Source: a virus. From it: 41,839 nt of DNA. Where the stretch lies: IMG/VR virus record IMGVR_UViG_3300044994_000073; one strand, 5' to 3'. Under the pieces are notes generated by a model, which searched no databases, had not been told where the DNA came from, and worked only from the letters and a program-made list of their open reading frames with translations. The translations under genes and the position numbers were made by a program. The first letter of the stretch is position 1, and each line of letters starts with the position of its first letter. Below are positions 1 to 41,839 of the stretch, one piece after another.

Positions 1-127
1 TGCTGGCTAGCTGGATGCTGGCTAGCTGGATGCTGGCTAGCTGGATGCTGGCTAGCTGGATGCTGGCTAGCTGGATGCTGGCTAGCTGGATGCTGGCTAG
101 CTGGATGCTGGCTAGCTGGATGCTGGC
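1..127. repeat. Left terminal tandem array: 8 full copies plus 7 nt of the 15-bp unit TGCTGGCTAGCTGGA
   Basis: Read directly. nt 1-127 are identical to nt 41712-41838. The unit contains the GCTAGC palindrome and two GCTGG pentamers. Confidence 0.97.
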
Positions 128-140
128 GTCTCACAGGGCG

Positions 141-151
141 AAAAAAAAAAA
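141..151. repeat. A11 homopolymer directly inside the left array
   Basis: Read directly (gggcg-aaaaaaaaaaa-ggttgg). Confidence 0.95.
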
Positions 152-153
152 GG

Positions 154-498
154 TTGGCGGTAAAACAGTTTTCTGCAAAACTGGAAACCGTGGGCCTAGA
201 AAAACAAACTGACGCCCAAGCAGAGGAGCGCAGCCGCCTTGTAAGCTTGGGCAAAGAGATCGCCGAACGAATTGGCTGCAACCCCGGCACGGTCTCTGAA
301 GATCGTCTGGTTAACCTAGCCCGGGCTTATGAGCTGCGGGCGGACAATTCCACGCTTAGGAAGATATTCCGGGCGCATAGGGTGTCTCGAAGAGAGGAAT
401 ACGAGCTTCCTAGGGAGGGGGTTTTCTGGAACGCGGAGCGCATCCGCGTAGGCACTGAAATCTGGACAATCGCGGACAGGAAGTGGGGTAGTCCTTAA
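154..498 (+). CDS. Hypothetical protein (114 aa as tracked). Start uncertain: TTG at 154, no internal ATG, no convincing SD.
   Basis: Long ORF in the co-directional gene block. The same frame stays open upstream through the whole 15-bp array. No recognisable motif. Confidence 0.4.
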   Translation: MAVKQFSAKLETVGLEKQTDAQAEERSRLVSLGKEIAERIGCNPGTVSEDRLVNLARAYELRADNSTLRKIFRAHRVSRREEYELPREGVFWNAERIRVGTEIWTIADRKWGSP

Positions 499-537
499 CA
501 GGCGTATGGTCTAAGAAAATCTGCGCTGGTCCCGCCC

Positions 538-702
538 ATGAAAACAGATGAAATAGTCTTGGAAGTTAAGCTGCCCGTTCGTTTGCCGGAACTCGCAGCC
601 ATCGTGCGCGCCCTCGAACAAACCCACGGCAAGCATGTGCTTTCGATGCGACAGGTCGGAGAAGTGTTGCAAATCTACAAGCCGCCGAAGGTGTCCGACT
701 GA
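538..702 (+). CDS. Small hypothetical protein, 54 aa (MKTDEIVLEVKLPVRLPELAAIVRALEQ...)
   Basis: ATG-initiated ORF found by hand translation. It is below the ORF-track cutoff and fills the gap between flanking plus-strand genes. Confidence 0.35.
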   Translation: MKTDEIVLEVKLPVRLPELAAIVRALEQTHGKHVLSMRQVGEVLQIYKPPKVSD

Positions 703-736
703 TTGCCGGGTGCAGCTCCGGCTAATTGCCGGGTGC
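702..736. repeat. Two exact copies of ATTGCCGGGTGC (702-713, 725-736), 23-bp period, just upstream of the resolvase gene
   Basis: Read directly. Confidence 0.9.
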
Positions 737-761
737 CTTGCAGTTCCGTGCCGGGGCCGGT

Positions 762-1283
762 ATGCTGCTCTCGATGTTCACGCTATCGATTGACCTTGGC
801 ACGAAGACGGGGCTGGCCTATTGGCAAGCCGGGCAGCTGAAGCACCTCACCAGTGTGGAATTGGCTCCACGAAAAGAGTTAGACAAAATCAAAAACATCA
901 GAGGCTACGATCCGCGGCCAGCCAGATTGATTGACGCCATCGAGGCCGGTGCCGCGGCGGCTGGCTTGGAGGGCGCGCCTGACGCTGTGGCGTTTGAGGA
1001 TGTTTTGTTTGTCCGATCGCGGGCCCAAGCGCAACTGTGGGGCTCTTTCCGGGGCGCGCTGTGGCTGTGGGGCCATCGTGCGGGCGTCAAGCAGTGGGTC
1101 GCGGTATCAGTGCAGCAGGTCAAAAGACAAGCTACCGGTTGCGGGCTGGCTGATAAGCTGGCTATGGCTGAAGCGTTCCACCGTCTGCAGAAGTGTGCAG
1201 TGATGGCAGCAGCGAAACCGGATGACAATGCGGTGGATGCCTATTGGCTAGGCATCGCAGCGGGCTTTGGTGTCTTAACATGA
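762..1283 (+). CDS. RuvC-like Holliday-junction resolvase (crossover junction endodeoxyribonuclease)
   Basis: Motifs LSIDLGTKTGLAYW, AVAFEDVLF and KPDDNAVDAYWLG match the RuvC acidic catalytic tetrad layout. First ATG is at 762; the track start 726 is TTG. The stop overlaps the next ATG (ATGA). Confidence 0.8.
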   Translation: MLLSMFTLSIDLGTKTGLAYWQAGQLKHLTSVELAPRKELDKIKNIRGYDPRPARLIDAIEAGAAAAGLEGAPDAVAFEDVLFVRSRAQAQLWGSFRGALWLWGHRAGVKQWVAVSVQQVKRQATGCGLADKLAMAEAFHRLQKCAVMAAAKPDDNAVDAYWLGIAAGFGVLT

Positions 1284-2098
1284 AATTGGCGACAACAGCA
1301 GAGCTGGAGAAAAAGCGAGCCTTTGTGCAGTTATTCGATGGCACGATTGCAGGCACTACGGAGCGAATGCGTAAGGCAGGCTTCCCCGTGACGCCACGAA
1401 AAGCGAAGCAGTATTACAATGACCCGGCGGTAAGGCTCGCAATCCGGCACCGGGCAGACCGATTAGGTGCGATAGCGACGAAAGAAGAGTTGCAGAAGTT
1501 CTGGACAAGGGTTGTGGACGGGGTCGAATCAGAGCCGCAGTTGATCGATGTCATCGACACCGTGCAGGAGATTGACCCTGACACTGGCCAGACGGTGGAA
1601 AGACGCGCCAAAGCGCAAAAGGTGGTGCATGTTCCGGTTGGCATTCAAGCACGGCTTAAAGCTTCAGAGCTGCTGGGCAAGTCACTGATGGCGTTTGTCG
1701 AGCGTGTCGAAGTCTCTGCGGATTTGTCGCTGGCTGCGTTGGTTGGCGGTCAAGTCGAGAAGCAGGCCCAAACCGTGGAACAGCATCAGGCCGAAGCCCA
1801 TCAGTTGGCCAGTGATGACGATGCCGATCTGCTAGATTCCGAAGAAGTCCAATGCAGTGCCAAGCTTCTTCTGGAAAACGCGGGCGAGCTTTTCGCTGAA
1901 GAAGGGGCGGGGGTCATCCACCGTTCTGACGACGACGCCGGGGGGAGCAAAAAATCGGAGGGGCCTCAACCGCCGCCGGAAAATTTTTCGGAAAAGCTAA
2001 ATGAGAAGAATGAGAAGAATGCACCACTGCCCAAGGTCCACACTGAAACGAAAGAATCGGAGGCCTTCGATTCCGAAACAGATGACATCTTCAAATGA
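1280..2098 (+). CDS. terS: Terminase small subunit with long acidic C-terminal tail
   Basis: Lies immediately upstream of and overlapping terL (ATGA). The N-terminal region (KKRAFVQLF...AGFP...KAKQYYNDPAVRLAI...ARLKASELLGKS) resembles Terminase_2-type small subunits. Confidence 0.7.
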   Translation: MKLATTAELEKKRAFVQLFDGTIAGTTERMRKAGFPVTPRKAKQYYNDPAVRLAIRHRADRLGAIATKEELQKFWTRVVDGVESEPQLIDVIDTVQEIDPDTGQTVERRAKAQKVVHVPVGIQARLKASELLGKSLMAFVERVEVSADLSLAALVGGQVEKQAQTVEQHQAEAHQLASDDDADLLDSEEVQCSAKLLLENAGELFAEEGAGVIHRSDDDAGGSKKSEGPQPPPENFSEKLNEKNEKNAPLPKVHTETKESEAFDSETDDIFK

Positions 2099-3555
2099 CG
2101 ACCAATCTGGAGAACATCAACAGGCTCAGGCAAAAACTGGACCAGTGGCGCACTGATCCGGTTCTTTATGCCCGGGAAGTCATCGGTGTCGAACCAGAGT
2201 CCAACCAAGCCGAAATTCTTAGGGCCTTCGCTCAGCCGGGCGCGAAAGTAACCGTTAAGGCCGGCCACGGTGTCGGAAAAACAGCGGTGGCGAGCTGGGC
2301 CGCTCTCTGGTTTGTCCCGCTATTTCCGGATTGCAAAGTCGGTGCCACAGCTCCTTCGGCCCAACAGTTGCATGACGTGCTGATGGCTGAAATCGCTAAG
2401 TGGCATGGCCGAATGAACCCGTGGTTCCGCAATCAGTTGGTCGTGACCGGTAAAAGCCTCCATGTCAAAGGAGCGGAAAAAACTCAGTTTCTGACCGCTC
2501 GCACAGCGAGGCCGGAATCACCCGATGCGCTGCAGGGCCTCCACGCTACCAATATGGCTTTCATCATCGAAGAGTCATTCGGTGTCGCAGATTCCATTTA
2601 TGAAGTCGCACGTGGCGCGCTAACAACTAAAGGGGCCCGCGCTCTGCTGATTGGGAACCCGACGGCCACGTCCGGATATGCCTACAATACGTTTCACCGC
2701 AATGCACACATGTGGCGGCGGTTCACGTTGTCGTGCACCAACTCCAAACTGGCGGACCAGAACTATGTCGAAGAGATGCGCCAAGAGTGGGGCGAAGACT
2801 CCGATGTGTATCGGGTCCGTGTGCTTGGTGAGTTCCCGCAGTCTTCGATCAATCAGTTGATACCGCGCACACTGGTTGAAACGGCGATGAACCGGAAACT
2901 GGCCCGGCATGAATACGAATTTGCTCCGGTCGTGCTTGGCGTTGATCCAGCATGGGAAGGTGACGACCGCTCAGTCGTGGTGATGCGTCAGGGCCTCGCC
3001 TCTAAGTGCCTTGGTGTGTTTGCCAAAATGGACAGCCAGACATTGGGGGATTTGGTGAATCAGTGGTGGACTCAGTATAAAGCAGCAGCGTGCTTCATCG
3101 ACATCGGATGGGGCTCCGGAGTCATCGACTATTTGCGAAGGCTCGGTCGAAATCCGATGCCGGTCAATTTCGGTGGTGCGTCCAGTAGCCCGATGTATCA
3201 CAACAAACGAACCCAAATGTGGTTCGACATGCTGCAATGGCTTGAATCTGGAGGCACCTTGTGGCCCGCCTCTCAAGGCTCCGAAACCCGCGGAGCCGAT
3301 GCGGTTGTTACCGATCTCACCGCGCCGCAGTGCTTCATTTTGCCGAACGGCAAAAAGGCCCTCGAATCGAAAAAAGACATGAAACGGAGAGGCCTTCGAT
3401 CCCCGGACATCGGTGACGCATTGGCCCTCACGTTTGCCGCGCCTGTGCATATACAACAGGACATCACCCGCAGCGGGCCCATCAAGCAACGGCCATCCAA
3501 TCGACTCGAAACCGAATACGACGTGTTTAAGGCACTTGACGGGCCCGGTATTTGA
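2095..3555 (+). CDS. terL: Terminase large subunit
   Basis: Walker A KAGHGVGKT and Walker B-like AFIIEES. C-terminal RNaseH-like nuclease acidic motifs (VLGVDPAWEGDD, IDIGWGSGV, DIGDALAL). Size 486 aa. Confidence 0.93.
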   Translation: MTTNLENINRLRQKLDQWRTDPVLYAREVIGVEPESNQAEILRAFAQPGAKVTVKAGHGVGKTAVASWAALWFVPLFPDCKVGATAPSAQQLHDVLMAEIAKWHGRMNPWFRNQLVVTGKSLHVKGAEKTQFLTARTARPESPDALQGLHATNMAFIIEESFGVADSIYEVARGALTTKGARALLIGNPTATSGYAYNTFHRNAHMWRRFTLSCTNSKLADQNYVEEMRQEWGEDSDVYRVRVLGEFPQSSINQLIPRTLVETAMNRKLARHEYEFAPVVLGVDPAWEGDDRSVVVMRQGLASKCLGVFAKMDSQTLGDLVNQWWTQYKAAACFIDIGWGSGVIDYLRRLGRNPMPVNFGGASSSPMYHNKRTQMWFDMLQWLESGGTLWPASQGSETRGADAVVTDLTAPQCFILPNGKKALESKKDMKRRGLRSPDIGDALALTFAAPVHIQQDITRSGPIKQRPSNRLETEYDVFKALDGPGI

Positions 3556-3603
3556 TGTATGCTGATGTTGGTTCATGGGTTTTGCCCTGTGTGAGTTGTG
3601 TGG

Positions 3604-3639
3604 CGGGCCGGATAGCGGTGTTGCTGTCCGGCCCGTTTT
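3604..3639 (+). terminator. Intrinsic-terminator-like hairpin after terL
   Basis: Perfect 9-bp stem CGGGCCGGA / TCCGGCCCG (3604-3612 / 3627-3635), 14-nt loop, followed by TTTT. Confidence 0.45.
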
Positions 3640-3642
3640 GCG

Positions 3643-3671
3643 TTGCGACTGAAGCGACGCGGGGCTACTAT
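3643..3671 (+). promoter_or_regulatory. Candidate sigma70-like promoter for the dNMP kinase gene
   Basis: TTGCGA (3643-3648), 17-nt spacer, TACTAT (3666-3671). The ATG at 3684 gives a very short leader. Confidence 0.3.
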
Positions 3672-3683
3672 CGAATTGTGAAC

Positions 3684-4298
3684 ATGGAAACTTTACAAGT
3701 CATCGGGCTCCACGGCTATGCTGGAGTTGGAAAAAGCACACTGGCAAAAGAACTAGAACGGTTGGGCTGGACTCGCATGTCGCTATCCACACCAATCAAA
3801 GAAATGCTCAAAGCGATAGGCCTTTCTGAAGACGATCTTGCCAACAAAAACTCGCCCCCAGCACTGGCCGCGTTTAATGGCAAAACGACTCGCTATTTAC
3901 TCCAAACGCTCGGCACTGAGTGGGGGCGCAATCTGGTTTCGCCTACAATATGGGTCGATCTTGCCGCGGAAAAAATCAAGCGGTTGCACATGGAAGGAGT
4001 CTGCAAAGTCGTCATCGATGATGTGAGGTTCCCTGAAGAAGCCGAACTGGTGAGAAGTCTTGGGGGCTCTGTGGTGCTCATTGAGCGTAGAGGCCTACGA
4101 AAAAATAGCGGTATCACAAATGAGGCCGAAAGACGGCATTCTTCAGAAAGCCGATTGAGCAGCCGGTATCTGGCATGGTCCGCCCGAATCGCGGAAGGCC
4201 ACGAGAGTGTGGCCGAAGTCGCGAGAACGCTTGATTCCATGAGCGACCAAAAAGCCAAGGGCTGCGGGGGTAGTTGCTATGGCTGGGTGGCGTGGTAA
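3684..4298 (+). CDS. Deoxynucleoside monophosphate (dNMP) kinase-like P-loop kinase
   Basis: P-loop IGLHGYAGVGKSTLA. LLQTLGTEWGRN...IWV and VVIDDVRFPEEAE match the phage dNMP-kinase pattern. The track start 3552 would read through the hairpin, so I use the ATG at 3684. Confidence 0.7.
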   Translation: METLQVIGLHGYAGVGKSTLAKELERLGWTRMSLSTPIKEMLKAIGLSEDDLANKNSPPALAAFNGKTTRYLLQTLGTEWGRNLVSPTIWVDLAAEKIKRLHMEGVCKVVIDDVRFPEEAELVRSLGGSVVLIERRGLRKNSGITNEAERRHSSESRLSSRYLAWSARIAEGHESVAEVARTLDSMSDQKAKGCGGSCYGWVAW

Positions 4299-4307
4299 TT
4301 ATTGAGC

Positions 4308-5126
4308 ATGTGCTCACCACAAAAAGACGGACCAGCATGGGCCGCGTCAACAGCGAGAGGGCTATCCGCGTCTTCGGTGCCGCCCCCGTCTGCGCCTGCA
4401 CCGTTGCAAGTCGGTAAATCGGTAGCTCCGGCTCCTGCTAGTCCACCTTCGGCTGCGCCGTTGCAAGCGAATACGCCGTCTAAATCGAATAATACGCCGT
4501 CCAATAGTGGGCGGGTAGAAAGCACCGCGGCTAGCGGTGTGAGCGCGTCTCGGGGGTTCGTCGATTATTTGTGGTCAAGGGAAGGCCGATTCGACAAAAG
4601 CGGCAACATCATGCCGTATGCGCTGCCCAGCAATGACGGCGGCGCGGTCGGATCGGACAACATCGAAGTCGCTGGCATGACGCCCCGATACAACAAGGCC
4701 GAACGTGATCAACTTCTTCAGATGATTAAGTCCGGCAAGAGCCAGCAAGAAATCAAAGCCGAATTCGCTAAGATGGTCGAAAAGAAAACGGCAGCCGCTA
4801 CAAAGTTTTCGAGCGATCCGGTCATTCAGGAAATGGCCCGTGACATCGTCTATCACCGCGGCGAAGGCGGAGCGCGAAAAATATTTGAGATCGCTTTCGG
4901 TAAAGACGGTCCAAAGGGCCTAAGCACTGAGGCCCAAATTGACAGGCTCACTGATGCCGCTCTCAAATACGAGATCGACTACGCGAATTTGAAGGGCCGT
5001 CCGAATCTGGAGAAAGGCCTTCGTAATCGATTTGAGCACAGGCGCAATTTCGCGCTTGAGCTCGCTAAAAAACAAAAACCAAAACCCGGTCAAGATGGCG
5101 GGCCCTATTACGCATCTGCGGGTTGA
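4308..5126 (+). CDS. Hypothetical protein with Pro/Ala/Ser-rich N-terminus; weak lysozyme-like C-terminal half
   Basis: Long ORF in the operon. The first 70 aa are low complexity (PPPSAPAPLQ..APAPASPPSAAP). The C-terminal part (SREGRFD...VIQEMARDIVYHRGEGGARKIF...RFEHRRNFA) loosely recalls the T4-lysozyme-fold layout. Confidence 0.6.
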   Translation: MCSPQKDGPAWAASTARGLSASSVPPPSAPAPLQVGKSVAPAPASPPSAAPLQANTPSKSNNTPSNSGRVESTAASGVSASRGFVDYLWSREGRFDKSGNIMPYALPSNDGGAVGSDNIEVAGMTPRYNKAERDQLLQMIKSGKSQQEIKAEFAKMVEKKTAAATKFSSDPVIQEMARDIVYHRGEGGARKIFEIAFGKDGPKGLSTEAQIDRLTDAALKYEIDYANLKGRPNLEKGLRNRFEHRRNFALELAKKQKPKPGQDGGPYYASAG

Positions 5127-5144
5127 CAATAAGGAGACAAACGT

Positions 5145-5345
5145 ATGTGCATGGGAGGCAAAGCCCCTAGTCCACCACCGCCGCCATCCCCGGTCGATAT
5201 GTCCGGCCCGGAAGGCGACGCTGCCGCGGAAAAGCAGCGCAAACAAGCCGCGCTTGCCGCTGGCCGGTCGTCCACTCTTTTGAGCGGACCACAGGGCGAC
5301 GCAAGTGCCGCGCCCGTCGCGAAAAAGACCCTCTTGGGTGCGTAG
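5145..5345 (+). CDS. Small Pro/Ala-rich protein (66 aa) upstream of portal
   Basis: AGGAG SD 8 nt upstream. Motif GRSSTLLSG...KKTLLGA resembles small conserved proteins next to podovirus portals. Confidence 0.6.
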   Translation: MCMGGKAPSPPPPPSPVDMSGPEGDAAAEKQRKQAALAAGRSSTLLSGPQGDASAAPVAKKTLLGA

Positions 5346-5354
5346 GTAAACACT

Positions 5355-7067
5355 ATGAAGCGGAGAGAGGAAACCAAGACCGCTCGCTATCGCAGACGGT
5401 TCAACGCTCTGAAGTCTGAGCGTTCTGCTCAAGGCTGGGACGCCCATTGGCGGGAGCTTGCCGAATACTTCTCTCCGGTTCGTGGCCGGTATCTGAAAGG
5501 TGACAGTATAACTCAGCATAACGATGGTCGAAAGAAGCACGACAAGATCATTAACGGCTCCGCTGTAGATGCGCGTCGGACTTTGGCCGGGGGTATGCAG
5601 GGTGGGCTTACGTCCCCATCGAGGCCGTGGTTTCGCCTAACAACGCACGATAAATCGCTCGCCGAGAAGGAAGGCGTCAGGGACTATCTGAGCGTTGTTC
5701 GAGATCAGATGCTCATGGTGTTCGCGCGTTCGAATTTTTACGCATCGGCGCATACCATCTACGATGAATGCGGCGTGTTCGGCACCGGCTGTATGCTGAT
5801 CGAGTCAGACGCTCGCACGGTCATTAGGTGCCGACCGTTCACCATTGGCGAGTATTGTCTGGCCCTCGATTCATCTTATCGGCCTTCCGCTCTTTACCGT
5901 CAATTCTCGATGACGGTTGAGCAGCTTGTCGGAGAGTTCGAATGGGGCAATCTCGACAAGTCGATCCAGAACGCATGGGACGCCGGTAATTACGACCACC
6001 GTTTTGAGGTCGTGCATGTCATTGAGGTCAACAACGAACGCGACGAACGCTATGCGGATTTTAGGGGCAAAGCCTACAAGTCCGCGTATTTTCTGCTGTC
6101 CGGCGACAGTGATAAATTGTTGCGCGAATCTGGCTACAACGAAATTCCATTTGTCGCGCCACGGTGGGAAGTCGTTGGCGTTGACACTTACGGTGTGAGC
6201 CCGGGCATGGCCGCATTGGGGGACGCTAAGCAGCTCCAGTTGATGGAGTTGAAAAAATTAAAAGCCCTCGATAAGCAAGTTGACCCCCCGATGGTTGCTC
6301 CTGCTGGGCTCCGCGCAGTCGGCGGGACTCTTGCCGCTGGCGGGGTTAACTATATTGACGAAACGGCGGCGAATATCGGCCTTAGACCGGCAATGGAGAA
6401 CCGGACCAACTTCGCGGACCTTCGGCTTGAAATTGACGCCGTTGAGCAGCGCATTCGCAGATTCTTCTTTAACGATTTGTTTCTATCCGTGCTCAATCAA
6501 GAAAAACGCATGACTGCTACGGAAATCGCAAAGCGGCACGAAGAAAAGTTGGTCATGCTAGGGCCAATACTTGAGCGATTAGACAGCGAGTTTCTTGATC
6601 CGGTCATTGACCGAACATTCAGCATCATGAATGATTTGGGCATTCTTCCGCCCGCGCCGCCGGAGCTCCAAGGCCAAGAACTGAAGATCGAGTATATCTC
6701 TTTACTTGCTCAGGCTCAAAAAATTGTCGGAACGTCCGCGGTCGATCAGCTTATGACATTTGTTGGCGCGGTCGCGGGCATGAAGCCGGACGTTCTGGAC
6801 AAAGTTGACTTGGACCAAGCGGTCGATGTTTACAGTGACATGTTGGGCGTGCCCCCGTCGATCGTTAACTCGGACGACAAGGTCGAAGAACTTAGGGCGT
6901 CTAGAGCTCAACAGCAGCAGCTCATGCAGATGGCGCAAATGGCGCAGCCGATTTCGCAGATTGCTCAGGCCGCGTCTAGTGCCGCTGATGCGGCTAAAAC
7001 GTCTTCTGAAACTAGTCAGCAGACTCCCGGTGGTCCGGCTCTCGCGGCGTTAATGTCAGGCGTATGA
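5355..7067 (+). CDS. Portal (head-to-tail connector) protein, T7 gp8/Head-tail_con-like
   Basis: N-terminal RYRRRFNALKSERS..WDAHWRELAEYFSPVRGRYL is typical of the podovirus connector family. 570 aa, Q-rich C-terminus, position between terminase and scaffold. Confidence 0.88.
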   Translation: MKRREETKTARYRRRFNALKSERSAQGWDAHWRELAEYFSPVRGRYLKGDSITQHNDGRKKHDKIINGSAVDARRTLAGGMQGGLTSPSRPWFRLTTHDKSLAEKEGVRDYLSVVRDQMLMVFARSNFYASAHTIYDECGVFGTGCMLIESDARTVIRCRPFTIGEYCLALDSSYRPSALYRQFSMTVEQLVGEFEWGNLDKSIQNAWDAGNYDHRFEVVHVIEVNNERDERYADFRGKAYKSAYFLLSGDSDKLLRESGYNEIPFVAPRWEVVGVDTYGVSPGMAALGDAKQLQLMELKKLKALDKQVDPPMVAPAGLRAVGGTLAAGGVNYIDETAANIGLRPAMENRTNFADLRLEIDAVEQRIRRFFFNDLFLSVLNQEKRMTATEIAKRHEEKLVMLGPILERLDSEFLDPVIDRTFSIMNDLGILPPAPPELQGQELKIEYISLLAQAQKIVGTSAVDQLMTFVGAVAGMKPDVLDKVDLDQAVDVYSDMLGVPPSIVNSDDKVEELRASRAQQQQLMQMAQMAQPISQIAQAASSAADAAKTSSETSQQTPGGPALAALMSGV

Positions 7068-7351
7068 GGCCCAACGAAGACCAGTTGAAAATCCTAGAAG
7101 AGCAACGCCGACAACTTCAGGCCGTGCTCCGGTTGCCCGAAGGCCGGATGCTTATACGCCGTCTGCTTTTTGCCGCTGGTATGTGGTCATCGACCTATTC
7201 GCCCGACCCTTACAATATGGCCTTTTTGAACGGTCGCCGCTCGGTAGGTGTCGAACTGTTTAACGAAATCGTGGCCCTTGACCCCAAAGTTGTGGGGTTC
7301 TTTGTTGAGCCGGAAACTGGCGGGACTTGCGATGATGAGCCAGAATGGTAA
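7064..7351 (+). CDS. Hypothetical protein (95 aa)
   Basis: ATGA overlap with the portal stop, in the morphogenesis block. Confidence 0.65.
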   Translation: MRPNEDQLKILEEQRRQLQAVLRLPEGRMLIRRLLFAAGMWSSTYSPDPYNMAFLNGRRSVGVELFNEIVALDPKVVGFFVEPETGGTCDDEPEW

Positions 7352-7360
7352 TGTCGCTTT

Positions 7361-7996
7361 ATGGAAGACACACTTCTTAGCCCGAACGCTCCAATAACTG
7401 GCAACTCTGAGGCCCCTACCGCAGAGCCTGAAACCAACACCCCTGAAGCCCCCGCTGCTGGTCAAAAACCGCAGCCTGAAAACTCTAACAACTCCGCTGA
7501 CAAATCGGTCGGTGCTCCGGAAAAATACGAGTTCAAGTTTCCAGACGGAATCACTCCGCATCCTGAAGCGACTCCCGAATTTGAAAAAGTTGCTAGGGAG
7601 CTGAATCTTTCTCAAGATCAAGCGCAAAAGCTGGTCGATATTGCGGCGAAGCACTTTGCTCCGGAAAAATTCGCGAAAGCCCAAGAGGCGCAGTGGAACG
7701 CGCTTCGCGAAAAGTGGACCGCAGAAGTTAAGAACGACCCCGAGTTTGGGGGCCGTAATTTCGAAGAGACTCGGCTCCGCACTCGCAACTTTATCGTCAA
7801 GTTCGCGGGCAACGATCTTCGAGAGCTTGACGCCGTTTTCGATTCCGGGTGGGGCGACAACCCCGCCTTGTTCCGTTTTCTCGCTAGGGTCGCAAAGGCT
7901 ACTGGCGAGGACAAACTCGTGGAGGGCTCCCCCTCTGCGAATGACACTCGTTCGGTGGCTGCAAAGCTCTATCCGACGATGACTCAAAATAGGTAA
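7361..7996 (+). CDS. Scaffolding protein (putative)
   Basis: Sits between portal and capsid. Acidic, Pro/Glu-rich N-terminus with a helical, charged remainder. Confidence 0.65.
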   Translation: MEDTLLSPNAPITGNSEAPTAEPETNTPEAPAAGQKPQPENSNNSADKSVGAPEKYEFKFPDGITPHPEATPEFEKVARELNLSQDQAQKLVDIAAKHFAPEKFAKAQEAQWNALREKWTAEVKNDPEFGGRNFEETRLRTRNFIVKFAGNDLRELDAVFDSGWGDNPALFRFLARVAKATGEDKLVEGSPSANDTRSVAAKLYPTMTQNR

Positions 7997-8019
7997 ACTA
8001 ACAACAAGGAGAAACAACA

Positions 8020-9009
8020 ATGGCTACTCTAGGTCAAACCGCGTTGACCCTCGCAGATTGGGCCAAGCGCGTTGATCCCAATGGCAGCATTCCGAGCATC
8101 GTTGAGTTGCTTTCGCAGACCAACGAAGTTCTGGATGACATGCTTTGGGTCGAAGGAAATCTGCCTACTGGACACAAAACCACCGTTCGCTCGGGCCTGC
8201 CCTCCGCGACATGGCGGTTGCTGAACTATGGCGTGCAACCCAGCAAGTCTCGCACCGTGCAAGTGCAGGACACTTGCGGGATGCTTGAGGCCTACGCCAA
8301 GACAGACAAGGCCCTTGCCGACCTCAACGGTAACACGCCTGAATTCCGCTTGTCGGAAGATAAGGCGTTCATCGAGGCCATGAACATCGAGTTCGCTAAC
8401 ACGCTGTTCTACGGCAACACTGAGGTCAACAAGGAGCGGTTCTTGGGGCTCGCGCCTCGGTTCAACTCGCTGACTGCTGAGAACGGCAAGAACATCATCA
8501 ACGGCGGCGGCACCGGAACTGGCAATACGTCGGTCTGGCTCGTCGTTTGGGGGGATCAGTCCGCCCACGGAATTTTCCCGAAAGGCGGCAAAGCCGGTCT
8601 TCAAGTCCGCGATCTTGGCGAAGACACTGCTAGCGACGGTAACGGCGGCGAATATCAGATTTACCGCACCCATTATCGTTGGGACTGCGGACTGACCGTT
8701 CGCGACTGGCGTTATGTCGTTCGCATCGCCAATATCAAAGTCAGCCAGTTGGTTAAGGACGCCAGCTCTGGTGCCGACCTGATCGACTTGATGGTTCAGG
8801 CTCTTGAGCAGGTCCACAACTTGAAGATGGGTCGCCCTGTCTTCTATTGCAATCGGACCGTGCGTTCGTTCCTTCGTCGGCAGATCGCGAACCGCGACAA
8901 TGTCAATCTCACGCTTGACACCGTCGCCGGTAAGCATGTTTTGAACTTTGATGGTGTTCCGGTCAAACGCTGTGACGCCATCATTTCGAACGAAACTGCG
9001 GTCGCTTAA
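8020..9009 (+). CDS. Major capsid protein (HK97-fold, BPP-1/Bbp17-like type)
   Basis: Strong AAGGAG SD, 329 aa. N-terminal pattern LTLADWAKRVDPNGSI..IVELLSQTNEVLDDMLWVEGNLPTGH, plus position. Confidence 0.88.
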   Translation: MATLGQTALTLADWAKRVDPNGSIPSIVELLSQTNEVLDDMLWVEGNLPTGHKTTVRSGLPSATWRLLNYGVQPSKSRTVQVQDTCGMLEAYAKTDKALADLNGNTPEFRLSEDKAFIEAMNIEFANTLFYGNTEVNKERFLGLAPRFNSLTAENGKNIINGGGTGTGNTSVWLVVWGDQSAHGIFPKGGKAGLQVRDLGEDTASDGNGGEYQIYRTHYRWDCGLTVRDWRYVVRIANIKVSQLVKDASSGADLIDLMVQALEQVHNLKMGRPVFYCNRTVRSFLRRQIANRDNVNLTLDTVAGKHVLNFDGVPVKRCDAIISNETAVA

Positions 9010-9035
9010 TCCGCCGCATAACTGAGGAGATCACA

Positions 9036-9458
9036 ATGATCATCGATAAAGAAACCCTACTCAGTGATGGGCAAGCCATCACCGCGACCGCAAACAGCAC
9101 CCATATCTATGATACGGGCAGCGCAGCCGATGTCGGACGTGGGAGCAACCAAGCGATCGAAACTTTCGCTCGCGTTGGGGCCGCTTTCAACAACTTGACC
9201 TCGCTTGCCGTCGTGCTCCAGACTGCCACCGATGCGGCTTTCACTACGCCCATCGATCTGTGGTCCAAGTCGTTCCCGCTTGCCGAACTGACCGCTAACA
9301 AAGATCTGAAGCTTCCTTTGGTGCCCCGAGGCGCGCGTAGGTATCTTCGGTTCCGTTACGTGGTCACTGGCACCAACCCGACGACCGGCACGCTGGACGC
9401 GGGTTTGGTTCTGAATGTTCAGGACTGGGAAGCTCTGAAAGCTGAAACCGGTAACTGA
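9036..9458 (+). CDS. Capsid decoration/cement-like protein (Bbp16-like, putative)
   Basis: GAGGAG SD, 140 aa, immediately after the capsid gene. Beta-rich sequence with DGQAITATANSTHIYD. Confidence 0.55.
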   Translation: MIIDKETLLSDGQAITATANSTHIYDTGSAADVGRGSNQAIETFARVGAAFNNLTSLAVVLQTATDAAFTTPIDLWSKSFPLAELTANKDLKLPLVPRGARRYLRFRYVVTGTNPTTGTLDAGLVLNVQDWEALKAETGN

Positions 9459-9461
9459 TGA

Positions 9462-9737
9462 ATGAAACTGGTCTGCACTAAGCAGGTCTTCTTTCGCTCG
9501 ACCCTGTTCTCTCCCGGCGATGTTGTGGAGAGAATGGGGGATGAGCCGGAGGACTGCTTTAAGCCAGCAGAAGAAGTGCAGCAGGCTCCTCTCGCTGATG
9601 CAGGGGAGGAGCCTGTAACACTCTATGACCTTCAGAAACCGAAACGTAAACCCCGGGCTTCTGGCGGGACAAAAATTGCGGGCACCGGCGGATTTACTGC
9701 CGATGTTAAGCCCGAAGACTTGGACATCCTTAGCTAA
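9462..9737 (+). CDS. Hypothetical protein (91 aa)
   Basis: ORF in the operon. The stop overlaps the next start (TAATG). Confidence 0.55.
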   Translation: MKLVCTKQVFFRSTLFSPGDVVERMGDEPEDCFKPAEEVQQAPLADAGEEPVTLYDLQKPKRKPRASGGTKIAGTGGFTADVKPEDLDILS

Positions 9738-10339
9738 TGGCGAACATCGTTCAGATATGCAACTTGGCCTTATCGCGTGTCTTGGCTCCGGCTATCCAGT
9801 CGCTGGATGATCCTACGCGCGAGGCCCAAGTGTGCCGTCGTCATCTTGCGATTGTAAGAGAGGCTGTTCTGAACGATTTTGATTGGAGCTTCGCCCGTAG
9901 GGTAGCTCCACTGGCTCTTACGACCGTTGAGCACCCCGCGTGGGACTACGTTTATGCTAAGCCTGCTGATTGTTTGACGCCGCGGCGCATTGTGAATCCA
10001 GCCGATCCGAAAGGCTCTAATCCGTATCTTCGAATCGACTTTGAAGTAATCTCACACCCGTCGCAAGGCCTTCAGCTAATTGCTACGGATCAAGATGAAG
10101 CTGAATTGGTCTATACGGCTAATATCGACAACGCCACGGTTTTTGACCCCGGATTCGTTGATTGTTTGGCATGGCGGCTAGCGGCTGACATTGCGCTTCC
10201 GCTTCGTGGCGATAAGCAACTGCTTCAAGTCACGAACAATGCCTATATGCGGGCGTTGGCCGCTGCTGCGGCTGATAGTGTGAACCTTAGTCACATTAAG
10301 CCTACCGGGTGGGGCGACTTTGCGGACGTGCGCAAATGA
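9737..10339 (+). CDS. Tail tubular protein A / adaptor (T7 gp11-like)
   Basis: 200 aa. N-terminus ICNLALSRVLAPAIQSLDDPTREAQVCRRHLAIVREAVLNDFDWSFA parallels T7 gp11 ([40 protein letters not shown]). Confidence 0.65.
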   Translation: MANIVQICNLALSRVLAPAIQSLDDPTREAQVCRRHLAIVREAVLNDFDWSFARRVAPLALTTVEHPAWDYVYAKPADCLTPRRIVNPADPKGSNPYLRIDFEVISHPSQGLQLIATDQDEAELVYTANIDNATVFDPGFVDCLAWRLAADIALPLRGDKQLLQVTNNAYMRALAAAAADSVNLSHIKPTGWGDFADVRK

Positions 10340-12363
10340 AAATTCGTCAGGCGTCTTTCACCGGTGGCGAAATATCGCCCGAACTGTGGGTCCGGCCTGA
10401 TTTGGAGAAGTGGGCGTCGTCGCTTCGCAGACTTGAGAATTTTTTGCCCCGGGTCCGCGGCTCAGTCGAAAACCGGCCCGGTTTCCGCTTTGTTAACGGC
10501 ACTAAGTTCAACAACAAAAAGTCTAGGCTTTGGGCTTTTCAGTTTTCGGTCGTGCAGTGGTATGTGCTTGAGTTCGGGGACCAATATATTCGCTTTTACA
10601 AAGATGATGGCATTATACTAGACACTAGCAACAATATATACGAAATTTCGACTCCCTACACAGAAGCTGATTTACCGAAATTGAAGTTCGAGCAAAGCGC
10701 GGACGTTCTTTACATTTTTTCTCCTAACCACAAAATGCGCGAGCTTACAAGAATCTCGCATAATAACTGGACGCTGTCTGTTCAAACAAACGGAACAGGT
10801 ATAGCCGCTCCGACAATTACATACTCGTATCCATATAACGACAGTTCGTATGGCTACGCTGTAACTGCTGTTAATTCAAGCGGCGTAGAGTCTTTGTCGT
10901 CCAATGTAGCTTTAGCTGGAGGTAGAGGCTACACGCTAAGTTGGGCCGCCGTAACCGGCGCGGAATACTATAACGTCTATGAAATATGGTTCGGTGCGTG
11001 GGCTTTCATAATGCGGACTGAGTTAACAAGTGTTGTAACTCCTACCAACCCGTCAAGGGACGTAAAAAGAACGCCGCCCAAAAATGTTTTGCCGTTTGAA
11101 ACTGCTAACAACTACCCAGCGGTGGGGGCCTTCCACGATCAAAGGCTCTATCTCGCCAGAACCAATAACCGCCCGCAAACCATTTGGGGCTCTCGAACCG
11201 GAGATTTCCGAAACCATAACAGATCGTCGCCGGTTCAAGACGACGACGGCATTCAGTTTACGATTGACTCGTCTTCGGTTAATGAGATTCGCTGGCTAGC
11301 GTCAATGGGCGACCTCATTATTGGAACTAGTGATAGCGAATGGATCATGACTCCGGCACCTAATCAGCCAGCCATAACGCCGTCTTCCGTTAAACTGAAA
11401 ATCCAAAGCCGGTGGGGCTGTGCAGATTTACAACCCCACATTGTCGGCGACGCTGTGCTTTTTGTTGACGGGAGTCAAAAACGAATCCGTGACATGGGCT
11501 ACTCGCTCGAAAAAGACGGTTACGCTGGCGACGATTTAACAGTGTTGGCGCAGCACCTTTTTGATAAAAGCAAAATAGTGCAGTGGGGGCACGCGAAGTA
11601 TCCGGATTCCGTGTTATGGGCCCTTCGTGAAGACGGCGTGTTATGTAGCCTGACATACCACAAAGGCCACAAAGTTTACGCATGGGCGAGGCACACAACG
11701 GACGGAGTCATTGAAAGCGTGGTGTGCCCTACCGTTGGCGAGGGCCAATCTCAAGTGTGGGTAGTAGTGCGCCGCACGGTCGGCGGTCAGCAGGTCCGCT
11801 ATGTTGAGCGATTGGCCGAAAGAGACTTCGACAACATCGAGGATGCGTTTTTTGTCGATAGCGGTCTGACGTATTCCGGGCCCCCAGCGACCACAATTTC
11901 TGGTCTAAGCCATTTGAACGGTCGCACGGTTGTTGCTTTTGCTGACGGCAACGTAGTGCCGGACCTTGAAGTAAGTAACGGTTCAATCACGCTCCCCAAC
12001 CCGGCAGCTAAAGTCCATGTCGGCCTGCCATACACATGCGTTTGCGAACCGATAGGATTCGACTACCAAGTTGCCGAAACAAACTCCGCGCTGTCTGTTC
12101 GGCGGCAGGTCTCCAGTGTCATCGTGGGGCTCCGGGACAGCCGAGAGCTGTGGGCGGCTACCGCTCCCGGGTATGAGTATTTTGAAGTCCCAATGCGAGA
12201 CACGGAAGACTACGGCGAACCGATCGAGCCTTTCACCGGGGACAAAGAGATATTTGTTTCGCCGTCCGGTCTTAGAGACGCCCGCATATCGTTTGAAGTG
12301 CGGAGCCCGGTCCCCTGCACAATAACCAGCGTGACCGCCGTTATTAGCGATGGCCAAGACTAA
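10336..12363 (+). CDS. Tail tubular protein B / nozzle (T7 gp12-like)
   Basis: ATGA coupling to the adaptor gene, 675 aa. N-terminal FTGGEISPELWVRPDLEKW..L..LENF..RVRGSVENRPGFRFV is typical of this family. Confidence 0.72.
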   Translation: MKIRQASFTGGEISPELWVRPDLEKWASSLRRLENFLPRVRGSVENRPGFRFVNGTKFNNKKSRLWAFQFSVVQWYVLEFGDQYIRFYKDDGIILDTSNNIYEISTPYTEADLPKLKFEQSADVLYIFSPNHKMRELTRISHNNWTLSVQTNGTGIAAPTITYSYPYNDSSYGYAVTAVNSSGVESLSSNVALAGGRGYTLSWAAVTGAEYYNVYEIWFGAWAFIMRTELTSVVTPTNPSRDVKRTPPKNVLPFETANNYPAVGAFHDQRLYLARTNNRPQTIWGSRTGDFRNHNRSSPVQDDDGIQFTIDSSSVNEIRWLASMGDLIIGTSDSEWIMTPAPNQPAITPSSVKLKIQSRWGCADLQPHIVGDAVLFVDGSQKRIRDMGYSLEKDGYAGDDLTVLAQHLFDKSKIVQWGHAKYPDSVLWALREDGVLCSLTYHKGHKVYAWARHTTDGVIESVVCPTVGEGQSQVWVVVRRTVGGQQVRYVERLAERDFDNIEDAFFVDSGLTYSGPPATTISGLSHLNGRTVVAFADGNVVPDLEVSNGSITLPNPAAKVHVGLPYTCVCEPIGFDYQVAETNSALSVRRQVSSVIVGLRDSRELWAATAPGYEYFEVPMRDTEDYGEPIEPFTGDKEIFVSPSGLRDARISFEVRSPVPCTITSVTAVISDGQD

Positions 12364-12871
12364 GACCGATAGCCGCTATTGGGTCCGCGAGGCCACAGAG
12401 CAGGACGCTTACGAATTGGCGCCCAAACTCCGTGACGAAGACGTGGCCGAAATATGGGCGGCGAATAGGGCCACGCCATTAGACGCCTTGCTTTTAGGTG
12501 TCCGGAGTAAATACGGTAAAGCGTGGACCGGTCTTGACGGGAACGAAGTCAAACTGATGTTCGGCGTCACGGCGAACTCTGCATTCACGTCTATTGGCGT
12601 TCCGTGGTTCTTGTCGGCCCCGCTGACGCCAAGCCAAGACGTTGCTTTGGCCAGACGGTCAATTTACTATGTCGAAATGATGAGGGCCGATTTTCCAATG
12701 TTGGAAAATTACACCGATGCCCGCCACAAGGCGGCTATTCGGTGGCTGCGGTGGTGCGGGTTTACGGTGGAACCCGCGGAACCGTATGGCGTTGATAAAC
12801 TTCCATTCCACCGATTCTGGATAAAAAGCTATGTGCGCCCCAGCAATCCCAGTGGCAATGGTTGCCCTTAG
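12350..12871 (+). CDS. Internal-virion-protein-A position; GNAT-like/DUF2833-like (putative)
   Basis: 173 aa following the nozzle. C-terminal AAIRWLRWCGF is reminiscent of an acetyltransferase-fold phage protein. Confidence 0.5.
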   Translation: MAKTKTDSRYWVREATEQDAYELAPKLRDEDVAEIWAANRATPLDALLLGVRSKYGKAWTGLDGNEVKLMFGVTANSAFTSIGVPWFLSAPLTPSQDVALARRSIYYVEMMRADFPMLENYTDARHKAAIRWLRWCGFTVEPAEPYGVDKLPFHRFWIKSYVRPSNPSGNGCP

Positions 12872-13331
12872 CGTGATTTCTACAGCCGTTGGTGCTTACG
12901 GCGCGTATGCCGCCCAACAAGCGCAAAACCGACAAGCGGAGGCCCAAGCTAAATACAACGAGATGATGGCCAAGGACGCGATCGCCCGCGGTCAAATCGA
13001 GGCCGATAAAAAACGCGCCGAAGTCAAACGATTGATCGGCTCGCAGCGGGCCGGACTCGGTGCGAGCGGCGTTCAGATCGAAGACGGCTCTGCAATGGAT
13101 ATTCAGGCCGATGCTGCGAAATTTGGGGAACTTGACGCTTTGACGATTAAAAACAACGCCGAGCGGGATGCGTGGGCTTACAGAGCTCAGGCCAGCATTG
13201 CAAGGGCGTCTAAAGGCTCCGCTGCTTTGGCGGGGGCCTCTTCGCTTCTGGCTGGCGCAAGCAACACGCTTGGCATTTACAGAACCTCGTTTCCGTCGAA
13301 AGAGAAGCCGCCACAAGCACAAGCCGGTTGA
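12831..13331 (+). CDS. Internal virion (ejection) protein, gp14-like, N-terminal TM
   Basis: Hydrophobic N-terminus PAIPVAMVALSVISTAVGAYGAYAA. The motif AGLGASGVQIEDGSAMDIQ...ELDALTIKNNAERDAWAYR is common in podovirus internal proteins. Confidence 0.65.
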   Translation: MCAPAIPVAMVALSVISTAVGAYGAYAAQQAQNRQAEAQAKYNEMMAKDAIARGQIEADKKRAEVKRLIGSQRAGLGASGVQIEDGSAMDIQADAAKFGELDALTIKNNAERDAWAYRAQASIARASKGSAALAGASSLLAGASNTLGIYRTSFPSKEKPPQAQAG

Positions 13332-13333
13332 CC

Positions 13334-15070
13334 ATGCCAGTTATTCCAACATACGAACCGGGCCAAGTCCGAAACAACCCGCTTAATACGCCGAACGTAA
13401 CAGCGGACGCTTTCGGCTATAGAGACGCAGTCAATCTTCAGCGACTTGGCGCGGCTGGCAACGATTTTCTGCAGCAGGCCGCGGCACTTTATCGGGAGCG
13501 GCTTGACGAACATGACAGGCTCGTCGTGCAAAGCGCGCTTAATGACGCCACGCTCAAAGCGACGCATTTTCTCCAGAATGATGTCTATAGCAAGAGCGGT
13601 TCTGAGGCCTTAACTGCTGCAGATAAAGCCGCGGAAACTCTCGACAAGATCGGTGCTGAATCAAGCTCGAAGCTTAACCAACGTCAGCAAGCCTTGTTCG
13701 GGAAAGCATTTGCGCAGCTTCGGACTAATAATTTAGAGTCCGTGATTGGGTTCCGCGCTAAAGCCCAAGAGCAATACCGACTGGATACTTTAAGCTCAGG
13801 AATTGAGTCTTCGATTTATTCGGCTTCGCAGAATCCTTACAACGAAAATTATCTGCACGACACAGCGATAAAAGTCGCTAACATGGTCGAAGAGCAGCAC
13901 CGTGGCCGTGCACCGGAATTCATCGAAGAACAGAAGCGAAACAAAATCTCCGAAGTTTACGCCCGAGCAATCGCTACAATCGCCGACCGCGATCCGGCTG
14001 AAGCTTTAGCATTGGCCGAAAAATATAAGGACTACATGGCCCCGGAAGTCCACGACAAACTCGCCGGGGCACTGGACCAAATGGTTAAAAAGAGATCTGT
14101 GGAGAATGCGGCTATTCAGGCCGTCCACGGAAAAGTCCCAGGCTCTGAAGCGGCTGACAAGACTTTGGACGAAATGGGGGTCAGTGATCCTGTCAAGAGG
14201 GAAGAGCTCAAGCAAACATTCATGAAGGCCTACATGGTCGAAGAGTCAAAAATCACTGAAGCCGAGAGGTCGCAGATCAACGAGGCCCTCGATGCGATTT
14301 TGCAAGACCCCCGCGGTGCCAAAGTCCCCGAGTCTCTTCCTAGCGATTTGCAGTCTAAAATCGCCCGGTTCCAGATGAATTTGCTTGAGGGTGACAGGCC
14401 GACTAACTACGCCACTTTTCACAAATTGCTCGATATGCAGCAAAATGACCCGGCGGGGTTTGCTAAGCTCAAGCTGGAAGACTATAGCAGCCAGTTGAGC
14501 AACGACCATTTTAGGAGTCTTATACTTGCCCAAATGGACACGATTAAGGCAAACGGCGCGTTTGCCGGGCCGAAACCGCCAAAGCAGTTTAGAACGGAAT
14601 CCGCCGAGGCCCAAGTCCGACAAGCGGCAAAAAGCATAGGCCTCAATTCGAACGGCGACGAAGAAGACCGTCTTAAATACAACGCTTTCTGCGCATACAT
14701 GGACAACGTGATTAGTCAGATTCCAGAGTCTGAGCGGACCCAATTAAGGATCGATCAGGAAATCAAAAAAGCGCAGACGCCTGTATTTAACGGGGACCGC
14801 ACTTGGTGGTTCACGAAAAAGATGATCCCGCTTTACATGCACGAATATCTCACAAGCGAGTATGCTGTGCCGGAAAAGTTAAGGGGCGGTGACGGTGAGC
14901 CTATCTCCGGATTGAAGCCCGTGACTCTTAACGACCGGGAGCGCGTTCCGTCGTTGCCGGGCAAAATCAAATGGTATCGCGTGTTCGAAATGGGCGGTCG
15001 CCGATATTCCGAATTTTACGATAAAAATGGGGAGCCCGTTAAATTTAAGCTGGACTCCCTTAATAAGTAA
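13334..15070 (+). CDS. Internal virion (ejection) protein, gp15 position
   Basis: 578 aa, helical and charged. The track start 13328 is TTG; the ATG is at 13334, just after the upstream stop. Confidence 0.6.
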   Translation: MPVIPTYEPGQVRNNPLNTPNVTADAFGYRDAVNLQRLGAAGNDFLQQAAALYRERLDEHDRLVVQSALNDATLKATHFLQNDVYSKSGSEALTAADKAAETLDKIGAESSSKLNQRQQALFGKAFAQLRTNNLESVIGFRAKAQEQYRLDTLSSGIESSIYSASQNPYNENYLHDTAIKVANMVEEQHRGRAPEFIEEQKRNKISEVYARAIATIADRDPAEALALAEKYKDYMAPEVHDKLAGALDQMVKKRSVENAAIQAVHGKVPGSEAADKTLDEMGVSDPVKREELKQTFMKAYMVEESKITEAERSQINEALDAILQDPRGAKVPESLPSDLQSKIARFQMNLLEGDRPTNYATFHKLLDMQQNDPAGFAKLKLEDYSSQLSNDHFRSLILAQMDTIKANGAFAGPKPPKQFRTESAEAQVRQAAKSIGLNSNGDEEDRLKYNAFCAYMDNVISQIPESERTQLRIDQEIKKAQTPVFNGDRTWWFTKKMIPLYMHEYLTSEYAVPEKLRGGDGEPISGLKPVTLNDRERVPSLPGKIKWYRVFEMGGRRYSEFYDKNGEPVKFKLDSLNK

Positions 15071-15094
15071 AAAAGTATTTAACGTGCCTTTATT

Positions 15095-18000
15095 ATGGAC
15101 CCTTTCGAGCAGCCCCAAGAAGACAACGGCATTTTAGCAACCGCTGGTTTAGATAGCGCGCCTCCCGCGCCTAAACAACTCCAGCCATCTGTGGCAGATA
15201 GCGGAAGCAGCTTGCTTGATGCCGCGGGGCTTCCTTCGGCAGAAGAGTCTCTTCGATTGCCGAAGGGCGGGGCGGCTTTTGCTGACCAGATACCCGGCGA
15301 GCTGCTGAAAATGCCAAAGGCTCTCCGGGCCGAATACGTCGCCAAGCTATCCGGAGACATTCAGGAAGGCCTTAAATGGATGGGAGAATCTCCAGAGAAA
15401 GCCGCCGAGATTGCAGCGGTGATGCGCCGCTTTAATCTTCCCGCCGATAAAGCCAAAGAGCAGCTTCCGGAAATTAAGGCCTCTGAAGAGTCGATCAAGA
15501 TAGCCAAAGAGCTATTGGCGACGGATGAAAAAGGTGAGCCGTTGTATCCGGCTTTGGCCAAATTAGCGGCTGATCCGTCGCATTTAATCGGCGACAATGA
15601 GCGCAGAAAAGCCCTCATGGAAATTGAAGAGTCCGTCCGGCAATCGAAGCAAGCGGACGAGGGCTTTCTTACTCAACAGGCCCGCGGGATTGTTAACGCC
15701 TTATTCTCTCTTTTAGACACCGGAGTTTCTTCGTATCACGCTGTAGCGGCTGCTAGGGCTGACGCATATTGGCAGCAGATTCTCGACAACTTGCCCGCGG
15801 GCATTGACCCACAAGTCCGGGACGAGCTCATCAAGATCAAAGACGAGGCTCTAAATCAAAGCATAGAAATACGCAATGCCCGGAGCGAAATCGCCGAAAG
15901 TATGCTGGGCGGTTTTTCACCGGAAAAAGCAGCGAACTTTTTTAAGCCGCAAGCAGGGGAGTCTCCGACAGAGCTGATTTCGAAAGGCTTTTACACTGAG
16001 GGGGCTTACCAATTTGTTAACCAAGGCCTCCAGTCTTTGTATGATTGGGCGGCTGCGTCCGTAGCCGCCGCGGGCAACCCAACGGGGGCTATGGCGTTAT
16101 TGTCCGCTAAGTCCGCTTTCGGCGCGTTTGATGAAGCGCAACGCGATGGGGCGTCAAAAGAAAACGCCATCGTGAGAGCCGGGGGCCACGGACTCTTAGA
16201 ATACGTGTTCGAAAAACTGGGGACCCTTGGGATTATTAAAGAGGCCTCCAGTGTTAAGAAATTAACGCCCAAATCTATGTTGGGTTTGGCGTCAAGATCG
16301 TATGCTACGGAAGCTGTTTCTGAAGGTGCGACTTCGGCATTTCAAAATCTTGTAACCATAGCTACCGACGGAAACATGGGGCTCCGGGAGTTTCTGTTCA
16401 GCATTTCAGATTCAGCTTTGGCCGGGGGGTTCAGCGGCGCGGCTATGAGCACTATAATTTCTACAGCTAGTTATGGGCTCAACTACAAGAAAATACACAA
16501 CGCCGAAAACAAACTTGCCCAGCATGACGGTCTTGCGGAAAAGATTAAATTCGTTGCGGCTAAAAACGCCGATCCGCAAGCAACACAATCTGCGGTAGAA
16601 ACCATACTCAATGAGCACCAAGTCTCCGACGAAGTGTTTGTTCCGGCCTCGAAGGTTCGCAATCTGTTCCAGACCGACGAACAGTATGTTGAGTTCATGG
16701 GCAAACTTGGCGTCTCTGAGCAGCAGGCCATTGACGCTTTAACAAACGAAGCCGCTAGCGAGCTTAAAGTCAAATACTCTGCATATCTGGCGCATTCGGC
16801 TACTGTCAGTAACATCGAGTCCATCAAGGCCGACTTGCGGTTTGGCGAAAACAACATGACCGCCAATGAAGCGGCCATGACGAAAGCGTGGCTAAACGAA
16901 GAGATCAACACCATTCGTGAGCGGCTTGCCGCTGAAAGCACCGGTGTGTTGCCTGCGCAGATTCAAGCTATTCGAGAGTCCCTCAAGAATTTTAGAAACC
17001 AAGACGGCGGGGGTTTTACTCAGGAGCAAATTGACCACTATTTGAATCTGATGCTTTCCGGTGCCGCGATCGCTGCGAAACGGCAAGATGTCTCCGTCGA
17101 AGATTGGCTGTCCGCAAATGGCGTTAATGTCAACGTAAACACCAAAGCCGTGTTTGCTCCGGACGGCAAAAGCATCTGGATTATTCCGGAAGGCCAACCG
17201 AGTCCGCAGGAACTCTACGCAAAAGACATGGCAGAACAGCGGGAGTTCATGCGGCAGAAGATGCTTGAGAACCCGAATTTCACCGACGAAGACTTCCAGC
17301 GATGGGCCGAAGAATGGAGGGCTGCGCACCCGCGTTTCGATAAAAACGGTAAGCAGCTTTTCCAAGAGGCCCCCGAATCGAGTAATCGTTCGCCGAGAGT
17401 CGGTTTGGAGTTCAAAGACTTTTTCAGGAAAGTCACTTCGGGCTTGTTCGGAAAAAGCAAAATACCGTTTGTGCCGGAGCTGATCGATCTTTCCAAAGAC
17501 AAAAAGATCATCGAAGAAATGCACAAATACATTGGTAACTTCGATGACCACATTTTTAAGAGCATTCCGGCTTTTTACGAATTGAAAGTCAGAACCATCA
17601 AAGGCTTTTTGACGCTACCCAAAGGTTCCAAAGTTCTAGACATTGCGGCGTCTGAAGGCTCTTTCGGAAAGACTATTTCCGCGCTTTCGAAAGGCAAAAT
17701 CGAAACTGTGTCTCTTGACCCGAACAGGGCCATGAAGAAAACCTTTGATGATCTGCCACAGGCCCCCGGTGCGGCATTTGCTGCGGAGGCCTTTCTCAAC
17801 GGCTTCCGTGATGAGGAGGACGGAGTTACATACAACGCCCATAATCCAGACGTAAAATACGACGCGATCCATGAGTCGATGGGCTTTCAGTTTATTGACC
17901 CGGACCGCACAGCTCAAATTGCTGAAGTCGTAAGACTGCTCAAAGACGACGGCCTATTTGTAACGTCTGAAAAGCTGCTGAACCCCGACTGGGAAAAGAA

Positions 18001-21000
18001 CGAAAAGTTCAAAGACCAAGAGCACAAAAACAAGTATTTCACCGAAGAAGAGCAAAAACAAAAAGCGGAGAAGGTCGGATTCTCGCAATCCAAGCAGGAC
18101 GAGCAAACCGTCGGGATGGTTGACAATATGGTCCAGCGGCAAGAATTTGAAAAGCTGCTGGCTCAGAATTTCCGCTATGTCGCGCAGTATTGGGACTCCG
18201 GAAACTTCCAAGGCTATGTCGCCTCAAATTCATTTGAGAAAGTGGACAAGTTCCTGAAAGCCGCAGGTGATCTGAACAACAAGTTCAGCACCGGCCCGCT
18301 TGTGCATTATGTGAGCGGGGACCCGGTTGTTCGCCGTGGCCAAGTTGTATCCACCACTGGCGCGGAAACTCAAGAAGGCTCTCCGGCATTTACTGATTTT
18401 AAGGCCGTCTTTGGAGCAAAGCGTTTTGTCGATTCTTTGGTCGGGGCCCTTCTGGAAGGCTACCCTCAGTTGGGCGGAAAAGCCACCGAATTAGAGCTCT
18501 TGGGGCTTAAATCGGATAAAGAAGACGAAAAGCTTAAAGAGAAGAAAAAGCAGATCAGAAAAGAGCTTGTCGGAAAAATGACCGACAAAGAAAAAGAGGG
18601 CCTCATCAAAAAGTTTGTTGAGCGAATCGAAGACAATTTGATCTGGCTGTATAACAAGACTCCTAAAGACTTCAGAGAAAAATCTTCCAGATGGTATGTT
18701 GGAGCGAATAGGCTAGCAAATGAACTCGCTGAAAAATACGGCATCACGATAGAGCAATCGTCGGCCATCATCGCTGTTTTGAGTCCGCGGACGGCTTGGG
18801 ACCTCAACATCGGACAAGCCATTTGGGTGATGCGGGTAATGACTGATCCTACCGCCGTCGTCACTCAAAATTTGATCGACAGTTTTTATGCAGGATTGGA
18901 GGACTCTGTAACGGATGGGGAAAAACCCCTTGCTGATAAAGACGCATTGGCCGGTCTAATAGGCAAGCCGATAAATGAAATTGAAAATCTGGACCATCAG
19001 GCGTGGATGCTGCGAGCTTATGTTGAGTCACAAGACCGCAGCTATCATATTTACGACCCCACTGGAACTCCGGTCGGCAAAGCGATCGACAAGGAAGGCA
19101 AACTGTCAGAATTGGCGTGGAATAGCTATGGAAATACAAAGAAAGCCATAGAAATTTTCAAAGGCGCAGACATCGAAAAAATCAGCGATTTGCTGGGCGG
19201 CGCGCATAAAATACGAAACTTCTACAATAACATCGTTGACCCAACAAACGCTGAAAGTGTAACCATCGATACGCACGCTATCGCCGCCGCGTTGTTCGCG
19301 CCTTTAAGTCAAAAAAGCAAACCGGCCAATGACGTTTTTAGCGGGCCGTCTAACACTGAGCTTGGGCTTAAAGGCCTTTACATACTCTATGATGAGGGCT
19401 ACAAGCGCGCGGCTTCTAAACTCGGTATCACTTCAAGAGAACTTCAAAGCATCGTTTGGGAAGCGGCCCGTTCAGTATTCACGGACACACTGAAACGGGA
19501 TAAAGCCCTTGTTGAAAAAGTGTCCGCAGAATGGGCCGAATTCCAGAACGGTGGTCAGTCGCTAGAAGAAACCCGAGAAAAGATTTTTAAGTTGGTTGAC
19601 GGATTTAAGCAAAACCCGCGCAACTGGGTTTCCGATACAGACGTTAAAGAAAACGACATCGCCGCCGGAGTTAACATCCGGCTTGAATCTGAAAACGGTG
19701 AAGCCCGAACCAAGAGCGGCTTGAGTAGTCTTCAGGCCCAACAACTCATCGAACGTGAGTTCGGCGCAATCGCCAGAAAACTTAAAGCGGGCTTGAGTCA
19801 GAACTACATTGGCCATGACGCAAGCTACATTTATTCCGGCAGGCAAGGCTCCCATTACATCGAATTCAACCCATCGGCATTAGCAAACGACTACACTATC
19901 GACGAGATTCGCGCGGCAATGCGCGAAGAAATCGTGCACGCTGCGATTGGTCAAGTGCTCAGAAAACGCGGCCTAAGCTGGACACAGTTTCACGAAAACG
20001 TGGCCAAGCTGATGACCAAAGATGAAAAAGCCGCGCTCAAAAAAGTCTATACGTCTTTGAGCCTAAAAGACCATGTCGGTGTCGGTGCGGAGTTTGTTCG
20101 GCTCATCATTCAGAAGCAACTTTATCATGTCGCGACCGAAGAGGCGTCCGGCAAGAGCCGAGCCGTTAAGTATGTGCTGAAGGCCGTCGCTCAGGCCCAT
20201 AATTTCCTACGGCGGCTCAAAGCGGACAGCAGTGCCGAGGCCCAGCAAATCCGGGCCGTGATGAACGAAGCCGTGGACATCATCCGGTCTGCAGATAAGA
20301 CTTTACAATCTTCTCCGGGTAGGATACTATTCCAAAGTGAAAATGACCCAAGTGCTCAAAATGGCGGCAGTCAGGTTCTGGCTAGCCTTCCGCTGCCTGA
20401 GAAACAACTCTACTTTGCGTCTGAGCTACGTAATCAGGCGCAGGCTACTCTCGCCGCGCTACCTGTTCTCGACGCAAATCAAATTGCGCAAATAGTCGGC
20501 GGGGCCAAACTGGAGCAGCCGGGCGGCTCCGAAGTCATGGGGCTGTGGAGGACCCCGACCGGAATCGTTAAGGCCCTCGACTTTGACTCAGCCCTGCATC
20601 TTGAGGACTTAATAATCACCGGATACGGCGGGCTCGCTGCGGATATTTACGACTCCTCTAGCAATACTCCGGAAGAGACCAAGCTCAGACTTGTTGAGCG
20701 GTATCTGCTGCTGAATTCGATGAATTCGGGCACGCCGACTCAACTGCTGGGCATGACCGACATCTATGGTCCGCCGACTCTGCTTATCAGCCAGCCAGAA
20801 ATGTTCGGCGTGCCGAACTGGTATGACGCTGATGTCAATGACGTAATTGACAAATTGCTAGAAAATAAAAAGGCCGTTAAAATCACCAACTTCCGATCTC
20901 TGCTGCTGAACGCCGATAGCACAGCGCAGACTTACGTGGTGCAGATTCCGTCCGGTGCTTATGTGCTGGTGTCGGATTTGCGGGGGCCCAACGCAGGCTA

Positions 21001-24000
21001 CACAGGGCTGGATCGAAAAGACGCTAAGACATTCGACCCCATAATCCGAATGCTCACACCGGGCGAGCTCAAGATTCCTGAGATTGCCGCCGCCGTTAAC
21101 GAGATCGAAACGAAGCAGCAAAATAATGCCTACTTCCAGAACGAGGACCGCGGGCCGCGGGTTAACGGAGCAATCGAATTCAATCCGGGTAACGTGACGA
21201 TACATCTGTTCAAGACCGCCAACTTGAGCACATTGCTGCATGAATTGGGCCACTTGTTTGTTGGGGAGCTGGAGCGTCAAGTTCGCGCTGGATTTGGCGG
21301 GCCGAAAGCCCTTGCCGAACTCAACACGCTCCGGGCTTTTGTTGGCGCGCTTGACCCAAGTAAAGAGCTGACCACTGAGCAGCACGAAAAGCTGGCCCGG
21401 GCCTTTGAAAGCTATCTTCGTGAAGGCCGCGCCCCGACGATCGGGCTCGCCCGCGCTTTCCACAGTTTCAGGACTTGGCTCACTGCAGTCTATCGTGGCA
21501 GCTCAATTCTCGACATTGAGATGAGCCAAGAGGTCAAAGAAGTGTTTGACCGGCTGCTGGCGGCTGAAGAGGAAATCGCTCAGGCCGAACAGTTCTACGG
21601 GAACCGAGACAGACTTTTAGCCCTGATCGCCGTTGAAAACGACGAAGAAAAACTCAAACAGAAACTAGAAGACGCCCGGCGATCCGAATTGGAGCACCAG
21701 ACATCGATCAGACTGAAAGCATACATTCGCGCCCTTGGCGGTCTCAGCAAAATTAAGACTGAGCAAACAGCTCAAGTTGAGTCACTGCCTGTTTACCAAG
21801 CAATCGAAAAAGCGAAAGCGCAAGGCGGCATATCGGCTGGTTCAATCGCCGCGTTGCTTGGTGACTCCGCCGTGGAGGTCCTCGCTAATAAATACCCGAA
21901 TCTAATCACCGATGACGGTCTAGACATTAGCGGGCTCGCTTTTGATGTTGGACTGACCAGCGGCGAGCAGCTCGCCGAACAGCTACGTGACGCGGTCCCG
22001 ATCAGCGAAGCAATCAATGCCGCTGTCAAACAAGAATTGCGCCGCGTTGAAGAGTCCATACGCAACGACATTTCGAAAAGCCCTATCACCGAAGCGGATG
22101 AAGCTCTGCATTCTGACAAGTCTCTAGAATATCTGATCGCCGAAACAGAGCTGCTACGATCCAAATTAAAAAGAAAATCGGTTCGACCGCGGCTCTTTGC
22201 TGAAGCCTACACGCAGGCCGCTGAGGAGTTCTTGGGCTCTCTCAAATTCTCAGACTCGATAAATTACTCTAGATTCCTGAATCAGGAAAAACGCCTTGGC
22301 GCGGAAGTCCTAGCCGCAGCCCGCAAAGGCGACTGGGACCGTGCTTACCAGTTGCGTGAAAAACAACTTTTGTATCACGCGATTGTCCGGGCCAGCATCA
22401 AGGCTCGCAAATACCGTGAGAATTTAGAGCGGCGGTATTCCAAGAGCAAAGTCAATTCGTTGCTCGACAAAATTGAAATGGCGTATCGGCCAGTGGTCCA
22501 GACTTTGTTGTCACGGTATGGACTGCTGCAGTTTGATGGCGCAGAGTTTAATCTGAGTGATTTGCGTGAACTCGACGAAGACGGCGGGTTGGACGCTTTG
22601 ATGCCGGACTGGATCAAGCAAAAACAGAATATCGGGGGCTACCGGAATCTGACACTTAGCCAAGTTCGCGAGCTTGACGAAACTATCAAGAGCATTGTCG
22701 CGTATGGCCGTGACGCCATGACATCGCTCAAAGAATCAGAAGCGAAGACGCTTAGCGAGTTTGTCCAGAGTAGCGTTGAGCGTATGCAAAAACTGAAAGA
22801 CGCCAAAACCGCTCAGCGCGGAGATTGGAACTACCCGCTCATTCAGTTCGCGCATCAGATCAAAGCCGGGGTTCAGATGGCCCAATTCGTGGCCGACATT
22901 GCTGACGGCTTCACCAATCTGAAAGAAGGCAAACAGGGTCCGCTCCGTAAGCTTTATCAGCGGCTCGTCACTGCTGAGCTGGAACAATCTAAGCTGGTTG
23001 ACACAGTGCTGAAGGCCAGTGAACCAGCTTGGCAAGTGCTGCATCAAGCCGTGCTACGAATTGAGAAGGAGATGGGCGGAAAGTATTTCGACATCGACGG
23101 GCTTGAGCTACCACATGCGATGGTCCGCGAAGGCAAAGGCAAATGGACCGGTGAGATGGTGGTATCTGCGCTGCTCAACTGCGGGAACCAAGGCAACCTC
23201 ACCGCGCTTCGAGAGGGCTACAATCTTCCGGAAGATGCCGCCGACCGATTGGCCGCTCTGCTAACAGCTGAAGAGCTCTACGCCATTCAGAAGATATGGG
23301 ATGCCACTGATCTGCTGTTCGAGCCTATCAATCAGACCCACATCAAAATCTACAACCGGGAAATCAAAAAAGTCCAAGCCGATCCGTTGGTGCTCCGTTC
23401 GAAAGACGGCGCGGGCGTCAACCTAAGAGGCGGCTACTACCCGCTGATATTTGACCACGAAATCAATGCACGCGCCGGTAGGTTCAACGAAGAAGACCTG
23501 ATGAAGAACAAAGCCGCTGCGGTGTTTCGTTCGGTCACGCCAAACAGCGGGTTTGCTAAAACACGCCAAGGCACCTCGTTGCCGCCTGAACTGTCTCTCA
23601 ATGTGTGGATCAATCATGTTATCGACGCGAGCCGCTACGCAATGCTCGCGCCGGTAATTCGAGACTGGAACCGCGTATCGACCAAAGAAGAATGGCGCGA
23701 AACGTATCTCGATAAATTTGGCCGCGAGTCTTACAACGCGCTGCGAGACTGGGTCAAGTATCAGGCGGTGCCTAAACGTATGCAGACTGAGTCTTGGGTC
23801 CGGGGGCTCGACAAAGCCGCCGACTGGCTTAGGGCCCGATCCAGTTATGCGTTGTTGGGGTATAAACTCGTCTCTGGTCTCGCGCAGCGCACTGCGCTGC
23901 TTAACTCCGCGGTGGCTCTTGGCGGGTGGAAGTGGATCGGAATTGGATACTCTGCCGTTGCTCAAAAGGGGCTTGGCACCGCGTTGATTGGAACAACCAA

Positions 24001-24865
24001 CACTGACGCATGGAGCGCGATCATTGGGAAAAGCGAATACATGCGAAAACGGGAAGACAACATCGATCGCGAGATTCGCGACATTGTCAGCCGAATCCAA
24101 CTTGGCAAAAAAGTCTTCACGATTGCCGGGCGGGAATTCACTGTGAGCAATGTCCGCGATCTGGCGTTTGAGTGGATGAAAATGAACGACCGAGCTGTGG
24201 TTTCAGTTGTGTGGTCTGGCGCGTATCAAAAGTATCTCCAGACTCTAGCTGATGAGAGCATGACATTAGAACAGCGGGAGAAAGCCGCCGTGGAATACGC
24301 TGACACCGTCGTTCAAGACACCCAGCCGTCTGCGCTCAAAGCGGAAATGAGCTCCGCCGCCAGAGCAGAGGGGTGGGTGCGACTGTTCACCATGCTAATG
24401 ACGTGGTCCTTCAAATTTGGCAACCGCCTGTTCTACTACGGTAAGGCCTACTCAGAAGGCGCAGTGTCAACCAAAAACTATATTCGGCACATAACCTATG
24501 AGGTCTTTATGGAATCGTGGCTCCGCACATTGCTTTACAGCGCGATCGCCGGGACCGCGCCCGAATGGTGGAGATTCCTAGTCGGACCCATAGAAAACTT
24601 GATCCAATGGATTCCGATTATCCGCGACATTCCGGGAACTCTGGCGACAAAAGGCCAACTGCTAGACCTGAACAGATCGCCTTATATGGAAGGCTTCAGA
24701 AGAATCAGTAAGCTCATTAAATCCGCCGATCCGGAGAAGCTCCAAGAAGACGACGGCGTGAGCAGATTCGCTATGGATTTGTTCCGGGCCACCGCGTTTG
24801 TCACCGGCACCCCCATAGACAACATCGTCAATGACATCCGGCGATTCACTGATAGAAAGGATTAA
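15095..24865 (+). CDS. Giant 3256-aa virion/ejection 'polyvalent' protein (gp16 position) with a CmoA-like SAM-enzyme domain and a HExxH module
   Basis: Single uninterrupted 9771-nt ORF between the internal virion proteins and the tail fiber. Class I SAM-fold motifs at aa 816-1046. HELGH at aa 2049-2053. Confidence 0.9.
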   Translation: MDPFEQPQEDNGILATAGLDSAPPAPKQLQPSVADSGSSLLDAAGLPSAEESLRLPKGGAAFADQIPGELLKMPKALRAEYVAKLSGDIQEGLKWMGESPEKAAEIAAVMRRFNLPADKAKEQLPEIKASEESIKIAKELLATDEKGEPLYPALAKLAADPSHLIGDNERRKALMEIEESVRQSKQADEGFLTQQARGIVNALFSLLDTGVSSYHAVAAARADAYWQQILDNLPAGIDPQVRDELIKIKDEALNQSIEIRNARSEIAESMLGGFSPEKAANFFKPQAGESPTELISKGFYTEGAYQFVNQGLQSLYDWAAASVAAAGNPTGAMALLSAKSAFGAFDEAQRDGASKENAIVRAGGHGLLEYVFEKLGTLGIIKEASSVKKLTPKSMLGLASRSYATEAVSEGATSAFQNLVTIATDGNMGLREFLFSISDSALAGGFSGAAMSTIISTASYGLNYKKIHNAENKLAQHDGLAEKIKFVAAKNADPQATQSAVETILNEHQVSDEVFVPASKVRNLFQTDEQYVEFMGKLGVSEQQAIDALTNEAASELKVKYSAYLAHSATVSNIESIKADLRFGENNMTANEAAMTKAWLNEEINTIRERLAAESTGVLPAQIQAIRESLKNFRNQDGGGFTQEQIDHYLNLMLSGAAIAAKRQDVSVEDWLSANGVNVNVNTKAVFAPDGKSIWIIPEGQPSPQELYAKDMAEQREFMRQKMLENPNFTDEDFQRWAEEWRAAHPRFDKNGKQLFQEAPESSNRSPRVGLEFKDFFRKVTSGLFGKSKIPFVPELIDLSKDKKIIEEMHKYIGNFDDHIFKSIPAFYELKVRTIKGFLTLPKGSKVLDIAASEGSFGKTISALSKGKIETVSLDPNRAMKKTFDDLPQAPGAAFAAEAFLNGFRDEEDGVTYNAHNPDVKYDAIHESMGFQFIDPDRTAQIAEVVRLLKDDGLFVTSEKLLNPDWEKNEKFKDQEHKNKYFTEEEQKQKAEKVGFSQSKQDEQTVGMVDNMVQRQEFEKLLAQNFRYVAQYWDSGNFQGYVASNSFEKVDKFLKAAGDLNNKFSTGPLVHYVSGDPVVRRGQVVSTTGAETQEGSPAFTDFKAVFGAKRFVDSLVGALLEGYPQLGGKATELELLGLKSDKEDEKLKEKKKQIRKELVGKMTDKEKEGLIKKFVERIEDNLIWLYNKTPKDFREKSSRWYVGANRLANELAEKYGITIEQSSAIIAVLSPRTAWDLNIGQAIWVMRVMTDPTAVVTQNLIDSFYAGLEDSVTDGEKPLADKDALAGLIGKPINEIENLDHQAWMLRAYVESQDRSYHIYDPTGTPVGKAIDKEGKLSELAWNSYGNTKKAIEIFKGADIEKISDLLGGAHKIRNFYNNIVDPTNAESVTIDTHAIAAALFAPLSQKSKPANDVFSGPSNTELGLKGLYILYDEGYKRAASKLGITSRELQSIVWEAARSVFTDTLKRDKALVEKVSAEWAEFQNGGQSLEETREKIFKLVDGFKQNPRNWVSDTDVKENDIAAGVNIRLESENGEARTKSGLSSLQAQQLIEREFGAIARKLKAGLSQNYIGHDASYIYSGRQGSHYIEFNPSALANDYTIDEIRAAMREEIVHAAIGQVLRKRGLSWTQFHENVAKLMTKDEKAALKKVYTSLSLKDHVGVGAEFVRLIIQKQLYHVATEEASGKSRAVKYVLKAVAQAHNFLRRLKADSSAEAQQIRAVMNEAVDIIRSADKTLQSSPGRILFQSENDPSAQNGGSQVLASLPLPEKQLYFASELRNQAQATLAALPVLDANQIAQIVGGAKLEQPGGSEVMGLWRTPTGIVKALDFDSALHLEDLIITGYGGLAADIYDSSSNTPEETKLRLVERYLLLNSMNSGTPTQLLGMTDIYGPPTLLISQPEMFGVPNWYDADVNDVIDKLLENKKAVKITNFRSLLLNADSTAQTYVVQIPSGAYVLVSDLRGPNAGYTGLDRKDAKTFDPIIRMLTPGELKIPEIAAAVNEIETKQQNNAYFQNEDRGPRVNGAIEFNPGNVTIHLFKTANLSTLLHELGHLFVGELERQVRAGFGGPKALAELNTLRAFVGALDPSKELTTEQHEKLARAFESYLREGRAPTIGLARAFHSFRTWLTAVYRGSSILDIEMSQEVKEVFDRLLAAEEEIAQAEQFYGNRDRLLALIAVENDEEKLKQKLEDARRSELEHQTSIRLKAYIRALGGLSKIKTEQTAQVESLPVYQAIEKAKAQGGISAGSIAALLGDSAVEVLANKYPNLITDDGLDISGLAFDVGLTSGEQLAEQLRDAVPISEAINAAVKQELRRVEESIRNDISKSPITEADEALHSDKSLEYLIAETELLRSKLKRKSVRPRLFAEAYTQAAEEFLGSLKFSDSINYSRFLNQEKRLGAEVLAAARKGDWDRAYQLREKQLLYHAIVRASIKARKYRENLERRYSKSKVNSLLDKIEMAYRPVVQTLLSRYGLLQFDGAEFNLSDLRELDEDGGLDALMPDWIKQKQNIGGYRNLTLSQVRELDETIKSIVAYGRDAMTSLKESEAKTLSEFVQSSVERMQKLKDAKTAQRGDWNYPLIQFAHQIKAGVQMAQFVADIADGFTNLKEGKQGPLRKLYQRLVTAELEQSKLVDTVLKASEPAWQVLHQAVLRIEKEMGGKYFDIDGLELPHAMVREGKGKWTGEMVVSALLNCGNQGNLTALREGYNLPEDAADRLAALLTAEELYAIQKIWDATDLLFEPINQTHIKIYNREIKKVQADPLVLRSKDGAGVNLRGGYYPLIFDHEINARAGRFNEEDLMKNKAAAVFRSVTPNSGFAKTRQGTSLPPELSLNVWINHVIDASRYAMLAPVIRDWNRVSTKEEWRETYLDKFGRESYNALRDWVKYQAVPKRMQTESWVRGLDKAADWLRARSSYALLGYKLVSGLAQRTALLNSAVALGGWKWIGIGYSAVAQKGLGTALIGTTNTDAWSAIIGKSEYMRKREDNIDREIRDIVSRIQLGKKVFTIAGREFTVSNVRDLAFEWMKMNDRAVVSVVWSGAYQKYLQTLADESMTLEQREKAAVEYADTVVQDTQPSALKAEMSSAARAEGWVRLFTMLMTWSFKFGNRLFYYGKAYSEGAVSTKNYIRHITYEVFMESWLRTLLYSAIAGTAPEWWRFLVGPIENLIQWIPIIRDIPGTLATKGQLLDLNRSPYMEGFRRISKLIKSADPEKLQEDDGVSRFAMDLFRATAFVTGTPIDNIVNDIRRFTDRKD

Positions 24866-24868
24866 GCG

Positions 24869-26227
24869 ATGATCACCAACCAGAACAACAAAAGCACTTA
24901 CGTCGGGAACAATAACACCACGGTGTTCCCCCGGTTGTTTCCGGTCTGGAACGCGAACCAAGTAAAAGTTGTTTTGACTGAAAACAACACGGACACAGTG
25001 CTGACGCTTGGCACCCACTACACTGTTCAAGGTGTCAACAACCCAAACCCGTCAACGTGGACCATCACGTATCCGGTTAACGGCACGCCGCTGACTCCGT
25101 CTCAAAAGCTCACCATTGTCTCAAAGGTGCCGTATTTGCAGGATACCGACTTTGCAAACCAAGGCGGTTTCTTCGCCGAAACGCACGAAGATGTCGCGGA
25201 CAAAATGGTGCTGATGGTTCAGCAGCTGGCGGAAGAAGTTTCTCGGGCGGTAAAAGTCGCAATCGGTTCTAATACCACACCGGAGGCCCTCATCGCGCAG
25301 CTCCAAACAGACGCTGCAAACGCTACGGCGTCTGCTGCGGCTGCGGCTACTTCCGCAACCAACGCTGCGAACTCTGCGGCTGCTGCGGCTACTTCCGCAA
25401 CAAACGCGGCCAGTTCCGCCACGGCAGCTCAAAACAGCCAGAACAAGGCCCAGCAATGGGCTGAAAACCCATACAATGTCCCGGTTGACCCCGGCCAATA
25501 TTCAGCCAAGCACTGGGCCATAGTCGCGCAAAACAACGCCGCAGGGGACATGCTCAAAAGCACATACGACACCGACGACGACGGTGTAGTTGACGCCGCT
25601 GAATCAGTGCCTTGGTCTGGCGTGACTGGAAAGCCGAACACATTTACGCCATCTTCGCACACCCACCCAGCCTCAGACCTAACACAATCCGGTGCCGCAA
25701 ATGGAGACGTTCTGCAATGGAACGGCACGGCGTGGGTGCCCGCCGCGCCGTCATCTTCTAGCCTAAATTTTGTTGTGCTGAAAGATGTCAAAGCATCAGG
25801 CACCAATGGGCAAACTTTGACAGTAAATACTTGGAACAAGCGAGACATTAACACAGAAGAAACTGACACTGGAAACATTTGCACGCTTAACAACAGCCAG
25901 TTTACGCTGCCCGCCGGAACGTATCTCATTCAGGTCGCCATTACGTCTGGAACCCAAGGCGCGGCCAGAAAAGCGATCTTTCGCTTGCGGAACATTACAG
26001 GCAGCTCGGACGTTTTGTTTGGGAACACCTACAATTACGAGTCCGCATATACGAACCACGCTATGTCGTTTCTAGCTGGCGTTTTCACGGTAAACGCATC
26101 GACAACTTTTGAGATTCAGGAGCACCCGAAATCCAGCAACGGCAACCCGATTGCGAGCGGATACGCCGCAAGCGTATCCGGTTTCTCTGAATGCTACCTA
26201 ACAGCCGTAATTACCAAGGTCGCATAA
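24869..26227 (+). CDS. Tail fiber / receptor-binding protein
   Basis: N-terminus NKSTYVGNNNTTVFPRLFPVWNANQVKVVL, Ala/Ser-rich coiled region, YSAKHWA motif, distinct Ser/Thr/Asn-rich C-terminal domain. Confidence 0.8.
   Translation: MITNQNNKSTYVGNNNTTVFPRLFPVWNANQVKVVLTENNTDTVLTLGTHYTVQGVNNPNPSTWTITYPVNGTPLTPSQKLTIVSKVPYLQDTDFANQGGFFAETHEDVADKMVLMVQQLAEEVSRAVKVAIGSNTTPEALIAQLQTDAANATASAAAAATSATNAANSAAAAATSATNAASSATAAQNSQNKAQQWAENPYNVPVDPGQYSAKHWAIVAQNNAAGDMLKSTYDTDDDGVVDAAESVPWSGVTGKPNTFTPSSHTHPASDLTQSGAANGDVLQWNGTAWVPAAPSSSSLNFVVLKDVKASGTNGQTLTVNTWNKRDINTEETDTGNICTLNNSQFTLPAGTYLIQVAITSGTQGAARKAIFRLRNITGSSDVLFGNTYNYESAYTNHAMSFLAGVFTVNASTTFEIQEHPKSSNGNPIASGYAASVSGFSECYLTAVITKVA
25334..25417. 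repeat. Two copies of a 42-nt (14-aa) unit inside the tail fiber coiled region
   Basis: CTGCGGCTACTTCCGCAAC occurs at 25341-25359 and 25383-25401. Protein reads AAAATSATNAANS / AAAATSATNAASS. Confidence 0.8.
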
Positions 26228-26229
26228 CT

Positions 26230-26622
26230 ATGAAATACGCGCTAATCAAAGACGGAGCCGTGGTTCAAATTGAGGCGTCCATGCGGGAAGGTCTAGTCGA
26301 AGTGCCCGATCATGTGGTTCCCGGATTCATCTACAGCCAAGACGCATCTGGCAAGCCCGTGTTCACCGCGCCTGAGCCGCCAAGGCCACAGCCTCCTACC
26401 GCCGAAGAGTGCAGGCGATTGGCCGAACTCTACGTGACCAAATACTTCACGCCGCTCGAATTGCTCGACCTTTCTGTGGCCTTACTGTCAGGCAACCCCA
26501 AAGCGAAGAAACTCTACGATGATTGGATCGTGCCGATCAAAGCCGCCGCTTTGTGGGGCCAATCAGATTTCGAGAAATTCGGCCCGCCGCCGTTGTCTTA
26601 TCAAGACGTGTTCAACTTTTAA
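26230..26622 (+). CDS. Hypothetical protein after the fiber (possible fiber assembly/accessory)
   Basis: ATG at 26230, 3 nt after the fiber stop. MKYALIKDGAVVQIE... is a common start for fiber-adjacent phage proteins. Confidence 0.55.
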   Translation: MKYALIKDGAVVQIEASMREGLVEVPDHVVPGFIYSQDASGKPVFTAPEPPRPQPPTAEECRRLAELYVTKYFTPLELLDLSVALLSGNPKAKKLYDDWIVPIKAAALWGQSDFEKFGPPPLSYQDVFNF

Positions 26623-26631
26623 GCTGAAACA

Positions 26632-26955
26632 ATGGACGAAAAGACTCACGCTTCTCTATACGACCGAGGGCCGATTTATCAAAAGCTCCACGAACTTAAC
26701 AACAAGTCCCGTGAGCTTGAAATCAGGCTCATCGGTGTTGACGGCGACAACGGCCTAACAAAAAAAGTAGCCGATATTGAATCTGAAATGAACTCGAACT
26801 TTAACAAACTAATGGCTCGATTAGAGCACATCGCCGAAGAAAGAGACAAAAGACTCAACGCGCTGGAGGCTCGCCTTTACCTCATTTGTGGAGTTCCGGC
26901 AATCGTGGCAGCAACGATTGCGTCACTTAAATTTCTTCACCTGATAAACAACTAG
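26632..26955 (+). CDS. Coiled-coil protein with C-terminal TM anchor (107 aa)
   Basis: Heptad-like charged centre and hydrophobic C-terminus LICGVPAIVAATIASLKFL. Confidence 0.55.
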   Translation: MDEKTHASLYDRGPIYQKLHELNNKSRELEIRLIGVDGDNGLTKKVADIESEMNSNFNKLMARLEHIAEERDKRLNALEARLYLICGVPAIVAATIASLKFLHLINN

Positions 26956-26974
26956 CAAAATAAAGGAGCTAAGT

Positions 26975-27175
26975 ATGAACCTCGTAATTCAGCGAATCAT
27001 TCGACAAGGCCTCACCGCGTTGTCCGGGTATTTGGTGGCAAAAGGAGTCATCGCGGCAGATGCCGCCGGATCGTGGGCCAGCGCGGGAACCGAGTTCATT
27101 TCGGCCTTCGTGCTGTTCGCCATCAGCTGGGTCTGGTCAACCGTAAACGCCTATCTGTTAAAGAAGCGCGGCTGA
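26975..27175 (+). CDS. Holin-like small membrane protein (66 aa)
   Basis: AAGGAG SD, two hydrophobic segments, basic C-terminus LLKKRG, position next to spanin-like genes. Confidence 0.55.
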   Translation: MNLVIQRIIRQGLTALSGYLVAKGVIAADAAGSWASAGTEFISAFVLFAISWVWSTVNAYLLKKRG

Positions 27176-27178
27176 GAA

Positions 27179-27376
27179 ATGGAGCCCCTAGCAGCATGGC
27201 TTGGAACGCTATTGGGGGCGGCTCTCAAAGAGTGCGCCCCCACACTGCGAGACATTTTACGCGACGCCATCAGAGCCGCCATAACGGACACTATGGAAAA
27301 CTCCAAAGCGGATCGCGAATTGATCGAACGCCTTAAAACCAAGCTGCTTGAACTCAAGGCGAAACGTCATGAATAA
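27179..27376 (+). CDS. i-spanin-like protein (65 aa; short)
   Basis: Weak N-terminal hydrophobic segment LAAWLGTLLGAAL followed by a charged helix. Overlaps the lipoprotein gene by 8 nt. Confidence 0.4.
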   Translation: MEPLAAWLGTLLGAALKECAPTLRDILRDAIRAAITDTMENSKADRELIERLKTKLLELKAKRHE

Positions 27377-27578
27377 GCTGCCTGTCTTTCTACTGGCGGT
27401 GCTTCTATCCGGCTGCGCCGCCCGGACTATCTACGTGCCGGATGGGAACCCCGTCCGAATTGCGAGGCCCATACCCAAGGCCCACGTATGGGTCCTAGAC
27501 AAAGACGGAAAATGGGTCAAAGGCCGCGTTGATATTCCGGAAGGCTGGTATGCTCTGCCCGATCCGGCGGACAAATAG
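27369..27578 (+). CDS. Outer-membrane lipoprotein, o-spanin-like
   Basis: Signal peptide plus lipobox MNKLPVFLLAVLLSGC. Small Pro-containing mature part and overlapped arrangement. Confidence 0.6.
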   Translation: MNKLPVFLLAVLLSGCAARTIYVPDGNPVRIARPIPKAHVWVLDKDGKWVKGRVDIPEGWYALPDPADK

Positions 27579-27579
27579 C

Positions 27580-29634
27580 CTATTTGCGGTATCGTTTGGC
27601 CGTCCAACCGGCGGCTTCGAGCGGGAACCCTTCGGCCCATTCGGGCGTAAGCCGGGCGATCTGCTCTTGGATAGCGAGGTCGCTCTCAGCAGTTGACTCA
27701 TCGACCAGTGTTACCAGTTCATCATGCACGTGCATGACCACTGGAAGGCCCAACATCTCCACATTCTGCATGGTGTTCACAAGCAAATCGCGGCATAGAG
27801 CTTGGACTGCGTTTTCGGTTAATTTGCCGCCATACGTTGTCCGTTCGACCCACTTCTTGCCGACCGGATCAGTGCCCCAATAAACTATCGTCTCTTGCAT
27901 CCGCCCGTATTTGTCCTCTTCTTCACGAATTGACGGTCTGAAATAACTAAGCACCCGGGCAGACGGCAGAGCCATAAACAAAAAATCTCTGGCCACTTTG
28001 AACTTGATGCGTCCGTATTGGTAAACATGCCCCGGATTCTTAATCGCCCGGATCGCGCCGTCGGCGAGACCGGCCCAAAGAGCTTTAGTCATCGGATGGC
28101 TCGCCCGCCATGCGCGTATGATTTCTGAGATGCGGGCCTCTTCGACCGCATCAACATACGTCTCGACCGTCGGAAACATGGACTGAGCCCGATCCTCTTG
28201 GCCATCGTCCAGCGGGTGGCGAATGAGCTCATTTCGCTGCCACCTATCACAAGCTCCACGTCTTGACTCAGCAGACAAGACATCGACACCGTAGCTCGCG
28301 CCCATTACGCGAAACGCATTGACCCAGCCTTGGTAGCCCAGTGCAAGCTCTGCGACTTTTCCTTCCTGTCTGCGTGGATCAGATTTGCTCAAAGACTCAT
28401 ACGGAACGCCGTAGATGTTCGAAGCCGCTACAAGATAAAGGTCTTTGCCCGCGCGATAGGCTTCAAGCACGTGGTCCTCTTCGGCTAGCCACGCAAGCCC
28501 GCGGCCTTCCACAGCTGAAAAATCCACAGCGCACAGTTGCTTACCGGGCGGCGCGGATATAAGGCCGCGCAGACATCTGCTGATGTCTTTCATAGTCGCA
28601 CGATCCGGATCGCGCAGCACCGTCTGAATTTCATCGTCGGTCTTGAATGAGTCCCGGGGGAAATTATGAGGCTGGATGCCTTTGCCGCCCCATCTCCCGG
28701 TAGCTGCACCATGATACAAAAACGCGCCCCTGACCCGGTTGTCCGGTTGGGCCATGTCTCTGATCGCGTGCAATTTGGCAACCGATGTCAGACTCTCAAA
28801 TTGCCGGATTTCCAGTATGCGTTTGGCAGGCTCTGTAAGTTGTGCAGTTTTGAGCGCAGTTTCAACGGTGTGCTTGGTGAGGTCAGGCAGTTCGACGGCT
28901 TGAGTTTCTTTAAGCCAAGCCAGTATTTCAGCGACTTGCTTGGTGCTGCGGACCCGGTTGGCAGTGATACGTTGCACTTCGAGCTCGCATTCACGAGCGC
29001 AGCGGTTGGCTGCGCGTTCAAGCTTGGCTACGCCATCAAGATCAACCGGTATGCCCCGGTCATTGATGATTTGATCAAGCTCCCACACTTTCTGTTCGGC
29101 AGGGTTAAACGGCGGAAGCTTGCCACAAATGTCTCTTTCTGTGGCCACGTCTTGTTTGCAGTAATCAAGCATCTGCTGGAGCAAGTTCGGATCGTTCACA
29201 AACGAGCCATCTTTGCGCGGACACGAAAGTGTTTGGATCAGAAACTTGCCTTCTTTGGATTTCTGATTTGGCGTGCCGAGCACTTCGGCCAGTTCACCTA
29301 ACGACCGCGGCAGCGCGTAGCTCGCTGCGTGCGCTGCGCTGCAACGCCATCTGCTGATCGGAACAGTTGGCAAACCGATACGGCTTCCACAGTGCTGCGT
29401 TATGAGCCTTTCAAAGTTGGCGTTATGGGCGACGATCAACTCCGCGTGCTCCATTAAGTAGGCCAGTCGCCGCATTGCAGCAGCATCTGTGGCTAAGCAG
29501 CCTTCGACTTCGGCGTCATCAACGGCCCAAGCTGCGCACAATATGGACGTGCTAGGGTCTGTGGCGTAGTTATAGATGCCGTGCTTTTTCAGATCGACAG
29601 CCGACCGGGTTTCGTAGTCAAGATGGAGTATCAT
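27580..29634 (-). CDS. Family A DNA polymerase with N-terminal 3'-5' exonuclease
   Basis: Exo motifs LDYETRS, AHNANFE, YCKQDV. Pol motif A DFSAVEGR, motif B KVAELALGYQG, motif C VMHVHDE. Confidence 0.93.
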   Translation of the reverse strand: MILHLDYETRSAVDLKKHGIYNYATDPSTSILCAAWAVDDAEVEGCLATDAAAMRRLAYLMEHAELIVAHNANFERLITQHCGSRIGLPTVPISRWRCSAAHAASYALPRSLGELAEVLGTPNQKSKEGKFLIQTLSCPRKDGSFVNDPNLLQQMLDYCKQDVATERDICGKLPPFNPAEQKVWELDQIINDRGIPVDLDGVAKLERAANRCARECELEVQRITANRVRSTKQVAEILAWLKETQAVELPDLTKHTVETALKTAQLTEPAKRILEIRQFESLTSVAKLHAIRDMAQPDNRVRGAFLYHGAATGRWGGKGIQPHNFPRDSFKTDDEIQTVLRDPDRATMKDISRCLRGLISAPPGKQLCAVDFSAVEGRGLAWLAEEDHVLEAYRAGKDLYLVAASNIYGVPYESLSKSDPRRQEGKVAELALGYQGWVNAFRVMGASYGVDVLSAESRRGACDRWQRNELIRHPLDDGQEDRAQSMFPTVETYVDAVEEARISEIIRAWRASHPMTKALWAGLADGAIRAIKNPGHVYQYGRIKFKVARDFLFMALPSARVLSYFRPSIREEEDKYGRMQETIVYWGTDPVGKKWVERTTYGGKLTENAVQALCRDLLVNTMQNVEMLGLPVVMHVHDELVTLVDESTAESDLAIQEQIARLTPEWAEGFPLEAAGWTAKRYRK

Positions 29635-29921
29635 AAAATTTTTCCAAAGAAGCCGTAGAGCCCTAGAGGGAACAATTCCACAACAGCGATGTCAACATCC
29701 GGGCCGTAAGTGCGCCGGATAGACTCAATGACCGCTCGCTCATTCTGTTCAGGGTCCAAAGAAAACTCAACGAGACCGGCGTCCACAAGCTCCAGCAGTG
29801 TAACAACACCGTGTATTTCGAAAGGCACATCACCGAACGGGTTTTGAATGGAGCAGGTGGGCATGAGCAAACCGCATATTGATATTAGTCTCGAACCCGA
29901 AAAGCCGAAGGTCTCTTTCAA
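29631..29921 (-). CDS. Hypothetical protein (start uncertain: TTG 29921 or ATG 29864)
   Basis: Its stop overlaps the polymerase ATG (ATGA), suggesting translational coupling. Confidence 0.5.
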   Translation of the reverse strand: MKETFGFSGSRLISICGLLMPTCSIQNPFGDVPFEIHGVVTLLELVDAGLVEFSLDPEQNERAVIESIRRTYGPDVDIAVVELFPLGLYGFFGKIL

Positions 29922-30114
29922 GTCGGTCCGGGTTCGTTATGTAGTCTATCGCGTCCTGCTTAATTTCAAGCCTAAGCTGGTCCCACCGCTTTTGACGCGC
30001 CGTTGCCCGGCGACGTTCTGGAATTTTCATTTGTGCGTCCATTTGAGCCTGCTGAACAGTGCGCAAAAAGAACCACACATGCGGCTCCATGTCGTCCGGG
30101 CAACGTGCATCCAT
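29830..30114 (-). CDS. Hypothetical basic protein (94 aa)
   Basis: ATG 4 nt after the upstream stop. Overlaps the next ORF by 35-92 nt depending on that ORF's start. Confidence 0.4.
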   Translation of the reverse strand: MDARCPDDMEPHVWFFLRTVQQAQMDAQMKIPERRRATARQKRWDQLRLEIKQDAIDYITNPDRLERDLRLFGFETNINMRFAHAHLLHSKPVR

Positions 30115-30118
30115 ACAG

Positions 30119-30448
30119 TCAGTCTTTCAAAAAGGCGGGGCGGGCTGTCTGCGTTTCTTCGTAAAAAGGAAACACCAACTGCTCCGGCTCTTTGTGCTTG
30201 CGAATTCCCAGTTTCGCTTCTAATTCGGCGACTCGCTTACGCAGATATTCGTTTGACCTTTTTTCATCAGCCAAGCGGCTCACGAGCCAGTTGATAAACT
30301 CATGATGGCTGTAACGGCGGACCAGCTTTAAGCAGTCCGGATCGAGAGCCCGCGCAAATGCGTGGCCCTTGTAAGCGAGGTAAAACAGCACCGCCAAAGA
30401 AGACAGGCTGGCACCGATTCCGAATGCGGCGAGAATTTGAAGTGTCAT
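30119..30448 (-). CDS. Small membrane protein (109 aa, N-terminal TM)
   Basis: MTLQILAAFGIGASLSSLAVLFYLAY. The longer tracked form (to 30604) would overlap the SSB gene by 95 nt. Confidence 0.5.
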   Translation of the reverse strand: MTLQILAAFGIGASLSSLAVLFYLAYKGHAFARALDPDCLKLVRRYSHHEFINWLVSRLADEKRSNEYLRKRVAELEAKLGIRKHKEPEQLVFPFYEETQTARPAFLKD

Positions 30449-30509
30449 AATTAGTCGTCCGTGTTGACTGTTCTCTTCGGGGGTATAACCCGAAGAGAAC
30501 AGCGTAAGT

Positions 30510-31073
30510 TCAGAGGGCGAATATATCGTCAGAAGCGGCGGCTTTCGTCGCGCCGCCCGGTTGTTCGACAGGCCCGAAGTCATCTTCGGGTTTGCTACGT
30601 CCACCTAACGGCTCCCCGTCGCGTAGCTTTTGCACGTTCCGGAGACCGAATGCGACGCCCCGGTTGCCCGCGCTGTCATAAGCGTATGCCACCACCGACG
30701 CACGGGCATAGCTGCCCGGATACAATTCGGCCTCAACGTCAATAATCGGCTGGACTTTTTGATCGACAACTTGAGGCTTCACTTTCGAGCTCAAGGCTAC
30801 AAACGTGCAGCCGGGGGCTTTGGGTTTGCCGTCCTTGTCCAACTCCGTGTCGCCGTCACGGAACGGGCTGCGAAGATTCTTAGGCCGCTTTGCCGGATCA
30901 GGCCACTTTTCGGCCACGGCAGCTGCGGCCAGCTCCCGCAGTGCACTAATGTCGGTTGATTTAGAGAACCAAGCGACAAGACTGTATTTAGGCTCCCCAC
31001 CGCTAAGCGGGGCACGAGGCGTTACAAGGTTCGGATAGCTAACGCGGAATTCAGGGGTAACGATTGATTTCAT
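30510..31073 (-). CDS. ssDNA-binding protein, DUF2815/Enc34-type
   Basis: N-terminus TPEFRVSYPNLVTPRA, OB-like body, acidic C-terminal tail SDDIFAL. Sits next to DUF2800 and PolA. Confidence 0.82.
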   Translation of the reverse strand: MKSIVTPEFRVSYPNLVTPRAPLSGGEPKYSLVAWFSKSTDISALRELAAAAVAEKWPDPAKRPKNLRSPFRDGDTELDKDGKPKAPGCTFVALSSKVKPQVVDQKVQPIIDVEAELYPGSYARASVVAYAYDSAGNRGVAFGLRNVQKLRDGEPLGGRSKPEDDFGPVEQPGGATKAAASDDIFAL

Positions 31074-31106
31074 TGTATGGGTCTTTCTGTTTTACTGTTT
31101 AATGGT

Positions 31107-32339
31107 TTAGGGTTTGGCCCCGGCAGATGGGGAAATTGGCATCGGCTCCGACACGGAAACTTCAGAAAACTCTGACAACACGGGCACGTAAGCAGGCTTC
31201 TTCGATTCTGCACGGGCCAGCGCGAGACCGCCCGGAGCGCGCACAGTCCAATCGGGCGGCGCGCCATCAAGACCGTGCTCACGGAAAATTTTATCAGCCT
31301 GCGCAGGCGATATAAGCTTCTTGGTGTATGCGTTTTCGCCAAGCGCAGCAATCAGTTTGGACTCGCCCTCCGGTGTCCATTTCCGGTCGCCGTCGCGACC
31401 GTGAACGAGCTTCCACCCGGGATGCGTCTCGCCGTTCGCTAAGCGTTTGAACAGCATCCGCTTGGCGTTTTCGGCCCAATCAGAAATTAGCTCAGCGGCA
31501 TCCGCAATTTCGGCAAGCCGATCCACTGATAGCTGTGCCGGATCGGGCAGCGCGATTGGCGCGCCGAAGTCAACGCGAGCCACTTGATAGGCTCTCTCAG
31601 CAATCGCCGGGCAAGTATTTTTAGCCGGGCAAAACTGGCACCATGCCCCCGCATGACGGGGCGCAGCCGAATCATCAGTAGCTTTGGCTTTGTGCAGCAG
31701 CGGGCCATAAGCCCACTGAGCCAGCTCTTGGCCCGTAATCCGGAAATATCGGATCGGGGCCCCGCCAGCGCGAGGCTGCACGATCGCCACGTCCACCTCA
31801 TCAATAACATCTTCGATGACGTGGTTGCGCAGCAGCTTGCAGAGCTCCAATGCCGCACCGAGAGCGTAAATCAGAAGCTGCGGGTTGTTCTCCACATCGA
31901 CCACTTTGCCTTGGCCGTGCTTGTAATCCCGCACGTAGAGGGTCCGCACGTCCCCGTGGTAGGCCCAAAAATCGCAGGTCCCGCCGAGGTCTTTGTGAAT
32001 CGTTGGCAGCGTAAATTCGGTCTCGATACCATAATAATCGGCGAGCCCTTTCAAATTTTGACATTCCTCAACGTAAATGGTCAACGGCTCTACCATGTCC
32101 GCTGTGACAACCATTTTAGTTTCAGGGCACACTTGGCCGACAAACTGATCCGGTGTCTTGGCGTTTGTGACCGGAGTCCGGAGGCACTGCTCCGCAACCC
32201 AATGAGCCGTGGTGCCCTCATCAGCCCATACCGATGAGGGAGCTTTCGGAGCGGAGAGCCTCGCGGCGGGCTCACCGGGACACTCTATCCAACGGTGAGC
32301 CGCGCTAGGTGATAGTTTGTAGTGCCGCTTCTCTTTCAT
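31107..32339 (-). CDS. PD-(D/E)XK nuclease, DUF2800 / Cas4-like with Cys cluster
   Basis: YKLSPSAAHRWIECPG, RDYKHGQG...NPQLLIYALGA, C-terminal CQFCPAKNTC (Cas4/AddB-style cysteines). Confidence 0.82.
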   Translation of the reverse strand: MKEKRHYKLSPSAAHRWIECPGEPAARLSAPKAPSSVWADEGTTAHWVAEQCLRTPVTNAKTPDQFVGQVCPETKMVVTADMVEPLTIYVEECQNLKGLADYYGIETEFTLPTIHKDLGGTCDFWAYHGDVRTLYVRDYKHGQGKVVDVENNPQLLIYALGAALELCKLLRNHVIEDVIDEVDVAIVQPRAGGAPIRYFRITGQELAQWAYGPLLHKAKATDDSAAPRHAGAWCQFCPAKNTCPAIAERAYQVARVDFGAPIALPDPAQLSVDRLAEIADAAELISDWAENAKRMLFKRLANGETHPGWKLVHGRDGDRKWTPEGESKLIAALGENAYTKKLISPAQADKIFREHGLDGAPPDWTVRAPGGLALARAESKKPAYVPVLSEFSEVSVSEPMPISPSAGAKP

Positions 32340-34153
32340 TGGAAGCTCCGATTGATCAGGCTTTCACGTTCGGAAACGGGAATCTCCCGCACGTTCTTCA
32401 ATCCGGCCCGGGTCAAATAGGCCTTAATGAGATCGATGTTGCCGGGGGCTTTGCTGGCGAACTCAACGCAAGCTTTTTTCCACGCCTCATCGTTGGCAAA
32501 CTCCGCGGCGGCAGGCTCAGCAGCAGCAGCAGCGGCGGCGGCAGGCTCAGCAGCAGCGGCGGCAGGCTCAGCAGCAGCGGCGGCAGGCTCAGCAGCAGCG
32601 GCGGCAGGCTCAGCAGCAGCGGCGGCAGGCTCAGCAGCAGCGGCGGCAGGCTCAGCAGCAGCGGCGGCAGGCTCAGCAGCAGCGGGTTCCGGCTCCGGCT
32701 TTTTACCGCGCTTCTTTGGCGAAGCGGGCTGCGGCTCAGTTTGGGGTTGAGCAGCGGATTCGGCCAGAATGTCAGCGGCCTGAATGAAGCCGTTGCCGAT
32801 TGCACGGAATGCGCGGCTCAGATTAACAGCATTTAGGGATTGGTTCATGGTCTCTTTCTTTGGTTCGGGTTTGGGTTCTTGTTTAGACTTTGCGAGAATC
32901 TTCTCCAAAGTCAACATCTTTTTTAATATCACATTCGCGATCATGGCGTCAATAGAATTTTCCGCCACAAGATAATAAATGTTGACCGGCTTGTTTTGCC
33001 CGATTCTGTGGGCACGGTCTTCGGCCTGTTCGTTGACCCCCGGGGTCCAGTCGTATTCAGCGAAAACAACAATCGGCGCGGCGGTCAATGTAATTCCGAC
33101 GCCCGCGGCGCGTATGTTGCCGATGAACACCCGGCAATCCGGATCGGTCTGAAACCGGTTAACAATTTGCTGGCGGCTACTGACAGATGTCGAGCCGTCA
33201 ATGACCAAGGCCCGCTTTCCGAAGTGCTGCCGAAGCCCGTCAATGACGGCCTTGTGGTGCGCGAACACCAGCACTTTTTCGCCGGTTTCTTCCAGCAAAT
33301 TCTCAACAAAATCTATAGCCGCTGGCAGCTTTTGCTCACCCAATGCGGCGCGCAACGTGGCCAAGTCGCCGAGGTGCTCAAACTCTACGTCCCAGCCCGT
33401 TTCGGCTGCTTGGATCATGCCGATTTTTCCATCGACCGCCTGCTCAATGACGGCCCTGCCAGAGTCCGTAATCTGAACGGGCACCACCTGACGGGTCTTT
33501 GGCGGCAACTCCGTGAGCACGTCGGCTTTGGTTCGGCGTAACATGATCGGCTCCAATTTCTGGCGGAGCTCTGCGGTGTTGGTGGCCCCGCGTCCGCCCC
33601 CGAACAGCCCGCCGCAATAGCGAATCTTGAAAGCGGTCAGGCTCGACACGATCTTTTGCCGCAACCACCAGAGCACGGGATACAATTCCAGCGGGCGATT
33701 TAGCACTGGCGATCCAGACATGGCCCACCGCCGCACGGATGGGATAGTGAGCAGTGCTTTAGTTCTTTGACTGCGGGCTTGCTTGATGTAGTGGGCCTCG
33801 TCCGCTATGACCAAGCCCCACTTCCTTGCGCACAAAGATTTGTGGTGCGCTTTCAAAATGTCATAGTTGACAATAGTCACCAGAGGCAAACCGCTGTCAT
33901 GTTTCGCTTTTTTGCCAGATAGAATGCCGGCGTGCGGATACCATTCCGGGCACCACATCTTAATTTCAGCAAGCCAGTTGGCTTTCAGAGTAGCCGGGCA
34001 CACTATCAGCACGCCATCCTCAAGACGAACAGCCCGCCGAGCAGCAACAAGGGCCTGAGCCGTCTTGCCCAAGCCCATTTCATCAGCTAGCAAGGCCTCA
34101 TTTCTCTGAGCCAGAAACAGTGCTCCGGCTTCTTGGTAATGCCGGAGCTGCAT
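32336..34153 (-). CDS. SNF2-family helicase with repeat linker and extra C-terminal domain
   Basis: DEMGLGKT, VIADEAHYIK, QAEDRAHRIGQ. ATGA overlap with the nuclease gene. Confidence 0.93.
   Translation of the reverse strand: MQLRHYQEAGALFLAQRNEALLADEMGLGKTAQALVAARRAVRLEDGVLIVCPATLKANWLAEIKMWCPEWYPHAGILSGKKAKHDSGLPLVTIVNYDILKAHHKSLCARKWGLVIADEAHYIKQARSQRTKALLTIPSVRRWAMSGSPVLNRPLELYPVLWWLRQKIVSSLTAFKIRYCGGLFGGGRGATNTAELRQKLEPIMLRRTKADVLTELPPKTRQVVPVQITDSGRAVIEQAVDGKIGMIQAAETGWDVEFEHLGDLATLRAALGEQKLPAAIDFVENLLEETGEKVLVFAHHKAVIDGLRQHFGKRALVIDGSTSVSSRQQIVNRFQTDPDCRVFIGNIRAAGVGITLTAAPIVVFAEYDWTPGVNEQAEDRAHRIGQNKPVNIYYLVAENSIDAMIANVILKKMLTLEKILAKSKQEPKPEPKKETMNQSLNAVNLSRAFRAIGNGFIQAADILAESAAQPQTEPQPASPKKRGKKPEPEPAAAEPAAAAAEPAAAAAEPAAAAAEPAAAAAEPAAAAAEPAAAAAEPAAAAAAAAEPAAAEFANDEAWKKACVEFASKAPGNIDLIKAYLTRAGLKNVREIPVSERESLINRSFQ
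32506..32690. repeat. In-frame 21-bp tandem repeat (one 30-bp copy, then seven at 21-bp period) encoding (AAAAEPA)n in the SNF2 gene
   Basis: GCAGGCTCAG starts at 32511, 32541, 32562, 32583, 32604, 32625, 32646 and 32667. Confidence 0.95.
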
Positions 34154-34368
34154 TAGACTTTGCCGCCCCCATCGGCGCGTTTTTTCGGCCTCAGCTTCAG
34201 ACTGATTTTGCCCTCACGGTATAGTTCCAGAGCGCGTTCCTCGAACAGCCCCCGCTCAATCGCGAGTCGGCCAGTGTCAGCCAGTTCTTGGAACAGCTCA
34301 ATCTCTTCTTCCGGCCACATCTCATCGGCCAGCCAGCGGATCATTTTAGCATCTAGGTCTTCTTTCAT
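34153..34368 (-). CDS. Small acidic hypothetical protein (71 aa from ATG 34368; TTG alternative at 34395)
   Basis: First gene of the leftward replication operon. AAAGG SD before ATG 34368. TAATG overlap with SNF2. Confidence 0.55.
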   Translation of the reverse strand: MKEDLDAKMIRWLADEMWPEEEIELFQELADTGRLAIERGLFEERALELYREGKISLKLRPKKRADGGGKV

Positions 34369-34400
34369 GGGTGCCTTTTTGTTGGTTTCAATCAAGCCTA

Positions 34401-34430
34401 AGAATAGCAGCCAGCGTCAGGGGGCGTCAA
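34401..34430 (-). promoter_or_regulatory. Candidate leftward promoter of the replication operon
   Basis: On the minus strand: TTGACG (34425-34430), 18-nt spacer, TATTCT (34401-34406). GCGTCA is repeated at a 10-bp offset (34414, 34424). Confidence 0.3.
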
Positions 34431-34501
34431 CAAATTTCTCCGGCCATGAGTATTTTCCACTTGACCTGCTCTACCGGGCATGGCAGCTTTGCTATCCCAC
34501 T

Positions 34502-34732
34502 ATGAGAACACCGCAAAACCCGTTCTGGAACGTGGGCGACCAGACCAAGCTCGCCGAATACGCCCACATCACGCCTGCTAATCTCAACTCCATCATTCAC
34601 CGGAAACGCCGCGTGTCGTGGCGCATGGCGTGCCGATTGGAGGAAGCCGCAGAAAAAGCATTAGGAAAACCGATACCAGCCGCTGAATGGATTAACCCCG
34701 CATCGAAACACCCCGCCTTTGACACCGAATGA
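34502..34732 (+). CDS. Helix-turn-helix transcriptional regulator (Cro/YdaS-like, 76 aa)
   Basis: LAEYAHITPANLNSIIHRKRRVSWRMACRLEEA reads as an HTH. Divergent from the replication operon and overlaps the primase start (ATGA). Confidence 0.6.
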   Translation: MRTPQNPFWNVGDQTKLAEYAHITPANLNSIIHRKRRVSWRMACRLEEAAEKALGKPIPAAEWINPASKHPAFDTE

Positions 34733-36681
34733 CACCGCCGAAGTTTTCCGCCCCGGTAGATGGGGCCCTGTGGATGGTGTCCCAAGGCTTCCGGGTCTTT
34801 CCATGTAAGCCGAGAGCTAAAACGCCTCTCGTAAAAGATTGGGCTGCGTGGTCTTCAGAGGCCACAGAGCAGACCATCATCGAGTTTGCTTCTCGCAATC
34901 CCGGCTGTAATTGGGCCATCGCTCTTGACTCCGAGCACATCGTATTGGACATCGATGACGGGCTCAAACCGTCATCGACTGGCTTCAAGCGCACACACGG
35001 AAAAGCGAACCTGCGCAATAAACTCACCGGCATAGCGAACCCTTTGCCGAAAACTTTGATAGTTAAAACGCCGTCTGGCGGTTTGCATTTGTATTACCGG
35101 GGGCACGGAAAAAATACCGCGTCCGTGATATGCCAAGACGTGGACACCAAGACAGCGGGCGGGTATGTGTTGGCCCCTGCCAGTGTCGGAATCAGGCATG
35201 AGTCCGAAGACGATTTTGACGGCACATCGGCATATTACGAGATAGAGAACACGGGCCCCATTGTTGAAGCCCCGCAGTGGCTCAGTGATGCGTTTGATTC
35301 AACCACCAAAAAAGACACGGCTCCGGTGCTGCCAGAGCGAGTCCACCAAGGCTCCCGCAATCACACTCTTGCAAGCTTAGCTGGCTCTATTCGAGCCCGC
35401 GGCGCAAATTATGAGACCGTGCTCGCCGCTCTGGAGGCGTTCAATAAGACTCAAATTGAGCCGCCGCTGAGCCAATACGAAGTCGAGGCCGTAGCACGGA
35501 GCGTGTCGAGGTATGAGCCGCAGCACGCCAAAGTCGCTGCGGAGTTCACGGTCACGGCTGAAGAGCCGTGGTCATTCCGCAGAGTTTGCGACATCCGACC
35601 CGCGGATATACCGCCCCGTGACTGGGTGCTTGCCGATTGCTACCTAGGCAAATTTATCACGGTGCTTGTTTCGCCGGGCGGCGTAGGCAAATCGACTATC
35701 GGGTTGCTTGACGCCCTATCAATCGCCACTGGCGAGCCGCTATCCGGACACGCAGTGATCAAACAGGGCGGCGTGCTGATATACAACGCCGAAGACCCGC
35801 TGGACGAGTTGGAACGCCGAGCCGCAGCAATGGCTCAGCACCACAACATCAAACTCGCGGACATCCCGAACGTGCATCTCTTATCCGGGCGGTCCAAACC
35901 AATCGTGTTCGCCAAGCCGGATAGCAACGGCGACACCGTGATAAACGAAGACGCGATCAAGCGTCTAGCCGATTGGATGGTGAAAAACGGCATCGTGTGG
36001 GCCGCGTTTGATCCTTTCGTCCGGACACACGGAGTCAACGAAAACGACAACCGGGCAATCGACAAAGTAGCGCAGGCCTACCAACTGCTAGCCGAATTAA
36101 CGGGCTCAAGCATAGCGATTGTGCACCACACCAACAAAGGCGCGGCCAACGCCGAAGACTCCGCCAGTGCGAACCACGCCCGCGGCGCAAGCGCACTGGT
36201 CAATGCCGCCAGAATCGCGCACGTCCTGACCAACATGCGCGATCCGGGAGAAGCGACCAAAGCAGGCTTTCCACCGGAGATGTATAGGTGGTATTTCAAA
36301 CGAGAAAACGCCAAAGCGAACCTAAGCGCGCCAGCGGACAAGGCCGAATGGTATAAACGAGTCAGCTGCCAGCTTCCAAATGGCGAAACTGTGGGTGTCT
36401 GCGAGCGAGCGCAAACAGCCGCTCTGGTTGTCATGGAACGCGAACGTCTGCTCAACGGAATCCGTGAACGGGCCCAGCTGCAGTGCAAACCGGGAGCCGG
36501 AGCGGTGCCCTACAGCCGTTTGCATCCCTACGTATCGAACAGTGCGAAAGCAAAAGCCGACATCATCGAAGCCCTCAGAGGCCGCAGAGAGTATCGGTGC
36601 GTAGATGCTGGCGTGATCCGGCTCACCGATACGGAAATCCATAATGCCGCGATTGTCGAAGCCATGAATGACTTTCTGTGA
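34729..36681 (+). CDS. Bifunctional primase-polymerase (prim-pol) / PriCT / RepA-like P-loop helicase
   Basis: Prim-pol motifs IALDSEHIVLDIDD, SGGLHLYY, GGYVLAPAS. PriCT-like SRNHTLASLAGSIRARG. Walker A SPGGVGKST. Confidence 0.88.
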   Translation: MTPPKFSAPVDGALWMVSQGFRVFPCKPRAKTPLVKDWAAWSSEATEQTIIEFASRNPGCNWAIALDSEHIVLDIDDGLKPSSTGFKRTHGKANLRNKLTGIANPLPKTLIVKTPSGGLHLYYRGHGKNTASVICQDVDTKTAGGYVLAPASVGIRHESEDDFDGTSAYYEIENTGPIVEAPQWLSDAFDSTTKKDTAPVLPERVHQGSRNHTLASLAGSIRARGANYETVLAALEAFNKTQIEPPLSQYEVEAVARSVSRYEPQHAKVAAEFTVTAEEPWSFRRVCDIRPADIPPRDWVLADCYLGKFITVLVSPGGVGKSTIGLLDALSIATGEPLSGHAVIKQGGVLIYNAEDPLDELERRAAAMAQHHNIKLADIPNVHLLSGRSKPIVFAKPDSNGDTVINEDAIKRLADWMVKNGIVWAAFDPFVRTHGVNENDNRAIDKVAQAYQLLAELTGSSIAIVHHTNKGAANAEDSASANHARGASALVNAARIAHVLTNMRDPGEATKAGFPPEMYRWYFKRENAKANLSAPADKAEWYKRVSCQLPNGETVGVCERAQTAALVVMERERLLNGIRERAQLQCKPGAGAVPYSRLHPYVSNSAKAKADIIEALRGRREYRCVDAGVIRLTDTEIHNAAIVEAMNDFL

Positions 36682-36703
36682 GCCAATTCAAGACGTGGGC
36701 AAC

Positions 36704-36747
36704 AAAAAAGACCCGGCAGCGATAAGCCGCCGGGTCTTTCCGTTTTT
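36704..36747. terminator. Bidirectional intrinsic terminator between convergent operons
   Basis: A6, then 8-bp GC stem GACCCGGC / GCCGGGTC (36710-36717 / 36729-36736), then TTTCCGTTTTT. Confidence 0.75.
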
Positions 36748-36758
36748 GCAGTGATGCG

Positions 36759-36947
36759 TTACTTGATTCGACCGCTAGCTTTCAGCGCGGCCAGTCCGGA
36801 CTCAACTGCTGCGGATACCTCGCAACGATACGATTGAGCCTGACTGCGGCGCACGGCCCGCTTGGTGGAGCTGCTGGCACCGGAATTCAGCACGCGGCGT
36901 TCGGAAGCTTCACGGTTGATTTTAACGATTTCTTGCAGACCATACAT
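36759..36947 (-). CDS. Small basic hypothetical protein (62 aa), last gene of the early operon
   Basis: GAAAGGAACCACCACCATG initiation region like other early genes. Followed by the terminator. Confidence 0.5.
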   Translation of the reverse strand: MYGLQEIVKINREASERRVLNSGASSSTKRAVRRSQAQSYRCEVSAAVESGLAALKASGRIK

Positions 36948-36976
36948 GGTGGTGGTTCCTTTCTGTTTTGTTTGTT

Positions 36977-37717
36977 TTATTTTCTGACTTTCGCCAGAAA
37001 AGCCTCATCCGTCAAAGAGCCTGCGAACCCGCATTTTTCGACCTTGGAATCGCCGAATTTAGCGGTCTTCAGATTGCATTTGACAAAACTACAATAGGCT
37101 ACCGAAGCGAGCTCGAAAGTCGAGCTGTCAAATCCGCATTTGAAAAAGTCGGTGCCCCTAAGTCCGGCCCGCGAAAAATTCACACCGCCGAATCCGCAGA
37201 AGTCAAACAACGAGTCGTAAATCGAAGCGAAGCACAGGTCCGCCCCATTAAACAGCGTGCTCCTGAAATTGCTGAATTCCAGCAAGCAGCCAATAAGTTT
37301 TGCGCTCAAAAAATTCCCGCGCTTTCCGGAGAAATCGCGGAAATCCGCATTTTCAAGGTCCGCATACTCGAACACGGATTCGTTTGATTTTGCGCCGTAA
37401 AACGATGTTTTGCGAGCGACCGCGGTAGTAAAATTCACATGCTCAAGTGAGGCGTCTTTGAACGTGGCCCCGGAAATATCGGAGCCCTCAAATGAAGCGT
37501 GCTTAATGATCGCGCCTTTAAGATTCGCATCGGTCAGCTTACAACCCTTAAATGACACGCCGAGAAGATAGCTACCAGACAGGTCAACACCACTAAGTCC
37601 GGTATATTCCAAATCAATTTTGTTTCTGATAGCGTCTTTTACGGCGGCGGTGAAGTCAACGGCTTCAACGGAATAAACGATTTGCCCAGTGCGGATATTG
37701 TAGATTGATTGGTTCAT
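36977..37717 (-). CDS. Pentapeptide-repeat protein 1 (246 aa)
   Basis: Continuous A(D/N)LXX-type repeats (GVDLSGSYLLGVSFKGCKLTDANLKGAIIKHASFEGSDISGATFKDASLEHVNF...). Short N-terminal cap IRTGQIVYSVEAVDFTAAVKDAI. Confidence 0.9.
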   Translation of the reverse strand: MNQSIYNIRTGQIVYSVEAVDFTAAVKDAIRNKIDLEYTGLSGVDLSGSYLLGVSFKGCKLTDANLKGAIIKHASFEGSDISGATFKDASLEHVNFTTAVARKTSFYGAKSNESVFEYADLENADFRDFSGKRGNFLSAKLIGCLLEFSNFRSTLFNGADLCFASIYDSLFDFCGFGGVNFSRAGLRGTDFFKCGFDSSTFELASVAYCSFVKCNLKTAKFGDSKVEKCGFAGSLTDEAFLAKVRK

Positions 37718-37741
37718 GGTTTTATCACGGTTAAGAGTTTG

Positions 37742-38491
37742 TTAAGTGGAAGATTTTTTAAGTGCCTCGCCATCGATCAGTGCATCGGTGAAATCGGCGT
37801 TGGCTGTATCAGATTTACGCAAATTGGAGCCTCGCAAATCGGCACGAATGAACGTCGCATTGGTGAGGCCCGCATACTCGAAATTGCACTCGTAAAAGTC
37901 ACCGCCCGGAGCGTAGGCACCTTCCAGCTCCGCGCCGCTGAAGTTGCACTGAGCGGCGTCAATGCCGCCGATGTAAGCACCGGTCAGATCGGCTGACTCA
38001 AAATTCGCACGGCAGCAAATAGCGCGGCAGAAATTAGCATCGGCCAGATTAGAGCGGGCAAAATCCGCACTAATTGCGCGCGACTTCTCAAAAGTGGAGC
38101 CGCTCAAATCGCCGTCTGAGAACGTGCAGAGTTCAAGATCGGAGTCAAAAAAGCTGGCGTTTTTCGCGGACACAAACGACAAGTCAGAGTCATACAAACA
38201 CGCATTGGCCAGATTCGCCCGGTCAAGATTTGTCCGAATCAGTGAAGCAGCTTCCAGATTCGCACCAGCCAGATCGGAATCCTTCAAATTGCATCCATCG
38301 AGATTGGCTCTGTAGAAGTCCGCTCCGACCAAATATAGTTTGCTCAGATCGAGCCCCTGCAGCCGGGCATAGCGAAAACTGACGCCCTTCTTAACCGCGC
38401 TCTCGATGTCTTTTCTCAGATGGTTCGGCGTAGTCACCAGAATCGGCTGACCAGAAGGTCCGCCAAGTATCGTTATTTTTTCGTCGTTCAT
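37742..38491 (-). CDS. Pentapeptide-repeat protein 2 (249 aa)
   Basis: ARLQGLDLSKLYLVGADFYRANLDGCNLKDSDLAGANLEAASLIRTNLDRANLANACLYDSDL... ATG at 38491 with an SD-like AAGAAAG. The longer tracked start overlaps PRP3. Confidence 0.9.
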   Translation of the reverse strand: MNDEKITILGGPSGQPILVTTPNHLRKDIESAVKKGVSFRYARLQGLDLSKLYLVGADFYRANLDGCNLKDSDLAGANLEAASLIRTNLDRANLANACLYDSDLSFVSAKNASFFDSDLELCTFSDGDLSGSTFEKSRAISADFARSNLADANFCRAICCRANFESADLTGAYIGGIDAAQCNFSGAELEGAYAPGGDFYECNFEYAGLTNATFIRADLRGSNLRKSDTANADFTDALIDGEALKKSST

Positions 38492-38543
38492 GGTTTTGTG
38501 CTTCTTTCTTGATTGTTTCAGTTGTTTAGGTTGTTGCGTTTGA

Positions 38544-39083
38544 CTACAAAAGTGCGTTTTCGAATATCGCTCCTTCAATCTGAGACCGATCGAGGTCCGC
38601 ATCTTCTAGGCAAGCTCCACGGAAAATGCACCCACGTAAATCAGCTCCGGTGAGTTTAGCACCAGTAAGATCGGCACCGGAAAAATCAGAGCAGCACAGT
38701 ATCGCGCCGGTAAAATTGGCCCCGGCCAATATGGAGCCCCGGAAGTCCACAAACCGGGCCTGACAAACTGACAGGCACGCCAGCCGGAGATTCGCTCCAA
38801 CAAATTCCGCGTTTTCAATGTCCGCGTTGTAAAGATCGGCGGACTCAAGATTCGCGCCTGCAAACAACGCCCGCCGAAGTGAGCTGTCTTGGAGCTGGCA
38901 GTTGCGCAGATCGGCGGCTATTAGGTTCCCGCTATTGGCAACCACACCGGCTAGGCTCTGGTTTTTTAGATCGACACCCGCTAAACTGATGCCTCTATGG
39001 ACTGCTGCGGTGATTGACTCTGCAAGCCCGCCGTCAAATTTGAACACGGGCTGGCCCCATTTAGATTTAAGTTTTGTTGTCAT
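38544..39083 (-). CDS. Pentapeptide-repeat protein 3 (179 aa)
   Basis: GVDLKNQSLAGVVANSGNLIAADLRNCQLQDSSLRRALFAGANLESADLYNADIENAEFVGANLRLACL... Confidence 0.9.
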   Translation of the reverse strand: MTTKLKSKWGQPVFKFDGGLAESITAAVHRGISLAGVDLKNQSLAGVVANSGNLIAADLRNCQLQDSSLRRALFAGANLESADLYNADIENAEFVGANLRLACLSVCQARFVDFRGSILAGANFTGAILCCSDFSGADLTGAKLTGADLRGCIFRGACLEDADLDRSQIEGAIFENALL

Positions 39084-39120
39084 GTGATTTGTTTTGTAAG
39101 TTATACGGTTTTGCGCTTGT

Positions 39121-39345
39121 TTACTCTTGGTCGGAATCTACTGGCAAAATGCACTCAACAAACTCCGACACTGGCAGATACCACCCGAACGAAAGCACGG
39201 AGGAATGTGCAGCATCGTGGTAGCCAAGTGCGGTCAAAAACTTAATTACCCGCCCGAATTCGTAATCCGGTAATTCGCAGATCGGGGTGTCCTCATACTC
39301 ATTGATGAGGTGCTCCGCTATGTTTTTCGCTTTTTCGATGTTCAT
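39121..39345 (-). CDS. Small acidic hypothetical protein (74 aa)
   Basis: AAGGAAAAGCAAACACCATG initiation region. Its start overlaps the upstream stop. Confidence 0.6.
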   Translation of the reverse strand: MNIEKAKNIAEHLINEYEDTPICELPDYEFGRVIKFLTALGYHDAAHSSVLSFGWYLPVSEFVECILPVDSDQE

Positions 39346-39599
39346 GGTGTTTGCTTTTCCTTGGTTGTGTTTTCGCTTGTTTGCTCTTGGCCAATTTTTT
39401 CGGCCCATTCCAATAGAGCTTGCCGCAGAGCTTCTTTCGGGTTGAGACGCTTGCGCCTCACTCTCAATTTTGCGATCGCTTTTGATTGTTTCTTTATCAG
39501 CCCCTTCGCTGGCCATACTTGCAGCTCGAAGCCGGAGCGGCGTTCTTCTATGCGCAAAAGAAGCCAATCTACCTTATTTTCTACCTGATCAGGGTTCAT
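39342..39599 (-). CDS. Small basic hypothetical protein (85 aa)
   Basis: GAAAGGAAAGAAAATACCATG initiation region. Confidence 0.6.
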   Translation of the reverse strand: MNPDQVENKVDWLLLRIEERRSGFELQVWPAKGLIKKQSKAIAKLRVRRKRLNPKEALRQALLEWAEKIGQEQTSENTTKEKQTP

Positions 39600-39642
39600 G
39601 GTATTTTCTTTCCTTTCTTTTGTAGGTGTGTTCTTTGTCTGT

Positions 39643-39927
39643 TCAGTCGATGTCAAAGTCTAGGGTGGCCCCAAATCCGGCGTTCCGAAAAACCCGGCAC
39701 TTGGAGCCGGGCGTGATGGCTTGGAGCACTTTTTCGAGTGCCCGGATGCTCTTGATGAAGTGGAACTCGCCGTCCACTTTGACGGTGAACTTGACCATGG
39801 GGTCAATCTCAACCCGCCTCGCAACGGCGGCTTTCGCCGCTGCGATGAGTGGCTTGGTGTCAACTCCAACGCAGCCGCTGGGGAGTTGAACCTGATTGAG
39901 TTCGAATATCTGGTTAATGGTGTTCAT
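39643..39927 (-). CDS. Hypothetical protein (94 aa)
   Basis: ORF in the operon with an ACCATGAAC start context. Confidence 0.6.
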   Translation of the reverse strand: MNTINQIFELNQVQLPSGCVGVDTKPLIAAAKAAVARRVEIDPMVKFTVKVDGEFHFIKSIRALEKVLQAITPGSKCRVFRNAGFGATLDFDID

Positions 39928-39942
39928 GGTGGTTGTGGGTGG

Positions 39943-40362
39943 TTATTTGACGATGTAGGGAGAAAGCCAGAAAGCCGGGTTAAATTTTCCACCGAACTCC
40001 TGCAAGTATTCCGGAGTCCTAGCCACAAGAGACTCTTCAATGTGGCCATCGTTGAATATGACCCGAGCGGCAATCGCTTTCTGATCGACCAATCCGGAGA
40101 GACACTCGCAAATCAGTTTGTGGGCCTCATCGGAATTGAGATTGACCGGAACCGTGAACGCTACAGCCAAAGTCTCTTCAGTTTCGCCGTTATGAGACTG
40201 AACGGAAAGCCGCTTGGCTATCTCACGCCAGCCTTTGCGACGCTGTAGGGCCCGCCGGAGCGATTTGAGCGATTTGTTTACACGCTCACGGAGCGGTAAG
40301 AGCGGTTTGTTTTCCGGGTTGATGCCCGGCTGGAGTCCGATGTTAATTTCGATAGCGGTCAT
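39943..40362 (-). CDS. Hypothetical protein (139 aa)
   Basis: CGAAAGGCAAACACCATG initiation region. Confidence 0.6.
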   Translation of the reverse strand: MTAIEINIGLQPGINPENKPLLPLRERVNKSLKSLRRALQRRKGWREIAKRLSVQSHNGETEETLAVAFTVPVNLNSDEAHKLICECLSGLVDQKAIAARVIFNDGHIEESLVARTPEYLQEFGGKFNPAFWLSPYIVK

Positions 40363-40463
40363 GGTGTTTGCCTTTCGTTGTGTTACGTGAGTCAATGTAA
40401 CAGCTTTTCATTTCAGCGCAAGAGAAAAATTCAAAATTTTTTTGAAAATTTTTCGGCTCCGAC

Positions 40464-41231
40464 TTAAAATATTGAATCTGAAGCACTTACAGAGCTGCTG
40501 TTCTCCGTATGAGTCGTTATATTTGCGGGTGGCCACGTGGTCAACTGCGGATTCTGACGAACCCATGCCGCGCATGAGTCTATCCATGACCACATCAGCC
40601 CGACTTCCGGCCAGATTCCCGGCTTACGCAGAGAGTAGGGCAAACTCGCACGCTGTTCCGGCGATAGAGGTAACGCCACAGAGCAACCCGCAGTTGCATC
40701 ACGAAGCGCATCAGCACCGCCGCAAAGCCACTGAAGAGCATCCAGCCACTGATGCAATGTCCATCGGATGGTCTTTGGCAATCCGTGGTGCTCTTTCGAT
40801 TCGATGGTGGATTCCGCCCGGGTCCAGCAGACCCACTGAAGCGGTTTAACGTCCACAAGTAGCTTGTCTGCCCACAAAGGCCTTGGGTGCCTCAAAACAA
40901 TCGGCATCCCGGTTCGGTAGTCTATGGCTAGGGGGACCACGCCGTCCGGGTGCTCCGCAGAGAACAGAGCCAGCCATTGACTGCGACGCAGCGCGGAGTA
41001 GCGGTAGTGCTCTTTTTGACGCCCGGACATGTTCTCCAGATCGGCACTGCTGGCCAGCAGTCCGGATTGATGCGACTTGCGGGCCCGGTAACGTCGCATC
41101 CGCTCTGCGGTCTTGGCACGTTGCCGTTGTTTTTGCTCCATGTTCGGGTCGGCTTTTAGTAGTTCACGGATTGCCGCCAACGTGTCGGGGTCCGCCGCGG
41201 CAATGGCGGACAAGAGCTGATTAGGTGTCAT
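40464..41231 (-). CDS. First early protein (255 aa), Trp-rich, with N-terminal basic motif AERMRRYRARK
   Basis: Long ORF directly downstream of the candidate early promoter. No recognisable enzymatic motif. Confidence 0.6.
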   Translation of the reverse strand: MTPNQLLSAIAAADPDTLAAIRELLKADPNMEQKQRQRAKTAERMRRYRARKSHQSGLLASSADLENMSGRQKEHYRYSALRRSQWLALFSAEHPDGVVPLAIDYRTGMPIVLRHPRPLWADKLLVDVKPLQWVCWTRAESTIESKEHHGLPKTIRWTLHQWLDALQWLCGGADALRDATAGCSVALPLSPEQRASLPYSLRKPGIWPEVGLMWSWIDSCAAWVRQNPQLTTWPPANITTHTENSSSVSASDSIF

Positions 41232-41696
41232 ACAGAGCCCATTATTGGCCAGCTGTAGTGCAAAGTCAACCTATAACATCGCTATTACAGCAGGTTGACC
41301 GTTGTAACGATTGCTAGTTTTTCGGCTCTTTCTGCGGAACTAGCGATGTTACGCGAAAACTAGCAAAAGCTAGCCGTTACGCTCGTAACGCTGCAAGTTT
41401 TTCGCTATTACAACAAGTAACATTGCTATTTTTTGAATGTTACGTTTTTAACTGCAGGACTAGCACGTTACGCACTATGAAAAACGGCATTTTTTTGTTA
41501 GGCGTAACAAGTTTTTCGCTAGTTTTTGCAAGTCTATTTTTGAGAATAAAAGCAAGTAACACCAGAAGCGGCTTGCGTTCTTTTCATGTAAAACGCTAGT
41601 TCTCATCGGTGTCCTTCGGACACTCTCTGCGCCGTGCCGTTACGTTACGGCACCGGCGCGGCGAGTAGAGGACACCGTGATGCAGCAGCCAGCAGC
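41232..41696. promoter_or_regulatory. Non-coding, AT-rich, repeat-dense control region (candidate early promoter cluster / origin / packaging region)
   Basis: No credible ORF. 12 GTWAC pentamers, 3 CTAGC-N0-3-GTTACGC composites, repeated CGCTATTACA, AACATYGCTATT and AGTTTTTCG words, and GC hairpins at 41609-41653. Confidence 0.7.
41241..41269 (-). promoter_or_regulatory. Candidate sigma70-type early promoter giving a near-leaderless transcript
   Basis: Minus strand: TTGACT (41264-41269), 17-nt spacer, AATAAT (41241-41246). The ATG at 41231 is 9 nt after the -10. Confidence 0.45.
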
Positions 41697-41839
41697 GGCT
41701 GGCTAGCTGGATGCTGGCTAGCTGGATGCTGGCTAGCTGGATGCTGGCTAGCTGGATGCTGGCTAGCTGGATGCTGGCTAGCTGGATGCTGGCTAGCTGG
41801 ATGCTGGCTAGCTGGATGCTGGCTAGCTGGATGCTGGCT
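41697..41839. repeat. Right terminal tandem array: one degenerate copy (GGCTGGCTAGCTGGA), 8 full copies and 8 nt of the 15-bp unit
   Basis: Read directly. Same register as the left array. Confidence 0.97.

Follow-up and report, generated by a model that had tools for sequence, protein, structure and literature searches.

A CmoA-like methyltransferase domain within a giant, putatively ejected podoviral protein represents a virus-specific sister family of CmoA

CmoA, the bacterial carboxy-S-adenosyl-L-methionine (carboxy-SAM, Cx-SAM) synthase (TIGR00740; PDB 4GEK, 4IWN, 1IM8), has a class I methyltransferase fold that begins with an F.D.I..S.P.Y helix and includes a lid of two helices. Its Tyr39 touches the methionine part of SAM. 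The highly conserved Glu164 lies near the transferred group (PMC3663124). Arg199 is the sole residue that contacts the carboxylate of Cx-SAM (PMC3663124, PMC4482062), and the pocket beside the SAM methyl stays hydrophobic (PMC10491745). Phages have recruited the CmoA fold: the CmoA-CmoX-CmoY system carries out 5-carboxymethylcytosine DNA hypermodification (PMC12783734), and its CmoAs are stand-alone proteins of ~230-260 aa that share 27-34% identity with E. coli CmoA, adjoin a DNA C5-methyltransferase and place the arginine at column 199 or column 203. CysG and BelI, in contrast, are Ca2+-dependent carboxyl O-methyltransferases whose substrates are 3-isopropylmalate and 3-sec-butylmalate; like MM_2633 (PDB 9FCY, 9FCE, 3DTN for this group), they are enzymes of modest size with a lid, and their methyl acceptors are small anionic metabolites (PMC11408123). 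Finally, polyvalent proteins, described from phages and conjugative elements, are giant multi-domain proteins of virion modules. The main text of the study describing them (Iyer et al. 2017, PMC5512222) mentions no CmoA-like module; its sole methyltransferase is a DarB-type, EcoKI/TaqI-like DNA adenine methyltransferase joined to a SWI2/SNF2 helicase.

The window, the whole stretch of 41,839 nucleotides that was analysed (IMG/VR virus record IMGVR_UViG_3300044994_000073), translates without interruption from 15095 to 24865 (+) into a protein of 3256 aa. Flanked by a lysozyme-like internal protein (13328-15070) on one side and a tail fibre (24869-26227) on the other, it is part of what gene order and synteny identify as the structural module of a T7-supergroup podovirus. 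This position, together with the domains of related giants, marks it as a putative polyvalent-type internal or ejection protein. The gene order suggests a virion protein, which is probably delivered into the cell alongside the DNA by the short-tailed phage. Next to the methyltransferase domain lies a DUF7178/phrog_3842 module (18617-19474, +; Pfam PF23802, E 1e-27, and PHROG matches) with the invariant motifs HK.RNFYNN and VT.DTHA; its AF2 model is all-alpha, and structure comparison found no PDB neighbour for it. A motif search recovered a single HExxH, HELGH (21239-21253, +), which by analogy with the polyvalent-protein theme (PMC5512222) might be a zincin-type processing peptidase; a Pfam search of the region gives no support for a peptidase. 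The C-terminal region (21110-24820, +) matches phrog_9880 across aa 2006-3242 (E 1.3e-137), is common to about 24 other giant proteins, gave no match in a search of PDB sequences and is probably a structural or ejection part.

The segment 17540-18232 (+) translates exactly to aa 816-1046, the peptide for which the sequence-only reading had proposed an end-to-end likeness to CmoA. Profile alignments, an AF2 model, Foldseek and PHROG (4752, 'tRNA methyltransferase', E 5.8e-11) define it as a CmoA-like class I methyltransferase core. BLASTP against E. coli CmoA, whose sequence was confirmed against PDB 4GEK, gives 23% identity (E 7e-4), and a 5-sequence profile matches CmoA 23-240 with 94% probability over 204 columns. 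When the 155-sequence family profile was compared by hhalign with a 9-sequence CmoA profile, the probability rose to 99.6% (E 8.8e-25, 209 columns), and the alignment spans CmoA residues 25-243 of 247. Moreover, the CmoA HMM recovers the window domain (E 1.4e-10), and, among NCBIfam families, CmoA is the one that most members hit (26/34). When all PDB sequences were searched with a profile, the top three matches were the CmoA entries 1im8, 4iwn and 4gek (E 4e-8 to 1e-6); the signal for BelI (E 2e-3) and CysG (E 0.02), which come next, is far weaker. Thus, at the level of sequence, the likeness is genuine, extends over the entire fold and is specific to CmoA, going beyond generic Rossmann similarity as had been claimed, and CmoA is the closest characterised family.

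The AF2 model of aa 805-1050 (pLDDT 92, pTM 0.90) retains both lid helices. Its Foldseek neighbours are CysG, MM_2633, CmoA and BelI (TM 0.64-0.70), with CysG/BelI and MM_2633 as the best structural neighbours (E 6e-12 to 3e-10). The proposed span of the domain holds for the core, but the conserved module is larger: with short conserved extensions at the N- and C-terminus it covers ~aa 760-1090 (17372-18364, +; borders approximate). The number of family representatives (154 in all) that cover a position in BLAST climbs from 10 to 100-154 within aa 751-1050 and is down to 12 by aa 1101. Since the flanking domains vary among relatives, the module is one that is shuffled independently. It occurs alone, in solo forms of 391-496 aa in phage contigs, or within polyvalent proteins of 2000-5600 aa, and related giants hold ART-PolyVal, GNAT, DUF3293 and DUF7178 domains. 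Solo and fused versions, ART-PolyVal and GNAT in relatives and an HExxH motif possibly involved in processing are all features shared with the described polyvalent proteins.

Family matches comprise 356 clusters (50% identity) at E<1e-30, and the domain is found on at least 137 IMG/VR contigs. Only 1 of 50,697 GenBank phages has it. In a set of 185,579 species genomes it was limited to three contigs, each from a metagenome bin, so that, in contrast to CmoA, the family is nearly absent from cellular genomes. The sole cultured carrier is a podovirus, which has the domain in an 1829-aa protein that ends its structural genes (PMC11590407). Judged by sequence, the domain thus defines a widespread, hitherto undescribed, virus-specific sister family of CmoA. 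The fallback of the earlier reading, that it is simply a methyltransferase, comes nearer to the evidence than carboxy-SAM synthesis, yet it misses that this is a new family, specific to viruses, and a specific CmoA homologue rather than a generic Rossmann methyltransferase.

Conservation was tallied by alignment column over 155 family members. The N-terminal helix motif FDDHIFKSIPAF (17540-17575, +) pairs with CmoA residues 28-39 (F28-Y39), which corrects the earlier alignment; its H819, S823, I824 and P825 vary little or not at all, and F827 (column F100/Y41) is equivalent to Tyr39. Motif I, LDIAASEG (17636-17659, +), the SAM-binding glycine-rich loop, corresponds to CmoA D62-G68, with D849 (150/155), S853 (146/155) and G855 (151/155) at the positions of Asp62, Ser66 and Gly68 and a phage-family-specific E854 (153/155). 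Motif II, DPN (17717-17725, +), provides the acidic SAM-ribose binder D875 (D146/E9; CmoA Asp89) and N877 (148/155). In the motif IV region, HESMGFQF (17870-17893, +), E927, Q932 and F933 are found in all 155 members, M929 in 153 and H926 in 127. Here His926-Glu927, a family-specific pair where strand beta4 ends, take the positions of the hydrophobic Val130-Leu131 of CmoA, and Q932-F933 align with CmoA Q136-F137 and with the His-His of the His-His-Asp metal site of CysG/BelI. Past strand beta5, SEK (17966-17974, +) equals CmoA S163-E164-K165, with E959 in a column of E128/Q26 and K960 in 155/155. The two-helix lid carries invariant N969, E970, K973, K978 and K990 (the last in 154/155), and the hairpin motif WDSGNF (18191-18208, +; CmoA F230-F235) shares the N234-F235 pair, with W1033 in 150, N1037 and F1038 in 154 and D1034 in 135 members.

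Thus, the SAM contacts listed for CmoA (PMC3663124) are kept, namely D62 (D849), S66 (S853), D89 (D875), F137 (F933) and E164-K165 (E959-K960), and S35, P37, Q136, R143, K185, K198 and N234-F235 are likewise common to both. The differences from CmoA, to which identity is about 19%, include invariant or near-invariant E854, K859, N877, N969, E970, G1007-M1008, W1033 and D1034, a 12-residue disordered insert past the second lid helix and the embedding in a 3256-aa putative virion protein. More than 20 invariant or near-invariant polar residues indicate purifying selection on an enzyme.

The carboxylate-binding contact, however, is missing. At Lys990-Ala991 (18062-18067, +), which correspond to CmoA Lys198-Arg199, HMMER and hhalign both map Arg199 to Ala991, in a column free to vary (A36 R26 Q22 K17 D16 S14 N10 E9 of 155). 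The column-203 equivalent is Val1006 (V/E/T in the family). With the CmoA equivalog TIGR00740, whose cutoff is 193 bits, the domain reaches a score of 19 bits, and, unlike true phage CmoAs, it has no C5-methyltransferase neighbour: no CmoB, CmoX or C5-methyltransferase gene was found in the window and 86 related loci (1.38 Mb), and leave-one-out controls of the C5-methyltransferase search were positive (E 5e-16 to 5e-60). An orthologue of CmoA was rejected on these grounds, the partner sought being a carboxymethyl-transferase.

We favour, with moderate confidence, the reading that the domain is a SAM-dependent transferase of this sister family, capable of catalysis and serving as an interchangeable effector module in a podovirus ejection protein. 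It would bind SAM as CmoA does, through motif I (D849, S853, G855), D875, F933 and F827, hold its substrate beneath the two-helix lid and, unlike CmoA, carry out ordinary methyl transfer, with His926-Glu927 as a candidate base or substrate anchor. A small, probably anionic substrate is suggested by the many charged residues of the enclosed pocket and by the nearest relatives in structure, CysG/BelI and CmoA. Few injected copies, on the other hand, argue against an abundant small molecule, which is in tension with this suggestion, and the target could alternatively be a low-copy host or phage molecule.

A macromolecular substrate, whether a protein of the host, tRNA, rRNA or the phage DNA as it enters, is possible but rather unlikely. 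It may have parallels in the injected ADP-ribosyltransferase Alt of T4 and the virion DNA methyltransferase DarB of P1, and it is consistent with the fusion of the domain in relatives to the protein-modifying ART-PolyVal and GNAT, with a low virion copy number, which would fit a low-copy target, and with a weak match to the MADS methyltransferase mad2. Relatives are also labelled 'tRNA methyltransferase' in databases, but this is merely an obsolete name of CmoA. Moreover, the closest structures use small molecules under a closed helical lid, both helices of which are present in the model, and in CmoA the lid covers the RNA-binding site (PMC3663124). The DNA methyltransferase motifs DPPY/NPPY or PCQ/ENV are absent from the domain, and the DNA methyltransferases of polyvalent proteins belong to the unrelated EcoKI/TaqI family (PMC5512222).

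Less probable still is the proposal of the sequence-only reading that an injected CmoA-type enzyme turns host SAM, with prephenate, into carboxy-SAM, draining SAM from SAM-dependent defences or supplying a modified donor for DNA or RNA. Besides the relationship to CmoA, it draws on the unusual number of shared pocket residues (S35, P37, Q136, E164-K165, K185, K198, N234-F235), which leaves room for CmoA-like chemistry on an anionic co-substrate, and on a subclade of 20/155 members with Arg at the 199 column plus Glu at 203. CmoAs encoded by phages do exist and have high activity, and a possible drain on SAM through them has been suggested (PMC12783734). We nevertheless consider it unlikely, since both carboxylate-arginine columns are occupied by other residues and unconstrained, and polar His926-Glu927, which from the alignment may line the pocket, replace a hydrophobic pair. 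The low equivalog score and the lack of a partner gene in the window and the 86 related loci speak against it as well. CmoA is also slow and product-inhibited (PMC4482062), so that a handful of molecules facing ~1e5 SAM would hardly achieve quick depletion. The domain, with its class I methyltransferase fold and best match to CmoA, shows no sign of kinship with SAM lyase. T3 SAM lyase (SAMase), a phage counter-defence acting on SAM to which the sequence-only reading had compared the domain, is made in quantity after infection and not delivered in few copies.

Finally, that the domain is a non-catalytic SAM-binding sponge or sensor, or a structural remnant in an ejection protein, is very improbable despite the very tight ligand binding of CmoA itself (PMC4482062), because invariance far outside the SAM site (E927, Q932, K960, E970, K973, K978, K990, N1037) and retention as a solo gene are what one commonly sees in enzymes with a defined substrate, and a sponge present in one or few copies per virion would be ineffective.

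Taken together, the computed homology, fold, SAM-binding residues, arginine loss, distribution and genomic context point to an active methyltransferase as the most likely function of the domain, one that the virion would deliver into the host cell.

Translation of positions 17540-18232 on the plus strand of the window yields aa 816-1046 of the giant protein, a peptide identical to the one described in the earlier sequence-only reading, and the 3256-aa ORF that encodes it (15095-24865) is not interrupted. That reading had proposed that the peptide resembles CmoA, which uses prephenate to convert SAM into carboxy-SAM (Cx-SAM), from end to end and that it could be an injected enzyme that consumes or converts host SAM or makes a modified SAM, or else simply a methyltransferase. 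In a pairwise BLASTP comparison the window domain is only weakly similar to E. coli CmoA, whose sequence was confirmed against PDB 4GEK (23% identity, E 7e-4). Pfam returns nothing but sub-threshold matches to the generic Methyltransf_11/12/25 models, and a phmmer search of the PDB with the single window sequence gives E-values of at least 0.18. Since single-sequence searches are too weak to decide the matter, profiles were needed. A 5-sequence profile already aligned with CmoA residues 23-240 at 94% probability. A profile of 155 aligned members of the virus-specific family to which the domain belongs matches the CmoA profile with 99.6% probability (E 8.8e-25) over 209 columns, corresponding to CmoA 25-243 of 247 residues. 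The CmoA profile comprises nine sequences, E. coli CmoA and eight phage homologues; the latter were substituted for the results of an E. coli CmoA-seeded search, which recovered only sequences of at least 84% identity, unfit for judging conservation. The CmoA HMM alone detects the window domain (E 1.4e-10) and recovers members of the family from 85 of 87 sequences, namely the window and 86 related loci. When the family profile is run against every PDB sequence, the top three matches are all CmoA (1im8, 3.8e-8; 4iwn, 8e-7; 4gek, 1.2e-6), followed in the same search by BelI (2e-3) and CysG (0.02). Moreover, CmoA is the NCBIfam model that matches most family members (26 of 34), and PHROG 4752, a 'tRNA methyltransferase', matches aa 813-1043 (E 5.8e-11). 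This label is the old name of CmoA, and the phage CmoA homologues in GenBank bear it too. Thus, the CmoA resemblance of the embedded domain is borne out by the profile comparison and by the PDB ranking, and the initial observation was sharper than the database labels.

The AF2 model of aa 805-1050 has a pLDDT of 92 and a pTM of 0.90, with a single disordered loop (aa 995-1006). Its best PDB neighbours in Foldseek, MM_2633 (TM 0.70), CysG (TM 0.68), CmoA (TM 0.64-0.67) and BelI (TM 0.64), fall into a single group, that of small class I methyltransferases with a lid. The model, these neighbours and the alignment to CmoA 25-243 all recover the CmoA fold, consisting of a class I core, an N-terminal helix and an alpha6-alpha7 lid over the cofactor, both lid helices being present in the model (aa 966-980 and 984-994). 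In CmoA, alpha2, alpha6 and alpha7 cover the cofactor and occlude the site where RNA methyltransferases bind RNA (PMC3663124). CysG and BelI carry out the Ca2+-bound methylation of the carboxyl group of a malate derivative (PMC11408123). A CysG-like His-His-Asp metal site was rejected for the window domain, in which the His-His positions are Q932-F933.

We mapped the cofactor contacts of CmoA (PMC3663124) onto the 155 members through concordant HMMER and hhalign alignments. The SAM-contacting positions are retained: Asp62 corresponds to D849 (150/155), Ser66 to S853 (146/155), Asp89 to D875 (Asp in 146 and Glu in 9 of 155) and Phe137 to F933 (155/155), while Tyr39 is F827 in the window and Tyr in 41 of the 155 members, and Asn132 is S928 in the window. 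Further pocket residues common to CmoA and the family are S35, P37, Q136, R143, E164-K165, K185, K198 and N234-F235. The pocket is closed and of the CmoA type, with invariant charged residues E854, K859, E927, K960, E970, K973, K978, K990 and D1034. Arg199 is the sole CmoA side chain that touches the carboxylate of Cx-SAM (PMC3663124, PMC4482062). Its equivalent in the window is Ala991, in a family column that is unconstrained (A36 R26 Q22 K17 D16 S14 N10 E9). In the alignment of phage CmoA homologues the Arg stands either at column 199 (Erwinia, Alcaligenes and PaBG) or one helical turn on at column 203 (Staphylococcus SPbeta-like, Synechococcus S-CRM01 and Streptomyces TurkishDelight), and the equivalent of column 203 in the window is Val1006 (family V80 E52 T14). 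The window domain therefore lacks the Arg199/Arg203 salt bridge to the carboxylate. Neither column holds Arg in the homologues from Aeromonas HJ05 and Pseudomonas SM1, which, judged by these positions, may not be Cx-SAM synthases.

A second change concerns the end of strand beta4, where CmoA Val130-Leu131 align with His926 (127/155) and Glu927 (155/155). Ylide chemistry requires hydrophobic surroundings of the SAM methyl group, which the polar pair would alter if it faces that group. With TIGR00740, the CmoA equivalog model, the window domain scores 18-19 bits against a cutoff of 193.3 bits; the strongest match among 34 family members is no better than E 1.2e-10, and none of the curated Pfam and NCBIfam models matches the module at its own cutoff. 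Because the Arg199 equivalent is absent, the Val-Leu pair is replaced and the score is 19 versus 193 bits, the domain is a CmoA homologue yet lies outside the CmoA equivalog. Motif IV of the domain reads HESMGFQF. A DNA methyltransferase of the N6A/N4C or C5 type was rejected, since the (D/N)PP(Y/F/W) or PCQ and ENV motifs are absent; Pfam gives no DNA-methylase match for the giant protein. A PADLOC match to mad2 (23 bits) was judged to be generic methyltransferase similarity.

The giant ORF lies on the plus strand in a structural module of the podovirus type. Terminase (2095-3555), portal (5355-7067), major head protein (8020-9009) and tail tube protein (10309-12363) are followed by an internal protein with a lysozyme-like N-terminus (13328-15070) directly before the giant ORF, and a tail fibre (24869-26227) comes after it. 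The replication genes are found downstream, mostly on the opposite strand. Portals of T7-supergroup podoviruses share 42-45% identity with that of the window. This gene order and the type of portal place the giant ORF at the position of an internal core or ejection protein, and we infer from the gene order that the protein is packaged and injected. Between terminase and portal, at 3552-4298 (+), there is a deoxynucleotide monophosphate kinase-like gene (PF21448, E 1.5e-11), an unusual place that may hint at a special nucleotide metabolism. Three tandem genes on the minus strand (36977-37717, 37742-38602 and 38544-39083) encode pentapeptide-repeat proteins (Pfam PF00805/PF13599, E 1e-23 to 1e-33), the DNA-mimicking fold of Qnr and MfpA. 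Such proteins in a phage early region could have an anti-restriction or gyrase-directed function; PADLOC gave no match for the three genes.

When 1.84 billion representative proteins were searched exhaustively, 795 relatives of the domain came up, of which 356, counted as clusters at 50% identity, have E<1e-30; a word-indexed homologue search had returned only 4. Of the 154 representatives listed, most have lengths of 2000-5600 aa. Giants other than the window protein pair the module with ART-PolyVal, GNAT, DUF3293 and DUF7178, the first three of these domains occurring in P0008, P0009 and P0012. One giant, UniProt A0A6J5P8Z9, is named 'ART-PolyVal-like' after its ART-PolyVal domain alone. Since the sequences that flank it vary between giants, the module is shuffled. 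It also exists in solo form, as complete genes of 391 and 477 aa, and among 62 complete ORFs from IMG/VR loci, 16 are 480-560 aa, 11 are 800-1100 aa and 35 are at least 1700 aa long. The module is carried by at least 137 IMG/VR contigs but by only three contigs, all from metagenome bins, among 185,579 species genomes, so that it is nearly invisible in cellular genomes. A nucleotide search with window 17000-19000 against GenBank phages gave no match, and a single one of 50,697 GenBank phage records, that of the podovirus Maribacter phage Panino, has the module, which makes Panino its sole cultured carrier. In Panino it is part of an 1829-aa protein (PP540027.1, 28228-33717) at the end of the structural genes, which the paper on this phage does not discuss (PMC11590407). 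Its label, 'tRNA methyltransferase', is an annotation carry-over and not functional evidence. The gene is directly followed by 15 tRNA genes and a tmRNA gene. This is an uncharacterised family, specific to viruses and well represented in environmental sequence data.

Polyvalent proteins, when injected, are regarded as the opening attack of a phage on host defences, and the enzymatic modules known from them are for the most part ADP-ribosyltransferases, acetyltransferases, peptidases and DarB-type DNA methyltransferases. The giant protein combines unrelated parts, the methyltransferase, DUF7178, an HExxH motif and a phrog_9880 region, in 3256 aa encoded within the structural module, as large polyvalent proteins of phages and plasmids do next to virion or transfer genes. 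Hallmark polyvalent domains occur in orthologous giants, the window protein itself having only the unsupported HExxH motif. The giants that contain the module are what Iyer et al., 2017 called 'polyvalent proteins' (PMC5512222). The main text of that paper describes a single methyltransferase, the DarB-type DNA adenine methyltransferase, which is unrelated to the module, and the paper has no description of a CmoA-like domain (PMC5512222). A literature search gave no publication that combines CmoA with virions or polyvalent proteins.

The methyltransferase is closely followed by a DUF7178/phrog_3842/phrog_2878 domain (18512-19639, aa ~1140-1515), in which the motifs HK(V/I)RNFYNN and VT(I/V)DTHA are invariant across nine giants. 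It looks like an uncharacterised enzyme. Its AF2 model is all-alpha (pLDDT 78) and has no fold neighbour in the PDB (best E 0.06, TM 0.15), and its sequence has no PDB match either, so that DUF7178 gives no functional clue. The sole HExxH motif of the giant protein, HELGH (21239-21253, aa 2049-2053), lies approximately 40 residues into the phrog_9880 region and has no Pfam support; by analogy with what has been proposed for polyvalent proteins, it may mark a candidate zincin-type processing peptidase. Neither aa 1047-2005 nor the C-terminal 1251 aa have a significant PDB sequence match.

The alignments show an intact SAM site in a CmoA-type pocket, loss of the Cx-SAM arginine and a polar His-Glu pair in motif IV. 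Our leading reading, to which we assign about an even chance, is that the module is an active methyltransferase effector, probably acting on a small anionic or otherwise low-copy target. It would act early, after delivery together with the DNA, and would pass a methyl group in the ordinary way to a nucleophile enclosed by the lid, Glu927 and His926 serving as base or anchor. Processing might free the module from the giant protein, whose only HExxH is that at aa 2049-2053. The closest structures suggest, by analogy, a small anionic substrate; ejection proteins, in contrast, are present in few copies, which favours a low-copy target or at least disfavours the bulk depletion of SAM or a similar metabolite. 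That the module instead acts on a macromolecule is possible, if rather unlikely.

We consider it unlikely that the module makes Cx-SAM or otherwise converts SAM. A subclade of 20 of the 155 members (P0066, P0078, P0090, P0108 and others) speaks for such chemistry; it reads 'KR...EGM', with Arg at column 199, Glu at column 203 and a QTGGD insert between the two. By sequence, Cx-SAM chemistry would most plausibly have been retained in these members, but the window protein, with A991 at the Arg199 column, is outside this subclade. Phage CmoAs proper are stand-alone genes of approximately 230-260 aa, present in 85 GenBank phage records, and in all three records checked the neighbour is a DNA C5-methyltransferase. 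This neighbour is the CmoX partner of the 5-carboxymethylcytosine system (PMC12783734), in which CmoA is linked to a C5-methyltransferase-like carboxymethyltransferase (CmoX) and often to a ligase (CmoY). In contrast, an HMM built from the three phage CmoA partners (leave-one-out controls E 5e-16 to 5e-60) found nothing at E<=0.01 in six-frame translations of the window and the 86 related loci (1.38 Mb), which thus lack the CmoA-CmoX linkage. Pfam and PHROG revealed no second methyltransferase among the window ORFs of at least 240 aa on the coding strand. The injected CmoA-type function put forward in the sequence-only reading is therefore unsupported by both the residue, Arg199, and the genomic linkage that define CmoA function. 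Finally, a non-catalytic role of the module is very improbable.

It seems improbable that the domain is a virion-delivered enzyme that uses CmoA-type SAM chemistry, making Cx-SAM or another SAM product from an anionic host metabolite, or that it methylates, and so inactivates, a small anionic defence signal right at the start of infection. If true, however, either would amount to an injected, SAM-based counter-defence of a new class that is widespread in environmental podoviruses. What remains is an effector enzyme carried as a module by injected polyvalent proteins, a theme already known, here in a new and widespread variant derived from an unusual scaffold. The domain adds to the polyvalent effectors a large family of CmoA-derived SAM-dependent modules for which we found no description. 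Maribacter phage Panino provides a culturable system for the module, and the identity of the substrate would expose both a new activity of early infection and the re-tooling of the unusual CmoA scaffold.

Follow-up and report, generated by a model that had tools for sequence, protein, structure and literature searches.

The stretch of DNA analysed here (hereafter the window) comprises the 41,839 nucleotides of IMG/VR record IMGVR_UViG_3300044994_000073, a new metagenomic podovirus, and contains three consecutive minus-strand genes for pentapeptide-repeat proteins, which we call PRP1, PRP2 and PRP3 (Table 1). The first-pass annotation had recognised three such genes, of 246, 249 and 179 aa, and this is confirmed by the open reading frames, by Pfam and by an unbroken repeat register. 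The PRP2 start is an internal ATG in a 286-aa ORF, and its placement at 38491 is supported by the corresponding ORF of a close relative, which begins at the same MNDEKIT. The three genes are co-oriented, with intergenic gaps of 24-52 nt, and appear to be co-transcribed in an ORFan-rich accessory operon beside the primase gene. None of the five ORFans upstream of the trio has a Pfam or PHROG match. A promoter-like match precedes the first gene of the operon, sigma-70-like sites being no commoner in the region than in shuffled sequence according to a consensus promoter/terminator scan. The hairpin listed in Table 1, which the consensus scan did not list, sits between the convergent PRP operon and primase gene and is likely a strong terminator for both. 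Early expression of the operon and a lytic life style of the phage, as given in the first-pass annotation, are inferences and not observations. No tRNA genes were found in the phage.

Table 1. Features of the PRP operon and its immediate surroundings (positions in the window)
Feature	Position	Strand	Description
Hairpin	36703..36737	.	12-bp G+C-rich stem then T-run; read directly from the sequence
62-aa ORFan	36759..36947	-	last gene of the operon; missing from the close relative
PRP1	36977..37717	-	246-aa stand-alone PRP, Phe-rich, helix cap, about 10 coils (ORF scan, Pfam)
PRP2	37742..38491	-	249-aa stand-alone PRP, beta-hairpin + helix cap, about 10 coils
PRP3	38544..39083	-	179-aa stand-alone PRP, N-cap, about 7 coils, end falls inside the repeats
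Five upstream ORFans	39121..41231	-	same operon; up to 255, 150, 94, 104 and 70 aa as scanned
Sigma-70-like promoter match	41241..41269	-	TTGACT-17-AATAAT, upstream of the operon's first gene; weak, consensus-only

Membership of the PRP superfamily was judged from two properties, at least eight contiguous A(D/N)LXX repeats and a score over the Pfam gathering threshold, and all three proteins display both. Each keeps a single five-residue register from end to end, with about 40 (PRP1), 41 (PRP2) and 29 (PRP3) repeats, and each matches PF00805, PF13599 and PF13576 far over the cut-offs (E 1e-23 to 1e-34), the PF00805 scores being 82-115 bits for a gathering cut-off of 20.2. Pairwise identity among the three proteins is only 24-34%; they are thus diverged paralogues and not recent duplicates, as had been proposed. 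The accompanying remark that PRP3 is richer in Cys and Arg holds only marginally, as Cys makes up 3.9% of PRP3 vs 3.2-3.3% of PRP1 and PRP2, and Arg 5.6% vs 3.7% (PRP1) and 5.2% (PRP2), counted from the sequences.

The repeats are preceded by short N-terminal caps whose similarity had also been pointed out: the strings quoted at that time are present, and the three caps align mutually along G-Q-x-[VIL] ... A-[VI]-x-x-G. [quoted passage not shown] The PRP2 model matches solved PRP structures with a Foldseek probability of 1.00, in agreement with the fold anticipated by the first-pass annotation, and the repeat register and predicted models together identify the trio as genuine PRP beta-helices.

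The trio belongs to a widespread capped PRP subfamily (MKIEIK...G.VLF...AV..A...G). It aligns with the Sarlave, RW and L068 proteins, with the cap directly before the repeats, and a profile of this cap recovers 990 database proteins, the motif being present in all nine examples, out of ten, that were inspected. Among phage proteins, Sarlave S3_00013 (QMV33657.1), Caulobacter phage RW gp016 and PRPs of cluster E mycobacteriophages such as Goku gp56, as well as the PRPs of IMGVR_UViG_3300031669_004532 (at least three in tandem), combine the cap motif with a PF00805 helix as the trio does. Such capped phage PRPs align with the trio from residue 1 (35-41% identity), and their genes likewise sit among ORFans and replication genes. 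However, the PRPs of Ralstonia phage Sarlave and of RW carry additional domains at the C-terminus and repeats that hardly deviate from the consensus, whereas the members of the trio are stand-alone proteins with individually diversified repeats.

None of 50,697 phage records matched the region at the nucleotide level. Scans of IMG/VR with PRP2 and with the primase recovered a single relative, while a scan with PRP1 found none, and the one metagenome scanned yielded only an unrelated PRP at 29% identity. The PRP2 homology search among clustered proteins returned only generic matches (about 30% identity), because the exact PRP sequences are absent from that collection. The trio is conserved in its sole close relative, but no PRP was found in phages with a 37-53% identical primase, which share a syntenic polymerase, exonuclease and helicase. 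The presence of the trio is therefore lineage-specific, and its co-occurrence across related phages, which the first-pass annotation had put forward as a check, extends to the close relative and not to these more distant ones.

PRP1 and PRP2 are 78% and 74% identical to their orthologues in the relative (dN/dS 0.18 and 0.21, respectively), the PRP1 orthologue being 9 residues shorter at its end, and PRP3 is 84.9% identical to its L003 orthologue (dN/dS 0.21). Frames are intact, with zero indels over 179-249 aligned residues at dS values of 0.4-0.67. The trio evolves under purifying selection (dN/dS about 0.2, estimated from two sequence variants of the trio), with a conserved core and a variable surface: 8-13% of inward positions have changed between orthologues vs 15-33% of outward positions. 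Nucleotide identity to the relative is 90% over the replication module and 81-85% over the PRP genes, which are flanked on both sides by small-gene indels. The trio operon thus diverges faster than the replication genes, and small genes come and go in it.

The trio is not one of a kind: PRPs turn up repeatedly in phages, in tandem arrays too. PRP annotations are carried by 325 records of a phage collection and by 33 BFVD structure clusters, and in many phages the PRP genes lie in an early or a replication region (PMC8022706, PMC12282133). Their neighbours include DNA polymerase in Caulobacter BL94, primase in E. coli P64441 and Vibrio phage 24, and a replication initiator in L090. At least two PRP genes are present in 15 of the 115 PRP-bearing IMG/VR loci that we sampled, and three to five in six of them; one of the multi-PRP loci in this sample has the same N-cap as the trio. 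In view of these 2-5-gene arrays, the earlier statement that a trio is not a standard phage module was too strong. Recent tandem PRP duplicates were seen in four loci (L090, L022, L131 and L068). Per-record match positions were not used to count PRP genes, as internal repeats inflate them. The Rheinheimera Barba phages were rejected as a parallel for tandem PRPs, since the second gene annotated as 'pentapeptide' in them encodes an NTGN-type repeat of another family.

The first-pass annotation read the trio as candidate DNA mimics directed against host defence or as modulators of topoisomerases. This proposal is supported in part by the PRP fold, the accessory operon, the faster evolution of the PRPs, their absence from distant relatives and the precedent of gp60 (see below), but is weakened in that the trio falls outside the Qnr and MfpA families, lacks the acidity of Ocr and ArdA, and differs from gp60 in architecture. 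In a version modelled on Qnr, MfpA and AlbG, at least one PRP would bind gyrase or topo IV by mimicking a T- or G-segment, and would tune supercoiling for phage replication or shield gyrase from poisons such as TA toxins and microcins. The trio does share fold, length and mild acidity with Qnr, MfpA, AlbG and EfsQnr: the PRP2 model matches QnrB1, AhQnr, AlbG, MfpA and EfsQnr in Foldseek (E 1e-9 to 1e-7), and the net charges of QnrB1 and MfpA (-2.8 and -2.7 per 100 aa) fall between those of PRP2 (-4.4) and PRP3 (-2.2). Moreover, the genes adjoin replication genes, and no topoisomerase is found among the annotated ORFs of the phage. Trio scores nevertheless lie far under the curated cut-offs (35-56 bits vs 240 for the Qnr family model NF033086, 26-49 bits vs 425-500 for the Qnr allele models, and 43-46 bits vs 360 for the MfpA model NF000349). 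Loops A and B, which interrupt the Qnr helix and are needed for gyrase protection, are absent from all three PRPs, whose five-residue register is never broken. The C-terminal helix, which mediates tail-to-tail dimerisation in Qnr and MfpA, has only short counterparts in the models of PRP1 (237-245) and PRP2 (241-245) and none in PRP3, where the register map leaves no non-repeat tail; nor is it kept in the relative, which lacks the PRP1 helix and has a different PRP2 tail. No MfpB-like partner (small GTPase) neighbours the trio, the adjacent genes being without Pfam or PHROG matches. We consider action on gyrase or topo IV unlikely. In sequence, the trio is nearer HetL, Np275/276 and synthetic PRPs than Qnr, and its best sequence and structure matches, HetL (3DU1), Np275/Np276 (2J8K) and synthetic beta1 solenoids, share with it a regular uninterrupted Rfr helix and an N-cap. 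It nonetheless scores under the cut-offs of the HetL (58-97 bits vs 260) and Alr5209 (56-84 bits vs 125) models, and its context and biology are unrelated to those of HetL, whose role is heterocyst regulation. As decoys of the Ocr/ArdA type, the PRPs would be negative rods that fill the groove in which type I R-M or BREX methyltransferases bind DNA. The shared idea is an early-expressed rod imitating DNA, and the PRP beta-helix has about the diameter of B-DNA, as shown for MfpA. Of the three proteins, PRP2 is the most acidic (net -11, pI 4.6), and the genes lie in an accessory, probably early region of the genome. However, the folds of Ocr and ArdA are unrelated to that of the trio, which lacks their extreme patterned negative charge, described for ArdA as ribbons wrapped around the protein (PMC2731889). 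The DNA-like negative stripes that the first-pass annotation suggested looking for do not appear in the register-based face and charge map from which surface charge was judged: charges are mixed, with basic residues on each face, and PRP1 is electrically neutral (net 0, hence 0 charges per 100 aa; pI 6.7). Net charge is not kept between orthologues, which differ by many charge-changing substitutions, Pfam matches of the trio are limited to pentapeptide-type families, with no Ocr or ArdA family, and PADLOC (a defence-system protein library) gave no match. Decoys of this type are very unlikely.

Two further explanations turn away from the host. The PRPs may regulate the replication or transcription machinery of the phage itself or serve as its scaffolds, binding for instance the adjacent primase-helicase, the polymerase or SSB, and the repeated vicinity of PRP and replication genes across phages would fit such a role. 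Yet the same replication module is found without PRPs in the phages with a 37-53% identical primase, and hence works without them, while three diverged copies and the surrounding gene flux fit accessory rather than core functions, so that we hold a role of this kind to be quite unlikely. Alternatively, the genes could be cargo without function or selfish repeats, low-complexity sequences that have expanded and play no part in infection. No close homologue has an assigned function, and PRP repeats duplicate easily, as in the four loci with recent tandem copies, but cargo of this sort is disfavoured by the selection data, namely intact frames without indels and a low dN/dS, and by the register map, in which each pentapeptide is individually diversified and not of low complexity. 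We regard it as extremely improbable.

The explanation that we prefer, though with somewhat less than even confidence, is that the trio consists of diversified accessory proteins which bind host proteins, through a mechanism that is proposed and unproven, and which are possibly anti-defence or topoisomerase-directed. On this reading they are cytoplasmic, stand-alone capped beta-helices which the phage maintains as accessory genes in a rapidly changing operon next to its replication genes, and they would most likely act by stoichiometric binding as rigid rods, about 20 Å wide and 35-50 Å long. Each rod, having a different surface, would dock onto its own host target, probably a DNA-handling enzyme or a defence sensor; it would thereby inhibit or decoy its target, perhaps with some DNA mimicry, and protect phage DNA replication. 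This explanation draws on the fold, operon, selection, divergence and distribution described above, on the gp60 precedent, on the PRP genes in early or replication regions and the tandem arrays of other phages, and on the charge density of PRP2 and PRP3, close to that of QnrB1 and MfpA. In PRP3, moreover, the changes between orthologues are unevenly distributed: only 2 of the 45 outward residues on faces 4 and 1 have changed vs 11 of the 43 on faces 2 and 3, a face-specific conservation that hints at a flat binding surface. Against it stand the neutrality of PRP1, the mixed surface charges that are not kept between orthologues, the lack of a positive-selection signal in the only two trio variants available (outward-position dN/dS 0.14-0.26), and the possibility that in a small phage genome proximity to replication genes means little.

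The gp60 precedent itself cuts both ways. This Vibrio phage 24 PRP (SBVc24_0060) is a probable anti-Sucellos (RexAB-like) protein (10.1101/2024.07.02.601686), and no other phage PRP with genetic anti-defence evidence was found in the searched literature. Like the trio, it is phage-encoded and its gene has an accessory position near the primase gene, being absent from sister phage CP-T1. Unlike the trio, it is a 140-aa protein with about 9 basic ANLRG repeats and a non-PRP C-terminal domain (RAGCQ..T.EEW...), and its BLASTP similarity to the trio is confined to generic repeats. Its escape mutations fall in the C-terminal domain, which the trio does not have. The sole experimental anti-defence PRP works with an extra domain missing from the trio, which counts against the host-binding explanation.

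A broader extension, possible but doubtful in our view, is that tandem arrays of surface-diversified capped PRPs form a widespread and unrecognised phage toolkit of rigid, partly DNA-like decoys, each aimed at its own target among the host's DNA-sensing defences and DNA-processing enzymes, with the trio as one diverged example and the 2-5-gene IMG/VR arrays as others. Poxvirus ankyrin-repeat host-range families provide a parallel for such a library of decoys. Hundreds of phage genomes carry PRP annotations, and for the part that these proteins play there the searched literature offers gp60 as its one genetic hint of anti-defence activity. Should the trio and similar arrays prove to inhibit several targets among host defences or DNA enzymes, counter-defence proteins would gain a new structural class, and these host systems could be probed with its members; if they acted on gyrase, phages would be shown to employ the Qnr strategy. 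At present the trio is reasonably put forward for experimental work and does not amount to a discovery.

The window represents a nearly complete podovirus genome, with structural genes (terminase, T7/epsilon15-like portal, major head protein, tail tube protein, and a gp14-like protein with a 3256-aa internal protein behind it) and replication genes (DNA polymerase A, exonuclease, SNF2-type helicase, Prim-Pol/AAA primase, and Enc34-type SSB); neither integrase nor RNA polymerase was seen among the ORFs scanned. No isolated phage matches the genome at the nucleotide level, and its proteins show at most 37-45% identity to those of isolates. The three pentapeptide-repeat protein (PRP) genes, separated by gaps of 24-52 nt, belong to an operon whose other genes are all ORFans. 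A promoter scan of the region performed no better than chance; the label of early operon is plausible and fits the gene layout.

Coordinates of the features discussed (window unless another locus is named; L022 to L131 are sampled IMG/VR loci)
Feature	Locus	Position	Strand	Remark
PRP1		36977-37717	minus	246 aa
PRP2		37742-38491	minus	249 aa; mechanical ORF extends to 38602, relative starts with the same MNDEKIT
PRP3		38544-39083	minus	179 aa
PRP operon		about 41231 to 36759	minus	
Terminator-like hairpin		36703-36737		12-bp G+C-rich stem and T-run; closes PRP operon, faces convergent primase gene
Gene 3' of PRP1		36759-36947		62 aa
15-nt repeat		1-127; 41698-41839		8.5 and 9.5 copies
3256-aa ORF		15095-24865	plus	
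SNF2-type helicase gene		32336-34153	minus	
21-nt repeat		32527-32685		7.6 near-perfect copies
ORFans between PRP2 and PRP3	L003 (relative)	11613-12089; 12133-12384	minus	158 and 83 aa
gp60	L019 (Vibrio phage 24, KJ572844)	12900-13322		140 aa
Gene with gp60-type C-terminal domain (gp60 itself)	L019	12900-13322		
Gene with gp60-type C-terminal domain (Barba gp043)	L014	4935-5582		
Gene with gp60-type C-terminal domain (RW gp016)	L007	6489-7559		
Barba21S gp041	L014	3249-4226		
Array of 3-5 PRPs	L090	8884-11906		
Array of 3-5 PRPs	L022	8730-12501		
Array of 3-5 PRPs	L043	2875-6681		
Array of 3-5 PRPs	L131	82-2832		
Array of 3-5 PRPs	L068	101-2130		
Array of 3-5 PRPs	L078	5681-9407		

The genes are present as the first-pass annotation described them. 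All three products match Pfam Pentapeptide, Pentapeptide_4, and Pentapeptide_3 (E-values of 1e-23 to 1e-34, well over gathering thresholds) and, when laid out in fives, keep a single register from the end of the N-terminal cap to the C-terminus with no inserted loops. PRP1, PRP2, and PRP3 thus comprise ~40, ~41, and ~29 repeats, or ~10, ~10, and ~7 coils. AlphaFold2 models PRP2 confidently (pLDDT 93.8, pTM 0.88) as a beta-hairpin (6-20), a helix (22-34), one strand per five residues, and a C-terminal helix of 5 residues; the PRP1 model (pLDDT 88.9) shows helices in the cap (19-31) and at the C-terminus (237-245). Foldseek matches are PRP structures only: synthetic beta1, HetL, and Np275/276 at E-values of about 1e-13, and QnrB1, AhQnr, AlbG, MfpA, and EfsQnr at 1e-9 to 1e-7. 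The N-terminal caps, said to be of similar form, can indeed be aligned with one another, and pairwise identities of 24-34% agree with diverged paralogues rather than recent duplicates. As the three are no nearer each other than to PRPs of unrelated phages, they are either old paralogues or separate acquisitions.

One JGI contig and contigs of two SRA runs carry the identical arrangement, and a single diverged relative was found, IMGVR_UViG_3300044939_000134. Between window and relative, the primase is 95.8% identical (dN/dS 0.07), as against 78% for PRP1 (0.18), 74% for PRP2 (0.21), and 85% for PRP3 (0.21); nucleotide identity is 90.4% in the replication module, 80.9% over PRP1-PRP2, and 85.2% in PRP3. 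PRP changes affect 8-13% of core-facing and 15-33% of outward positions, with no indels within the helices. The PRPs are therefore functional; their core is conserved and their surface evolves faster. This comparison gave no signal of positive selection on the PRPs. That they are functionless cargo is hardly credible. The relative lacks the 62-aa gene found 3' of PRP1 and carries two paralogous ORFans between PRP2 and PRP3, which share the motif KKEDGWH.G.LP.AYPTP.ECY and have no PHROG match. Among five contigs (four phages) whose primase is 37-53% identical to that of the window, none encodes a PRP within the 20 kb inspected, so the trio is accessory cargo specific to its lineage and sits in a variable region. 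These genes are therefore real, selected, accessory PRP beta-helices, and their position, turnover, and surface divergence fit host-interaction or counter-defence genes.

It had been proposed that the trio forms a DNA-mimic anti-defence or topoisomerase-modulating set. The observation itself is confirmed and the proposal is partly supported. The trio lacks several hallmarks of the known families of DNA mimics or gyrase-acting proteins. None of the PRPs reaches a curated family cut-off: scores are 35-56 bits for Qnr (cut-off 240), 43-46 for MfpA (360), 58-97 for HetL (260), and 56-84 for Alr5209 (125). The unbroken register excludes loops A and B, which belong to Qnr. C-terminal helices are short and not conserved (in the relative, PRP1 ends ahead of the helix and PRP2 has an unrelated tail; PRP3 is tail-less). 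Net charge is 0 for PRP1 (0 per 100 aa), -11 for PRP2 (-4.4), and -4 for PRP3 (-2.2), compared with -6 for QnrB1 (-2.8) and -5 for M. tuberculosis MfpA (-2.7), both reference sequences matching PDB chains at 100%. As PRP2 and PRP3 are as acidic as gyrase-acting PRPs, acidity discriminates little. We consider Qnr-like topoisomerase modulation unlikely.

A register-based unrolled map places mixed acidic and basic residues on every face, and the canonical repeat Asp accounts for much of the PRP2 charge. Between orthologues there are 8-21 charge-changing substitutions, and net charge is not constant from window to relative (0 and -4 for PRP1, -11 and -9 for PRP2, -4 and -1 for PRP3), whereas ArdA is reported to be wrapped by conserved ribbons of negative charge (PMC2731889). 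In PRP3, 2 of 45 outward residues changed on two adjacent faces, as against 11 of 43 on the remaining pair (post hoc Fisher p = 0.006); a flat surface that binds protein, and not mimicry all round, is what this hints at. The trio thus may or may not mimic DNA, PRP1 being the least likely to do so, and Ocr-like anti-restriction mimicry appears highly unlikely.

PRPs are found by tblastn in 325 isolated phage records, including mycobacteriophages and Rheinheimera, Staphylococcus, Listeria, Ralstonia, Caulobacter, Microcystis, and P22-like Salmonella phages; none of the 33 viral PRP structure clusters in BFVD is characterised. Some lie in early regions, as in phage L/ST64T (PMC8022706) and Listeria phage CKA15 (PMC12282133). 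A PRP gene immediately follows the DNA polymerase gene in Caulobacter BL94, and primase lies two genes past it in E. coli phage P64441 and downstream of it in Vibrio phage 24. That the trio works with the phage's own replisome nevertheless seems quite unlikely; polymerase/SSB/exonuclease/helicase synteny is kept in three of the five contigs in which no PRP was seen over 20 kb.

In the literature searched, functional evidence on phage PRPs concerns only gp60 of Vibrio phage 24: escapers of the RexAB-like Sucellos system carry gp60 mutations, and gp60 deletion renders the phage far more sensitive (10.1101/2024.07.02.601686). This probable anti-Sucellos protein consists of about nine basic ANLRG repeats and a C-terminal domain that is not PRP (RAGCQ/R..T.E.W/F...), also present in Rheinheimera Barba gp043 and Caulobacter RW gp016, in which the escape mutations lie (residues 110-115). 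The trio lacks this domain. The precedent supports the idea that phage PRPs can serve anti-defence, but not membership of the gp60 family. The likeliest mechanism, which we hold with somewhat less than even confidence, is that three differently surfaced PRP rods would bind different host proteins stoichiometrically. Separately, Rheinheimera phage Barba21S gp041, annotated as pentapeptide, actually has an NTGN(R/W/Q)-type repeat (PF01469 class), and a true PF00805 PRP lies two genes downstream, so that two different five-residue-repeat proteins stand side by side.

The trio caps are a diverged version of a common motif, MKIEIK.R.tG.VLF...a..L..AVe.Avk.Ga.L, whose profile retrieves 990 database proteins. 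Ralstonia phage Sarlave and Caulobacter phage RW have it, and so, judging from a tblastn alignment starting at PRP3 residue 1, probably does mycobacteriophage cluster E. We scored stop-to-stop ORFs against the trio in 120 IMG/VR loci with canonical ADLSGANLSGA, a sample skewed to consensus-like repeats. Five loci had no PRP ORF, 100 had one, nine had two, one had three, three had four, and two had five; at least two PRP genes thus occur in 13% and at least three in 5%, rough values from partial loci and automatic ORF calls. The larger arrays are same-strand tandem paralogues on unrelated viral contigs, two of them in settings confirmed as phage: in L090, five PRPs come behind a replication-initiator gene, with RecT and RecE close by, and L068 (IMGVR_UViG_3300031669_004532), which encodes DNA polymerase, TerL, and a minor head protein, has at least three PRPs in tandem that share the trio's cap. 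Most such arrays are recent duplicates with near-identical N-termini, whereas the window trio is old and strongly diversified. Although rough, these counts show that phages repeatedly carry tandem PRP arrays, a feature so far undescribed. The view that a trio is not a standard phage module thus overstates the case, and the arrays are a more interesting lead than the window locus itself.

Three other features of the genome deserve mention. A perfect 15-nt tandem repeat, TGCTGGCTAGCTGGA, lies at both window ends, between the structural operon and the divergent PRP-containing operon; the 127-nt overlap of the ends consists solely of this array, which is compatible with circular assembly and may mark an assembly break, an origin, or a site for regulation or packaging. 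The 3256-aa ORF, behind the gp14-like and 580-aa internal-protein genes, has a single Pfam match (DUF7178, residues 1175-1251) and presumably encodes a gp16-like ejection or internal virion protein of giant size. Finally, the 21-nt tandem repeat in the helicase gene falls, in reading direction, within the final quarter of the coding sequence and encodes an Ala-rich low-complexity stretch.

Follow-up and report, generated by a model that had tools for sequence, protein, structure and literature searches.

In the basic replicons of the plasmids pSC101, F (ori2/repE) and P1 (oriR/repA), an AT-rich tract is combined with a cluster of ~20-bp repeats, with inverted copies of the repeats at a promoter, and with an adjacent gene that is transcribed away from the repeats, and all of these parts are also seen at the phage locus described here. 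In phage P4, ori and crr contain short repeat cores in both orientations, which are recognised by the C-terminal domain of the alpha primase-helicase, a protein that joins a DnaG-type primase to an SF3 helicase. The oriV of the IncQ plasmid RSF1010 has direct repeats, GC-rich and AT-rich segments, and a large palindrome carrying primase entry sites. A lambda-type origin, with repeats to which a phage initiator binds, lies in the O gene, as in the relative L055, and shares with the present locus several short GTTAC-core repeats beside replication genes, in phages that have the capsid and terminase module of the phage studied here. The p4/p6 region of φ29 and O1–O3 of Mu are like the locus in having many sites spread over 200–300 bp of bent, A/T-tract-rich DNA between divergent early and late promoters.

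The locus was found in a window of 41,839 nucleotides (the whole stretch of DNA analysed, IMG/VR record IMGVR_UViG_3300044994_000073) from a lytic-looking podovirus with a capsid of the BPP-1/epsilon15 type. DNA searches of phage and plasmid collections gave no match to this phage, the closest cultured relatives share 63% (capsid protein) and 37% (polymerase, terminase), and the phage is a new lineage. Between its early and late genes, at 41232–41696, there is a cluster of GTWAC pentamers that is a real, conserved array of predicted protein-binding repeats. The preferred reading, to which a probability of roughly 0.4 is given, is that the array is an iteron-type origin and at the same time acts as operator for the orphan gene beside it. 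From right to left, a GC-rich palindrome, 200 bp rich in AT and T-tracts, the repeat units, a sigma-70-type promoter and the first early gene follow one another; they are listed here with the other features that the argument needs, and with the changes seen in L083, a relative that is ~18% diverged in this region.

41603..41680, no strand: GC-rich imperfect palindrome of 78 bp, ~30 paired positions, folding on both strands
41395..41594, no strand: AT-rich tract (34.5% GC vs 53.6%), candidate unwinding or bent segment
41452..41471, plus strand: composite unit U3, CTGCAGGACTAGCAC-GTTAC; GTTAC present in L083, displaced by 2 nt
41417..41443, no strand: composite unit U4 (GTAACATTGCTATTTTTT, minus orientation) with the GTTAC at 41439, from the inverted-repeat scan and the alignment
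41376..41389, no strand: head-to-head pair GTTAC-GCTC-GTAAC, both sites being of the palindromic CGTWACG form
41356..41380, plus strand: composite unit U6, AAAACTAGCAAAAGCTAGCC-GTTAC; in L083 GTTAC is kept and both CTAGC boxes are gone
41332..41352, plus strand: composite unit U2, CTGCGGAACTAGCGATGTTAC; its AACTAGCGATGTTAC is identical in L083 at 15/15 positions
41304..41325, minus strand: composite unit U5, GTAAC-GATT-GCTAGTTTTT; in L083 the pentamer and GCTAGTTTTT are kept and the spacer is altered
41272..41293, minus strand: composite unit U1, from the alignment, with an ATAAC variant at its pentamer end, abutting the -35 of P_L
41241..41269, minus strand: candidate early promoter P_L, sigma-70-type, 10/12 matches in a consensus scan
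40464..41231, minus strand: first leftward (early) gene, an ORFan of 255 aa, located where a rep or regulator gene would be expected beside such an array
34729..36681, plus strand: fusion of Prim-Pol, PriCT-1 and an RSF1010-RepA-like helicase, from Pfam and PDB matches
41698..41839, plus strand: perfect 15-bp tandem array (GCTGGCTAGCTGGAT), continuing at window positions 1–127
1..127, plus strand: other end of the 15-bp tandem array, with a copy number of at least 9.5 that the assembly does not resolve
110..192, plus strand: candidate late-operon promoter cassette P_R, duplicated in the strain L206 and partly inferred

The pentamer GTWAC occurs 11 times between 41304 and 41648, at 41304, 41348, 41376, 41385, 41417, 41439, 41467, 41504, 41556, 41639 and 41644; an initial annotation had given each of these positions exactly and arrived at a total of 12 by counting 41304 twice. 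Its central claim of an exceptional density was borne out. In 465 bp, 0.97 copies are expected from the base composition of the region and 1.6 from dinucleotide shuffles of it (maximum 8 in 2000 shuffles). When the complete genome was shuffled 300 times with its dinucleotides preserved, the densest stretch of 465 bp had a mean of 3.3 copies and a maximum of 6, far below the 11 observed. Outside the region there are 32 copies in 41 kb, and GTAAC/GTTAC is the most enriched 5-mer within it (11 vs 0.37 predicted by its frequency elsewhere in the genome, P ~3e-13). Enrichment is also seen for CGTWACG (5 vs 0.02 expected), GCTAGTT/AACTAGC (5 vs 0.03) and CTAG (7 vs 0.72). The extension of several copies to GTWACGC, which had been noticed before, proved correct, with five in the region, counting both orientations, and five across the other 41 kb. 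The longer repeated words CGCTATTACA (41280, 41403), AACATYGCTATT (41275, 41419) and AGTTTTTCG (41316, 41396, 41510) had likewise been recognised, some of them with coordinates that were one base off. The region is non-coding, as had been proposed: no conserved ORF was found in it, and the sole candidate, a 40-aa ORF from ATG 41477 that might have specified a small membrane peptide, was dropped because it is frameshifted in L083.

Alignment of the sites revealed that GTWAC is the invariant end of a ~21-bp composite unit, CTGnAnA(A/C)TAGC-N1-4-GTTAC, of which there are six in mixed orientation with TAGC and GTTA invariant, together with GTWAC-only sites, four of them outside the palindrome. Three composites of CTAGC and GTTACGC had been described and are borne out, with gaps of N1-3; that the pentamer forms one end of a longer composite, and that the final two GTTAC tip the 78-bp palindrome, had been overlooked. 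Iterons are recognised as at least three repeated units of ~17–22 bp, and six ~21-bp composites are present here, the binding of an initiator being predicted. The order of their orientations is - - + + - + and the gaps between pentamers (44, 28, 9, 32, 22, 28, 37 and 52 bp) are irregular, so the units do not form a direct, regularly spaced, helix-phased series. There is, in fact, much dyad symmetry, in the inverted pairs U1/U2, U5/U2 and U4/U3 and in GTTAC-N4-GTAAC, which suits a dimeric repressor. U1 and U2 form an inverted repeat of 85% over 20 nt, U2 and U5 are paired about a centre near 41328, and U3 and U4 about one near 41444, 116 bp away. At 41417..41443, perfect inverted arms of 8 bp, GTAACATT and AATGTTAC, flank a T-tract.

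Conservation in related phages had been named beforehand as a check, and a comparison with L083 showed that eight of nine pentamers are in place and the ninth is shifted by 2 nt, for which P(>=8/9) = 0.009 given that non-site positions are 80% identical; the test rests on this one diverged relative, and the support from conservation is thin because it alone spans the array. The flanks of the pentamers change in L083, even the GC of GTWACGC, while the pentamers stay. Both pentamers of the head-to-head pair are retained around a spacer that is one base shorter, the U4 unit and both pentamers of 41417..41443 are kept with differences in the spacer and in the base before GTTAC, and at U1 an insertion of 11 bp yields an extra GTAAC. 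In their clustering and conservation the pentamers thus behave like selected sites, which agrees with the proposal of iterated binding sites for a phage DNA-binding protein, although no one binder was singled out. A further GTWAC pair inside the early operon, which had been placed in a palindrome at 40383–40402, exists at 40382 and 40397; as a second operator it was rejected, and its link to the array failed, since one of the two pentamers is missing in L083, the promoter-like hexamers there being kept.

The surroundings of the units are also unusual. No other 200 bp of the genome are as AT-rich as 41395–41594, and among stretches of 400 bp the same is true of 41207–41606. The region has nine T4+ tracts on the plus strand, against 1.7 expected, and eight of them are in the 200-bp tract. 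This tract also holds the GTAAC sites at 41504 and 41556, and the block 41478–41570 is nearly identical in L083. Next to it, the palindrome ends in the tip GTTACGTTAC (41639–41648), which consists of the final two GTWAC, and has a predicted RNA fold of -51.1 kcal/mol (z = -7.0; DNA fold z = -5.5), the most stable 86-nt fold genome-wide; its identity is 100% in L206 and 99% in L207 over the portions that those contigs cover. It was rejected as an intrinsic terminator, as there is no T-run on either strand, whereas the real terminators at 3600–3645 and 36707–36745 carry T-runs. Rfam gave no match at the gathering score, and sub-threshold microRNA matches to the tandem array are spurious. The array is located exactly at the switch of gene orientation and of GC skew, a skew that is confounded by the direction of transcription. 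The AT-rich maximum, the palindrome and the orientation switch are features expected of the origin that had been suggested for this region.

The early promoter that had also been suggested was found by the scan. P_L has the -35 TTGACT (41269–41264), a 17-nt spacer and the -10 AATAAT (41246–41241), with a start predicted near 41234, and both hexamers are retained in L083 (TTGACT / GATAAT) with a spacer that differs at several positions. U1 starts 3 bp beyond the -35 (41264–41269). The ATG of the first leftward gene follows 9 nt past the -10, so that the mRNA would be nearly leaderless, and the gene is transcribed away from the array. Its 255-aa product matches nothing in Pfam or PHROG, has a single homologue cluster among 5.8 billion and 1.8 billion proteins, and aligns end to end with its L083 counterpart at 88% identity. 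The predicted structure (mean pLDDT 43) is confident for residues 1–56 only, which include a long basic helix. This protein, already proposed as the binder of the array, is a candidate by its position; it is an ORFan, and family scans and homologue searches found no Rep, O or winged-helix signature in it. A basic-helix motif, T..RMR.YR.RK, that appeared to link it to the ORF around the GTAACGC array of L052 was judged to be over-fitting: the regular expression looked specific, but in an unbiased BLOSUM scan many random matches to the 15-mer scored better, the L052 segment reaching ~24 by hand against 30–37 for the top random matches listed, and BLASTP detected no similarity between the two proteins.

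To the right of the palindrome lies the 15-bp tandem array, a variable-number repeat that amplifies a conserved 18-mer, GGCTAGCTGGATGCTGGC. That the ends of the window fall within this expandable array had been overlooked; contigs of the same strain likewise break within it. The near-identical strains L206 and L207 have ~1.4 copies, with 41598–41718 joined directly to window positions 107–503, and the expansion is therefore strain-specific, which led to the rejection of the 15-mers as essential iterons. They were also rejected as a sigma-54 promoter: the 15-mer has 3 mismatches to the consensus, TGGCAC-N5-TTGCW finds no match in the region at up to 2 mismatches, and no enhancer-binding activator domain was found among the scanned proteins. 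P_R, presumably the promoter of the late operon, comprises the last 18-mer copy at 110–127 (~-70), an A11 run at 141–151 (UP-like), the -35 TTGGCG (153–158), the extended -10 TGC-AAAACT (173–181) and a GTG at 190, with a predicted start near 188. The cassette occurs twice in L206, ahead of two successive genes, and neither the 18-mer nor TCTGCAAAACTGGA varies among the three copies, while the -10 is too weak to be picked up by the consensus scanner. In the strain with the expansion, which was found in several samples, the distance between the GTWAC region and the late promoter is greater by at least 120 bp, so that a fixed spacing of the sites to this promoter is not needed.

An origin at this locus would have to recruit the Prim-Pol/helicase fusion as its replicase. 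The helicase part matches RepA (PDB 1g8y, E = 4e-17 over residues 292–544; Pfam AAA_25), and the fusion also matches pRN1 ORF904 (E = 3e-4). The fusion bears a C-terminal extension of ~100 aa without assigned function (model mean pLDDT 40), and its C-terminal domain is another candidate binder of the array. Family scans found no cognate repressor or activator, the only HTH protein detected being a small Cro/YdaS-like one at 34502–34732; this regulator had been put forward as the binder, a role that is disfavoured by the lack of GTWAC upstream of its own gene. No RepC-like initiator was seen among ~35 ORFs put through family scans, and the region has no DnaA, IHF, CtrA or NtcA sites, with no DnaA-type TTATCCACA-like boxes at up to 1 mismatch.

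From the clustering, conservation and anatomy of the sites, the promoter hexamers and the replicase domains, we infer binding, a binder, DNA melting and initiation in the following form. The pentamers would be the core of ~10 predicted sites, six of them full units, for one phage-encoded sequence-specific DNA-binding protein. This binder, made from P_L, would coat the units, and the promoter-proximal unit abutting the -35 would allow it to regulate its own synthesis. The neighbouring AT-rich tract would open and the Prim-Pol/helicase would then be loaded, with the palindrome possibly acting as a hairpin signal for priming or loading, and the forks would run codirectionally with the two diverging gene blocks. 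The origin reading is favoured because the order of parts is that of a plasmid-type basic replicon, because the array adjoins the most AT-rich DNA and the most stable hairpin of the genome, because the phage encodes its own replicase in which a RepA-like helicase is fused to a Prim-Pol, and because P_L lies against U1 and directs transcription of the neighbouring gene away from the repeats. The clustering, the retained pentamers, the composite unit, the position at the switch of gene orientation and GC skew, and the tolerated change in distance to the late promoter also count in its favour.

It is also favoured because comparable arrays are tied to initiator genes in phages that were retrieved by TerL similarity only. 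In L055, GTTACCCAAAAAG occurs six times within a Phage_rep_O gene (E = 1e-21) that is followed by DnaB, the GTTAC-core repeats being direct and regularly spaced. In L015, iterons lie within a DUF1376 gene and a DnaB-like helicase is encoded next, and L052 has ~11 GTAACGC within a 472-aa ORF adjoining a D5-like gene. The origin reading is weakened because no recognisable Rep, O, DnaA-like or winged-helix initiator adjoins the array, because the mixed, largely inverted and irregularly spaced units are more operator-like than direct iterons, because DnaA and IHF consensus sites are absent, and because MW202496.1, which is related at the family level and shares the gene layout, has only 38 bp between the diverging genes at its divergence point, too little to accommodate an array of this kind. 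Further relatives were sought with few results. A TerS search of viral contigs found none, the pattern GTAAC...GCTAGTTTTT gave single chance matches plus a low-GC phage family with cgGTAAC arrays that is ascertainment-biased, a 19-mer search of metagenome contigs gave one chance match, and a Prim-Pol search of viral contigs led to L204, whose contig ends before the GTWAC region. Nothing relevant was found in the literature on GTTAC/GTAAC and on DUF1376.

Nearly as likely as an origin is a purely transcriptional role, in which the array serves as the operator or activator array of the early/late switch and replication starts elsewhere. A dimeric or tetrameric regulator on U5/U2, U4/U3 and U1 might shut off P_L, possibly by looping, and perhaps also aid the weak late promoter. 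The position of the array between divergent promoter candidates, with U1 touching the -35 of P_L, would fit such a role, as would the inverted-repeat organisation, the ~11 helical turns between the U5/U2 and U4/U3 centres, and the 11-bp insertion of L083, which adds one helical turn between P_L and the next unit. The GCTAGC core is also present in the 18-mer at ~-70 of the P_R cassettes duplicated in L206, so that at least the GCTAG boxes appear to be promoter-associated. However, ~10 sites over 290 bp are many for a simple operator, the distance to P_R was altered by the tandem expansion without apparent harm, no repressor was found and the Cro-like HTH gene has no GTWAC upstream, and the AT-rich maximum and the palindrome are left unexplained.

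Three other explanations carry less weight. The P1 terminase binds hexamers and the SPP1 terminase binds pacL/pacR boxes, and a pac region, in which TerS would bind the short repeats, make the initial cut close to the base of the palindrome and start headful packaging rightwards, was the weakest of the options raised initially and is quite unlikely. TerL is closest to P22-type headful terminases, terS and terL belong to the operon downstream of the array, in the relatives L042 and L062 a TerS-like or small HTH gene directly follows a repeat array, and three related-strain contigs from three samples end within 15 bp (41595, 41598 and 41610). But terS (1244–2098) is ~1.9 kb off, with three genes and the tandem array in between, three assemblies of the window's own strain continue through 41595–41610, and the palindrome, or a fork in the assembly graph due to strain variation, would account for the contig ends just as well. 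Less probable still is recognition by a host factor (a nucleoid protein, response regulator or alternative sigma) or a set of host-type promoter elements, common to the hosts of unrelated phages. It would account for GTWAC-core arrays in three lineages related by TerL only (this phage, L052 and L055), the first two of which share no detectable non-structural protein; in L055, however, the array is contained in a lambda-O-type initiator gene, which suggests that the phage itself encodes the binder, the bases flanking the pentamer vary from lineage to lineage, GTWAC has no fixed spacing to any -10-like element, and DnaA, IHF, CtrA, NtcA and sigma-54 consensus matches are absent. It is least probable of all that the array has no specific function and consists of degenerating copies of a single short segment within rapidly evolving non-coding DNA. 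Slippage and duplication do occur in the region, as in the 15-bp array, the 11-bp duplication of L083 and changes in homopolymer length, yet tandem slippage cannot yield mixed orientation, and pentamers are kept while adjacent bases of the same units diverge, the ninth site even despite an indel.

Taken as an origin and operator, the region would provide a handle on the replication start and the early-to-late switch of this phage, with defined parts in the form of about ten sites with a 5-bp invariant core, a promoter, an AT-rich tract and a palindrome, and the hypervariable 15-bp repeat can be used as a strain marker. Control or origin regions full of repeats are ordinary between divergent operons of phages, and current understanding is not overturned by this one.

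Compared with the regulatory arrays of φ29 and Mu, homologues of the regulators are absent here, the site sequence is unrelated, and the spacing to the late promoter varies, owing to the tandem expansion. The pentamer-only inverted copies resemble plasmid operators made of iteron halves; unlike in the plasmid replicons, the units are mixed in orientation and irregularly spaced, DnaA boxes and IHF sites are absent, no similarity to Rep proteins was detected in the adjacent protein, and the setting is a podovirus that looks lytic and encodes its own polymerase. The repeats of L055 are direct and regular and lie in Phage_rep_O next to DnaB, whereas here they are non-coding and there is no O-like gene. 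The likeness to P4 extends from short cores in both orientations to a fused primase-helicase with a C-terminal extension, although here an AEP Prim-Pol is joined to a RepA/DnaB-like helicase and DNA binding by the C-terminus is putative. With IncQ the phage has in common direct repeats, GC-rich and AT-rich segments, a large palindrome and a replicon-encoded RepA-type helicase, closest to the solved structure of RSF1010 RepA (E = 4e-17); in contrast to IncQ, the sole regular direct repeats, the 15-mers, are a dispensable strain-specific expansion and not RepC-type iterons. The 78-bp palindrome folds on both strands, and its role in primase entry is putative. A bolder version of the origin reading, which is unlikely, would make the locus a self-contained plasmid-like replicon in a lytic podovirus. 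Its initiator would be an orphan, with the 255-aa protein and the C-terminal domain of the Prim-Pol/RepA-like helicase as candidates, and would read the GTWAC core within bipartite units, while the palindrome, with two more GTTAC at its tip, would serve as the hairpin entry signal of the Prim-Pol. If true, this would be a hybrid of IncQ-type and P4-type origins, of a kind not described for this phage group.

The gene layout of this complete phage genome (~41.7 kb) places the GTWAC array in the sole large non-coding region, from which two gene blocks diverge, and the region is the switch point of both gene orientation and skew. The capsid protein of the plus-strand block is 63% identical to that of BPP-1/epsilon15-type podoviruses, and no ORF that was compared with Pfam or PHROGs proved to be an integrase or a phage RNA polymerase.

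Gene blocks of the window
~150 to 27578, plus strand: block including RuvC-like nuclease, TerS, TerL, portal, capsid, tail tube and 3256-aa virion protein
41231 down to 27580, minus strand: block with helicase, DUF2800 nuclease, Enc34-type SSB, PolA and three pentapeptide-repeat proteins
34502-36681, plus strand: small HTH gene and Prim-Pol/PriCT/RepA-like-helicase gene

GTWAC occurs 11 times between 41304 and 41648, one fewer than the initial annotation had counted; base composition predicts 1.0 copies, and dinucleotide shuffling of the region gives 1.6. When the whole genome was shuffled 300 times, the richest window held 3.3 copies on average and never more than 6, which bears out the suspected excess. 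GTAAC/GTTAC was the top enriched 5-mer of the region, with strong enrichment also of CGTWACG, GCTAGTT/AACTAGC and CTAG, and the other repeated words and composites noticed at the outset were recovered at positions correct to within one base. The pentamer forms the end of a longer unit with the consensus nnCTGnAnA(A/C)TAGCnAT-GTTAC, in which TAGC and GTTA are invariant across six copies (U1-U6), and which forms two inverted pairs, U5/U2 (centre ~41328) and U4/U3 (centre ~41444). U1 begins 3 bp past the -35 hexamer of P_L, a candidate leftward early promoter.

Features of the region and of the late cassette
41269-41241: predicted sigma-70-type promoter P_L, TTGACT-17-AATAAT, 9 nt before the ATG at 41231
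41272-93, minus strand: composite unit U1
41304-25, minus strand: composite unit U5
41332-52, plus strand: composite unit U2
41356-80, plus strand: composite unit U6
41417-37, minus strand: composite unit U4
41452-71, plus strand: composite unit U3
41385, 41439, 41504, 41556: pentamer-only sites
41395-41594: AT-rich tract right of the units, the genome's most AT-rich 200 bp (34.5% GC)
41603-41680: GC-rich imperfect palindrome, 78 bp, its tip the last GTTACGTTAC
After the 15-bp tandem array: late cassette of an 18-mer at ~-70, A-run, TTGGCG, 17 nt, AAAACT preceded by TGC, and GTG at 190

The conservation of the array was followed in a single relative, L083, which covers it up to 41595, is 80% identical to the window at non-site positions and encodes an 88% identical copy of the adjacent 255-aa protein. 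Of nine pentamers, eight keep both sequence and position (P = 0.009 against random sets of nine 5-mers) and the ninth is displaced by 2 nt; a tenth was added by an 11-bp duplication. The flanks are altered (GTTACGC to GTTACTT or GTTACCT), and the selected core is therefore the pentamer rather than the heptamer. The hexamers of P_L are retained with a variable spacer, and L083 does not preserve the GTWAC pair at 40382/40397 that was once linked to the array. The GTWAC sites are almost certainly protein-binding sites, as the initial annotation had proposed; that they are repeats without function is the least probable of the explanations considered.

The search for a binding protein identified none for the GTWAC sites. 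The 255-aa protein has one homologue cluster among billions of proteins, and the structure predictions for it and for the C-terminus of the Prim-Pol/helicase were of low confidence. A basic-helix motif common to the 255-aa protein and an ORF of L052, a locus retrieved via TerL similarity, failed an unbiased scan.

The whole region contains nine tracts of four or more T where 1.7 would be expected; all but one fall in the AT-rich tract, within which the block 41478-41570 is almost unchanged in L083. The palindrome, at -51 kcal/mol (z = -7), is the most stable 86-nt fold of the genome and lacks the T-run of the genome's true terminators; Rfam returned nothing. Contigs of related strains from three samples stop at its left foot (L083 ends at 41595, L206 begins at 41598, L207 at 41610), possibly because the DNA physically ends there, because strain variation forks the assembly, or through an effect of the palindrome.

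Both window ends lie inside a perfect 15-bp tandem array of at least 9.5 copies in this strain, and the independent same-strain contigs L081 and L082 also break within it. The near-identical strains L206 and L207 connect window 41598-41718 directly to 107-503 with ~1.4 copies; the two window ends are therefore joined in the genome, and the array, a variable-number repeat specific to the strain, is ruled out as a set of required iterons. The late cassette, with its weak -10, would be the late-operon promoter. Its 18-mer and TCTGCAAAACTGGA are invariant in every copy, and L206 carries it twice, ahead of two successive genes. The homopolymer is A11 in the window (141-151) and A7 in the near-identical strains (L206 144-150), where the first late gene (124 aa) is called from an ATG inside the last 15-mer; the four extra A of the window shift this ATG out of frame, and each further 15-mer would add LASWM to the upstream reading frame. 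After that gene both strains carry an extra ~530 bp containing one or two small genes (L206 489-1035 versus window 503-535), which resembles a cassette-bounded gene insertion because a second copy of the 18-mer/promoter-like cassette precedes it.

Elsewhere in the genome, three successive pentapeptide-repeat proteins (246, 286 and 179 aa; 36977-39083, minus strand, early operon) are possible DNA mimics directed against host nucleases or gyrase. A single 3256-aa ORF (15095-24865) with DUF7178 and a methyltransferase-like stretch matches phrog_9880 over its C-terminal 1200 aa, has no sequence match in the PDB and presumably encodes an internal virion protein that is ejected. The 3' part of the helicase gene contains a near-perfect 21-bp tandem repeat (32527-32685, 7.6 copies) encoding AAAAAEP repeats. 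Strong hairpins lie at 3600-3645 (after terL), 9480-9565 (downstream of the capsid gene) and 36707-36745 (in the gap where the Prim-Pol gene and a 62-aa gene converge); those at 3600-3645 and 36707-36745, with T-runs, look like classical intrinsic terminators, the latter bidirectional. GTAC is absent from the 41.8 kb (64 expected under a Markov model, 161 from composition), as are CGGCCG (14 expected) and GGCGCT/AGCGCC (18), while CCWGG occurs once (43.5) and GCCGGC twice (17). GTAC is likewise missing from fragments of a close relative (L001, L083) and not depleted in distant ones. This is strong restriction-site avoidance, a clue to the host restriction systems.

A blind scan for clustered 5-mers in the TerL-retrieved loci, which share the structural module at 35-65% identity, found arrays in several. 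L055 has GTTACCCAAAAAG six times within a Phage_rep_O gene (E = 1e-21), with DnaB after it; L015 has GTCTAC/TAGAC repeats within a DUF1376 gene that precedes a DnaB-like helicase; L052 has 15 GTWAC (~11 in the form GTAACGC) within and immediately ahead of a 472-aa ORFan adjoining a D5-like gene, and shares no detectable non-structural protein with this phage. In L042 and L062, GACAC repeats lie in the spacer right before a TerS-like or small HTH gene, with 9-14 cores in both orientations around AT-rich DNA (8290-8675 and 8815-9000, respectively). Repeat arrays are thus a common feature of this phage group, usually tied to replication genes, and the GTTAC core recurs. An ascertainment-biased pattern scan also yielded an unrelated low-GC family (37-40% GC; L087, L188, L200, L170, L189, L182) with 7-12 intergenic cgGTAAC repeats, as tandem direct copies and then an AT-rich stretch between inverted pairs. 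Further searches for relatives of the GTWAC region gave nothing usable.

The initial annotation had left open an origin, an operator array or a packaging region. An origin doubling as the operator of the adjacent gene is favoured, at a probability of roughly 0.4, because the orientation and skew switch falls in the region, the phage has its own RepA-like helicase/Prim-Pol, the related arrays are origin-type, and expansion of the tandem array shows the spacing from the late promoter to be non-critical. The arguments against it are the lack of a recognisable initiator, the mixed orientation and irregular spacing of the units, the absence of DnaA and IHF sites from the region in a consensus scan, and the single informative relative. 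A purely transcriptional operator array, nearly as probable, would explain why the units show dyad symmetry, why they make contact with P_L and why the GCTAGC box is promoter-associated, yet leaves the AT-rich maximum and the palindrome unexplained. Packaging at this site would fit the P22-type TerL and the contig ends clustered in three samples, but terS is 1.9 kb distant and assembly of the window's own strain runs uninterrupted across 41595-41610, and this role is unlikely; sites for a host factor are more unlikely still.

The analysis is most useful for having defined the set of sites, predicted the promoters and shown the tandem array to be an expansion that the phage can do without. The GTWAC feature, both real and conserved, belongs to a known class, that of origin/operator regions rich in repeats that lie where phage operons diverge. 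The array of L055, within its Phage_rep_O gene and followed by DnaB, is the classical lambda arrangement. The origin reading of the GTWAC array is favoured also because its order of parts (palindrome, AT-rich tract, repeat units, promoter, gene) is that of a plasmid-type basic replicon.
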